A stretch of DNA of 32,000 nucleotides from contig NC_014148.1 of NCBI RefSeq assembly GCF_000092105.1, positions 1,350,001 to 1,382,000 of the forward strand, read 5' to 3'. This stretch comes from Planctopirus limnophila DSM 3776 (GTDB lineage Bacteria > Planctomycetota > Planctomycetia > Planctomycetales > Planctomycetaceae). Each line of letters opens with the position of its first letter. Position 1 is the first letter of the stretch. The position numbers were made by a program, and so were the translations under genes. Of this stretch, positions 1 to 32,000 are shown one piece after another. The notes below the pieces were generated by a model. That model had not been told where the DNA came from, did not search any database, and worked only from the letters and a program-made list of their open reading frames with translations.

Positions 1-104
1 ACGACTTCACCGAAAGTCGCAGCCCATGTGTCGAAATTATCGATACCGCGCGAGCGAAGTCCGGCGGGATCGAAATGCCGCTGCACGGTGTACATCTCGA
101 CCAT
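1..104 (-). CDS. Partial hypothetical protein (N-terminal 34 codons, runs off the window edge)
   Basis: ATG at 104..102 on the minus strand opens a frame that stays open to position 1: MVEMYTVQRHFDPAGLRSRGIDNFDTWAATFGEV. The composition looks protein-like. No family was recognised. It is too short to appear in the ORF track. Confidence 0.25.
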   Translation of the reverse strand, partial: MVEMYTVQRHFDPAGLRSRGIDNFDTWAATFGEV

Positions 105-268
105 CGAATTACTGATCGGCGTCCTTCGGTTCCGTAGGCCGTTGGTCGAATCCTTGTGGGTGGGTATCTAACTTTGCTTTTCTCAGAGATTTAGGTCTTT
201 TTCGGCAAGGTGCCGAACCAATCCACAGATCACAAGGTGTACTGTGTTTTACATCGTTTTCAATCAAG

Positions 269-290
269 TTCTCTGACACTTCTCTGACAC
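269..290. repeat. Perfect tandem direct repeat, 2 x 11 bp (ttctctgacac ttctctgacac)
   Basis: Read directly from the sequence: 269-279 is identical to 280-290. It lies 14 bp left of 66-bp repeat copy A. Confidence 0.9.
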
Positions 291-303
291 GCACCTAAAG
301 AGG

Positions 304-369
304 TTCGCCAATAGTGGGCACCACTGGTGATATGCCCCAGGTGGCTCTGCCGCCGCTTAACTGTTGGCG
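304..369. repeat. 66-bp structured repeat, copy A (left flank of the Hachiman+SPARSA cassette)
   Basis: It aligns without gaps to 8283-8348 at 57 of 66 positions, in the same orientation. The ends form an invariant 6-bp stem, cgccaa (306-311) with ttggcg (364-369). An internal helix pairs gggca with tgccc. Confidence 0.85.
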
Positions 370-444
370 AATTGAACCGTAGGCTATTTGGACTTCTTGC
401 GTTAATCTCATCAAATCAACCGATCGATTGGAAGTTCTCACCTC

Positions 445-3400
445 TCAAAGGGAGTCGAGCACTGACGTAAAATAGCTCGGAAAGGCCTGTAAAACCGACC
501 GGGCAGTTTCCTTCTTGTTGAGCAATCGTCGTTTCACCTTTTTACGTTCACTCGCACCAATCAAGCTTGCTGCCAACTCCTGCGCAAGCACGCGATCAGC
601 AAATCCCAATTCGTAAATGGTGATCGATAGAGACGAGGGAAGTCCGTACTTGAGTTCCTTTTGGAGCTGGCGTAGCAACTCGATCGTGTCGGTCGCAGTC
701 GATTCTTGGATTGTCAGGACTTCAGCCACAGCTCCCACAATCAGCATTCCATCAAATCCGAAACCGCTCTCGCATAAGTCGACAATGTGTTCGATTGTCG
801 GATGTAGATTTCTGGCACTGAACCGGCATCCGGCTCCCGATATGTCTGCAAAAATTGATTCGAAGGGCTTTCCCTCTATCCAACTCTGGGCGGCCTGACT
901 CACCGATGACGGAATTGAGCAACCGACGAATGATTTATTCCTGACAAAATCAGTAAACAGCGGCCAGATGTCACGCAATAAGGAAGCTGTATCGGAACGG
1001 CTTAACAGCTCACTCAGATTGTCTGTGACCCATTTCTGAATTGTGAGGTTATCAGCCAATCCAAAAAGGCTCCGCGAAAATATTCGACGTGTTGCCAAGT
1101 CTGGAATATTCGTCGCTACGTTCTCAGCCAACTTCTCAAATAATTCGACCAGCTTGATGCGCTCATCCTCTTCGGCAATGTGATATGCAAGGGTGGACGC
1201 GGCGAGCGACTCAATCGAAGCGCTCAACTCGTCACTGTTTTCTTCCCAATTAGCAAGAAGAAAACTTTCAATCGCTGACATGATGTCAGATTTCGCTTCC
1301 AGTTGATTTTCGAGATCCGCCTCGTCGAAGTTATTCTCTCGATACTTCACAGCGAGTCGGTTGGCTACACCGTGCCAGCCCTTCTTACCTTTCTTGTGCG
1401 CTTGCACCATCAGACCGACAGATAAACGGAGACTCATCTCGCGATCTTTTGAGTACACCGGATCAAGAACGGAGAGTAATGCGCTCCGACATTCCTCAGA
1501 CTTTGACGGATCCAAAAGTGCCTTTGTATTTGGCCATCTCCACCGTTCGCTCGCGTCGGTTCGTCCATCATAAATTTTCGGATCGGAGAAAATCACGGTT
1601 CCTTCCGTGTGCATCCCGGAGCGGCCGACACGACCAAGAAGATTGTGAAAATCACGTGTTTTGATCTGCTCGTTACCTTGCCTGGCTCCCGTGATAATCA
1701 GATACCGAATCGGCAAATTGACACCTTGCGCAAGTGTCGATGTGCAGATGACGACTTTTATTAAGCCCTCCTTCATTGCGAATTCGACCGCGAGTCGAAT
1801 TCCATGCGGGGTGTTCCCGTGATGCGTAAATACGCCAAGTCTTGCAGCCTTCGAAGATGCGACCGAGTCTCCCAGATTCCTCTCAATTTGATAGACGAGC
1901 CGCTGAATCTCACCTGCATCTGAATATGTGTCAGGAGATGCCATTGCTAAGCCGCGACTGAACACCTCAACTGCACTTTGAGCAATTGAGCTAGCCGTAG
2001 ATTTTGTGCCAACGAAAATCGCCACTCCGCCGGAGGCAGCTAACTTCATTCCCAAATACAGTCCGATGGAAGTGCTGTCCCGTTCAGGGAACTCTCGAGG
2101 CTTTCGTTCTCGCCGGAACAGATTCAAGGACTGTTTTTCAATAATTCGTGGTACAAAAAATTCGCCAATATCAGGATCATTGGAATCTGTGAATTCGAGC
2201 CGCCCGAGTCGATCTTTCCAACTTGCGAATGCTAGGGAACGCGTCATTGGAAGAAGTCCGTTGCCTGAGACGACGGCGCCTCCAGATCCAAGAAGCCAGT
2301 CTGCGATTGCTTGTGCATTGTTTAAGACTGCGGAGACTAGCACCGTCTGTGTCGTTTCCGCGACTGCGGATTTCAACGACGTTAAAAGCAACTCGTAAGT
2401 CACTCCACGTCTGCCGCTGTCAAATTGGTGGCCCTCATCGTAGAGCAACAATCCCAATTCCTCCGCAATTTCCGGGCTGTGCCTCAGCAGGTACAGGCAC
2501 TTCTCCGGAGTCATCACCAGCACTTGCTTCGCTGATAAGATATCAGAGACATCGAAGTCATCTTGTGAAACATCTGAGAGCGCATCTACGTTAATCGCTT
2601 CGCCACTAAAGCTACGTGCCAGAGCTTGTCGAATCTCCTCGCACAACGCTCTGAAGGGGGCAATAACAATCGCAAGCGAGGTTCGTTCAGCGTAGAACGC
2701 GCCACGAATCACCAAATCGAGCGATCGAGTCTTCCCGGCGCTTGTGGGCATTTGCACAACCGCCGACTTACCCCGATATAGACCATGGTCCCCGAGCAAC
2801 TGCTGCGCTGGCCACACTTCACGGATAAAGGTACTCTTGCGAATTATTGGAGCCCAAAGTGTTTCGCTAACATCGGTGTAGCGGGGAAGCGTTGTCCAGG
2901 TTGACTTGGCTTGCCTTGTTCGGGCGATGGCACCAATCAAATCAGCGAACAAGACTTCACGGGGGCTACCTTCAGCATAGGCTGACGTTCTTAAAGTACG
3001 GATCGCTAGATCCAGCTCTTGAATGCCTTCTCCCGTCGAATTGAAATTTCCCAGAGCATCTGCAAGGTTTCGAATTTCCGCGTACGTTTCGATCGGAAAA
3101 GCGGGAGCGACTTGAAAATCGCCTCTTAAACTCCACGACAGTAGCTGTTCAAGTCCTCTTGCACCCAAATCGGGACATGGTTCAGGGATTCGCGAAGCGA
3201 TGACAGATGAACTTCCTGGAAGTGCTGCGAGATAGTACGTAGCTCCTGCAAGGAGCAACATGTACGCGTCAAGTTGTGAGTCGAGTTTCGATTCCAAATA
3301 GGAATCGAAGAAGCGTGCACAGAACAGTAGGTGCTTTGAGGTTTCAGCAAGTCGCTCTGACGTCTTGTGATTGACTGACGTACCCGCGGCCACATCACCA

Positions 3401-3558
3401 AGCATTCCGATTGTCAGCGAAAAAAGATGGGCTGGGTCTCTCGGAATTCTGATGAAATCTTCGCTCGGCACACCGTATTCGTGCATCTTGGCCCGCGCAC
3501 GCGTTGCTCCAAGCAAACTTTCTGAGGCTTGTTCAGGCTTCATTCGCAGCGAGCTCAT
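445..3558 (-). CDS. hamB: Hachiman HamB, Ski2-like SF2 DExH helicase
   Basis: 1037-aa ORF. Walker A is MPTSAGKTRS, motif II is YDEGHQF, and the helicase-C motifs are TSTLAQGVNLP and GRVGRSG. Its start overlaps the stop of the upstream 273-aa gene by 26 nt. The pairing and sizes fit HamA/HamB. Confidence 0.82.
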   Translation of the reverse strand: MSSLRMKPEQASESLLGATRARAKMHEYGVPSEDFIRIPRDPAHLFSLTIGMLGDVAAGTSVNHKTSERLAETSKHLLFCARFFDSYLESKLDSQLDAYMLLLAGATYYLAALPGSSSVIASRIPEPCPDLGARGLEQLLSWSLRGDFQVAPAFPIETYAEIRNLADALGNFNSTGEGIQELDLAIRTLRTSAYAEGSPREVLFADLIGAIARTRQAKSTWTTLPRYTDVSETLWAPIIRKSTFIREVWPAQQLLGDHGLYRGKSAVVQMPTSAGKTRSLDLVIRGAFYAERTSLAIVIAPFRALCEEIRQALARSFSGEAINVDALSDVSQDDFDVSDILSAKQVLVMTPEKCLYLLRHSPEIAEELGLLLYDEGHQFDSGRRGVTYELLLTSLKSAVAETTQTVLVSAVLNNAQAIADWLLGSGGAVVSGNGLLPMTRSLAFASWKDRLGRLEFTDSNDPDIGEFFVPRIIEKQSLNLFRRERKPREFPERDSTSIGLYLGMKLAASGGVAIFVGTKSTASSIAQSAVEVFSRGLAMASPDTYSDAGEIQRLVYQIERNLGDSVASSKAARLGVFTHHGNTPHGIRLAVEFAMKEGLIKVVICTSTLAQGVNLPIRYLIITGARQGNEQIKTRDFHNLLGRVGRSGMHTEGTVIFSDPKIYDGRTDASERWRWPNTKALLDPSKSEECRSALLSVLDPVYSKDREMSLRLSVGLMVQAHKKGKKGWHGVANRLAVKYRENNFDEADLENQLEAKSDIMSAIESFLLANWEENSDELSASIESLAASTLAYHIAEEDERIKLVELFEKLAENVATNIPDLATRRIFSRSLFGLADNLTIQKWVTDNLSELLSRSDTASLLRDIWPLFTDFVRNKSFVGCSIPSSVSQAAQSWIEGKPFESIFADISGAGCRFSARNLHPTIEHIVDLCESGFGFDGMLIVGAVAEVLTIQESTATDTIELLRQLQKELKYGLPSSLSITIYELGFADRVLAQELAASLIGASERKKVKRRLLNKKETARSVLQAFPSYFTSVLDSL

Positions 3559-4354
3559 ATAAGGTATGTACCAACGCCATTAGATCATCGCCCTTAATCA
3601 CCATAAGCGATAATCCAGAGGATTTCGGGTGCTTTGAAGCATCTGTCTTGGAGAGAGTTGTTTGGCAATACGCCGTGCTCGTGAAGATCGCGACCGCGCC
3701 GTACGTTTCCTTGTATGGATGATCGGCGAAGTTCTGAAACCGCTCGATCGTCGCGATCTCATTCACAGCATTTGCATCCAGATAACGTTGCTTGATCGCA
3801 TTCAAGGACTCGGCTTTGCGAATCTCATCTTTGATTGAATCGTCAACTGCATCCTGAAGCCGGGGGGGCTTTCTTGCCCCTGAAAGTGCTCCTTTGGCTT
3901 CAAAAATAGCAAGCTCATCGTTTTTGGAATGCTTACCCGACTTCAGGATTTTGAATCCGAGTATGTCTCCGCCCTTTGTTGATTCATTTTTAATCGTTTT
4001 CGATGAATACCGAGTGCGCGGTACGAAGTAATTCAAGTTGTATTGCAGGAAATCTGCCACAAGGATTTCGCAGAAATCTCCTGATCGGATACTGGGGCCA
4101 GGAGCGATCGTTTTGCTCGGAAACTTCATCGTGAGTAGATACTGGCTTCTCGTGTGCCCAGTCCCCTTGCGAAGGGCATCGATCTGCGTATCGAGGCAGT
4201 AGTGGTTGCGAAAATGCTTTGCCCAAGACGACATCAGCGCTTTATCCGTCTGGTCGTACTGAAACGCCCAGACATGAATCGGCTTCCCATCCGCTGTCTT
4301 CTGCGGCGGCGAGAGTTGGACTAACCATCCAAGGTGCTGATTTGACCACGGCAT
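3533..4354 (-). CDS. hamA: Hachiman HamA (DUF1837-like, PD-(D/E)xK-type nuclease fold)
   Basis: 273 aa, immediately upstream of and overlapping the helicase gene. It carries a D...ExK-like signature, GGDILGF followed by IFEAKG. Size and position are typical of HamA. Confidence 0.75.
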   Translation of the reverse strand: MPWSNQHLGWLVQLSPPQKTADGKPIHVWAFQYDQTDKALMSSWAKHFRNHYCLDTQIDALRKGTGHTRSQYLLTMKFPSKTIAPGPSIRSGDFCEILVADFLQYNLNYFVPRTRYSSKTIKNESTKGGDILGFKILKSGKHSKNDELAIFEAKGALSGARKPPRLQDAVDDSIKDEIRKAESLNAIKQRYLDANAVNEIATIERFQNFADHPYKETYGAVAIFTSTAYCQTTLSKTDASKHPKSSGLSLMVIKGDDLMALVHTLYELAANEA

Positions 4355-4705
4355 TCCTAAGCGTCACTCCAGAAGTAGCCTCATTGAGCGGTTTGCAAAG
4401 CTGGCCATCGTCGACGAGCACGAAGGACTTCGTCTCGAATGAGCAACTTGCACTCGCCTTGCGCAGTGTTTGAACAACGGGATGAAAGGACTGTATCACA
4501 ACTTTTCGAAAGAGTGCATCCCCGGTGATTGTCCCGAGAGACCTAAATGCCTGAAAAAAGCGAGATCGACGGCACATTTTGATGTCACCAGAGGATCACT
4601 CGACTGTGATGCGAATCTCGGCTGCGGTCCGAATTCTGATGGGCACCAATTCCGGAAACTGACTGCGAATTGCGGCGTACAAATCGCCATCAGACTCGGG
4701 AGCAT

Positions 4706-6127
4706 TTACATGAAGAAGCGGAATTGATATGGCGCACTTCCCAGTCCACGCATCCGTTTCACGACGCGCGCCAAGACCTTTGAATATCCGAGGGTGACAG
4801 GCAGCGGATCGTAAAGGGCGTCGTTATTCCAATCCATTTTTGATAGAGCAAGGACGGCTCTCGCCGCGTCGTCCCACGTTCCATGTCCAGCATGTCGCAC
4901 CAGACGAAGCGGAACTGGAGTGCTACGAGAGCCCTGAAAATACGCTCCACGGTCGCTGATTCCTCGCACATCTCCATGCGTCCAGAGCAAACATTCGCGT
5001 GGGCTAAGTCCAACCAACGTGCCCCGTGCAACCGGATAACCTGCTGCTGCCCCTCTTGTCGCACCGCCCTGAGGGTCGATTCGGACACCGCGCCATCCGA
5101 CGCTCTCAACAATTTGAACAAGGTCAACCGCTTCACAAAGGTGCAGAGCTTCCATGCACCCATCGACTTCCTCACGTTTGAATTCAGTGGTTTTATGGAC
5201 CATGACCCGACGTGGAGTGCGCCCAGCATGCCGTCGTCTGTAAAGGTCCATTGAACGCGTCATAACTCGAAACATCTCCGTCCTGGAAAGGAATGGATTA
5301 TCTCGTTGAAGGTCGAATTCATGAGCATCGTATGCGACGAACTCCAGTCCCGAACCCTCAGCATCGAATACCTGACTACAACAGGTGACGAACCGGGGCC
5401 GATCCGATTCCACTGGGCGCTGGGCATACGAAATCCCAATATAGGCAGTCTCCGGATCAACGTCTGCCAGTTTCCATGGCACGCCACCCGCTTTGGCGTA
5501 TAGAGCTAATCCGACCCGCCACATCACGCTGGCCCGACACGGATACGAGAGCGCTTTGTCTTCGCGAACAATCTGAATGGGCAATCTTCGAGCGGCGGTA
5601 GCAGCCTTCAGGTGGTCGTGAAGATCGAAATCGTCGCCAGCCTTCCCTACAAATCCGGCTTCCCACCGCTGCGGAAGATAAATGAAAAGCACATCGAAAT
5701 CGGGACGCCGAGTTTCGAGCGCTTGAACCGCCCGTACAAGACGGTCGGCCAAAACAATCTGCGGAGTTGAAGAATCTTGGAATTCACCCTCTACACTTGA
5801 ATCGAGTTCAACATGACAAGCTCCGCCCGCTCCTTTCATATGAAGACCAAAGACTCTGTGAAACCCCGGCCACTCTGGCAGGTACTCTCTGCGTTCAATT
5901 GGCTGATGCGAGGAATTGAGTTGCTTCATGAAATCGTAAAGTCGCCCGGACTCACCATGCGGTGCGATTGTGGCAACGCGAATCGGATCAGGTACCAACC
6001 CTTTAGAATGAGGTCCGAATCGAAGTAGGCCACGAAGGGGATGCGTTTCTCTATCTGATGCACGATCAGGATGAAACGCTAGAAGAGGCTCCGGAAACGC
6101 GATATGGGATTGAATTCTGCTGCTCAT
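4706..6127 (-). CDS. Short prokaryotic Argonaute (MID-PIWI only), SPARSA partner
   Basis: 473 aa, which is too short to include N and PAZ domains. PIWI-like blocks are [21 protein letters not shown] and LLWTHGDV. The YIGISYAQ block has Ser where active pAgos carry the first catalytic Asp; this is my inference. Its start overlaps the stop of the SIR2 gene by 4 nt. Confidence 0.8.
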
Positions 6128-7860
6128 GGAGAAAGCCTTCGAGAGTACGCTGTTTCCGAACCAATTGAGAACGTTGCGTCAACGCCATTGCCAATTCCCA
6201 GCGCTCGAATCTCAATACCATCACCTTCGAGGTACTTGGCCCAGAATTCAATCACATCATTCAATTGCCTGTTGTAGCGTTTCACTGTTCTTTCGCGTGC
6301 AAAGTCAGTAGCAGCGGCTCGATTGGCTTCTGTCATTCCTACGAACACCACTCGCGGCTCGATGAGTACCCATAGCCGCTCTTCCGCCCAGTCTAAACGA
6401 ACTCCAATTCCTTCTCTCCAGGTTAATTCTGAATCCCTTGGGACCGACCCGCTTATAGAACCAGTTAACGCTTTAAGCCGTGCCCAGCGAGGATCGCTGG
6501 GGTTCTGAGGCGCGAGCAAGTCTGCCCGACGATGTCGAAAAGCATCGAGTCCCCGCTCTCGAACTAGTGCCGTAGTAAGCGCCGCTCGAAGCAAGCCACG
6601 CTCACCCGAATCATACCGCAATCTCGCTTTTTCGATTGTGTGTAAATCGAATTCTGAAATCGCATGATTAGAAAATGCCTGACGAATCTCTGAATCCTGA
6701 CCGAACGCCAATACGCCAGAACTCACACGTCCAACCAATACATTAACACCAACTTGCTTAACTGCGTCCGCAACTTCGGCATGTCCGCCAATTTCACATA
6801 CAACGCGTCGACAAACGGTAGGCGTTTGAATTGGAAGTGCATTAAACCTTACCACTGGCCATCCCATCCTGCCGGTGGGAGGCGGTGCACCACTCCAGTG
6901 ACGTCGCTCTGAGCTGAAAGCATCGAGCACTTTTGTGTCGATTCCTTCTAGAAGACGCGTCACATCCCGAAGTGTTTCGTCAAAATTCTCAATCGGAATC
7001 AAGGCCACTTCGATATTCGATGCCATTGCATGGCGGAGTAATTGTTCTACGCGGGGCAATGGGCGACCGTCTCCGCGTTGCAACCAGAACAATCCAGCAG
7101 GAAAAGCCCCACTGGTCACGGCTTCCTCCAGGGCGTCCATGATTGAATCGTCGCGTCCGCTGTAGCCAGCGACCACAAGACCAAATCGTCGACAACATTC
7201 GACTAGAAGCTGGCGCAAGCGGACATCTTGGTGTCGCAACTCGTCGTCAGTGTTTTTTAATCGCCTTGATCGAAAATCTCCGTGCAATTTGATTTCAATT
7301 GGCCAACGTTGATCTCCAACGAGTTGTGTCGCCACTTCAGGAGCGTCCAACCCCACCGTTGCCAATGCTCCAGTGTTTCCGTAGACCTTGGCACAGGCGT
7401 CGGCAACGAGCGAATCGAAGTTAGTCGTCCACAAAATCCTGGTGAGATCGGATTGCATGAGCGTCGCGATCGCTAGGTGCCCGACCGATGGCTTTGCTCC
7501 GTTCAACTTTGAATCTAAGTATGCTCGTCGATCAGTTTCTGCTGGATAAACAGATTCGAACAAGCTCGCGTATTCTTCTGGTGAGCCAGCGGAAGCCAAT
7601 TGACCGGATGAATCAATGTGAGCCTGAAGCTGGGCACGCACTACTGAATTGGAGAGGTCGGCCACTGTTTGCGGAGAAACTCGCCTCTGACTCACAAAAA
7701 GCCGCTGCTTGAATTCCCAAATCATATCCGAAGCGGTTGGAATTCCCGCCGAAGCTGAAGCCCCGGCACCCAGCATCCACATCAGATTTTTGGCTCGCAA
7801 CGCGAAACGCCGAGCGAAGTCGTCCAAACCGAGTTGCGGAACATCACTGGATGCATCCAT
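6124..7860 (-). CDS. SIR2-APAZ protein (NADase effector of a SPARSA system)
   Basis: 578 aa. The N-terminal SIR2 signature is [22 protein letters not shown] and KLHGDF. The C-terminal half is of APAZ size. It is translationally coupled (ATGA overlap) to the short pAgo downstream. Confidence 0.82.
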
Positions 7861-8121
7861 ACATTCACTTTTTTCAATCGGTCACGGGAAGTATCCGAAA
7901 TTCGAATTCTGCCAAAAACGTGTCAATCGCCCTACTGGATGAGCAGTCCAGAATAACACACGACAATTCGACTTGGAATAAGCCGAGGGAAGCTGCAATT
8001 GTCCCGTTAAACGTCCAACGCAAGCAGGTTCACGTTGACTTTAGGGCATTTGGGGGAAGTGCGGTCGAGATGGTGGCCGGACCGCGCGGCAGAACCGTCA
8101 GAAGAACCTCGGGAAAGACTA

Positions 8122-8154
8122 GGCGGATCTGGGATTGAAATCACCAGATCCGCC
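8122..8154. repeat. Perfect 11-bp inverted repeat (hairpin) upstream of the SIR2-APAZ gene
   Basis: ggcggatctgg (8122-8132) is the exact reverse complement of ccagatccgcc (8144-8154). The 11-nt spacer can add a further 3 bp, gat with atc. It lies 262 bp from the SIR2-APAZ start codon. Confidence 0.85.
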
Positions 8155-8282
8155 CCCACGTCACTTCGACGCTTCGACTCGGTTATTCCTTGGCGAGGTT
8201 GCTTCCCAGCAGAGCCTGCCTCCGCTTCACCGAGTACAACTGAGCCTGCCACAGCCATTTTCTCTACTCAAGAAAACTGGAA

Positions 8283-8348
8283 TTCGCCAATAGTGGGCTC
8301 CACCGGTAAAAAGCCCAAGGAGGCTACGCCGCCGCTTAACTGTTGGCG
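8283..8348. repeat. 66-bp structured repeat, copy B (right flank of the Hachiman+SPARSA cassette)
   Basis: 57 of 66 identity to 304-369, in the same orientation and with the same terminal stem cgccaa/ttggcg. The internal helix becomes gggct/agccc, a compensatory change relative to copy A. Confidence 0.85.
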
Positions 8349-8553
8349 GAATCTCCCCCGTCAAATCAAGGGTTTATTCCGTCTGCAATTTATTCTTCTG
8401 CTTATGTCACGTTTTCCGAACGGTCCGCATAACGGAGATTAGAAGCCCGTTTTCGTTCTCGGTGAAACGATGGAGACGTCCTTTGACCGAGAGAAACGGT
8501 GCTGCGTGAAAGGTAAGGTTTGTCATTCCTCAGATACAGAAATGGGGCACAGC

Positions 8554-8871
8554 ATGGCGAATCAAAAGCCTGTTCACGAAATTCGACTCGGAAAGGTGAA
8601 GGCAGCAATTTAGAGAAATGAGACGGACGCGGGAACACGTTACAGCGTGAGCATCGCTCGGCTCTACAAGGTCGAAGGAGGTAACTGGGAAACCAGCACG
8701 TCCTTCGGTCGCGATGAACTGCCACTCGTCAGCAAAGTTGCAGACATGGTCCACACATGGATCTATCAGCAATCGGAACGAACTGAAGAGCCTAAGGAGC
8801 AGCCTCAAACGTTGCCCTCAAGCTCTGAACCAAAATCCGGACGACGACGAGAAAGGGCCGGTGCACGCTAA
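8554..8871 (+). pseudogene. Small conserved hypothetical gene interrupted by an in-frame TAG
   Basis: ATG 8554 gives MANQKPVHEIRLGKVKAAI, then TAG at 8611-8613. The same frame continues as RNETDAGTRYSVSIARLYKVEGGNWETSTSFGRDELPLVSKVADMVHTWIY. From unverified memory, homologues next to ardC on conjugative elements read AAIW at this point, which would imply TGG to TAG. Confidence 0.5.
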
Positions 8872-9084
8872 TTGCATCGACCGAACAGTGAGAGGTTCTT
8901 TTCTTCGGTTTCACGCACCACCGATCTCTCACCTTCGATTGCCGTTTGGCAATCTCCAAACGGGCAGAAGACCTATGCCCACCGTTTCCATTGGACGGCT
9001 TACGAGCCAGCCAGTGGAGACCGGTGGCGTGCATCCAAAGGTTTTCCATTGTTTTCCCTTCTGCGGCTTTTTCCAGCTTAACGC

Positions 9085-10104
9085 GTGGTCAAGGTCCAAC
9101 GCTCAGTAGAGCGTTTGCTTCTTCGCGGTTCCCGCGAAGAAGCAAACTTGACTGACCGCGTTGCCAAAAGCTGGGCCGCCGACGGGCCTCAATCAATCCG
9201 TTTCACGACTAGTCAGTCGGCTCGGCACCTTGGAGGCATTCATGAATCGAGAAGAAGCATTGAAAAAAGTGATGATGCGTTGAAGGAACTGGCTGAAGCA
9301 TTGAAGCATGGCAAGATCGACACGTTGCTCAAGTACCTCGATACGCTCAGTCGCTTCCATCGGTATTCCTTTGGGAATTGCATTCTGATTGGTGTGCAAC
9401 GGCCAGATGCCAGTATGGTGGCGGGTCTCCATCGCTGGAAGCAGTTGGGACGTTGGGTGAAGAAAGATGAGAAGGGGATTGCGATCCTCGCTCCTATGGT
9501 TTCTCGCAAAGACAAGGAGAGTGATTCGGCAGAAGTAGGGGAGGAACCGTCCGAAACACGAACCTCAACCTTATGTGGATTCCGCGTCGCGTATGTATTC
9601 GACGTTCAACAGACCGAGGGCAAGGAACTTCCAGAGTTCGCGCACCTTGGTGGAGATCCCGGTGACAAAATTGACCGCTTGGTCGATATCACCACAGAAA
9701 GAGGGATCGACGTCGAATTCGTGGATTCACTACCTGGCGGAGCCAATGGAGTTTCACTCGGAGGAATGGTGCAAGTTGTTTCAACGCTTCCGGCACCGCA
9801 GAAGTTCTATACGCTTGTTCACTATCTGGCACAGGAACTTTAGCATCGCGGTGATAGACGAAGCGAAACAACGAAGGTCATTCGCGAGACAGAAGCAGAA
9901 GCAGTCGCTTATGTGGTCTGTCGTTCCGTTTGGCTTGAATGTTCAACACGGGCGTCTGACTACATCCAGATCTGGAATGGGGACGACAAAGTTCTCGTGC
10001 AGTCGCTGGAACTCGTTCGTCATGTCGCAACCGAAATCATCGCAGAGCTTGAATCTGAAGTCGGCCATGAGACTGCGACAGAGATGGCTCATGCTGAATG
10101 CTGA
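9085..10104 (+). pseudogene. ardC: ArdC-like antirestriction protein (ssDNA-binding N-domain plus metalloprotease C-domain), disrupted
   Basis: The N-domain motif is HRYSFGNCILIGVQRPDASMVAGLHRWKQLGRWVKKDEKGIAILAP. An in-frame TAG sits at 9841-9843. The same frame resumes as HRGDRRSETTKVIRETEAEAVAYVV...SDYIQIW. The expected HExxH reads HYLAQ (9820-9834). A good GGAGG-N5-ATG start at 9242 is one frame off and meets the main frame at an A6 run (9263-9268). Confidence 0.75.
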
Positions 10105-10356
10105 TGCTTTTCTAACTCAACTCCGGAAACTTTCGATCTTGGGGAATAGTTTTGTGCTGCCAAATTGCTGCTAAGTAAGCTGCAATTGGCTGAGGTGAAT
10201 CGATTGATTCACAATTCGAGGTCCAAAATGGAATACACGCCACCTGGACCTCCACCTTTCAGCTTCGAATTGAACAAAGACATTTCGTGGTCAAGGGTAG
10301 CACAGCCCAAGCTGGTTCGGCGGGTGGAAACATGTTGTCGAGACGCTTCGTAAGGT

Positions 10357-11227
10357 GCTAGGCCGTATGGACATTCGATCTTGCAGGTGATGAGCTGGTT
10401 AAGCGAGTATAAGTCTACTCAAGGAAAAGGGACTATGCTCAAGCGATACGCACTTTCGGAAGAGCTTTGGAAGCGCATCGAACCACTCTGCCCCGGCAAA
10501 GCCTGTGATCCCGGTCGTACGGCGGCCGACAATCGACTCTTTGTCGAGTGAGTGATTTTCGTGCTCAAATCTGGGATTTCATGGGCAGATCTCCCCGAGC
10601 GATTTGGTTTACATAACTTGGTTTGGAGGCGGTATAACCGCTGGTGCCTGAGAGGAACATGGCAGAAGATTGCCCAGGCTCTGCAAGATCCAGAACTGGA
10701 AGAAGTTCAGATCGATTCGACGACGGCCAAAGCCCATCCCGTCGCCGCGACAGGGCGCCGTCAGGCCAAGGAAAAAAGTTGAGGCCGATGAACGACGCTG
10801 CCCGGGACGCAGTCGCGGTGGATTGACGACGAAAGTTCACGCCGCTGTGGATGGTCGAGGCCGCCTTCTCAAGTTGATACTGACTCCCGGCCATGCAGGC
10901 GATGCCCCTGTGGGAGAAAAGCTGCTGGAAGGTCTTTGTGCGAATCATGTCTTGGCAGACGCATCCTACGACAGCGACGCGAACCGGCTGCGTGTGAAGC
11001 GGATCTGGGCACAGGCGTGTATCAAACCGAAGGCAAACCGGAAGGCGAGAAAGCGGTGCATCAAGGAACGCTACCGGCATCGGAACGTGATCAAGAGGTT
11101 TTTCGGAGCCCTGAAACGCTTTCGACGTATCGGCACCCGTAATGATAAGAAAGCCGCGAACTTCGCGGGCTTCCTCTGACTTGTTGTCCGTTTGGCCAAG
11201 CCATTTCGACTTACCATAGGTCGCAGC
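10357..11227 (+). mobile_element. IS5-family insertion sequence (IS427/IS1031-like size), degenerate
   Basis: About 871 bp. Candidate imperfect terminal inverted repeats are 10357-10384 and the reverse complement of 11200-11227, matching at 18 of 28 positions. They enclose a two-frame DDE transposase. No clear target-site duplication was seen, so the boundaries are approximate. Confidence 0.55.
10435..11179 (+). pseudogene. IS5-family DDE transposase, two frames, with an in-frame TGA in the first
   Basis: The first frame reads MLKRYALSEELWKRIEPLCPGK...NRLFVE, then TGA at 10549-10551, then [19 protein letters not shown]...IDSTTAKAH. The second frame, offset +1 from about 10772, reads GRSRGGLTTKVHAAVD...LADASYDSD...YRHRNVIKRFFGALKRFRRIGTRNDK. 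These are typical IS5 motifs. The frame junction lies at GAAAAAAG (10771-10778). Confidence 0.8.
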
Positions 11228-11850
11228 GCCATGTTGGTCAGAAGTTAGGTGTTTGGGGTGACATCGTCGACGCGTAGTGTCGGGTCCCAATCTGGCTTCC
11301 GAAGCAATCGCAGTCAAACATTCTGATTGCCGTCAGAGACTTTCTATTCGAATTCCACAGGAGTTTAAGGCTCATTTCAGATCTGACGGCGAGCTGACAA
11401 CCACCTCCTGTTCCTGCCACTGTGGCACAGTTAAGTCTTTTTTTGAGCAAGCCAGGCTATTTTTGAGGATCACTGTCGTCATCCCGCTTCACTTTCGGCA
11501 CTGAAAGTCCGATACTCTGGGAGGTTCTGCCTGCACGGTCGCGCGCTGGAGAATTTCGGGTCATGGCACTAGCCAACAATCTTGGTGCATGGGAAATGGA
11601 AGCTGTGGTGAGTTTTTGCCAGCGACTCCATTTCCGGTTGACGCCAGGTCAGGGAGAATACCGGATCGTCCCAGTGGCTCGGTGTGGACTTTAAAGCGGA
11701 AGCACTCCATGAGCGAAGCCATGCGAGCGCCCTGAAGCGTGCAAAGCAGTTCTTGAGAATAGACGAATGGCCGATTGTCCGATGAAGGTGGCACCTCTCC
11801 TCGTGCAGGACGCGGCTGAAGGAGTGCTCGCGGAATTGATTGATCACTAA

Positions 11851-12855
11851 ATGATGGAGTTGGCCACGATGGCCACGGCACAACAACTCAAAGCCCTGTT
11901 GCAAAGCTATAGCGAGGCGGACAGTGAAATGTTCGTCTCAGTCGCGTTGCAGATTGCTGCGCATGAAGCGCGAACGGGTAAAGGTAAATTTGCGTTAGAA
12001 ATCAAGAAGCTCGTCGACGAAATTAAGGGAAAGCAGCGATCCTCCAGCCTGGGAGAATCGGTTCCGATCACTCGTCCGACCGGAGAATTGGCGACACTGC
12101 TTTCCGCGACGTATCCCCACACGAAGCTGGCGGAGATGGTACTGGCTCCGGAACAGCGAGAGTCGCTGGAGTTGGTCATCCGTGAATATTGTCAGCAGGG
12201 AAAACTACGAGAATATGGACTCTCTGCCCGCCGGAAACTGCTGTTGGTTGGTCCTCCGGGCGTCGGTAAGACGATGACTTCGTGGGCTCTGGCAGGAGAG
12301 TTGAAGCTACCGCACTTCACAGTGCAGCTACATTCGCTCATCACAAAGTACATGGGAGAGACCGCCGCCAAGCTCTTTGCGGTCTTTGAGGCGATGCGGC
12401 ATACGCGTGGGGTCTACCTGTTCGATGAATTCGATGCGATTGGCTCGATGCGAGCTGGTAGTAATGATGTGGGAGAAATCCGTCGCGTGTTGAACTCCTT
12501 CCTGCAATTTCTGGAGCAGGACGACTCGGACAGCCTGATTGTGGCTGCAACCAATCTGGAAGAGATCTTGGATGAAGCATTGTTCCGGCGGTTTGACGAT
12601 GTGATTAGGTATCAACTGCCGACCGAAATAGAACTCCGGGATTTGATCGCCAATCGCTTGGCAGCCTTCAAGATTGACAACAAAGAATTGCGAGAAATGG
12701 CAAGCCAAGCTCAAGGACTTAGCCATGCAGAGATTTGCCGTGCCTGTGATGAGGCGGCGAAAGTGGCTGTCCTGGATGATCGACGAAAAATTGCCAGAGA
12801 AGATGTTCAGCGTGCAATTCGCTTACGCCAGGAACGCAAACGCTCCGTGAGGTAG
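11851..12855 (+). CDS. ietA: Classical-clade AAA+ ATPase, IetA-like
   Basis: 334 aa. Walker A is GPPGVGKT, Walker B is VYLFDEFDA, sensor-1 is VAATN and the Arg-finger region is LFRRFD. It sits 18 nt upstream of an S8 protease gene. This pairing is the IetAS architecture described by Gao et al. 2020. Confidence 0.72.
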   Translation: MMELATMATAQQLKALLQSYSEADSEMFVSVALQIAAHEARTGKGKFALEIKKLVDEIKGKQRSSSLGESVPITRPTGELATLLSATYPHTKLAEMVLAPEQRESLELVIREYCQQGKLREYGLSARRKLLLVGPPGVGKTMTSWALAGELKLPHFTVQLHSLITKYMGETAAKLFAVFEAMRHTRGVYLFDEFDAIGSMRAGSNDVGEIRRVLNSFLQFLEQDDSDSLIVAATNLEEILDEALFRRFDDVIRYQLPTEIELRDLIANRLAAFKIDNKELREMASQAQGLSHAEICRACDEAAKVAVLDDRRKIAREDVQRAIRLRQERKRSVR

Positions 12856-12873
12856 GAGAGATATCAAAGGGCC

Positions 12874-15351
12874 ATGCCGGATTATCGACATTTTACGTTA
12901 ACAGGCACTCGCACTTCACGAGGCTATACGACTCCTCCTCCTGGTGGTGGCGATCGCAAAAGTCTTCCTTATCCCGACCGAGCCACTCATGGTGAGAAGC
13001 TGCTTCAGGATCTGGAGCGTGCCGAGCGTAACGCACAGGCACGCCAACAATCAGAACCGATTCGGGAAGGCCTGCAATTCATCCCAATGCGGTTCAGCGA
13101 GGGATCGGACTTTGACCTCAAGCTCCAGAGTTTGGCAGGCAACGAGAGCAGCGGCATTCGCATTCTCAGCGTCCGGGAGAAGGGAACGACTAAGGAATAT
13201 CTGGTTGCGGTTCCAGACGGCAAAGTCGCAGGACTGGGCAAAAAGTTTCGCAAGTACCGGGACGAGGATTCTGAGACAGGCCGTCCCAAAAACGAAGACT
13301 TTGCTGCCAGCGTGGCAAGCATCGAAGCGGGAGAGTTGGCCGATTACTGGACTGAACCAAAAGGCGCATTACCTGTCAGCGATCATTTGCTCTGGTGGGA
13401 GGTCTGGCTGAGTAGTTCTCCGGGTGATGAAGTGGAAGCCTGGTTTCGCCGCGTGGCTGGAGAACAAAAAATACTGGTCAGCTCACAGCAAGTTCGCTTT
13501 CCGGATCGCCTGGTGATTCTGGCGTATGCAACGATCACTCAATGGGAAGCTTTTCCTGGCCTCCTGCAATATCTCGCCGAGTTTCGACGGGCCAAACTGG
13601 TGGCGGGTGAGTTCACTCGTCTCAATCCCGCCAGTCAGGCAGAGTACATTCAGGATCTATTGTCACGTACTCAATTCGCTCCTAGTGATGCTGTGCGAGT
13701 TTGTCTGCTGGACACCGGAGTGGATCGCGGACACCCACTCCTGGAAGCCTCCCTGTCAGTCACAGATTTGCAGTCCTGGCGAGAGGAATGGGGGGCTAAT
13801 GACCATGCTGGTCATGGAACAGAATTAGCGGGAATATGCCTGTTCGGTTCCCTTGTGGGGCCGCTCTATGACGGTGAGCAAATCGAACTGAAACATCGTC
13901 TCGAATCGGTAAAAATCATTCCACCTTTTGGCCGAAACGAGCCTCCGGATTATGGACCAATTACGGTGGGCGCGATGGCACTGGCGGAAACCTCCTCTCC
14001 TCATTCTTCACGTGTATTCTGTTTGGCAGTGACCGTTGAAGGAGAGGACCATTGGCGTCCGACATTATGGTCAGCCGCCATAGACCAGGCTTGCGCTGGT
14101 GCGCTGGATGAACAGCAACGATTGGTGATTATTTCTGCTGGCAATCTTGGTGAAGAAGTCATTGGTAAGAACTACCCGGCAGAGAATCATGTATCGAGTG
14201 TGGAAGATCCAGCGCAGGCCTGGAATGCCTTAACGGTTGGCGCTTATACAAACATGGCTTGGATGGATGAAGTGGCTCTGGAGGGATACACGCCGATCGC
14301 CAAACCGGGGAGTCTTTCGCCCGCGAGTCGCACATCCCTCTGCTGGAACGAGAACGGGCCATACAAACCCGATGTCGTTTTCGAAGGGGGTAACTACGCT
14401 CGCAATGCTCAGTGTTTTATCACAAGTGTTGAAGACCTGGATCTACTGACGACTGCCTCCCTCACAAAGACGCAAGCTCTCCTCGGAACGACACGGAATA
14501 CGAGTGCTGCAACCGCTTTGGCGGCACGTATGGCTGCGATATTACAAGCAGAGTACCCCGCGTATTGGCCAGAATCGATCCGAGGTTTGATGGTCCACTC
14601 GGCGGAGTGGACACCGCAAATGCTGGAGGAATTTCCGTTTCGGGATCGTAGGCAACGACTGAAAGTCTATGGCATGGGGGTTCCGAACCTGACTCGGGCA
14701 CGTCGTTCGGCAGAAGGATTCGCCACGATGGTGATTCAGGATCACTTGCAGCCATACAAGTTGACGTCGGGTGACAATGCCACGCATGAGATGCATTTTC
14801 ATCACCTTCCTTTGCCCCGAAAAGTGCTGGAAGAGTTAGGAAGCACGCCCGTCCGAATGCGAGTAACCTTGTCTTACTTTATTGAACCCAACCCTCCCCG
14901 TCGCGGATATGTGGCGCGTTATCAGTATGCTTCGCACGGGTTGAGGTTCTCAGTACGTCGTCCCCAGGAGACACCAGAGCGTATGATCGCTCGTCTCTCG
15001 ACTACAGAATGGCCGATTGAGAATGGGAAAAAGAAACGACCATTTGAAACAATTTCGGATGATCGAAATTGGGATCTGGGACCTGAGGCAGTCAGTGTTC
15101 GCGGCTCGATTCACTCGGATGCCTGGGAGGGAACTGCGGCTCAACTGGCATTATCAAACTTAATCGGAGTCTATCCTGTCAGCGGTTGGTGGCGTTATCG
15201 CAAGGATCGCACCATCGTTGAAAAGTCAGCCCGTTATTCGTTGATTGTCAGTATCTCGACTTCTGACACCACAGTGGACCTCTATAACATCATTGCGAAT
15301 GAAATCAGCTCACGAATTTCTGCTGGTATCGCTACGGAGATTCCGACTTGA
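12874..15351 (+). CDS. ietS: S8 (subtilisin-like) serine peptidase, IetS-like
   Basis: 825 aa. The catalytic residues all look intact: Asp in LLDTGVD, His in HGTELAG, the oxyanion Asn in ISAGNLG and Ser in NTSAATALAA. It has a roughly 270-aa N-terminal region and a roughly 200-aa C-terminal region with no motif I recognise. Confidence 0.8.
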   Translation: MPDYRHFTLTGTRTSRGYTTPPPGGGDRKSLPYPDRATHGEKLLQDLERAERNAQARQQSEPIREGLQFIPMRFSEGSDFDLKLQSLAGNESSGIRILSVREKGTTKEYLVAVPDGKVAGLGKKFRKYRDEDSETGRPKNEDFAASVASIEAGELADYWTEPKGALPVSDHLLWWEVWLSSSPGDEVEAWFRRVAGEQKILVSSQQVRFPDRLVILAYATITQWEAFPGLLQYLAEFRRAKLVAGEFTRLNPASQAEYIQDLLSRTQFAPSDAVRVCLLDTGVDRGHPLLEASLSVTDLQSWREEWGANDHAGHGTELAGICLFGSLVGPLYDGEQIELKHRLESVKIIPPFGRNEPPDYGPITVGAMALAETSSPHSSRVFCLAVTVEGEDHWRPTLWSAAIDQACAGALDEQQRLVIISAGNLGEEVIGKNYPAENHVSSVEDPAQAWNALTVGAYTNMAWMDEVALEGYTPIAKPGSLSPASRTSLCWNENGPYKPDVVFEGGNYARNAQCFITSVEDLDLLTTASLTKTQALLGTTRNTSAATALAARMAAILQAEYPAYWPESIRGLMVHSAEWTPQMLEEFPFRDRRQRLKVYGMGVPNLTRARRSAEGFATMVIQDHLQPYKLTSGDNATHEMHFHHLPLPRKVLEELGSTPVRMRVTLSYFIEPNPPRRGYVARYQYASHGLRFSVRRPQETPERMIARLSTTEWPIENGKKKRPFETISDDRNWDLGPEAVSVRGSIHSDAWEGTAAQLALSNLIGVYPVSGWWRYRKDRTIVEKSARYSLIVSISTSDTTVDLYNIIANEISSRISAGIATEIPT

Positions 15352-15470
15352 AGGACGTGAGTTTTACGTGTTCTGATCGCGCCGCAAAGTCGTTCTTCTT
15401 TCGTTTCTAGTATTCTGTTGGTGGAAAACGGCGACTGGTAAACCGATCGGTCCAGTCACAGATATGATTA

Positions 15471-15758
15471 TTGATGGCCTCACTTTTTCCGTACAACATG
15501 GTGAAACACGTGAGGTTCCCGAGACGAGAATTACTGGGAGGAATCAATATTCACTCTTCTGATTTAGGTGACGCTCTCCTAAGCCGAGAAGAGATCGGCG
15601 ATGACGTATTGTTTGAAGTGCCGTTAAACTCGGGTGAGTCCATAGCAGCAGGGTCACTCTGCTCAATTATGATCATTATCACCTTTCGCCGCCTAAAGCA
15701 TACTCCGAGAGTGATTGGATTCGAGTTAAACCAAGAATACATTCGAAATATAGGGTGA
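15471..15758 (+). CDS. Small hypothetical ORF (95 codons); possibly a decayed methyltransferase fragment
   Basis: It ends 1 nt before the next ORF. The segment GDDVLFEVPLNSGESIAAGSL...RVIGFELNQEYI weakly resembles the C-terminal motif I region of beta-class DNA MTases (VLDPFxGSGTT...iGiEl..eY), but the glycines are not conserved. The call is weak. Confidence 0.25.
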   Translation: MMASLFPYNMVKHVRFPRRELLGGINIHSSDLGDALLSREEIGDDVLFEVPLNSGESIAAGSLCSIMIIITFRRLKHTPRVIGFELNQEYIRNIG

Positions 15759-15759
15759 C

Positions 15760-16668
15760 GTGCAAAATATGGATGAAGTCCTACTTCGCAGGCTTCTGGA
15801 TCGGCCGCATGCTCCATCACCAGGAGACTCGTCATTCTTATCATCATTGTCTGAGCACAATCGTGCCATTGAGGTGGCTGTAATCTATCACCATCGGATG
15901 GCATTCTATTACTGGCTTTGCTGGACAACAAATGACTGGAGCTGCTCACTCCGGTCGGATCAGCTTGCACCAGATTTAGTGACGGTGGACTGGCATGATG
16001 ACGTGGGTGGTGAGCCCGATTGCGTGTTCGACGAATTGCATTCTTTAATCGCACGTTTAGAGGTGGAAAACGTTGACGATCATGCCAGTCTAAGAGACGC
16101 TGTGCAGCGGCGACAAATGAGTGAGAACAACGTCATTGCTTATTCCATGCTGGGGCTGCGTTCGCTTAATGATGGTCACATTTTTCCAGCACAGTATCTT
16201 AATGCGATTGGCAACGTATATGTGCTCTACAAGCAACGAGAGAAGCACAGCTGTAGAATGACTGACCAGTATGGAAACCAGCATGAAATTCATTACGTCA
16301 GGACCGTGCGAGACCTGCTTAAGCATCTCAAGAAAGCAGAATCTCGACCGACTTACTTCGACCTCGATGTTGATTATTTCTTCCGTGAAGGCAGGGGAAA
16401 GGTCCGCGGTGCAGAGGTAATGATTGCTGAAGAGGAGATCCGCAGTCTTTTAGATCTAGATGGTGATTTCATGGCGCATCTAGGTGCTCGGCCAATGCGT
16501 GGAATGACTATTGCTCTGGAACCAACTTATTGTGGAGGGCTCATTGGATGTTTCAAAGCACTATCCGTTATCTGCGAGACTCTCTTTGAGGGCTCGTTGC
16601 TGGGGGACAAAGTTGACTGGAAGGATCCGCGAAAGTCGCACAAGAAACCGAAAACAAATCAGACGTGA
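15760..16668 (+). CDS. UPF0489-like protein with arginase/HDAC-fold binuclear metal-site signature
   Basis: 302 aa; the true start may be ATG 15769. Motifs are an HH pair (VIYHHRMAFYYW), D-x-H-x-D as DWHDD (15988-16002) and D-x-D-x-D as DLDVD (16360-16374). This pattern matches the ureohydrolase/deacetylase metal ligands and my recollection of the UPF0489 (C5orf22-like) family. Confidence 0.6.
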   Translation: MQNMDEVLLRRLLDRPHAPSPGDSSFLSSLSEHNRAIEVAVIYHHRMAFYYWLCWTTNDWSCSLRSDQLAPDLVTVDWHDDVGGEPDCVFDELHSLIARLEVENVDDHASLRDAVQRRQMSENNVIAYSMLGLRSLNDGHIFPAQYLNAIGNVYVLYKQREKHSCRMTDQYGNQHEIHYVRTVRDLLKHLKKAESRPTYFDLDVDYFFREGRGKVRGAEVMIAEEEIRSLLDLDGDFMAHLGARPMRGMTIALEPTYCGGLIGCFKALSVICETLFEGSLLGDKVDWKDPRKSHKKPKTNQT

Positions 16669-16789
16669 TCATGGTTTCCAGGCGTGTTCGGTAAAGTGTG
16701 GAGAATAGGAAGATAACCATGAAAAATGCATTCGCCGAATTTTGTCAATCATCTATGGTCTATGGACGTTGATAATAGTGTGGTTTTCG

Positions 16790-16812
16790 AGGCGACGAGC
16801 AATAAGTCGCCT
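16790..16812. terminator. Hairpin between convergent genes (possible factor-independent or bidirectional stop, no U-tract)
   Basis: aggcgac (16790-16796) pairs with gtcgcct (16806-16812) around a 9-nt loop. It lies between the UPF0489-like stop (16668) and the sngC stop (16825). There is no T-run on either strand. Confidence 0.25.
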
Positions 16813-16824
16813 GCGAAAGTTCCG

Positions 16825-19002
16825 CTAATTGCTCACGAAGGTTCTGAGGGACCTGAGTGCGCCAGGTAAGTCGAGGCAATCTGCGGCAAACGATTCCTGA
16901 AGCAAACTCTCGGGGATAAAGTTATCCCATTTGCGTCGTACAAGTTGATGGCTCAGTTGAGCCAATTCCAATCCGAATGGCGTTTGGCGAAGAATTCGCT
17001 CCAGGCTGGATCGATTCTCCTCGCAAAATTCAATCGAAAAGGAAAGGCCCCGCGGTCGCAGTTCTGCTGAGACGCCCGCCCATTCAAACAACAGTTGGAG
17101 CGTTCGCATCACGGCTGTTCCCGTCCAGGGAAACCATTCAACTACGTCATTGGTAAGCGGAACAACATCTGATGTGGCAAGCCCAGAATCCGTTGCAACT
17201 TGACGAGCTTCATTCAGCAGTTTCACGGCAAACGAATCCAGATAAACAGGGACAGCGGAACTTTGCAGCACCTCTCGCATTTTTACTCGAATCTCATGAG
17301 CGATCTCGCCACCACTACTAAAAAACATTGGGGGTTTACGACCACGGGCCGACTGTACTTGAACCTCTTCCCTCTCGTGATCGACATTCACCACCTGCCA
17401 GCGACGGCCTGCAAGAATCAAATGTTCTCCCAGAGGTGGTACATTTTCCCTAGTGAGTCGCCCCAGGACACGACTTCCCGAAACCACTCGATATTCTAAA
17501 GGTGAAATGAAAGCCGCATAGAATTCATAATGACGAACAAATCGTTCGCCGAACAACCCGAGTATCAACAGGCCATCTGGTGTTTGTTCAATCAAATCAT
17601 GACTTGCGAGTCCCCTTAGAAGTGTCACGAATTGCTGGGAGTTGATGAAACTGAAGACGCCATCGCAAACAAGTTGGTCGAAGAGTGACGTCGCTAAAAT
17701 ACCACCCCTTTCAGCGATAACACTGAGAATCTGTTGCGTGAGCGTACTGAGATCAAATGGTCGTGTGCGAGGAGATTCCACCCATCGATCAAGCATCAGT
17801 TCTGTCAACGCAATTCCCTGGAGCAGGTCTGGGTAGAGACGATCTGAAAGTTCGCTATGTGCTCCAGGATGCTTCTCAATGATGAACATGCGAAGCTGAT
17901 GAGTTTCTCCATCACGACGTCCACTCCGGCCCAACCGCTGCAGCATCGAACTTACAGACCAGCAGGGGCCAATTTGACCCACTCCGCGAACATTTCCAAT
18001 ATCGATCCCTAGTTCAAGTGTTGAAGAACAAATTGCAGTATAAGGGCGTTGGCCCTGCATCAGCCGCTCTGTCTCTTCGCGAATGTCTTTGGAGATTGAT
18101 CCATGATGGATTAGAAACTCTTCTCCCGTCGAATTTTTTCTCCCAAGTTCGTTCAGACGATCAGTCGTCAATTCAATGACGGATTTGCTGTTCGCGAAAA
18201 TCAAATTCTTTGAGCCGCGGTAATTGTCAAAGAGTTCCTGAAAGACATCCTCCGGTGAGACATACTCAGGATCTGATGGATCTGAGTCTTTATCCAATAT
18301 CTGCGAATACGCATGCAGACGAAACTGAATCCGTTTCTCGTCACCTTCATCACAGATAATCTCGACAGAGTCCTGGTCGCCTGGTCGGATCCACTCGGCA
18401 GCAGCTTTGAGATCACCGATCGTTGCAGATAGCGCAAGGATTCGAGGCCGTGTTATTGCGTGGTGGTCAAGCCGGTAAAGTTGACTCCGGAGTTGCGTGC
18501 CGCGTTCATTTCCCAACAACGCATGGAGTTCGTCAATAACGACAAAGGAGAGGGAATGAAAGATTCGAGATAAGGCTGTACTGCGGTTAATTAACAGCGA
18601 TTCAAGTGATTCCGGCGTAATTAATAAGACGCCTCCAGGGCAAGTGACAAGTTGTTTCTTTTTGTCGGCCGAAACATCTCCATGCCAACGGTGGACTGGG
18701 ATTTCTGCATACTCACAAAGTTCTTCAAGACGACGAAACTGATCATTGATGAGTGCTTTGAGTGGCCCAATGTAGAGAGCTCTGACAGATCCGACAGGAG
18801 CAGTACAGACATCTGAAAGGATTGGCAGAAACGCAGCCTCTGTTTTGCCAGCCGCAGTCCGTGCTGCAAGAATCAAATCTGATTTTCTCTGCATCACAGC
18901 AGTAATAGCATGTTCCTGCAATGGGCGTAGCTTATTCCAGCCCATTCTCCAGAGGCTACGCCGAATTGGTTCGGCGAGAAGTTCATCGGGATGGTGCTTC
19001 AT
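16825..19002 (-). CDS. sngC: Shango SngC, Lhr-like DEAD/DEAH helicase
   Basis: 725 aa. Walker A is AARTAAGKTEAA, motif II is VVIDELHAL and motif VI is QRLGRSGRR. It has a long C-terminal extension. A 4-nt overlap couples it to the upstream ATPase gene. Confidence 0.78.
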   Translation of the reverse strand: MKHHPDELLAEPIRRSLWRMGWNKLRPLQEHAITAVMQRKSDLILAARTAAGKTEAAFLPILSDVCTAPVGSVRALYIGPLKALINDQFRRLEELCEYAEIPVHRWHGDVSADKKKQLVTCPGGVLLITPESLESLLINRSTALSRIFHSLSFVVIDELHALLGNERGTQLRSQLYRLDHHAITRPRILALSATIGDLKAAAEWIRPGDQDSVEIICDEGDEKRIQFRLHAYSQILDKDSDPSDPEYVSPEDVFQELFDNYRGSKNLIFANSKSVIELTTDRLNELGRKNSTGEEFLIHHGSISKDIREETERLMQGQRPYTAICSSTLELGIDIGNVRGVGQIGPCWSVSSMLQRLGRSGRRDGETHQLRMFIIEKHPGAHSELSDRLYPDLLQGIALTELMLDRWVESPRTRPFDLSTLTQQILSVIAERGGILATSLFDQLVCDGVFSFINSQQFVTLLRGLASHDLIEQTPDGLLILGLFGERFVRHYEFYAAFISPLEYRVVSGSRVLGRLTRENVPPLGEHLILAGRRWQVVNVDHEREEVQVQSARGRKPPMFFSSGGEIAHEIRVKMREVLQSSAVPVYLDSFAVKLLNEARQVATDSGLATSDVVPLTNDVVEWFPWTGTAVMRTLQLLFEWAGVSAELRPRGLSFSIEFCEENRSSLERILRQTPFGLELAQLSHQLVRRKWDNFIPESLLQESFAADCLDLPGALRSLRTFVSN

Positions 19003-20339
19003 AATCGAAACGTCGTTAGGTCGTCGGAGTTTTTTGGCAGATTTTCAGAATTTTCTTCCCTTGCGGTATCAAGGTTCATCTCGTCCGTAGTGGGGACAAA
19101 AGATTCAGCCTGTTTTATCGAGAGCAATTGCTCCCAAGATGCTGTGGGATTCTGTTGAAGAACCTGCATTAGGCCCACAAAATCCTTAACAGTATCACGC
19201 GGCGTTTGGAAATAGGACGATCCCATGCGTTGCTGGCAGACTTCCAAGTATCTCACAATACCTTCATCGGGAAGTAGTCGCTTCGCAAGGTCGCCACCGT
19301 CAAACACATTTCGAATATTGTCGAGCAGCACATAACAATCTTCGGCAGTGAGGCTTTCTAAATGGACGACAGGCGCATTGAGATCCCTTAATCCTTCCGA
19401 AGCAAAGCGATTGGCAGCAAGTCGTGTGGCCAATGCTTCATAGCTGAAAATTCCTCTGCGACGGTCTTCGAGACACTCGGGTGTTCCTGCGAAAACAAAA
19501 CCAATTCCACTTGCGCGCCCCTGCAGCGAATCATTCACAATACGAAGAATCGCTTCGTAATTGTTGTTACGCGCCACTGTGTTGTTTAAACGATGTGATA
19601 GAACCACTAACTCATCAACGTTGACGAGCAGCCCTGCAAATCCTGCCATTCGGACAAATGCAGCAAGGAGTTTCAAATAATCATAGAATGAATCATCCTC
19701 AATGATGGAGCGGACTCCAAGGTCCTGCCGGGCTTCTGTTTTTGTGGCGTATTCTCCACGCAACCAGCGCAATGCAGCTTGCTGTTGTACTTCGTTATGA
19801 GTCAAAAAGCCCTCAAAATATTTGACAATCACATTGGCAAAGTCGTAGCCACTGACGAGTTCCTGCAGCGGTTGAAGTCGCTTGAGAAGTTCTCTGCGGA
19901 CGCCCTCATCGTCGCCCCCATCTTCGCGCACCTCATGATCCACATCACCAACCCAGCGTTGGACGAGATTTGGCAAGGCTCCGCCGTCGGGCTTGGATCT
20001 CGTCGACAGATTCTTGATTAGCTCTGCATAAAGAGATCTTGCTTGGCCATTTGATCCGTGCAGTCGTCGCTCTGTCGTGATGTCTGCTTGGGCCACCACA
20101 AACTTCCGTTGGAGAGCAACGGTTCGCAGTAGGTTCAGAAAGAATGTCTTTCCACTGCCAAATCGCCCAATAATGAAGCGGCAAGCCGCACCACCTTGTC
20201 CAACCTGTTCAAGATCCCGCACGAGAGCTTGTACCTCGTCGTTGCGGCCTACCTGAATATGGTGCAAACCAATACCGGGAACCACTCCGGCAGCCAAGGA
20301 TTGAATGATCGCAGTCCGTTCTCGGGCAGGGATGGTCAT
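18999..20339 (-). CDS. sngB: Shango SngB, BrxD/DUF2791-like ATPase
   Basis: 446 aa. Walker A is GRFGSGKTFFL and Walker B is LLVNVDELV. It has 4-nt overlaps with both neighbouring genes. Confidence 0.78.
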   Translation of the reverse strand: MTIPARERTAIIQSLAAGVVPGIGLHHIQVGRNDEVQALVRDLEQVGQGGAACRFIIGRFGSGKTFFLNLLRTVALQRKFVVAQADITTERRLHGSNGQARSLYAELIKNLSTRSKPDGGALPNLVQRWVGDVDHEVREDGGDDEGVRRELLKRLQPLQELVSGYDFANVIVKYFEGFLTHNEVQQQAALRWLRGEYATKTEARQDLGVRSIIEDDSFYDYLKLLAAFVRMAGFAGLLVNVDELVVLSHRLNNTVARNNNYEAILRIVNDSLQGRASGIGFVFAGTPECLEDRRRGIFSYEALATRLAANRFASEGLRDLNAPVVHLESLTAEDCYVLLDNIRNVFDGGDLAKRLLPDEGIVRYLEVCQQRMGSSYFQTPRDTVKDFVGLMQVLQQNPTASWEQLLSIKQAESFVPTTDEMNLDTAREENSENLPKNSDDLTTFRL

Positions 20340-22543
20340 GGAGTCTCTCTAACTTGTGGAAGTAGTTCACGCTGCACGACGATGAACTCGCCATCTTCAA
20401 TCAGCAACGCGTCAGGCAGTCGGTCGAAAGCCCACTCATTGATTTGCTCAATCGCCGCTCCCAGCATGAGACCGCGACTCCTAGCCTCTGTTTCCAATGA
20501 CTTTAGCGGCCATTGTTCTTCTGCGATAAGGAACCTTGCAAAAGGAACAAGCCGAGAGGAAAGTCCTTCAAAGCGTGAGTCCGCCAGAGTTTCTTGAGAA
20601 GTCGCGACTGGAACGATTAAAGCGGAAACGGATTCTGTCGAATGCGTGGGAAGTTCGACGTCAGCATTATCGACTTCAAAATCCTCCCGTAGGGCATCGC
20701 GGAGGAACTGTGTTACTTTAGCTGTTTCGGTCATAATTGCATTAATACGATTGAGATCAAGCTGGAAGGTCTCCGAAGCTTGCGCGGCGGTTGATGCGAC
20801 AGCCTGAGCTGGTATTGAAATCGACTGGAGGAGCTGCTTGAGGTCTGATGTTTCCAATCCCAGCGCTCGATAGGCCTTTCCAAGGGCTTTGACTTCTGCG
20901 GGATCAATCACCTCATCGGCAGCAGCAATACCGACAAGGAATTCACCCACTTGCTTCCGTTGGGGGACAGTCAGGTTTTTTTGTAGAGTACGAGCAGCAG
21001 AGAATTCTGTCGGGGGATACTTCGTTAGCAAATACCGCAGATATTCCAGTCGCAAGGAATCTTGAGCAGAGAGTTGAAATTGAGTTTCCAGGTGGGTGCC
21101 GAGTCGACCGAGTTCGATCGGGTCGATCTGACCATCAGCGGCTGCAATCGCGACACCTAACTCCATTACGACTGCTGCCGCATGGTACGACGCAATGTCT
21201 TCGCTCAACTCCTCACTAGCCGGAAAGACATTGACCGGCTGATCCCAATCATAAGCTTTTCCTGTGAGTCGAGGGTCTGGTTCGAGTGCCAGTCGCATGT
21301 GAGTCGCTGTCAGTGCCAATTCCATTGATTGACTTTTTGTCAGCTTCTTCCTTTCCGAGATTCCTTCGAGCTTGGCGAGCTCTCCTATCGGGACGACCGT
21401 CCAGCCATCTTCCGTGACATGACGATTCATGACCGCATGCCAGATTTTGAAGTGAGGATGTTCCCATCCACGCAGATGTTCGGGCAATGACTCATACATC
21501 TCGGCCGTCATCGCACTACCATTAGACTTTCGATGAGCCCGATCGTAGGCTTTGAGCTCTTCGTTGGTCTGTACACAGACATCGATCAATGGTTGAAGTT
21601 GTGAGTTGAGCCCTAGAACATTGGGAATTCGCTCCTCCGCCAAGGGACCGCCAGAATCTTGCAAACGCCCAAGCGTGGCACTGGCGGGATAGTATTCAAA
21701 TTGCTTGTCACGCCTTCCAGTCCGCAAACGAAAGCCATCCGGATACTTTTGACGTAGGCCACGTTCGAACGAATCGCGGTGGAGTTCCGCATGTCGCTGT
21801 GAGATGACGCTGCGAGGCGTGCGAACATCGTTCTCGACGAGGCGATGAACCAGGGTAGTGGGGAGTACTGCCTGCATTTTTGCAAAGCATGCTAGACAGG
21901 TATTCAAAGTTTGTTCGCTCCAAGACCCTGTTTCGAGCGCTTGCTCCATCACCTTTCCGGTAACCGATGTTGATTTTAAACTGAGCCAGATGGTCGCCCA
22001 CAGCAACGATGTGCCGTATTGTCGAAATGATCGCGACGAAGAATAGATTTTCAGCAGCCGAATGAGTTCCTCTGCGATCGACGTATGGTCGGCTCCGTCG
22101 ATCAATACCCGTCGTTCGAGGCCATAAAAATAGATAAAAACGTAACCCAAGGGGATTGCCGGATCAGACCTGCCACCAATCAACCAGTCGAGATAACGCG
22201 ATCTCTGGGCGGGTGAGGAACCTCGATAACTCGGCCAATAAGGAAGGTCTTCAGCCTCTGTCCCTGATGGTGCTACTGGCAAGCCGGTTTCGATGAGAGA
22301 TGCATCCGGTGCGGCGTCCGCTATTCCCGGAAACACATACACGAGTGGGCTGACAACTTGACCACGATCAAACAGTAGTTTCGTTTTTGAATCGTAGAAC
22401 TTTGCTTGTGGTTGAGGTTTGGGATTCCAGGTTCGTTTAGCGAAATCCCAGACGTTTTCTCTGGAACTCCCACTTGACCTTTTTTGCTCCTGCTTAGCCT
22501 GCGCCCCCGTCACCCGCCTCCAAAGTTCGACGAACGGTTCCAT
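20336..22543 (-). CDS. sngA: Shango SngA, TerB-N / TerB domain protein
   Basis: 735 aa. The TerB-N-like block is YWPSYRGSSPAQRSRYLDWLIGGR. Two TerB-like acidic motifs are AAADGQIDPIELGRL and AAADEVIDPAEVKAL. It is the first gene of a three-gene operon in the order TerB, ATPase, helicase. Confidence 0.78.
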   Translation of the reverse strand: MEPFVELWRRVTGAQAKQEQKRSSGSSRENVWDFAKRTWNPKPQPQAKFYDSKTKLLFDRGQVVSPLVYVFPGIADAAPDASLIETGLPVAPSGTEAEDLPYWPSYRGSSPAQRSRYLDWLIGGRSDPAIPLGYVFIYFYGLERRVLIDGADHTSIAEELIRLLKIYSSSRSFRQYGTSLLWATIWLSLKSTSVTGKVMEQALETGSWSEQTLNTCLACFAKMQAVLPTTLVHRLVENDVRTPRSVISQRHAELHRDSFERGLRQKYPDGFRLRTGRRDKQFEYYPASATLGRLQDSGGPLAEERIPNVLGLNSQLQPLIDVCVQTNEELKAYDRAHRKSNGSAMTAEMYESLPEHLRGWEHPHFKIWHAVMNRHVTEDGWTVVPIGELAKLEGISERKKLTKSQSMELALTATHMRLALEPDPRLTGKAYDWDQPVNVFPASEELSEDIASYHAAAVVMELGVAIAAADGQIDPIELGRLGTHLETQFQLSAQDSLRLEYLRYLLTKYPPTEFSAARTLQKNLTVPQRKQVGEFLVGIAAADEVIDPAEVKALGKAYRALGLETSDLKQLLQSISIPAQAVASTAAQASETFQLDLNRINAIMTETAKVTQFLRDALREDFEVDNADVELPTHSTESVSALIVPVATSQETLADSRFEGLSSRLVPFARFLIAEEQWPLKSLETEARSRGLMLGAAIEQINEWAFDRLPDALLIEDGEFIVVQRELLPQVRETP

Positions 22544-23112
22544 AGAATTCAGTTTCTCAAGAAAGTAAGTTGGCGATAGAGAGATTATGCGATGAATTTA
22601 CCAGTATGTGCATGGGTCCTCTACTATCTGTTCTTCATTTTTTTCACATCACGGAGTTCCCTGATCGAGCGTTTGGAACCGATTTCACGCCAAACCTGAG
22701 GCTCTACCAATATCCTGGAGAATTCAGCACAGAAAATAGATCGTTCTGCAGGCATCAGATTTTCACATGAACTCGTGAGGGTTTGGATCGAGGTTTAAAA
22801 GTAACCGATGTGTTACGAACTCACTTTGTGTCATCTGTTTCTAAGTTTGCTTACGCATCCAAATGAAACTCATCTGACGGTCCCAAACAAAGACGTCGTA
22901 GACTTGGAAGATTTTCAGGATATGAATTGGATGTCTGACATCCGCAGTGCTGCCAGGAAAGGTGGTTCATTGCCGTCTTCGCACTTGGAGGGACACAAAT
23001 GTCACTTGAGCTGGATTTCTCTCGTTAAAGTACCTGTTCCGGTATCTAAAACTCCACCTCAACATGGAATGTTTGCACGCCAGAGTATCCGACCACAAAA
23101 GATCCAGAACTT

Positions 23113-26100
23113 TTAGTCACTCTCCAAACCATGATCTGAACTTTGCTGAATAATGTCTTCCAATTCTTCTCGGCCACTGAGTGTCCTGATGGCTGGCGGC
23201 GTCTTGAGAAGTTGTCCACATCGGGCAAGAGTTTGATTCAGGAGTGTAGCAGATGAATTCGCGTTGTGCGTGGAGTAGATGCCGAGTACAGAGCGTGCTC
23301 TCGTCATGGCGACGTAGAGACTGGATGCCAGCACGTTATCGTCTGAGTCAATAAAATTATCGGCACATGGAATGAGCACGACTTCAGCTTCGTAGCCTTT
23401 GAATGAATTTGCGGTCGTCACCAACAATGTCTTACGTTTCCGCTCGAACTTCTGGCTTTTTTGCAGGGAGAGTTCGACATTGAACTGCTCCAGTCGCGGG
23501 GCGACATCGGACAGCAGCCGTTCCCAAATCCAGTTCCCATTGATAATCAGACAGATATCATTTGGTGGCACTTTCTCGTCAATCAAAAGCTTCACCAAAT
23601 CGTTTTGGAGAACTTCCAGTTCGTGATCTCTGGTGGCGTGCTGGCGAACATAGGGTCGGGGTCCGTCAATTTGGTTGTATTCCACTCGCAACCACTCTTC
23701 ACGATCTCGCAATTCTTTGGTCAAAAGTCCGAGTGACTGGAGTTCTTTGTGATCCTGCAAATCGGCAGTTGGCGCTAATCGCTGCAAAACATTGACAGCG
23801 AACTCGGTAATCGGACGGGTTGAGCGAAAGCTCTCTTTCATCACGGTCGATCGGCCACGGAGATCGAGGCCAAACTCGGACCATTTTGGTGTTTTCCGAC
23901 CATATAAGTTCTGGGCATTGTCGAAGAAAATGTGTGCCGACCGACTGTTGTGGTCTTCAGGTCGAGTTTGTTCCACGAGGGAGAGGAGAAGTCTCAGAGT
24001 GTGGGGGCCCATGTCCTGGGCTTCATCCAGAAACAAGGCCCGGCATGAATGTCGGATTGTTGTTTCTGACTGCTGATTCAAAAAGTCCTCCGAGGCCTTA
24101 TCGTAGTTGAATTTGTATTGCTCCATCGAAAGCCCGACGCTCGGCAGGAGCTGCGCAAGCAGATCGCGCACATGAATCAGTTCCACTTGGTCCCAAGGGA
24201 ACTCCAGTAGATTCCGTTGATTCTTCCAGGCGGCCTCAATGGAACTGCTGAGCAAACTATGCAGTGTTCGATTGGCGTAAACGGCCCAGATTTTTGCTTG
24301 GGGATCACCCTGCAAACGACTGGCTGTCTGAGCCAGCCAATTGGAAAGGACCACGGTCTTTCCGCTTCCCGCCACACCGCGTACCAGACGTGGTTTCCCA
24401 TCCAACTCCAGTTGACTCAGTCGCTGCTGTTCCTGGGACAAAATGGGCTTCATCTTGCGGCGCAAGGCAAATTGCCCACCCAACGTGTCGTCCCCCTCGC
24501 AAGGTTCATCGGCATCAGGAGGTGTGAGCTGACTTGCGGACTGCCACTGAACTCCCCCTCTTTTCTTAACCAGAACTTGAGGGGTGAGCAATTGCCCTAG
24601 AGGACTGAGATAGGGTTCTTCCATTTCACTACGACTGGCGATCACAATCACGGCTTCTCGTGCACGACTGATCGCCACATTCACCAAGCGTTTCCACTCG
24701 TCATGGGGCCATTGATGACTCCCTGCGTTCACCGTGTCAAAAATCACAACATCAGCTTCTGATCCCTGCTGACGATGCACCGTTGATGCTTCCCAGCTTT
24801 CGAGCCTGTTTTCAGCAAACCATTGACCAAACATTTGAGCCTGGGCGACATAGGGAGAAATGAAAAGCCCATGGCAAGTTCTCATTTCCGATGCTTGCAG
24901 GATCTTCTCCAAGACGGCCAGAGATCCCTTTCGAATCCAACTCCGATTTCCTGGCCCACGCTCGGCACGAATGGAGGCCAGGTTTTTGTTTTCTTCATCA
25001 ATCACGTACCAAATGGCCCGTGGCTGCTGGCTAAGACATGGAGGCAATGGACAAGGTCGCGAGTTGACTTCTGGAGCCGTGGTCAGAATGGAACCGTACT
25101 GATAGGCCGAGACGACCTGACAGATCTCAGGACGCATTCGCCGTTGTTCTGTTAGCACATGGACAGCAGGCGAGACGTTGGTCATGTGATGAAGATGGCT
25201 GACACCACTACTGGCTAGCCAAGCCTGTTGAACCGTCGTCAACACGCGCCGCACGCGACTGATGGGCGCCAGCTGTTTGGAATCACCGACCAACACAACT
25301 CGTCGAGCTGCCAAAAGAGAAAGTGCCGCTGTCGCTGCCCTGGAGATGAGACCTGCTTCATCAATCACAATCGTCGTGAAGGGGGCCTCGTTACGCTCCA
25401 GCAACGAACGTACTGTCTCCTGGTGGAGAAACTGGAGGGCCTTAAACGACGTTGTGATCACAACCCGGAAGTCGCGATGGGTAAAGATGACTCGCCCATG
25501 GTCGCCCACCGAGGATCGGAGTTCTTGAATTTTCTTTCGAAGGAAGGCCTTCTCTTCCCAGGAGTCAACCAGAGGCAGTTGACGACTCAACAATTCGATC
25601 TCACGCAACTTCTCGGTTTCTGTGCCAACGAGCATTGAGTCAAGACCATGGCTCTGAAATCGATCGACGGCCGCCCCGCGTCCAATCCGAACAAGTCCTA
25701 GTTCTTCAACATGGGAGTCTGCGAGTTCGACCGTAGCAGTTCCGATCGATAAAGCCACTGCATCTGTTGCCCGATTGGTCGTGGAGACAACCAGAATTCG
25801 TTCCGTAGGGTCCGCCAGTGCGGCAGCCACTTGACGGCCGATGGTGTAGGTTTTGCCTGTTCCGGGTGGACCCCAGAGCATACTCCAACTGTATTGCCAC
25901 CATGGGGAGAGTTCTTTGAGTCCTCCAGCGGCGGTATGCCGGACTTGGGGGGATTGACTCCCCGTGGCAGCGCTCAATCGTTGACTGAGAACTTCAGAAA
26001 GTGACCGGAACCGCTCTTCATGGTAAATGTCATCAAGGGTACCGAGAAAATCAAAGGGCCTGACCAGAAATGTCCCCACAGTGGGAGGATGATCCGAACT

Positions 26101-26523
26101 GGTCAAGCTAATGAACAAGCATCCCTGTTGGGGATCAACTTCCAGAATTTCGCCTGACCACTGGCTGGCCTCTTCGACAGGCGATTCTTCAAAGTCGGCC
26201 AGGTCAATGGCATCATTCTCCTCCAGAGCGTGTGGCCGAAAGGCCAAGGCACCTTCCCACGTCCAATCAAACTCAAGACCGCTGCCAACATAGATCGCAA
26301 AGATTACTCCACGATCACTCTCGGAAAACACATGCACTTTCTGGCAAGTCAGACGGACCCATCGTGAGCTGATTCGCAGTTCTTCGCGTACCGCCTTGCG
26401 AGCATCTCGAAGATAGGTCGGATCACCGCTAGACAGGGTCAGTTCCTGGGGAAATCGGGCGGGTTCCCCGCACGCATCTCCAATGAACGAGTCAGCGGCA
26501 TCTTGATGAGTGTCCTCACGCAC
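23113..26523 (-). CDS. Tandem SF1 helicase fusion: N-terminal Upf1/Dna2-like (SF1B) core plus C-terminal UvrD-like (SF1A) core
   Basis: 1136 aa. The first core carries GPPGTGKT (nt 25849-25872), VIDEAGLI, VLVGDSKQLAPI, LTEQRRMRPEI, TVHRQQGSEADVVIFD and NVAISRAREAV. The second core carries GVAGSGKT (nt 24355-24378), LFLDEAQDMG, FFDNAQNLYG, SFRSTRPI, TTANSFKGYEAEVVLI and LYVAMTRARSVL. The N-terminal 200 aa or so have no motif I recognise. Confidence 0.85.
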   Translation of the reverse strand: MREDTHQDAADSFIGDACGEPARFPQELTLSSGDPTYLRDARKAVREELRISSRWVRLTCQKVHVFSESDRGVIFAIYVGSGLEFDWTWEGALAFRPHALEENDAIDLADFEESPVEEASQWSGEILEVDPQQGCLFISLTSSDHPPTVGTFLVRPFDFLGTLDDIYHEERFRSLSEVLSQRLSAATGSQSPQVRHTAAGGLKELSPWWQYSWSMLWGPPGTGKTYTIGRQVAAALADPTERILVVSTTNRATDAVALSIGTATVELADSHVEELGLVRIGRGAAVDRFQSHGLDSMLVGTETEKLREIELLSRQLPLVDSWEEKAFLRKKIQELRSSVGDHGRVIFTHRDFRVVITTSFKALQFLHQETVRSLLERNEAPFTTIVIDEAGLISRAATAALSLLAARRVVLVGDSKQLAPISRVRRVLTTVQQAWLASSGVSHLHHMTNVSPAVHVLTEQRRMRPEICQVVSAYQYGSILTTAPEVNSRPCPLPPCLSQQPRAIWYVIDEENKNLASIRAERGPGNRSWIRKGSLAVLEKILQASEMRTCHGLFISPYVAQAQMFGQWFAENRLESWEASTVHRQQGSEADVVIFDTVNAGSHQWPHDEWKRLVNVAISRAREAVIVIASRSEMEEPYLSPLGQLLTPQVLVKKRGGVQWQSASQLTPPDADEPCEGDDTLGGQFALRRKMKPILSQEQQRLSQLELDGKPRLVRGVAGSGKTVVLSNWLAQTASRLQGDPQAKIWAVYANRTLHSLLSSSIEAAWKNQRNLLEFPWDQVELIHVRDLLAQLLPSVGLSMEQYKFNYDKASEDFLNQQSETTIRHSCRALFLDEAQDMGPHTLRLLLSLVEQTRPEDHNSRSAHIFFDNAQNLYGRKTPKWSEFGLDLRGRSTVMKESFRSTRPITEFAVNVLQRLAPTADLQDHKELQSLGLLTKELRDREEWLRVEYNQIDGPRPYVRQHATRDHELEVLQNDLVKLLIDEKVPPNDICLIINGNWIWERLLSDVAPRLEQFNVELSLQKSQKFERKRKTLLVTTANSFKGYEAEVVLIPCADNFIDSDDNVLASSLYVAMTRARSVLGIYSTHNANSSATLLNQTLARCGQLLKTPPAIRTLSGREELEDIIQQSSDHGLESD

Positions 26524-26713
26524 AGGGGTGACAGCTTTCGAATGGATTTGAGTTTTGTTTTGTTCACTGAAGGAAGTGTAATGCGAGCAGGAAGGTATTT
26601 GCGAAGATGAAATTTGAGTGAATGTGAGCCCAATTTATTCGACAGGACGTCATCACAAAAGAGGCTGACCAGAGGGGTGAATCGAACCCGTGGCAGTCAG
26701 CAAGTCTTGGAAA

Positions 26714-26746
26714 ATCAAGGTGATTTCGCTGAAATCCTCCCTTGAT
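26714..26746. repeat. Long imperfect hairpin in the helicase upstream region
   Basis: atcaagg (26714-26720) pairs with ccttgat (26740-26746). An inner helix pairs gatttc (26722-26727) with gaaatc (26731-26736) around a 3-nt loop. Confidence 0.7.
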
Positions 26747-27034
26747 GATTGGAGAACTCTTCCGAGACGGTTGCGCCATAGTGCAGGGGACTTTTGAAAA
26801 ACTGAACAGAATTTCGTTGGCGAGAACGTTGACACTTGGATAGATTTTTGAGGTCGACCAATTACTGAAATGGTCTTTATTTCTCCTTCGGAGTGATTTT
26901 TGTTTGAAGTCGAGGACGCACGCATGCGGCCTCGTTGACATCGCTGAGACGCGCGCGAGCGTCAGGAACTGCTTCTCTCAAAACCGCCAACCTGGGCTGT
27001 AAAGCCCTTGAGTACAAGAGCAGTGCTTGGACCG

Positions 27035-27090
27035 CGCCCCCGCAAGGGGGCGTCGGCCATGTACTGTTTTGTACGCCCCTTGGCGGGGGT
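27035..27090. repeat. Pair of GC-rich REP-like palindromes in inverted orientation
   Basis: cgccccc-gcaa-gggggcg (27035-27052) is a 7-bp stem with a GNRA-type loop. acgcccc-ttggc-gggggt (27073-27090) reads as roughly its reverse complement. A small hairpin, gtac-tgtttt-gtac, lies between them. Confidence 0.6.
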
Positions 27091-27092
27091 TG

Positions 27093-27129
27093 AGAGAGCG
27101 GTCGTGGTTCGGCGCTCTCTTTCTTTTCC
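27093..27129 (+). terminator. Intrinsic-terminator-like hairpin plus T-tract, 18 nt upstream of the next start codon
   Basis: agagagcg (27093-27100) pairs with cgctctct (27113-27120) around a 12-nt loop and is followed by ttcttttcc (27121-27129). The ATG of the downstream gene is at 27147. Confidence 0.45.
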
Positions 27130-27146
27130 GCCAGCGGGGTATTCGC

Positions 27147-27785
27147 ATGTTCGATCGTTTTTCTCTCAAATCAGACCCGTCGACGCCGTTCGATTTTATG
27201 ACAGGCTCAGCGCTGTTTCGCAGAGTCCTCCTTTATGCGGGCATACTGTTCGCCAGCCTCTATCTCTTCGTTGGCGTCTGGTGGTGGGTCCATTCTTGGT
27301 CGGGACGAAGCGATCTCGCCGGATCAAGAAACACCAGAAGTCTGAGCAAGCGACAACTCAGCGACACGAAGAAGTTCGATGAAGCTCAAGATCGTTCGAA
27401 ACTGATGGCTCATCGACCGGCTGCAGAACCGAAACCTCAAAACAACAAACCGGTCAATCAAGACGTTATGACGTTTATCGAATTGATGCGATCCAAATCG
27501 CGAAGCGAACCGCGAACAGGAACTTCTGTTACTTCAGATCAGACCACCAAAGCTCAAGACAGCCAACGATCTGCTTTAAGCAATCACGTCGACCCGAGCA
27601 AAAATGAGCCCAGAGCTCTCCTCACGAATGATTCCCAGAAACAGTTGAGTGAATTGCTGAAGCGTCCAGTTCATGGTGGGGTCTATCCCAAGTTGTCCCC
27701 TGGGTTTAGCCGGTCGTCATCAACTCGATCCCTACGTCCCGTGCGTAGTGTGCGGTCTCGGTTTGGAACATTTTATATGTTCTAA
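27147..27785 (+). CDS. Hypothetical membrane-anchored protein with low-complexity tail
   Basis: This is the frame of track ORF 27027..27785. I prefer ATG 27147 because the upstream 40 codons overlie the hairpin cluster. The N-terminal TM segment is LLYAGILFASLYLFVGVWWWV. The remainder is polar and low in complexity. Confidence 0.5.
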   Translation: MFDRFSLKSDPSTPFDFMTGSALFRRVLLYAGILFASLYLFVGVWWWVHSWSGRSDLAGSRNTRSLSKRQLSDTKKFDEAQDRSKLMAHRPAAEPKPQNNKPVNQDVMTFIELMRSKSRSEPRTGTSVTSDQTTKAQDSQRSALSNHVDPSKNEPRALLTNDSQKQLSELLKRPVHGGVYPKLSPGFSRSSSTRSLRPVRSVRSRFGTFYMF

Positions 27786-28005
27786 GTGTCAGGCACAGTG
27801 AGTTCAGGGATTGCGGTCATCTTGGCGACCACAATCTGACTTTCTGATCCCTTTTTCAAGTCGTGGTTCCCCTGTGGTGGGCCATGATTCGCGAGCCAGA
27901 TGGAAGATTATCTCGGCTCACGCTTTTCGGGTCTTCAGCTGCGGCATCCCCGCGCCATCGACACCAGCTCTTGCGAATTTGCTCTTCCCTGAGTGGAGAA
28001 TAAAC

Positions 28006-29370
28006 ATGCCCTACGATTTCTTTTCTCAAGCAAATACTACTGCCAAAGATTCGACAGCCAATCCGTCTCAACTGGCTGCAGGAACATCACTGCTTCTGGG
28101 AATTACGGTTGCCGCGGTTGTCTTTCTTGGTGGTTGGTGGTGGAGCAGCGGCTCAGTAACTCCCCCTGCGCAGTCATCGACCACTCCCTTACCACCAGTC
28201 CCTCCCGTAGTCCCAATTTCCAAGGTCGAGTTACCTCAGGAATATAGAGTTTTGGCCGATGTTCTGACTCATCAAATCGTTCCATCACCTGCGGAATGGG
28301 AAGTCGTACCCAAGCCCGCCGTACTAGCGGAATTGCATCGGCAACTGGATGCACTCCGCAATCTTTCCAGTTCGGATCAAGAGATTCAGAGTATGGCCCA
28401 GCGAACACATACGGCACTTGCCACCTTCATCAAGCACTTTGAAGAATTTCAAGCTTTACCAGATCCAACATCGACTAGTGATCTCATGCTTGATTCATTT
28501 GTTTCGGGGTTTGTCTCTGGATTTACTGGCGACCTTGAACTCGTCAAAGGTTCCTTTGAGCGTACGGCAGCATCCGATTCCCGAGCAGCGGCCAAACAGC
28601 GTGCGGCGATTGCGTTATGTCATGCCGAACAGCAATGTGTTGCGATCCAGCTCACACTATCTCGGATCGCTGAGCGTTTTGCGGCCCCGGTCACAGCTGC
28701 GGGGGATCGATTTAAAATTGATATTGATGATCCGTGGGGAGCACATGCCCCCAAAAAGTGGATTTGCTTCCATAATGGGGGAGATGATCTCCGGGATTGC
28801 ACTCTGCAAGTTCAATTGACGGGCCAAAACGGACCACCACGCAGCAATGTCCACTTCATCAAGCATTGGCCAGCAAACACCTGGATGTACTCCCTCTATC
28901 AAGTCGGTTTTCAACTCCCCGATGGAAGCTATGTCGATTCGCAGACAGTTAGTTCCATCCAGTCTGCAGAAGTCAAACTGTGGTCACCTGAGTACTCGAC
29001 ACAGTTTCGTTACGACTATCAGGGGGCGGGCCGAGATGAAGATGTCAAAAGATTTGGATCAGCCCTCAAGATTCAAGGGAAGTATCTCCCGTTTAAGCAA
29101 GGGGTCCTTTGGAATACCCAACCAGGTGCTGAACTGACTCTCCACGGTGTGGAATGGCTTCCTCCAGGTAAGGTGACTCTCACGTTCCGTGGAAATCGAA
29201 GAAAAGAAAAGGCTTGGATCTGGGATCATTCCGGATGGCCGAACGGAGAGGCAAAGACGTTCACCACACCTGAGGGCGCTCTGGAGTTTGTGCCTCAAGA
29301 GATTGATGTGGAACTCTCATTTCCAGACACGGCGACCGTGTTCACAGAGCGGCTGAAAGTCTCGAAGTAA
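28006..29370 (+). CDS. Hypothetical single-pass membrane protein
   Basis: This is the frame of track ORF 27811..29370. ATG 28006 is preceded by GGAG at 27995-27998. The TM segment is LLLGITVAAVVFLGGWWW, followed by a Pro-rich linker and a roughly 380-aa domain of unknown family. Confidence 0.6.
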   Translation: MPYDFFSQANTTAKDSTANPSQLAAGTSLLLGITVAAVVFLGGWWWSSGSVTPPAQSSTTPLPPVPPVVPISKVELPQEYRVLADVLTHQIVPSPAEWEVVPKPAVLAELHRQLDALRNLSSSDQEIQSMAQRTHTALATFIKHFEEFQALPDPTSTSDLMLDSFVSGFVSGFTGDLELVKGSFERTAASDSRAAAKQRAAIALCHAEQQCVAIQLTLSRIAERFAAPVTAAGDRFKIDIDDPWGAHAPKKWICFHNGGDDLRDCTLQVQLTGQNGPPRSNVHFIKHWPANTWMYSLYQVGFQLPDGSYVDSQTVSSIQSAEVKLWSPEYSTQFRYDYQGAGRDEDVKRFGSALKIQGKYLPFKQGVLWNTQPGAELTLHGVEWLPPGKVTLTFRGNRRKEKAWIWDHSGWPNGEAKTFTTPEGALEFVPQEIDVELSFPDTATVFTERLKVSK

Positions 29371-29537
29371 GCCAGTACGACTCGCGGTTATTTGTCGGGT
29401 CATTGGTTCCAAAGGTCGTCTCGTACTTTGGACAAAAAGAGTGGTGGAATCGATGTCGTTTCCTGCACCAAATCGCCAGACAAACTGGGCACTTCAATCA
29501 CTACAGAGTCAAAACCAAATTCTTGCAAAGGGAACTC

Positions 29538-30545
29538 ATGTTGCAGCATCGATTCTGGTTCACGGTCGTTTGCATTTTGGTGTTCAGTGGCCTCCCGGAA
29601 AGACTGATTGCCGCTCCGGCCGATCCTCCACTGACTCCCGAGCAGCGTCGAATCCTCGAACGATTCCAACAGATTTCCTGGCAAAAGGGGCCCGGCCGAT
29701 TCGCAGTTGGGCCACAAGCCACCATTCAGATCCCTGACGGATTTCAGATCACCAATTCAGCCGGTGCTCAGATCTACATGGAGTTAAGTGGTAACCCGCC
29801 ATCCGCAAACATTCAGAGTGTGGTAACATTTACAGAGGAGCCATTTGGATTTTACCTGATTTTCTCTTATGAGGACTCGGGGAAAGTCGATGATCGTGAT
29901 GCGAGTAATCTCAATGCGGATGAGCTCCTCAAGCAGCTTCGCGAGAATACGAATGCTGGAAACGCTCATCGCAAACAACTGGGACTAGAGCCACTCTACA
30001 TTGATCGCTGGATCATTCCTCCGCGTTACAACTCCACTACGAAGCAATTGGAATGGGCACTTCGCGGGCATTCGGAAAGTGGGAATCCCGTCGCCAATTG
30101 GGATACCAGGATCTTGGGACGCTACGGCATGATGTCCGTCAAGCTGGTGATGACAAATCCAGACGAAATTGAGTCTGTAATTCCCGGCGTTAATCAGCTG
30201 CTGCAAGGCTTTTCATTCAATGCTGGAAGTGATTACGCATCGTGGCAACCCGGAGACAAAGTGGCCGCACTGGGTGTGACCGCATTGGTGGCTGGATCCA
30301 CAACCGCGGTCGCTGCCAAACTGGGATTCTTTCAGAAAATGGGTGTCTTTATTTTTAAATACATCTATCTGATTCTGGCAGCTTTGGGGGCCGTCGGAGC
30401 GCGCTTCCTTGGGAAATCCGCATCCAACTCGTCTCCTTCAGATTCAGTCGCGATGAATCGCGACTCGGCTCTTCCTCGTCCCCCGACACTTCCAGGACCA
30501 CGTCCCCGAACGCCCCAGTCTCCCGACAATCAGTCAAGTGATTGA
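29538..30545 (+). CDS. DUF2167-like membrane-anchored protein
   Basis: The start is chosen at MLQHRFWFTVVCILVFSG, which looks like a signal peptide. Blocks typical of DUF2167 are YEDSGKVDDRDASNLNADELLKQLRENTNAGNAHRKQLGLEPLYIDRWIIPPRY...LEWAL and TRILGRYGMMSVKLV. It has C-terminal TM helices. Confidence 0.65.
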   Translation: MLQHRFWFTVVCILVFSGLPERLIAAPADPPLTPEQRRILERFQQISWQKGPGRFAVGPQATIQIPDGFQITNSAGAQIYMELSGNPPSANIQSVVTFTEEPFGFYLIFSYEDSGKVDDRDASNLNADELLKQLRENTNAGNAHRKQLGLEPLYIDRWIIPPRYNSTTKQLEWALRGHSESGNPVANWDTRILGRYGMMSVKLVMTNPDEIESVIPGVNQLLQGFSFNAGSDYASWQPGDKVAALGVTALVAGSTTAVAAKLGFFQKMGVFIFKYIYLILAALGAVGARFLGKSASNSSPSDSVAMNRDSALPRPPTLPGPRPRTPQSPDNQSSD

Positions 30546-30767
30546 CGTGCAATTGAGGGACGTAATGTGTCTCCGCCTCAAAGCCCAGCCATGCGACGAT
30601 CGTAGAAGATCTTCGGCGGGTTGCAGACGGGCCGAGCCTTAGAGATCGGCGGGCACGTCAGGAAGTAGGGAGAGGAGATTGGCAGATAGTTCGGCGGCAG
30701 AGATATCAGCAGTTAATCCAATCATTTTTAGCGGTGATTGCAGGCACAGGCGGGATTGACCCACACG

Positions 30768-31733
30768 ATGTACGGGATAACTGACCAATGGCTCTGGGTT
30801 GCCTTGGTGGGACTCTTTCTTCTGGAGCAATTCCGACTGCTGCGGAGAGAAGAGCAGGCCATTTTTGAGATGCGTTCAGGGCTCTGGAGAACTTGTCCCG
30901 TGTTATTGGAAAACTCCAGGTGTCGCCTCGTGTGGTTACCTATTTCTTCCACCTGTCGAGTCTTCATAGGAGATCAGGGAACTTTCGACCTTACATACTG
31001 TTGGACCGCTGGAACTTCGTCGTTATTACCGCGACCAGACGAGGTGAAAGACTTTCAGGCATTCCTCGCGGCCTGGCAACGAGCCAGTCAGTTGGTGCAG
31101 CTGACATCGACTGGGTTGGCTCTCTGTCTGGGCATGCTGATCCTCCTCTGGGCTGGTTTCTTGACGGTGAGTATTCCCTATGCCATACGCTGGACCCTGG
31201 GAGCCACTTTCACCTGCTGGTCACTAACAGCGTGCTTCTATTGGCAGTCCGCTCGCTCACTTCGGCGGCAGGGCTGGGGAGACGTCTCCGCCTCTGTGGC
31301 CGACGTCTTAATCAGTCCGCTGTCTGCACTCAAAGCCTATTCACTCTTGGGAAAGATGGGATGCCAAAGATATCACTTCAGTACTGTCGCCTGGGCTCTG
31401 GCTCCACATGCGGTGCTTCATCAATGGGCTCGCAATGCCACTGTCGCACCCAATCTTCAGGATTTCTCGACGGGAGTTTCTGCCAATCTCGAAACCCCGA
31501 CGCCGGGACAACTCCAAGAGTTGCTTCAGCTGCGCGGCATAGAACTATCTGTGGCGATTGCTACTCCGCATCCCGATTCTGATGCAATCTGCTTTTGTCC
31601 GCGCTGCCATGCTCAATACACGCGCTGGGTGGAATGTTGTTGGAATTGCACTTCATGGAAAGAAACTTTGGCTGTGGAAACCAGTCCTGAAGAGCCTCCT
31701 CCCAAAGATTACCAAAGCTCCATCGAGTCCTAA
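30768..31733 (+). CDS. Hypothetical multi-pass membrane protein with C-terminal zinc-ribbon-like CxxC...CxxC
   Basis: This is the frame of track ORF 30738..31733, which opens on TTG; ATG 30768 is preferred. It has several hydrophobic segments. The C-terminal motif is CFCPRCHAQYTRWVECCWNC. Confidence 0.55.
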   Translation: MYGITDQWLWVALVGLFLLEQFRLLRREEQAIFEMRSGLWRTCPVLLENSRCRLVWLPISSTCRVFIGDQGTFDLTYCWTAGTSSLLPRPDEVKDFQAFLAAWQRASQLVQLTSTGLALCLGMLILLWAGFLTVSIPYAIRWTLGATFTCWSLTACFYWQSARSLRRQGWGDVSASVADVLISPLSALKAYSLLGKMGCQRYHFSTVAWALAPHAVLHQWARNATVAPNLQDFSTGVSANLETPTPGQLQELLQLRGIELSVAIATPHPDSDAICFCPRCHAQYTRWVECCWNCTSWKETLAVETSPEEPPPKDYQSSIES

Positions 31734-31856
31734 CAAAAACGACATTCCCCACTGTTGGGAACCGTTAGGGGGGAAAGTCCCCCAGATCGACACACAGCAA
31801 CTGACTTAAAGCCAGGCGATGGGCTTGCTTTCAATTCTCAGGCCAGTGGAATTTTT

Positions 31857-32000
31857 ATGGTTGAATACGTGGTCACTTTGACAGCCGTGCTGGCTGGTTT
31901 TTTCTTGGGTGGCATGTGGGGCGGAAATCTGGGGTCTTTTGTGGGAGGCCTCGGGGCTCTGTTTCTGTGTCTCGTTGTCAAAGATGTGCTCTTCCTGGAG
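31857..32000 (+). CDS. Partial hypothetical membrane protein (runs off the window)
   Basis: ATG 31857 opens a frame that stays open to 32000: MVEYVVTLTAVLAGFFLGGMWGGNLGSFVGGLGALFLCLVVKDVLFLE. It is Gly-rich and hydrophobic. Confidence 0.4.
   Translation, partial: MVEYVVTLTAVLAGFFLGGMWGGNLGSFVGGLGALFLCLVVKDVLFLE

Follow-up and report, generated by a model that had tools for sequence, protein, structure and literature searches.

Defence islands turn over fast, and the sequences at which their modules are exchanged have rarely been identified. In Planctopirus limnophila DSM 3776, within a stretch of 32,000 nucleotides that is referred to here as the window, a Hachiman and a SPARSA system lie between two short direct repeats, which raises the question of whether the repeats record the insertion of a defence cassette or are of another nature. 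The features of the locus are the following.

304..371, + strand, left structured unit (covariance model 87.8 bits; 66-nt repeat at 304-369, closing stem reaching 371)
445..3543, - strand, HamB, the Hachiman helicase (PADLOC HamB1, 1292.7 bits, end-to-end; 1032 aa)
3533..4234, - strand, HamA of Hachiman, DUF1837 (PADLOC HamA1, E = 1.7e-111; 233 aa)
4242..4577, - strand, 111-aa ORF of unassigned function between SPARSA and Hachiman (gene call)
4706..6127, - strand, short pAgo of SPARSA (PADLOC pAgo class I, E = 3.4e-198)
6124..7860, - strand, SIR2-APAZ partner of SPARSA (PADLOC Aga_SIR2-PNTD1-PNTD2, E = 1.9e-182; 100% identity to a P. limnophila DSM 3776 protein)
8122..8274, + strand, conserved non-coding hairpin (8122-8154) and block of about 110 nt (8163-8274), just upstream of the right copy
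8283..8350, + strand, right structured unit (covariance model 87.6 bits), in its native position in a mobile-element control region
8554..8835, + strand, PC4-like pseudogene for a protein of about 100 aa, first gene of the element module (tblastn 67% to the L022 protein)
9085..10092, + strand, ArdC-like gene with ArdC-N and metallopeptidase region (Pfam ArdcN; stop at 9841-9843)

The repeats had been described in an initial annotation as co-oriented 66-bp copies matching at 57 positions without gaps, and alignment, BLAST and shuffling bear this out: positions 304-369 and 8283-8348, both on the + strand, are identical at 57 of 66 positions in an ungapped alignment (BLAST E = 4e-15 within the window), and a degenerate pattern of the unit has no match in 100 dinucleotide-preserving shuffles. 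The likeness ends as abruptly as was claimed, 0-2 nt from each edge, while the closing stem contributes two further bases (TT...AA), so that the folded units span 304-371 and 8283-8350. Scanning the 32 kb with the covariance model, filters off, gave no third copy, and no integrase is present in the window, as had also been noted. The statement that exactly two complete defence systems and nothing else separate the copies is essentially right in its first half, with HamB, HamA, pAgo and SIR2-APAZ all matching PADLOC models end-to-end, and not fully so in its second, as the interval also holds the 111-aa ORF (4242-4577), which has no family match and no PADLOC match, and a non-coding stretch of about 420 nt (7861-8282) between SPARSA and the right copy.

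The unit folds as a three-helix junction, with the + strand of the window as the folded strand. The closing stem of 11-12 bp includes an invariant inner part, CCAAUAG/CUGUUGG, with one U.G pair; the second helix, P2, is a 5-bp hairpin with a conserved CCAYYGGU loop, the third hairpin, P3, is free in sequence and length, and a conserved GCUUAA is single-stranded. Fifteen of the 22 pairs are changed on both sides, and 93.3% of the cells are paired in an alignment that is model-fitted and favours structure; none of 500 shuffles reached the pairing and covariation values of the unit, and slid controls were 28-58% paired. Four of the five P2 pairs show double changes. The left copy has GGGCA/UGCCC there, a compensatory variant of the family GGGCU/AGCCC, and between the right copy and its ortholog at a related locus, L060, GGGCU/AGCCC is replaced by GGGUU/AACCC and an A.G mismatch is repaired to U.G. 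Paired positions hold 31 G.U against 4 A.C cells, and 12 against 4 once the invariant pair is set aside. The substitutions show that the unit, which is far better conserved than its neighbours, is under selection for structure, and the excess of G.U over A.C supports folding of the strand that has the sense of the neighbouring genes. The unit matches no described RNA family of Rfam 15: the window has no match at gathering thresholds, the best sub-threshold match being sul1 with 18.5 bits against a threshold of 36.2 (E = 0.27), and in seven other loci no match falls on a unit. No tRNA or tmRNA was found, nor was there a sigma-70-like -35/-10 hexamer pair in or around either window copy, or a consensus promoter or terminator adjoining either.

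At least 19 distinct units of 64-84 nt occur in Planctomycetota, including Pirellulaceae, Planctopirus and Kuenenia. The genome scan located them in three Pirellulaceae/Pirellula MAGs, one other Planctomycetota MAG and one Kuenenia MAG, eight further loci came from the metagenome scan, and context look-ups yielded extra copies. Exact 18-mer matches number at most three per MAG among 185,579 species genomes, a set in which the MAGs are incomplete and P. limnophila itself is not included. The units are confined to the accessory DNA of one family of integrative elements, which encode a PC4-like gene, ArdC, RadC, VapBC-type toxin-antitoxin pairs and an Xer-like integrase.

The right copy lies in its native, conserved control region that heads a decayed element of this kind. 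The hairpin and block immediately upstream (8122-8274), for which there is no Rfam match, belong to the mobile-element module and not to SPARSA: the block aligns with L014 over 72 nt at 87.5% identity and with L022 over 112 nt at 77%, is nearly identical in the L060 and L062 alignments, and in L031 directly precedes an ORF without a unit. A unit stands upstream of PC4-like/ArdC genes in the window, L014, L022/L061, L060 and L062, and the DNA on each side of the right copy is conserved in all of the others. The decayed mobile-element remnant noticed to the right of this copy is indeed one. The PC4-like pseudogene carries an in-frame TAG (8611-8613) where its homologues, 179 at E <= 1e-5 with named sources almost all from Pirellulaceae/Pirellula, have Trp; the ArdC-like gene, intact in L060 (287 aa), has a premature stop, and a single tblastn alignment (9256-10092) continues past the end of the ORF; IS5-type fragments follow at 10552-11179.

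The locus L060, the closest relative, with 82% nucleotide identity and with SPARSA, the right copy and ArdC syntenic with the window, is informative about the cargo. Homology is limited to window positions 4708-10047, and the one unit in L060 (9481-9552, - strand) is orthologous to the right copy and differs by compensatory substitutions. L060 has neither Hachiman nor the left copy and carries a Septu-like/PDC-M01 pair in that place. The breakpoint at 4708 lies directly after the pAgo stop, away from any unit, and leaves the 111-aa ORF on the Hachiman side; the sole orthologous cargo swap visible at this locus was made without the unit. On balance, Hachiman and SPARSA do not seem to constitute one evolutionary cassette. 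The left copy, whose flanks have no homology to any other locus fetched, is an orphan of the right copy's lineage; it is most closely related to the right copy (85%) and the L060 unit (82%), and the P3 stem is common to all three. We lean towards regarding the window repeats as two old paralogous copies of a small structured element.

At the other loci units lie between gene modules and are almost always co-oriented with them. They are found on one or both sides of radC, upstream of antitoxin+PIN pairs and, at several loci, 1-82 nt past an ORF stop; a convergent gene follows about a quarter of them, so that they do not qualify as dedicated 5′ leaders. A co-oriented pair lies around radC in L051, vapBC in L018, four small ORFs of unknown function in L031 and, in the window, Hachiman and SPARSA (4-5 genes), and longer arrays were never seen. 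In about 100 of 115 locus pairs homology is limited to the unit within about 5 nt. L027 and L029/30 have 108 nt of 5′ flank and the unit in common and 0 nt beyond it, while L025 and L028 have the unit and the 3′ module in common and 0 nt of the 5′ flank; since such recent one-sided homologies end exactly at the unit edges, the units act as recombination joints, and crossovers inside the unit have joined different modules. Between L024 and L028, with flanks 92-99% identical, the P3 hairpin is wholly replaced. The earlier proposal of a repeat family at which defence cargo is swapped is borne out in its main idea: the restriction to accessory DNA, the varied bracketed cargo and the homologies ending at unit edges agree with it, but the window/L060 swap did not take place at a unit. 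Neither of the outcomes that had been named as contrary to it was found, as copy number in the MAGs scanned is low and L060 shows cargo variation. The unit is compact, covariation-supported and better conserved than the surrounding genes, carries direct traces of internal crossovers, and borders toxin-antitoxin, radC, anti-restriction and defence modules.

As to its role, the explanation that we narrowly prefer is that the unit is a structured element of planctomycete integrative elements that would serve both as a cis-acting signal at module borders and as a recombination joint. The folded sense strand would provide the signal, in the likeliest form as a co-transcribed RNA that punctuates the operons of the element, with termination or antitermination, processing and 3′-end protection as candidate actions. 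The conserved patches of about 65 bp would be recombination joints as a by-product or a second function, and through them toxin-antitoxin, radC and defence modules could be exchanged. Both genes next to the left copy are encoded on the other strand, so that as an RNA element this copy would be non-functional. A possible functional analogy, in size, stem-loops, copy number and position only, is offered by the putL and putR RNAs of phage HK022, which are about 70 nt long with two adjacent stem-loops and two similar copies per mobile genome, lie downstream of early promoters co-oriented with long operons, and act in cis on RNA polymerase: the nascent RNA binds the polymerase and suppresses downstream terminators (PMC9378689). 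The unit and put are not similar in sequence, and the unit differs from put in its extra closing stem and in also occurring after genes and beside convergent genes. If the unit is an RNA signal, it would add a new regulatory motif of mobile elements to a phylum whose RNA biology has hardly been characterised.

A dedicated recombination site would account equally well for the paired units around cargo and for the crossovers inside them. The folded ssDNA or a cruciform would then be the substrate of a site-specific recombinase, such as the Xer-like integrase of the element, the unit-flanked modules would be exchangeable cassettes comparable to those of attC, and Hachiman and SPARSA could still excise as a 7,979-bp circle; we consider such a role unlikely, if worth serious attention. 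Besides the bracketed modules and the position of several units just past an ORF stop, it draws on an integrase, 72% identical between L017 and L034, that at each of these loci is encoded 1.4 kb downstream of the unit, on a tyrosine recombinase (PF00589) in the unit-bearing L051 and L060, which was not directly compared with that integrase, and on the much better conservation of both unit and integrase relative to other element genes. On the other hand, a unit is absent from the 7-10 kb around a 71%-identical integrase at six loci, and the breakpoints, exact as they are, fall at both edges of the unit, as expected for crossovers anywhere in a conserved patch and not for one fixed point; the window/L060 swap away from the unit likewise speaks against it.

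Integron attC sites are the obvious comparison. They too are short structured sites (57-141 nt) with fold rather than sequence conserved in a variable middle, and co-oriented copies, often just past an ORF stop, separate modules that include toxin-antitoxin and defence cargo. Their consensus cores are the inverse core R'' RYYYAAC at the 5′ end and the core R' GTTRRRY at the 3′ end, and they recombine on the bottom strand. Both the core motifs and the single-hairpin architecture are absent from the unit: in essentially all members its ends are CGCCAAT, with three mismatches to RYYYAAC, and GTTGGCG, with two to GTTRRRY, and covariation supports a three-helix junction whose 5′ half is the independent hairpin P2, not one imperfect hairpin with extrahelical bases. 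It is the sense strand that folds, opposite to attC, the sequence is strongly conserved across genera, and units are spaced up to 8 kb apart around multi-gene cargo in either orientation. Neither an integron integrase nor attI or Pc accompanies the units: tyrosine recombinases in their vicinity reach 31 bits (31.6 for the integrase, which is not of the integron type) against the 265-bit cut-off of TIGR02249, and match Xer-type models best. It is doubtful that the unit is the branched, structure-specified site of an unrecognised integron-like cassette exchange in Planctomycetota elements, effected by the Xer-like integrase or another element protein. Were it so, toxin-antitoxin pairs, radC and whole defence systems such as Hachiman and SPARSA would be captured and swapped via the unit, and with a recombination site of this kind the problem that integrons solve would have been solved a second time, by a different structure.

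A selfish miniature repeat of the REP or MITE type, non-autonomous, mobilised in trans and repeatedly inserted into the intergenic DNA of the elements, with the fold serving transposase recognition, appears improbable. The unit is discrete, with terminal inverted repeats of 11-12 bp and homology mostly confined to itself, and its presence varies, as seen in the unit-less L031 block and in the units on either or both sides of radC; yet target-site duplications were found in none of 14 flanks, no transposase is consistently close by, and the one-sided homologies require crossovers rather than insertions. REP/BIME and ERIC sequences resemble the unit in being small imperfect palindromes in intergenic, mostly transcribed DNA that fold in mRNA, are recombination substrates and mark operon boundaries, but they exist in tens to hundreds of copies throughout the core genome and in both orientations, whereas the unit is low-copy in the MAGs scanned, restricted to one mobile-element family, nearly always co-oriented with adjacent genes and branched in its fold.

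Still less probable is a signal for ssDNA transfer or replication, be it an oriT with a hairpin and a nick site in GCTTAAC, a priming signal or an Frpo/ssi-like promoter, which would place the unit in a leading region beginning with ssDNA-binding-type and ArdC anti-restriction genes. Known Frpo promoters are about 300 nt long. The position of the unit in a divergent non-coding control region directly upstream of PC4-like/ArdC genes in five lineages would suit this role; ArdC and RadC, both carried by the elements, are typical of invading conjugative DNA (PMC5512222), and structured ssDNA promoters occur in leading regions upstream of SSB and anti-defence genes (PMC11541004). In a leading region it is the transferred strand from which the genes are transcribed (PMC11541004), so that such a signal should fold on the antisense strand, but here the sense strand folds, and no hexamer pair was reconstituted at either copy, on which grounds an Frpo/ssi single-strand promoter was rejected (criteria of PMC11541004). 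At 66 nt the unit was also counted too small against the 50-350-bp regions searched for Frpo/ssi homologues (PMC11541004). The Pfam matches listed for called genes at element loci, where many genes are Pfam-less, include no relaxase or type IV secretion component, and an element can have as many as two units, which flank radC on both sides and also precede toxin-antitoxin pairs.

The initial proposal of attL/attR scars, left by site-specific integration of a Hachiman+SPARSA cassette into a single 66-bp target that was thereby duplicated, is barely credible: two co-oriented short repeats with sharp limits on either side of accessory genes do resemble the ends of integrative elements, but the would-be cassette DNA at 8122-8282 is conserved together with the unit and its right flank in the SPARSA-less L014, L022/L061 and L062, so that the right copy has ancestral DNA on either side, L060 keeps one copy with half of the supposed cargo and is exchanged on the Hachiman side only, the window holds no integrase, and the unit is a conserved structured family found single or paired in many other contexts. 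A repeat pair that brackets defence genes is no evidence of cassette insertion. The two copies have diverged from each other (85% identity) to much the same extent as the orthologous copies of two species (87%).

The two 66-bp repeats at 304-369 and 8283-8348 lie on the same strand and are identical at 57 of 66 positions without gaps, as the initial annotation had described them (E = 4e-15 when the window is compared with itself by BLAST), and a degenerate pattern fitting both copies matches only at these two places in the 32 kb and never in 100 shuffles. The abrupt end of similarity is likewise borne out, as it falls within 0-2 nt of the edges of both copies. Covariance-model scanning with all filters off revealed no third or decayed copy in the window, and no decayed extra units were found with the filters off in five of the fetched comparison loci (L022, L034, L035, L051 and L060). 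The claim that two complete defence systems and nothing else lie between the copies holds for the systems, as HamB and HamA of Hachiman and the short pAgo and SIR2-APAZ of SPARSA match PADLOC models end to end, but an additional reading frame, orf111, with no PADLOC match and no precomputed Pfam match, and about 420 nt of non-coding DNA are also present. The reported decayed mobile-element remnant to the right of the right copy is confirmed as PC4-like and ArdC-like pseudogenes, separated by a 35-nt near-perfect palindrome (9113-9147), together with IS5-type fragments.

Features between and beside the two copies
4242-4577, minus strand, orf111, a called gene of 111 aa between pAgo and HamA, on the Hachiman side of the point where homology to the closest relative's locus (L060) breaks off
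8611-8613, right flank, TGG changed to TAG in the PC4-like pseudogene
9841-9843, right flank, premature stop in the ArdC-like pseudogene

A scan of bacterial and archaeal genomes, one for each species, with an exact 18-mer of the unit's 3′ end (GCCGCTTAACTGTTGGCG) gave 20 matches, about the number expected by chance. The complete unit is present at 7 of these, all in Planctomycetota (one Pirellulaceae MAG with three contigs, two Pirellula MAGs, one unclassified MAG and one Kuenenia MAG). A metagenome scan with a 5′ pattern contributed 8 additional loci, each with the unit, and further copies were found around homologues of the neighbouring genes, which brings the family to no fewer than 19 different sequences, 64-84 nt in length. 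Copies are few, with a maximum of 3 per MAG by the exact 18-mer. A plasmid origin was rejected, PLSDB giving no unit copies and no DNA or protein match, as was a viral one, since nothing real and no unit copies were found in IMG/VR. A tRNA or tmRNA fragment as integration target was also dismissed, none being present in the window (ARAGORN) or in 20 loci.

The branched fold of the sense strand is under selection. The consensus layout, TT-YGCCAATAG-Y-GGGCT-CCAYYGGTnnnA-AGCCC-MA-GG[variable hairpin]CC-GCTTAA-CTGTTGGCR-AA, forms a three-helix junction made up of a closing stem, a 5′ hairpin (P2) and a variable third hairpin (P3). In the alignment of 19 sequences, which was fitted to the model and is therefore biased toward structure, pairing holds in 93.3% of cells and both sides have changed in 15 of the 22 pairs; not one column shuffle out of 500 attains any of five structure measures, and pairing falls to 28-58% when the partners are slid by 1-3 columns. 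A clean comparison of orthologs points the same way: between the right copy and its L060 ortholog, P2 has a compensatory change from C-G to U-A and P3 a change from an A.G mismatch to U.G, the remaining differences being in loops. In P2 of the left copy, U-A replaces A-U, again a compensatory change. The excess of G.U pairs over A.C mismatches (31 against 4, and 12 against 4 when the invariant pair is left out) identifies the folding strand as the plus strand of the window. Sequence is strongly constrained in the inner closing stem, where a U.G is invariant, as well as in the P2 loop and the 3′ junction strand.

We rate the unit as a structured intergenic repeat on mobile DNA. No match to Rfam 15 was obtained on the units at gathering thresholds or permissive E-values. 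Sub-threshold matches fell only elsewhere, to sul1 and, of miRNA type, on a neighbouring palindrome; the source of the spurious miRNA matches is an 86-nt near-perfect palindrome directly after the unit of the Kuenenia locus (L022 285-370). A Twister or hammerhead ribozyme was considered for a superficial likeness (GCCAAU, CCAAGCCC) and rejected, the letters lying within a covarying stem, the junction strands being unfit and the Rfam models silent.

Every unit context is accessory DNA of one integrative element family, whose recurring genes encode a PC4-like protein of about 100 aa, an ArdC-N plus metallopeptidase protein, RadC, antitoxin and PIN pairs and a strongly conserved tyrosine recombinase, the Xer-like integrase of these elements, with over 7,998 homologues at E ≤ 1e-40. 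In all cases except the left copy of the window, at least one adjacent gene is co-oriented with the unit. Promoter and terminator scans around both window copies found nothing.

Positions of the units relative to the element genes
Upstream of the PC4-like gene, in a non-coding region: right copy of the window, L060, L014, L022/L061, L062
Just after radC: L021, L019/25, L034, L035 and, with a decayed radC, L018
Just before radC: L029/30
On both sides of radC: L051
Before toxin-antitoxin pairs: L018, L024, L025

The integrase is directly followed in L051 (11073-21011) by a long pAgo with a DpnII/MboI-type nuclease and a type I restriction system, and in L054-L059 a GAAD/GASH/DO-GTPase system lies downstream of it; no units were found in this defence cargo. 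In L045 (7501-20312), co-oriented pairs (PhD/PIN, TacA/acetyltransferase and three AbiEi/AbiEii) surround a PC4-like gene with no unit, so that such toxin-antitoxin and abortive-infection arrays do not require it. The unit is also absent from L033 (4109-12364; Pirellulaceae SH467, CP197412), in which one RHS/YD-repeat toxin gene after another is directly preceded by a PC4-like gene of 100 aa, a different use from the role of the gene elsewhere in heading the ArdC module.

The repeats had also been proposed to be att-like scars that precisely bracket a Hachiman and SPARSA cassette, a reading that is contradicted by the surroundings of the right copy and by the relative's locus. The right copy lies within a conserved control region, in which a hairpin (8122-8154), a block of about 110 nt (8163-8274), the unit and a conserved stretch precede the PC4-like start. 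The whole region is common to L060 and L062 and part of it to L014 and L022/L061; the block is nearly identical in L060 and L062, 87.5% identical over 72 nt in L014 and 77% over 112 nt in L022, and the hairpin is retained though its sequence varies. Since SPARSA is absent on the left in L062, L014 and L022/L061, the sequence adjoining the right copy on its left side does not belong to a cassette. In L031 the block stands directly 5′ of an ORF with no unit between. The hairpin and block (8122-8274) gave no Rfam match and no consensus promoter, and a protein-coding block was rejected, its called 83-aa ORF being dissimilar to the ORF in the same place in L014.

The comparison with L060, a 366-kb contig of the relative (ENA ERZ26867466) whose SIR2-APAZ protein is 92% identical to that of the window, decides the matter. 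Nucleotide homology of L060 (82%) is limited to window positions 4708-10047, which comprise pAgo, SIR2-APAZ, the entire intergenic region, the right unit and the PC4-like and ArdC genes, the latter two intact in L060. It has one unit only; past the pAgo stop, a Septu-like/PDC-M01 pair takes the place of orf111, Hachiman and the left unit, an exchange whose boundary lies away from the units. SPARSA therefore goes with the right copy and its element, while Hachiman and the left copy form a separate block. The left copy is closest to the right copy, at 85%, with the L060 copy following at 82%, and the P3 stem is common to all three, which makes the left copy an old paralogue within the Planctopirus lineage; its age is about that of the split between the two genomes, the orthologous right and L060 units being 87% identical to each other. 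A few kb past the Septu-like pair, inside the island and adjoining IS fragments, L060 also carries a 16-tRNA array (16533-19088; Lys, Ile, Lys, Thr, Gly, Ser, Gly, Asn, Gln, Gln, Ala, Val, Leu, Asp, Leu, Tyr).

Recombination has taken place within the units, which are positioned at module borders. Of 115 pairwise comparisons between unit loci, about 100 show nucleotide homology that ends within about 5 nt of the unit, much of which arises because the unit is far better conserved than its neighbours; the RadC proteins adjoining units are just 42-67% identical. Two recent, one-sided cases tell more. L027 has in common with L029/30 the unit and 108 nt of 5′ flank (92-93%), with zero homology from the first base 3′ of the unit, and L025 and L028 have in common the unit and a downstream toxin-antitoxin module (94-95%), with zero homology from the first base upstream. 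Such traces are what crossover or conversion inside the unit should leave, and they account for apparent breakpoints lying at either edge. Finally, L024 191-260 and L028 9965-10032 have flanks 92-99% identical and entirely different P3 hairpins (GGCGGCGATAGCCAGCC versus GGCAAGCCCATTGCC), which suggests patch conversion between units. The one-sided homologies and the pairs bracketing different cargo support the second proposal of the initial annotation, a repeat family marking sites of cargo exchange, though in a weaker form: the units are recombination joints between modules, but cargo also changes elsewhere, as at the L060 swap.

What reads the fold is a matter of inference: strand asymmetry, units oriented like the adjacent genes and a location within operon-like rows of genes favour an RNA role. 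Within an account that is narrowly probable as a whole, the unit is tentatively taken to be a co-transcribed cis-acting RNA whose folded sense strand would act as the signal. The HK022 put RNAs, of about 70 nt with two stem-loops and two copies per element (PMC9378689), offer a loose analogy in size, stem-loops and copies per element. A dedicated recombination site comes close to this RNA role in likelihood, though unlikely taken by itself, and would matter most; interest would be high only if it were true and otherwise moderate. In behaviour the unit resembles integron attC sites, but it lacks the attC core sites, the attC hairpin architecture and IntI. A selfish miniature repeat is less likely and rather improbable: the unit also behaves like REP/ERIC-type repeats, but it fails the REP/MITE target-duplication test, and the absent target duplications, the low copy number per MAG and the fixed orientation speak against such an origin. 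A transfer or priming signal is quite improbable, given the lack of promoter hexamers and of relaxase or secretion genes among the Pfam matches listed for the loci, the several copies per element and a fold formed by the strand opposite to that expected of a transferred-strand signal (PMC11541004).

The whole window, from Planctopirus limnophila DSM 3776, is one long defence island with Hachiman, SPARSA, IetAS, Shango and a Mokosh-like helicase, in which 11851-26523 holds IetA/IetS, a Shango-like trio (SngA, a BrxC/D-type ATPase and SngC) and the 1136-aa Mokosh-like helicase. The left flank and the 2.7 kb further left have no DNA or protein match among the fetched loci. In those 2.7 kb just outside the window (L001 16024-18204) lie ThsB, a TIR protein of Thoeris, and fragments with a likeness to DrmD and to a cyclase.

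Follow-up and report, generated by a model that had tools for sequence, protein, structure and literature searches.

The question raised by this locus is what kind of protein is encoded by a gene that stands by itself between two defence systems, and whether it belongs to either of them. The gene, Plim_1075 of Planctopirus limnophila DSM 3776, is contained in a stretch of 32,000 nucleotides (contig NC_014148.1, positions 1,350,001 to 1,382,000) that was analyzed as a whole, is referred to here as the window and supplies the coordinates given below. PADLOC calls IetA/IetS and SngC/B/A as the flanks of the gene, in agreement with its earlier placement between IetAS and Shango. The window carries Hachiman, SIR2-APAZ/pAgo, IetAS, Shango, a MkoA-like helicase and an ArdC-N protein, whose domain ORF lies at 9085-9843, and the genes near Plim_1075 are defence genes and unknowns only.

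Plim_1075 corresponds to the plus-strand ORF at 15760-16668, which encodes 302 amino acids when counted from its GTG, and residues are numbered accordingly. This GTG lies in frame three codons 5' of an ATG at 15769 (M4). The ATG is preferred because homologous proteins open with MDE.LL at M4 of the aligned ORF and because DNA similarity to three related loci (L001, L002 and L081) sets in exactly at 15769. The true start is therefore probably the ATG at 15769, and the resulting coding sequence (15769-16668, plus strand) would specify an arginase-fold enzyme of 299 amino acids. Comparison with a 72%-identical homologue gives a pN of 0.17 and a pS of 0.71, and by this measure Plim_1075 is a genuine gene kept by purifying selection. 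The locally AT-richer patch that had been noticed by eye is present, as the coding sequence has 48.7% GC and the window 51.5%, but the difference is mild: the upstream spacer has 45.3% GC, IetAS 53.2% and Shango 50.3%.

Searches with the single Plim_1075 sequence against Pfam, NCBIfam, PADLOC and the PDB (phmmer) return no useful match, and a family profile is needed to place the protein. A megablast search of window positions 11000-20000, which include the gene, against E. coli genomes likewise finds no match, and none of the families in PADLOC-DB v2 matches Plim_1075 at E<=10. The family profile has a sole PDB match, the peptide arginase OspR (8BRP), with an E-value of 1.6e-9. The AF2 model of Plim_1075 is confident (pLDDT 93.7, pTM 0.91), and a Foldseek search of the PDB with this model places OspR chains at ranks 1-3 (E 2e-5, prob 1.00, TM-scores 0.43-0.47) and E. 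coli agmatinase 7LOX at rank 4 (E 1e-3, prob 1.00). No further match passes 0.001, and the TM-scores are modest overall (0.38-0.47 for OspR and 7LOX). As judged from the model, Plim_1075 has the three-layer alpha-beta-alpha arginase fold, and the arginase-type fold proposed from motifs alone is upheld by the profile match to OspR, the confident model and the order of the Foldseek matches.

The original prediction also saw in the ORF the N-terminal layout of UPF0489 (PF12640). The kinship holds: an hhalign comparison of the Plim_1075 family with 24 OspR-like PF12640 proteins gives 97.9% over 170 columns (E 5.9e-13), and 14 of 52 relatives match PF12640 at E<0.01. Plim_1075 itself, however, fails to match PF12640 or any other Pfam family at E<=10. 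Against the Pfam gathering cut-off of 27 bits for PF12640, P0004, the nearest of the relatives tested, reaches 16.1 bits, and 4 of the 10 relatives tested score 28-30.7 bits. The PF12640 matches found in distant members of the family are confined to positions 1-85 of the 167 in the model, its N-terminal half, and the OspR-like set and the Plim_1075 family do not overlap in searches. By sequence comparison, the Plim_1075 family is a sister subfamily to the OspR-like peptide arginases that had not been described before. The accompanying view of UPF0489 as a family with no assigned function is outdated, as the characterised bacterial PF12640 members are peptide arginases that convert Arg to Orn, all of them acting as RiPP maturases (PMC10028609, PMC12703449).

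The metal site is delineated by alignment of Plim_1075 to OspR and to 52 homologues, which are 30-73% identical to Plim_1075 and have a mean column identity of 34%. The HH pair, DWHDD and DLDVD that drew attention to the ORF can all be read off the translation (H44-H45, 77-81 and 201-205). Within the first motif, (H/E/Q)-H-R-F-A-F, H45 and R46 are encoded at 15892-15897 on the plus strand. H45 aligns to the MnA ligand His12 of OspR and is conserved in 51/52 homologues, and R46 is invariant and specific to the subfamily, the same position being N or H in OspR-like proteins. The DxHxD motif, DWHDD (15988-16002, plus strand), aligns D77, H79 and D81 to OspR Asp39, His41 and Asp43, and the DxDxD motif, DLDVD (16360-16374, plus strand), aligns D203 and D205 to the OspR metal ligands Asp165 and Asp167. 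Each of these five residues is present in 52/52 homologues. Together with H45 they are the full predicted ligand set of a binuclear-Mn ureohydrolase, and the claim of an intact binuclear-metal site of arginase type is sustained by six ligands that align to OspR and are kept in 51-52 of the 52 homologues. The ligands first proposed for the third motif, D201 and D203, are replaced by D203 and D205 in the OspR alignment; D201 is also found in 52/52 homologues, yet this invariant residue is not a predicted ligand.

A nearly invariant and subfamily-specific motif, N137-D138-G139-H140 (16168-16179, plus strand), forms a putative functional loop. It is an insertion of the Plim_1075 family that faces a 2-residue gap in OspR and adjoins the position of OspR Ile73, which by a published structural equivalence replaces His141 of arginase. 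An identification of H140 itself with His141, based on setting HIFPAQYL against HGQPVSFLL of human arginase, contradicts that published equivalence and is rejected, although it is kept as a lead. Toward the C terminus, the conserved motif T250-I-A-L-E254-P-T-Y-C-G-G260 (16507-16539, plus strand) contains E254 in 51/52 homologues. Where the Plim_1075 family has TIALEPxYCGG, OspR-like proteins have ICRSRxSGYTP, so that E254 occupies a place that is differently filled in those proteins. The corresponding stretch reads (D/E)-x-x-E-x-x-P in canonical arginases and agmatinases. E254 is a candidate equivalent of Glu277 of arginase.

OspR, which belongs to the landornamide pathway of Kamptonema sp. 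PCC 6506 and has FlmR, OhkR and PbsE as relatives, is the named protein to which Plim_1075 can be most fully compared. The two are alike in size (about 290-300 amino acids), are both single-domain and have in common the six aligned Mn ligands, DxHxD, DxDxDYF and an H-x-x-A-F helix. The signature motifs of PF12640 are EEH(N/H)EAF, DXHXD and LDIDLDYFSC. At the first of these, Plim_1075 reads HHRMAF (xHRFAF in the family), with the His, Ala and Phe kept and the Glu-Glu pair lost. OspR Glu11 has no conserved counterpart, as position 44 is variable across the 52 homologues (E in 25, H in 13, Q in 8, L in 4 and D in 2). At the third, FDLDVDYFF retains DxDxDYF but is missing the SC. Beyond about residue 241, Plim_1075 no longer aligns to OspR by sequence or by profile, and the segment that corresponds to the dimerisation and substrate-cleft domain of OspR (S170-S234) is much shorter, at about 45 residues from D205 to T250. 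Plim_1075 additionally has an N-terminal extension of about 30 residues with a conserved PPG. The contexts differ as well, since OspR is located in a RiPP cluster whereas members of the Plim_1075 family are solitary and occur in defence islands and mobile elements. With arginase and agmatinase, Plim_1075 shares the alpha-beta-alpha fold, the H + DxHxD + DxD pattern and perhaps the C-terminal Glu, but the motif contexts GGDHS, DAHxD and SxDxDxxDP of arginases differ from its own. Sequence searches do not identify it as an arginase: PF00491 matches neither Plim_1075 nor any of the 52 members, and no PDB arginase is found by sequence.

The family consists of 590 cluster representatives, and the 150 of these that were listed are all <= 316 amino acids (short proteins or fragments) and include no larger fusion proteins. 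It spans many phyla, among them Planctomycetota, Bacteroidota, Pseudomonadota, Campylobacterota and Firmicutes, and is also present in one archaeal MAG. The idea of a phage-borne family was considered and rejected, as tblastn finds no family match in 50,697 phage records, a structural search of BFVD gives no fold match and a relative occurs on only 7 of 2.9 million IMG/VR contigs.

The genes around the homologues are diverse. When the 1,377 neighbour ORFs of 80 loci are clustered all against all, no family is present in more than 13 loci and no conserved partner emerges. The description of the gene as an orphan is retained. The upstream neighbour varies among loci, and DNA similarity among related loci is limited to the coding sequence. 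Counts among 75 dereplicated loci are 10 for type I RM, 12 for integrases, 4 for PDC-M04 and 3 for Wadjet, and the directly adjoining genes include HamA/B, JetA/D, REase_I, PDC-S28, PDC-M16A and PDC-M24B. One homologue is situated within a DISARM-like operon, where it has a 4-bp overlap with the methylase gene, and another is located 3' of CBASS, type I RM and YgjP and 5' of a relaxase, T4CP and Wadjet. Other contexts contain SIR2_2, RES and Abi_C, or Wadjet, HNH and a serine recombinase; plasmid copies adjoin Lit or RM genes; and further homologues are found near an integrase with an excisionase, or near ICE genes. In L089, the homologue is a few kb from ParB_N, ArdC-N/MPTase and an orphan N6_N4 methylase of a TrwC-type ICE. 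Some loci, such as L081, L090 and L099, have weak or housekeeping contexts. Neighbour families were taken from a scan of 99 unrelated neighbour proteins, which provides family lists and neither a total fraction nor a background rate. The defence-island setting proposed for the gene is therefore supported, by the window and by homologues found elsewhere beside diverse defence systems, as a qualitative association.

Crude ORF calls give a co-directional upstream gene in 66 of 72 loci with a median gap of 56 bp, figures that are inflated by over-long ORF starts; in 9 of 12 properly annotated contexts the upstream neighbour is co-directional, and across the 12 the spacing ranges between an overlap of 10 bp and a gap of 1,308 bp. 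The homologues are often the last co-directional gene behind RM or other defence operons. In this they resemble island residents such as Lit, Abi proteins and the YgjP-like peptidase that follows type I RM, all of them likewise solitary and mobile and with variable neighbours. The literature search found no link of UPF0489 or arginase-like genes to defence, and no known defence system that uses an arginase-fold enzyme was found among PADLOC models or in the literature.

Our leading interpretation, put forward tentatively, is that Plim_1075 encodes a stand-alone binuclear-Mn(II) ureohydrolase, which would probably act on peptide or protein arginine and which is carried as a solitary, conflict-related cargo gene. 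A metal-bridged hydroxide on H45, D77, H79, D81, D203 and D205 would attack the guanidino carbon and lead to the release of urea. By analogy with the only characterised relatives, which are peptide arginases, the most likely substrate would be not free arginine but an arginine side chain within a peptide or protein, which would become ornithine. The gene would operate outside any RiPP pathway and outside IetAS and would spread horizontally on its own in defence islands, plasmids and integrative elements. From this distribution as solitary cargo we infer that the gene takes part in conflicts with phage or mobile elements, for which the neighbourhoods provide an association only. By irreversibly de-guanidinating a target, Plim_1075 could then act in defence, as effector or accessory, or with lower probability in counter-defence. 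The metal, the substrate and a possible effect on phage are all assigned by reasoning from relatives and context. A narrower version of this proposal is doubtful, namely that the protein serves immunity as a one-gene effector, or as a portable accessory of many defence operons, and would irreversibly convert Arg to Orn in phage proteins or in host proteins during abortive infection.

Two alternatives tie the gene to its immediate upstream DNA. Upstream of the likely start of Plim_1075, a spacer of 417 bp (15352-15768) reaches back to the stop codon of IetS; it has 45% GC and no Rfam match and shows no convincing promoter or terminator, with nothing above background. It contains a 95-codon ORF (15471-15758, plus strand) that is probably not a gene, having no PADLOC or NCBIfam match. 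Plim_1075 might be a classical RiPP maturase that acts on a nearby unrecognised precursor such as this small ORF directly upstream, as the characterised bacterial PF12640 enzymes are without exception RiPP maturases (PMC10028609, PMC12703449) and two of the 99 neighbour proteins are radical-SAM proteins. Yet the ORF has no tblastn match in 84 related loci, which agrees with its initial description as doubtful and leads us to reject it as a precursor or partner, and inter-locus similarity stops at the coding sequence. Moreover, the window has no lanthionine synthetase, YcaO, epimerase, leader-peptidase or transporter genes, RiPP maturase genes such as lanthionine synthetase and YcaO are not recurrent among neighbours in the 80 loci, and the Plim_1075 family is separate from the OspR-like set in searches, so that a maturase role is very unlikely. 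A third component of IetAS, as suggested in the original prediction, is hardly to be expected either. Plim_1075 is co-directional with IetA/IetS, and its homologues mostly follow a co-directional gene by the crude calls, but the 417-bp AT-richer spacer and the variable upstream partner do not fit such a module. A tblastn search with the IetS of the window finds it in 0/90 homologue loci, and an IetA-like gene is present in 1/90 (L066), where it lies on the other strand at a distance of 7 kb; the proposed check for co-occurrence with ietAS is thereby answered in the negative.

The remaining alternatives concern chemistry and side of the conflict. The loss of Glu11, the presence of E254 and NDGH and the different C-terminal part could reflect a different, possibly small-molecule, guanidino substrate. 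Under such a reading, which is possible but unlikely, Plim_1075 would hydrolyse a guanidino or amidino metabolite such as free arginine, agmatine or a guanidino acid, either in ordinary accessory metabolism borne by mobile elements or as a metabolite-depleting effector. It draws on agmatinase being the single structural match other than OspR, on the Glu retained in the 'ALEP' strand-end motif where OspR-like proteins show CRSR, on the NDGH loop, which would put a His near the arginase proton-shuttle position, and on the shortened equivalent of the OspR dimerisation and peptide-cleft region. Against it, the closest relatives in both sequence and fold are peptide arginases, which refuse free arginine, PF00491 is matched by none of the 52 members, and urease, transporters and other arginine, polyamine or urea-metabolism genes are not recurrent among neighbours in the 80 loci, where defence and mobile-element genes dominate. 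A role in counter-defence or in the establishment of mobile elements is improbable; Plim_1075 would then be no host defence gene but an anti-restriction-like enzyme, carried by ICEs or plasmids, that disables a defence protein of the host through Arg-to-Orn conversion. Integrases, excisionases, relaxases and recombinases frequently adjoin the homologues, and the ICE context of L089, the ArdC-N ORF of the window and the four plasmid copies are all compatible with this role; however, the family is rare in viruses by the counts given above, and several copies lie co-directionally within or behind defence operons of the host (type I RM-YgjP, DISARM-like), a placement that fits a defence or accessory role better. 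HDACs also have the arginase/deacetylase fold with ligands D, H and D, which is the general basis for considering an HDAC-type or acetylpolyamine-type deacetylase or deacylase. Such an activity is scarcely credible, as no HDAC appears in Pfam, in PDB sequence or profile searches or among Foldseek matches at E<=0.001, and the six-ligand set of H + DxHxD + DxD is the signature of binuclear ureohydrolases; this half of the initial idea is abandoned.

Conversion of Arg to Orn in polypeptides is a very recent discovery, so far known only from a few RiPP maturases and not known in immunity. What is new here is a separate sister subfamily of about 590 sequence clusters in which the ligand set is intact and RiPP partners are absent. 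If the favoured reading of a stand-alone ureohydrolase that acts on proteins is right, peptide-arginase chemistry would reach protein targets and would provide a new enzymatic logic in conflicts between phage and bacterium or plasmid and host. If the substrate is a small guanidino compound, the family would represent a new ureohydrolase specificity tied to conflict systems. Plim_1075 is a compact single gene that is easy to test under either substrate reading. The subfamily could also inform the function of human C5orf22, the founding member of UPF0489, for which the authors of the OspR work hypothesise a peptide-arginase function and which is tied to the Plim_1075 family via the PF12640 superfamily. 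Plasmid copies among the homologues carry the PGAP label 'UPF0489 family protein'.

The ORF at 15760-16668 (+), 302 aa when counted from its GTG, encodes a product identical to the hypothetical protein Plim_1075 of Planctopirus limnophila DSM 3776. Translation probably begins at the in-frame ATG of position 15769, because the N-terminus shared by the homologues (MDE.LL) falls at this residue in the alignment and nucleotide similarity to related loci extends exactly from 15769 to 16638, with none beyond the CDS. The gene is under purifying selection (pN 0.17 and pS 0.71 relative to a 72%-identical homologue). The AT-richer patch judged by eye is real, though mild: the CDS has 48.7% GC and its upstream spacer 45.3%, relative to 51.5% for the whole window, 53.2% for IetAS and 50.3% for Shango.

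The three motifs noted from the sequence are present in the translation as H44-H45, D77-W-H-D-D81 and D201-L-D-V-D205 (numbered from the GTG), and their conservation is not due to chance. In an alignment of 52 homologues (30-73% identity to Plim_1075) with a mean column identity of 34%, H45 is conserved in 51 and D77, H79, D81, D201, D203 and D205 are each conserved in all 52. The Mn ligands described in the paper on OspR (PDB 8BRP), a peptide arginase, are His12, Asp39, His41, Asp43, Asp165 and Asp167. These align with H45, D77, H79, D81, D203 and D205 (HMM alignment, corrected for the +1 offset of the 8BRP chain), showing a fully conserved set of predicted binuclear ligands in the Plim_1075 family. 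D201, initially counted among the metal ligands, is invariant yet is not a predicted ligand in this alignment; D205 takes that place.

As a single sequence, Plim_1075 has zero matches in Pfam, NCBIfam or PADLOC even at E<=10, and a phmmer search of the PDB gives one match at chance level (E 0.45). The family profile matches exactly one PDB structure, OspR (E 1.6e-9). An AlphaFold2 model built from the family alignment is confident (pLDDT 93.7, pTM 0.91), and a Foldseek search of the PDB places the OspR chains at the top (E 2e-5, probability 1.00, TM 0.43-0.47), followed by Escherichia coli agmatinase (E 1e-3), with nothing further below E 0.001 and no HDAC. The profile search and model thus recover the arginase half of the proposed ‘arginase/HDAC-type’ site and not the deacetylase half. 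They show an arginase fold whose closest homology is to enzymes that hydrolyse peptidyl arginine.

The suspected kinship with UPF0489 (PF12640), of which OspR is the prototype, holds as homology, but Plim_1075 itself has no PF12640 score. PF12640 is matched by 14/52 family members at E<0.01, and PGAP names plasmid homologues ‘UPF0489 family protein’. Few members, all of them distant, attain the 27-bit Pfam threshold, and they do so only across the first half of the model; the nearest relative tested scores 16 bits. Residues 8-176 of OspR, used as a search seed, retrieve 28 proteins, all annotated PF12640, with no overlap with the 101 matches of Plim_1075. A profile-profile comparison of the OspR-like set and the Plim_1075 family gives 97.9% probability (E 5.9e-13) across residues 36-241 only. 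Plim_1075 is therefore filed in the ureohydrolase superfamily, within a subfamily that is sister to the peptide arginases, and not under PF12640 as now delimited. The description of UPF0489 as lacking an assigned function is outdated, since bacterial members are peptide arginases that convert peptidyl arginine to ornithine and urea in RiPP pathways (PMC10028609, PMC12703449).

The two groups differ at several sites. The first motif, EEH(N/H)EAF in the OspR-like set, is xHRFAF in the Plim_1075 family, with Arg46 invariant and E, H, Q, L or D at position 44. A nearly invariant loop insertion, N137-D-G-H140, has no OspR-like equivalent. The third motif, LDIDLDYFSC in the OspR-like set, retains DxDxDYF and loses ‘SC’, and the C-terminal ICRSRxSGYTP is replaced by TIALEPxYCGG, in which E254 is present in 51/52 homologues. 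According to the OspR authors, Ser264 replaces arginase Glu277 and Glu11 assumes its function. The Glu11 position is unconserved in the Plim_1075 family and a C-terminal Glu is conserved instead, so the pattern looks reversed; E254 is a candidate equivalent of Glu277.

By homology, Plim_1075 would bind two Mn2+ and hydrolyse a guanidino group to release urea. The favoured substrate is a peptide or protein arginine, which would be converted to ornithine (-42.02 Da), because its only characterized relatives act on polypeptides and do not accept the free amino acid, and because Plim_1075 has no metabolic genes as companions. There is real room for a small-molecule ureohydrolase acting on a free guanidino compound, given R46, NDGH and E254, all specific to the subfamily, together with a short C-terminal insert: the dimerization and substrate-cleft domain of OspR spans residues 170-234, whereas the matching Plim_1075 segment has only ~45 residues.

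The window forms a dense defence island, which holds Hachiman (445-4354, -; HamB 445-3558, HamA 3533-4354), a short pAgo with a SIR2-APAZ partner (4706-7860, -; ORFs 4706-6127 and 6124-7860), IetA/IetS (11851-15351, +), Plim_1075 (15769-16668, +), the convergent Shango SngC/B/A (16825-22543, -) and a 1136-aa double-helicase protein (23113-26523, -; MkoA-like at residues 215-632, NERD/UvrD-like at residues 695-1090). Hachiman, the pAgo pair and the two-helicase protein add to the systems recognized earlier. An ORF with an ArdC N-terminal (anti-restriction) domain (9085-9843, +; E 2.3e-9) is overlapped in another frame by a 199-aa ORF (9575-10174, +); together these may form a frameshifted ArdC-like gene, hinting at a conjugative-element origin for the island. 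SngA (20336-22543, -; 735 aa; TerB_N, TerB and TerB_C) is markedly longer than the 528-position PADLOC model, which covers residues 66-733. At the right-hand end lies a DUF2167 protein (29403-30545, +; E 4e-73), beside three ORFs (27027-29370, 30738-31733) with zero Pfam or PADLOC matches.

The 417-bp spacer between ietS and Plim_1075 matches nothing in Rfam and shows no signal stronger than in shuffled background, and its 95-codon ORF has no homologue by PADLOC, NCBIfam or among related loci. A survey of 80 genome loci (10-kb flanks, crude ORF calls, 1,377 clustered neighbour proteins) finds no neighbour family in more than 13, in keeping with the noted lack of a partner. Searches with the window's IetS find 0/90 homologue loci and those with its IetA find one, at a distance of 7 kb and on the opposite strand. 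Plim_1075 is therefore neither a third Iet component nor tied to a fixed partner.

The recurring feature is the type of neighbourhood. Of the 75 loci left after dereplication, 12 have tyrosine integrases, 10 have type I RM genes (HsdM/S/R, frequently accompanied by a YgjP-like peptidase), seven have KfrA-like proteins, four have PDC-M04 and three have Wadjet. This supports the suggested defence-gene association in a qualitative sense only: type I RM lies near ~13% of homologues, against a rough guide of ~1-2% of random genes having it within five genes. PADLOC analysis of 99 immediate neighbours identifies REase_I, MTase_I/II, HamA/HamB, JetA/JetD, PDC-S28, PDC-M16A, PDC-M24B and E1-E2 once or twice each, and tblastn places pAgo and HamB near one homologue each (L054 and L035). 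Annotated contexts include Wadjet with HNH and a serine recombinase; SIR2_2, RES, Abi_C and a relaxase; an integrase plus an excisionase immediately upstream; a TrwC/ParB/ArdC ICE; and CBASS, type I RM and YgjP, then the homologue, then T4CP, a relaxase and Wadjet. One plasmid copy follows a Lit-family gene, adjoining a recombinase, and another has a UvrD helicase on one side and an RM-like operon on the other. In L098 (3791-16855), a DISARM-like co-directional operon encodes an SNF2 helicase, a sigma-70-like protein, the UPF0489-like protein, an N6_N4 methylase, RhuM, a ResIII helicase, an unannotated 439-aa protein and PLD; the arginase-like gene is translationally coupled, its stop overlapping the methylase start by 4 bp. 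A small number of homologues have weak or housekeeping surroundings.

An exhaustive profile search over 1.84 billion cluster representatives yields 590 at E<=1e-3 and 113 at E<=1e-30. All of the 150 matches listed are short proteins or fragments (<=316 aa), with no larger fusions among them. Hosts include Planctomycetota, Bacteroidota, Pseudomonadota, Campylobacterota, Desulfobacterota, Firmicutes, Cloacimonetes, Victivallales and one archaeal MAG, a patchy spread typical of horizontal transfer. Phages essentially lack the family, which is rare in IMG/VR (seven predicted viral contigs, relatives at 30-40% identity).

The neighbourhood association suggests that the family is a conflict-system cargo gene. 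We lean towards a defence or accessory role because homologues are embedded in RM and DISARM-like operons and are nearly absent from phages; both points weigh against a counter-defence role, which is kept alive by homologues adjoining integrases and the ArdC/ParB regions of ICEs. An immune mechanism based on protein de-guanidination is speculative and improbable at present. The enzyme class is known; the subfamily, with its RiPP-free, defence-island lifestyle, is new relative to the literature searched, in which no description of it was found. Plim_1075 is a clean single-gene candidate that is readily testable.

In eight Flavobacterium loci (L033, L037, L038, L041, L043, L048, L050 and L051), a conserved 93-aa ORF (about 9680-9960 in L038) lies directly upstream of the homologue and, in most, downstream of PDC-M04A/B genes; it starts MSRILGLDLGTNSIGWAIID, like the RuvC-I motif of the Cas9 N-terminus, followed by a short hydrophobic tail. 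In a clade of seven Rhodocyclaceae and Burkholderiales loci (L013, L015, L016, L019, L020, L022 and L023), every homologue comes after a gene for a 358-aa KfrA_N coiled-coil DNA-binding protein; several have an efflux pump of the CusA/CzcA type and His-rich membrane proteins nearby, and the setting resembles a metal-resistance genomic island or ICE.

What the first reader, a model, noticed from the sequence alone, without database searches (positions are those of the whole stretch)
23113..26523. One polypeptide carrying two complete SF1 helicase motors of predicted opposite polarity (Upf1/Dna2-like plus UvrD-like)
Both halves keep every canonical motif, including Walker A and B. The first half has GPPGTGKT, DEAG, GDSKQLAP, QRRM, QGSEADVV and NVAISRA. 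The second half has GSGKT, DEAQD, DNAQNLY, FRSTRPI, KGYEAEVV and VAMTRAR.

SF1B enzymes (Upf1, Dna2, RecD) usually move 5' to 3'. SF1A enzymes (UvrD, Rep, RecB) move 3' to 5'. Fusing both in one chain would mimic the RecB+RecD bipolar-motor logic without the other RecBCD parts.

The gene stands alone and sits immediately next to Shango inside a defence island. I see no nuclease or other effector motif. The first 200 residues or so are unassigned. I do not recognise this architecture as any named defence system. It is my leading candidate for a novel single-gene system, or a novel sensor.
Basis: partly seen in the sequence, partly recalled or inferred. Interest (0 to 1): 0.82.

Follow-up and report, generated by a model that had tools for sequence, protein, structure and literature searches.

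The report
Two-motor SF1 helicase, unknown function
One Planctopirus gene encodes two different, fully intact helicase engines joined in a single protein; the family is conserved and uncharacterised, and it often, though not always, sits among anti-phage genes, so it is a plausible but unproven new defence gene.

Summary
ORF 23113-26523 (-) encodes a 1136-aa protein (Planctopirus limnophila ADG66917.1, annotated only "AAA ATPase") with two complete SF1 helicase cores.

- **First motor (aa 1-650):** a Upf1/IGHMBP2-type SF1B motor. The "unassigned" first ~200 residues are its ordinary stalk and 1B beta-barrel, not a new domain.
- **Second motor (aa ~690-1106):** a compact motor with UvrD-type motifs. 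Its nearest relatives are NERD-nuclease-fused helicases. Its best fold match is the SLFN11/14 helicase, so 3'-5' polarity is inferred, not shown.
- **Origin:** the halves share no detectable similarity, so this is a fusion, not a duplication.
- **Conservation:** all catalytic residues of both motors are nearly invariant in 62 relatives at 30-51% identity.
- **Distribution:** about 60 or more clusters at 50% identity, in Planctomycetota and also Myxococcota.
- **Known systems:** no PADLOC or NCBIfam model covers the architecture, and I found no paper on it.
- **Partners:** none is conserved. An XRE-type HTH gene sits directly upstream in some loci.
- **Context:** 6 of 14 long loci lie in clear defence or mobile islands, 2 are partial and 6 are not. 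Shorter metagenome loci show few defence neighbours.

A defence role is plausible but unproven, and a repair role is not excluded. I rate it a new variant of a known kind, interest about 0.55.

The parts
23113..26523 (-). Whole gene: 1136-aa tandem SF1 helicase (P. limnophila ADG66917.1 / Plim_1080), GTG start, stop codon at 23113-23115
   Evidence: ORF list; identity to the database protein; coordinates checked
26464..26523 (-). aa 1-20: poorly conserved, low-confidence N-terminal tail
   Evidence: pLDDT below 50 for residues 1-18; variable columns in the alignment
25924..26463 (-). aa 21-200: Upf1-type stalk helices plus 1B beta-barrel.
   Evidence: AF2 secondary structure: H35-52, strands 56-155, H158-185. 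Foldseek alignments to IGHMBP2/Upf1 of ~685-695 columns for a 660-aa query. Conserved EFDWTWEGA, WSGEI.EVD and FVRPF.FL blocks. No Pfam hit when scanned alone.
24574..25923 (-). aa 201-650: motor 1, Upf1/IGHMBP2-like SF1B RecA1+RecA2 core. Walker A 25849-25872, DEAG 25351-25362, GDSKQLAP 25264-25287, QRRM 25135-25146, QGSEADVV 24745-24768, NVAISRAR 24658-24681.
   Evidence: Pfam AAA_11/AAA_12; PDB sequence hits IGHMBP2, Upf1, Dna2; Foldseek E about 1e-23 to IGHMBP2/Upf1/SETX/Dna2/ZNFX1; PADLOC MkoA helicase region 2.8e-45; motif invariance
24454..24573 (-). aa 651-690: linker of variable length and low conservation between the two motors
   Evidence: Gapped columns ~661-715 of alignment A1, with linker length differing by up to about 25 residues between homologues
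23206..24453 (-). aa 691-1106: motor 2, a compact SF1 core with UvrD-type motifs. LSQEQQ 24424-24441, Walker A 24355-24378, DEAQD 24013-24027, DNAQNLY 23902-23922, FRSTRPI 23809-23829, KGYEAEVV 23377-23400, VAMTRAR 23293-23313.
   Evidence: AF2 model pLDDT 90.2. Foldseek: SLFN11/14 helicase 1.6e-15, PcrA/UvrD/Rep about 1e-12. Profile versus PDB: UvrD1, AddA, SLFN11. PADLOC C3a187 'NERD+UvrD' 4.3e-23. Nearest relatives are NERD-fused helicases. Motif invariance.
23116..23205 (-). aa 1107-1136: short, low-confidence C-terminal tail. In 6 of the 16 homologues aligned, a conserved extra domain of ~80 aa sits here; the window protein lacks it.
   Evidence: pLDDT falls after residue ~430 of the C-half model; alignment columns 1170-1268; no Pfam match for the extension

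Best explanation
**What is shown**
- The gene encodes a stand-alone protein made of two different, catalytically intact SF1 motors joined by a flexible linker.
- The N-terminal motor is Upf1/IGHMBP2-type SF1B, with stalk, 1B barrel and a helical insertion where Upf1 carries domain 1C.
- The C-terminal motor is compact and has UvrD-type motifs. It belongs to the lineage that is elsewhere fused to NERD nucleases or kinases.

**What is inferred**
- It is an accessory gene, exchanged horizontally, that rides in defence islands and ICE-like elements of Planctomycetota and a few other phyla.
- It acts on foreign nucleic acid without a nuclease of its own.

**Proposed mechanism (inferred)**
1. The SF1B motor (5'-3') and the SF1A-type motor (3'-5') load on the two strands of a DNA end, fork or R-loop.
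2. They travel in the same net direction, following RecB+RecD logic.
3. This unwinds or strips phage or plasmid replication intermediates and burns ATP.
4. Replication is blocked directly, or single strands are exposed to host nucleases.
5. Both ATPase sites are required.
For: **Architecture and integrity**
- It is a fusion, not a duplication: BLASTP between the halves gives E = 1.2.

**Both modules have defence relatives**
- Motor 1 matches the Mokosh MkoA/MkoC helicase region.
- Motor 2 matches C3a187 NERD+UvrD, a PADLOC entry I read as a CRISPR-accessory cluster, as well as the RT-associated NERD-helicase model and GajB.

**Modular swapping typical of conflict systems**
- NERD+motor 2, kinase+NERD+motor 2 and STAND-NTPase+tandem variants all exist.

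**Genomic context**
- The window gene sits with Hachiman, SIR2-APAZ/pAgo, IetAS and Shango.
- L061: type I RM, CTD6/MC2 and RES.
- L062: TIR and BREX.
- L065 and L001: MmeI/SNF2, TIR, ArdC and integrase.
- L080: SNF2, methyltransferase, SMC and SLFN_AlbA.
- An XRE-type HTH gene lies directly upstream in L064 and L080.

**Other support**
- No neighbour is conserved.
- Identity does not follow taxonomy: Planctomicrobium is 69% identical to Novipirellula but 53% to Planctopirus, which I place in its own family from general knowledge.
- Truncated copies occur in Novipirellula aureliae and Botrimarina mediterranea.
Against: - There is no phenotype and no biochemistry.
- 6 of 14 long loci show no defence or mobile genes within 10 kb.
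- 82 neighbour ORFs from 24 metagenome loci gave only a handful of PADLOC hits and mostly housekeeping Pfam families.
- No background rate was measured.
- No copy was found on plasmids or phages.
- The window protein has no effector domain, which is unusual for helicase-based defence proteins.
- Identity of 53-89% across the whole length among planctomycete members also fits a useful cellular enzyme.
- The polarity of motor 2 is untested.
- The relative geometry of the two motors was not modelled.
Confidence: 0.42

Rival explanations
1. It is a cellular genome-maintenance enzyme. A lineage-specific two-motor helicase would process DNA ends, or resolve R-loops and transcription-replication conflicts, in Planctomycetota and Myxococcota, which have large genomes. 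On this view its place in a defence island here is incidental.
For: - About half of the loci are in ordinary metabolic or structural neighbourhoods.
- Purifying selection is strong over 1100 aa, and all motifs of both motors are kept.
- An ortholog is kept in a second Planctopirus species.
- Upf1-like relatives such as Dna2, SETX and IGHMBP2 are maintenance enzymes.
- There is no toxin or effector domain.
- From general knowledge, planctomycete genomes have scrambled gene order, so missing synteny is weak evidence.
Against: - The gene recurs inside defence or ICE-like islands in at least 6 of 14 loci.
- Identity does not track taxonomy.
- Truncated copies occur in cultured isolates.
- Variants are fused to STAND NTPases, and relatives of motor 2 are fused to NERD nucleases or kinases.
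- An XRE regulator sits directly upstream in some loci.
Confidence: 0.3
2. It is the sensor or motor half of a larger system whose effector is encoded elsewhere. Candidates are the adjacent Shango genes in this window, a separately encoded NERD nuclease, or a host nuclease recruited in trans.
For: - It is co-oriented with and directly upstream of sngA-sngB-sngC.
- A NERD-domain gene lies divergently upstream in L067.
- The closest relatives of motor 2 carry a fused NERD nuclease.
- 6 of the 16 homologues aligned add an extra C-terminal domain of unknown function.
Against: - No other homologue locus contains Shango, and no neighbour family recurs beyond an HTH gene (4 loci) and SNF2 (3 loci).
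- A 570-bp gap with a promoter-like site separates the gene from sngA.
- Shango is complete as a three-gene system by PADLOC.
Confidence: 0.13
3. It serves a mobile element's own biology, for example ICE replication or transfer, or counter-defence, rather than protecting the host.
For: - L001 and L065 share ArdC-like, RuvB-like AAA and integrase genes around the helicase.
- The window island carries an ArdC-N-like ORF at 9085-9843.
Against: - Most loci have no integrase, relaxase or conjugation genes.
- There are no copies on plasmids or phages.
- The gene's position relative to the ArdC genes varies between loci.
Confidence: 0.08

Closest known systems
Mokosh MkoA / MkoC helicase domain (Upf1-like COG1112 helicase of an anti-phage system)
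   Same: - Motor 1 matches the helicase region of MkoA (PADLOC PDLC03920, 2.8e-45, profile positions 635-1077 of 1112) and of MkoC.
- Both are Upf1-like SF1B motors found in defence islands.
   Different: - Mokosh pairs the helicase with a PLD nuclease, either as MkoB or fused, and type I adds a Ser/Thr kinase.
- Here there is no PLD and no kinase, and the match covers only the helicase core.
- The fused partner here is a second helicase.
NERD-fused UvrD-like helicases (PADLOC C3a187 'NERD+UvrD'; RT-associated NERD-helicase; NCBI 'nuclease-related domain-containing DEAD/DEAH box helicase')
   Same: - These are the nearest non-tandem relatives of motor 2: 670-710-aa proteins scoring 230-260 bits against the motor 2 profile.
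- They carry Pfam NERD plus UvrD-helicase/UvrD_C and hit C3a187 at about 1e-31.
- They occur on E. coli and Vibrio plasmids and co-locate with defence reverse transcriptases.
   Different: - In the window protein, a complete Upf1-like helicase occupies the N-terminal position that the NERD nuclease holds in those proteins.
- No nuclease is present.
RecBCD / AddAB / AdnAB end-processing machines
   Same: - They combine two SF1 motor-type modules in one machine.
- In RecBCD, an SF1A motor (RecB) and an SF1B motor (RecD) work on opposite strands (general knowledge).
- RecD and UvrD-family chains appear among the fold matches.
   Different: - Those are multi-subunit complexes with RecB-family nuclease domains and Chi recognition.
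- From general knowledge, AddB's motor is degenerate.
- Here there is one chain, no nuclease, and motor 1 is Upf1-like rather than RecD-like.
- NCBIfam recB and recD models match only fragments, far below their cut-offs.
Human HELZ2 (interferon-induced protein with two helicase domains)
   Same: - It is a single polypeptide with two active SF1 helicase domains in an antiviral context.
   Different: - Both HELZ2 helicases are Upf1-like SF1B, and they flank an RNB exoribonuclease and zinc fingers.
- The window protein joins two different SF1 lineages and has no nuclease.
Group III Schlafen helicase domain (SLFN11/SLFN14; Pfam PF09848, formerly DUF2075) and Nhi
   Same: - These are the best fold matches of motor 2: SLFN11 at E 1.6e-15 and rmsd 5.2 over 399 columns.
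- Pfam gives weak SLFN-g3_helicase hits at the Walker A region.
- Both are compact SF1 cores without a large 2B domain.
- Nhi is a DUF2075 anti-phage helicase.
   Different: - Sequence similarity is marginal (SLFN11 at 0.013).
- Schlafens and Nhi carry N-terminal nuclease domains.
- Motifs III-VI of motor 2 are closer to UvrD.
Gabija GajB (UvrD-like helicase component)
   Same: - Several GajB models hit both motors weakly, mainly at motifs V-VI (E 1e-7 to 1e-10).
- GajB is an example of a UvrD-like protein acting in defence without its own nuclease domain.
   Different: - GajB works with the GajA OLD-type nuclease, and no GajA is nearby.
- The matches are partial and weak.

Membership tests
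SF1B Upf1-like helicases (motor 1) | Walker A GxxGTGKT, DExx, motif III GDxxQLxP, motif V QGxE, motif VI NVAxSRA | tested here: met
   All are present at aa 218-622 and nearly invariant in 62 relatives. Pfam AAA_11 and AAA_12 score above their cut-offs.
SF1B Upf1-like helicases (motor 1) | Upf1-type accessory architecture: stalk helices plus 1B beta-barrel N-terminal to RecA1, and a helical 1C insertion | tested here: met
   The AF2 model shows H35-52, strands 56-155, H158-185 and helices 302-348. Foldseek alignments to IGHMBP2, Upf1, Sen1/SETX, Dna2 and ZNFX1 run to ~685-695 columns for a 660-aa query (E 1e-23 to 1e-21, TM 0.5-0.58). Reading helices 302-348 as the 1C equivalent is my inference from their position.
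SF1B Upf1-like helicases (motor 1) | 5'-3' translocation on RNA or DNA | not testable with these tools
   Inferred from family membership only.
SF1A UvrD/Rep/PcrA-like helicases (motor 2) | Motif pattern: Q-motif, GxGSGKT, DExQD, motif III DxxQxIY, motif IV (Y/F)RS, motif V KGxE, motif VI YVAxTRA | tested here: met
   LSQEQQ, GVAGSGKT, DEAQD, DNAQNLY, FRSTRPI, KGYEAE and YVAMTRAR are all present and conserved. They align colinearly to M. tuberculosis UvrD1 motifs I-VI. Close relatives pass Pfam UvrD-helicase and UvrD_C cut-offs.
SF1A UvrD/Rep/PcrA-like helicases (motor 2) | Four-subdomain structure with large 1B and 2B domains | tested here: not met
   The model is compact. About 110 aa separate motifs I and II, and about 137 aa separate motifs IV and V, with only a helix and a beta-hairpin at the 2B position. 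The top fold hit is the SLFN11/14 helicase, and Upf1 scores close to PcrA/UvrD/Rep. For the window protein itself, the Pfam UvrD hits fall below their cut-offs.
SF1A UvrD/Rep/PcrA-like helicases (motor 2) | 3'-5' translocation polarity | not testable with these tools
   There are no biochemical data. The DUF2075-type helicase Nhi unwinds from both 5' and 3' overhangs, so polarity cannot be read from the fold.
Mokosh (type I or II) | Upf1-like helicase together with a PLD-family nuclease (separate MkoB, or fused as in MkoC); type I also has a Ser/Thr kinase domain | tested here: not met
   Only the helicase core of MkoA and MkoC matches. The protein has no PLD or kinase domain. The flanking ORFs are SngA and unannotated proteins.
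NERD-helicase (C3a187-type) | N-terminal NERD (PD-(D/E)xK-like) nuclease domain fused to the UvrD-like helicase | tested here: not met
   C3a187 matches only aa 695-1082, at profile positions 197-541 of 559. There is no NERD hit in the protein. NERD is present in the relatives P0340 and P0341.
RecBCD / AddAB-type helicase-nuclease | RecB-family nuclease domain(s) and partner subunits (RecC or AddB) | tested here: not met
   NCBIfam recB and recD models match fragments at 15-45 bits against cut-offs of 310-696. There is no nuclease domain and no conserved neighbour.
Shango (SngABC) | Membership of the conserved three-gene sngA-sngB-sngC unit | tested here: not met
   SngA, SngB and SngC are complete next door. 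The helicase matches no Sng model. None of 13 homologue loci carries Shango.
Defence-island gene (guilt by association) | Most family members lie within ~10 kb or 10 genes of known defence systems, in variable genomic contexts | tested here: inconclusive
   Of 14 long loci, 6 are clear, 2 partial and 6 negative. Among 82 neighbour ORFs of 24 metagenome loci, only a few hit PADLOC. No background rate was measured.

The most novel reading that the evidence does not exclude
The protein is a self-contained, single-chain bipolar DNA or RNA motor. One SF1B and one SF1A-type engine would work on opposite strands, giving phage or plasmid immunity with no nuclease or toxin, by unwinding or stripping replication intermediates or by substrate-triggered ATP depletion. 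That would be a new class of effector-less single-gene defence system. It would also be the first natural fusion that puts RecB+RecD dual-motor logic into one polypeptide.
Probability: 0.2. Interest if true: 0.8.

Novelty: new variant of a known kind. Interest (0 to 1): 0.55.

Why it matters
**If both motors are active with opposite polarity**
- This would be a compact natural model of dual-motor unwinding. So far that has been studied in the multi-subunit RecBCD machine.
- It could be taken apart with two point mutations, K224 and K722.

**If it protects against phages or plasmids**
- It would add a nuclease-free, helicase-only mechanism to bacterial immunity.
- It would give a first function to the large group of NERD-associated UvrD-like helicases.

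**Taxonomic value**
- It also flags Planctomycetota, whose defence repertoire has had little experimental study, as a source of untested candidates.

**If it is a repair enzyme**
- The interest is narrower: a lineage-specific end-processing or R-loop helicase.

Tried and rejected
**Searches that led nowhere**
2. A second word-indexed protein search with motor 2 alone returned only fragments of the same family and no outgroup. The exhaustive representative search was needed.
3. hhalign of A2 against A3 was uninformative, because the A3 rows were full-length and so contained motor 2. I replaced it with a direct BLASTP of the two halves.
4. phmmer of motor 2 against PDB sequences found nothing significant.
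The phage and plasmid tblastn searches agree with it.
6. Promoter and terminator scans, tRNA search, composition profile and Rfam over the window gave nothing informative.
7. Literature searches for tandem helicase defence, Plim_1080 and bipolar single-chain helicases found no paper on this family.
8. The ~80-aa C-terminal extension of some homologues has no Pfam match.

**Ideas rejected**
- An internal duplication.
- An unknown N-terminal sensor domain.
- Membership of Mokosh, Shango, Gabija or RecBCD.

**Not done**
- A full-length structure model, because both prediction jobs went on the two halves.
- A genome-wide presence/absence census.
- A background rate for defence neighbourhoods.

Full report
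**1. The observation**

The window holds a single long ORF on the minus strand, 23113..26523, with a GTG start and 1136 aa. It is identical to Planctopirus limnophila DSM 3776 ADG66917.1 / Plim_1080, which is annotated only as "AAA ATPase". Homologues begin at the same alignment column, so the start is credible.

Pfam assigns AAA_11/AAA_12, the Upf1-like SF1 families, to aa 213-632. It gives weaker P-loop and helicase matches on aa ~700-850, and weak UvrD_C and SLFN-type helicase matches when the second half is scanned alone.

**2. Anatomy of the first half**

An AlphaFold2 model of aa 1-660 (39-sequence alignment, pLDDT 78) shows this order:
- a disordered tail (aa 1-18);
- a long helix (35-52);
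- a run of seven strands (56-155);
- two long helices (158-185);
- a RecA-like domain carrying Walker A, a helical insertion (about 302-348), and Walker B;
- a second RecA-like domain.

Foldseek against the PDB returns only Upf1-like SF1B helicases at the top: IGHMBP2, Upf1, SETX/Sen1, Dna2, ZNFX1, nsp13 and Aquarius (E down to 1e-23). The alignments run to about 685-695 columns, gaps included, for a 660-residue query against ~614-residue targets. PDB sequence search agrees.

They are not a new sensor domain.

Single-helicase relatives of 650-740 aa, with barrel and SF1B core only, exist in Burkholderiaceae and Acidobacteriaceae. They too match only the helicase part of Mokosh MkoA.

**3. Anatomy of the second half**

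The model of aa 676-1136 is confident (pLDDT 90.2). It is a compact two-RecA SF1 core. About 110 residues separate motifs I and II, and about 137 residues separate motifs IV and V. Only a helix and a beta-hairpin sit where UvrD carries its large 2B domain.

Fold and sequence evidence:
- The best Foldseek matches are the SLFN11/SLFN14 helicase domains (1.6e-15), followed closely by PcrA/UvrD/Rep and by Upf1.
- A profile of 41 family sequences matches M. tuberculosis UvrD1 (6e-4, motifs I-VI colinear), AddA (9e-3) and SLFN11 (0.013). SF1B chains score worse.
- The motif types (D..Q.IY, FRS, KG.E, YVA.TRAR, plus an upstream Q-motif) are those of UvrD/Rep/PcrA.

The exhaustive search of 1.84 billion representatives shows what this motor is related to. 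After the tandem family itself, the next-best hits (230-260 bits) are 670-710-aa proteins in which the same motor follows an N-terminal NERD nuclease domain. These are PADLOC's C3a187 "NERD+UvrD". One variant has a kinase, a NERD-like region and the motor (P0358).

Motor 2 therefore belongs to the UvrD-like lineage by sequence. It fails the structural definition of a classical four-subdomain SF1A helicase, and its polarity is unknown. The DUF2075-type defence helicase Nhi unwinds from either overhang.

**4. The two halves together**

BLASTP between the halves finds nothing (E = 1.2). This is a fusion of two anciently separate SF1 lineages, not a duplication.

They are joined by a linker of variable length and poor conservation.

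In 62 tandem representatives that are only 30-51% identical to the window protein, conservation of both motors is almost complete:
- Walker A Lys: 61/62 and 62/62.
- Walker B Asp-Glu: 62 and 61 for motor 1, 62 and 62 for motor 2.
- Motif III Gln and motif VI Arg: 61-62/62 in each motor.

Both engines are under selection as working ATPases.

**5. The family**

The first search gave 729 proteins at E <= 1e-10. The best 120 are 1081-1244 aa, cover 89-100% of the query, and are 52-66% identical apart from the query's own cluster. Almost all that carry a name come from Planctomycetota.

The representative search lists 61 new clusters at 50% identity with the 1000-1400-aa architecture. Some come from Myxococcota MAGs.

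Variants:
- an N-terminal STAND NTPase (P0283, 1854 aa);
- a C-terminal zinc finger (P0278);
- in 6 of the 16 homologues aligned, a conserved C-terminal extension of ~80 aa with no Pfam match, which the window protein lacks.

Pairwise identities do not follow taxonomy. Truncated copies exist in Novipirellula aureliae and Botrimarina mediterranea. P. hydrillae has a full-length copy that clusters with the P. limnophila protein at 90% identity or more.

No tandem copy was found in the plasmid, phage or viral-contig collections.

**6. Context**

In the window the gene is the last member of a dense island:
- Hachiman at 445-4354;
- SIR2-APAZ/pAgo at 4706-7860;
- an ArdC-N-like ORF at 9085-9843;
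- IetAS at 11851-15351;
- Shango at 16825-22543.

A 570-bp gap with a promoter-like site separates the gene from sngA.

Among the 13 homologue loci with about 10 kb of flank on each side:
- Five are in clear defence or mobile islands: L061 (type I RM, CTD6/MC2, RES), L062 (TIR, BREX), L065 and L001 (MmeI/SNF2, TIR, ArdC, integrase), and L080 (SNF2, methyltransferase, SMC, SLFN_AlbA).
- Two are partial: L064 (Abi_alpha) and L067 (a divergent NERD gene).
- Six show nothing of the kind.

With the window, that makes 6 clear, 2 partial and 6 negative of 14.

All-against-all comparison of the neighbours finds no conserved partner. The only recurring families are an XRE-type HTH gene (4 loci, directly upstream in L064 and L080) and an SNF2 helicase (3 loci).

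24 further metagenome loci were found with a family-specific DNA pattern. Their 82 neighbour ORFs gave only scattered PADLOC hits and mostly housekeeping Pfam families.

The association with defence is real but moderate, and I could not measure a background rate.

**7. Known systems**

No PADLOC v2 model and no NCBIfam (2026) model covers the architecture. Each matches one motor only, or fragments far below the cut-off. The protein fails the defining features of four candidates:
- Mokosh: no PLD nuclease and no kinase.
- NERD-helicases: no NERD domain.
- RecBCD/AddAB: no nuclease and no partner subunit.
- Shango: not part of the three-gene unit.

Literature searches found nothing on this family.

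The nearest precedent for two SF1 motors in one chain is human HELZ2. Its two helicases are both Upf1-like, and they flank an RNB nuclease.

**8. Interpretation**

*Shown:* a conserved, stand-alone, two-motor SF1 protein with both ATPase sites intact. Motor 1 is Upf1-like SF1B. Motor 2 comes from the UvrD-like, NERD-associated lineage.

*Inferred:* motor 2 moves 3'-5'. The two motors act on opposite strands of an end, fork or R-loop. The biological role is conflict with phages or plasmids.

I favour the conflict role at about 0.4, for these reasons:
- Both modules have relatives in defence systems.
- The domain swapping around motor 2 is typical of conflict systems.
- Placement in defence or mobile islands recurs.
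- An XRE regulator sits directly upstream in some loci.
- The phylogeny is incongruent with taxonomy.
- Decayed copies exist.

A cellular repair or R-loop role (about 0.3) fits the many ordinary neighbourhoods, the strong conservation and the lack of an effector. The remaining rivals are less likely: a sensor for a trans-acting effector, or a function within a mobile element.

**9. Verdict**

The architecture appears undescribed, but it is built from known helicase modules, so I class it as a new variant of a known kind. Interest is about 0.55. It is a good, cheaply testable candidate, through two Walker A mutants, a phage panel and polarity assays. It is not yet a defence system.

Noticed in passing
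window 9085-9843 (+): An ORF with an ArdC N-terminal (anti-restriction) domain (Pfam ArdcN, 2.3e-9) lies between the SIR2-APAZ/pAgo and IetAS systems. ArdC-like genes also flank the tandem helicase in L001 and L065. The island may be, or derive from, an integrative mobile element.
   Followed up: partly
L064 9663-9992 (+); L080 9635-9988 (+); L001 5927-6271 (+); L065 5623-5976 (+): A homologous XRE-type HTH gene of ~110-117 aa recurs near the tandem helicase. It sits 8-12 bp upstream in L064 and L080, and divergent from an SNF2-methyltransferase module in L001, L065 and L080. It could regulate either system. The window has no equivalent.
   Followed up: partly
homologues P0021, P0030, P0054, P0065, P0090, P0047 (alignment A1, columns ~1170-1268): 6 of the 16 homologues aligned carry a conserved C-terminal extension of ~80 aa (HRKWL..LW...QEPI.D..G...AEPLFWF......ACF). 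It has no Pfam match even at E <= 10. The window protein lacks it, and its function is unknown.
   Followed up: partly
proteins P0283 (1854 aa), P0358 (967 aa), P0278 (1355 aa): Architectural variants exist around the same motor: a STAND/NACHT-like NTPase fused in front of the tandem helicase, a Ser/Thr kinase plus NERD-like region plus motor 2, and a tandem helicase with a C-terminal zf-Di19-like zinc finger.
   Followed up: partly
proteins P0224 (Novipirellula aureliae, 756 aa) and P0234 (Botrimarina mediterranea, 616 aa): These are truncated copies of the family in cultured isolates: motor 1 plus only part of motor 2. One is annotated as 'RecBCD enzyme subunit RecD'. They are probably decayed genes and a source of misannotation.
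   Followed up: no
window 15760-16668 (+), 10565-11317 (-), 8714-9109 (+): These ORFs of 131-302 aa lie inside the defence island, between named systems, and have no Pfam, NCBIfam or PADLOC match. They may be unrecognised defence or mobile-element genes, or not genes at all.
   Followed up: no
L061 6316-9828 (+): In Anatilimnocola floriformis, a three-gene block with Pfam CTD6, MC2 and AAA_23 domains sits between a type I RM system and the tandem helicase, and a RES-domain gene follows the helicase.
   Followed up: no
L067 8503-9576 (-): In Roseiconus nitratireducens, a stand-alone NERD-domain protein (357 aa) is encoded divergently, directly upstream of the tandem helicase. This is notable because the closest relatives of motor 2 carry a fused NERD domain. 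It was seen in one locus only.
   Followed up: no
window 27027-31733 (+): On the upstream side of the gene, four co-oriented ORFs follow one another. Only one has a family match (DUF2167, 29403-30545). This looks like the edge of the island and the start of lineage-specific chromosomal genes.
   Followed up: no
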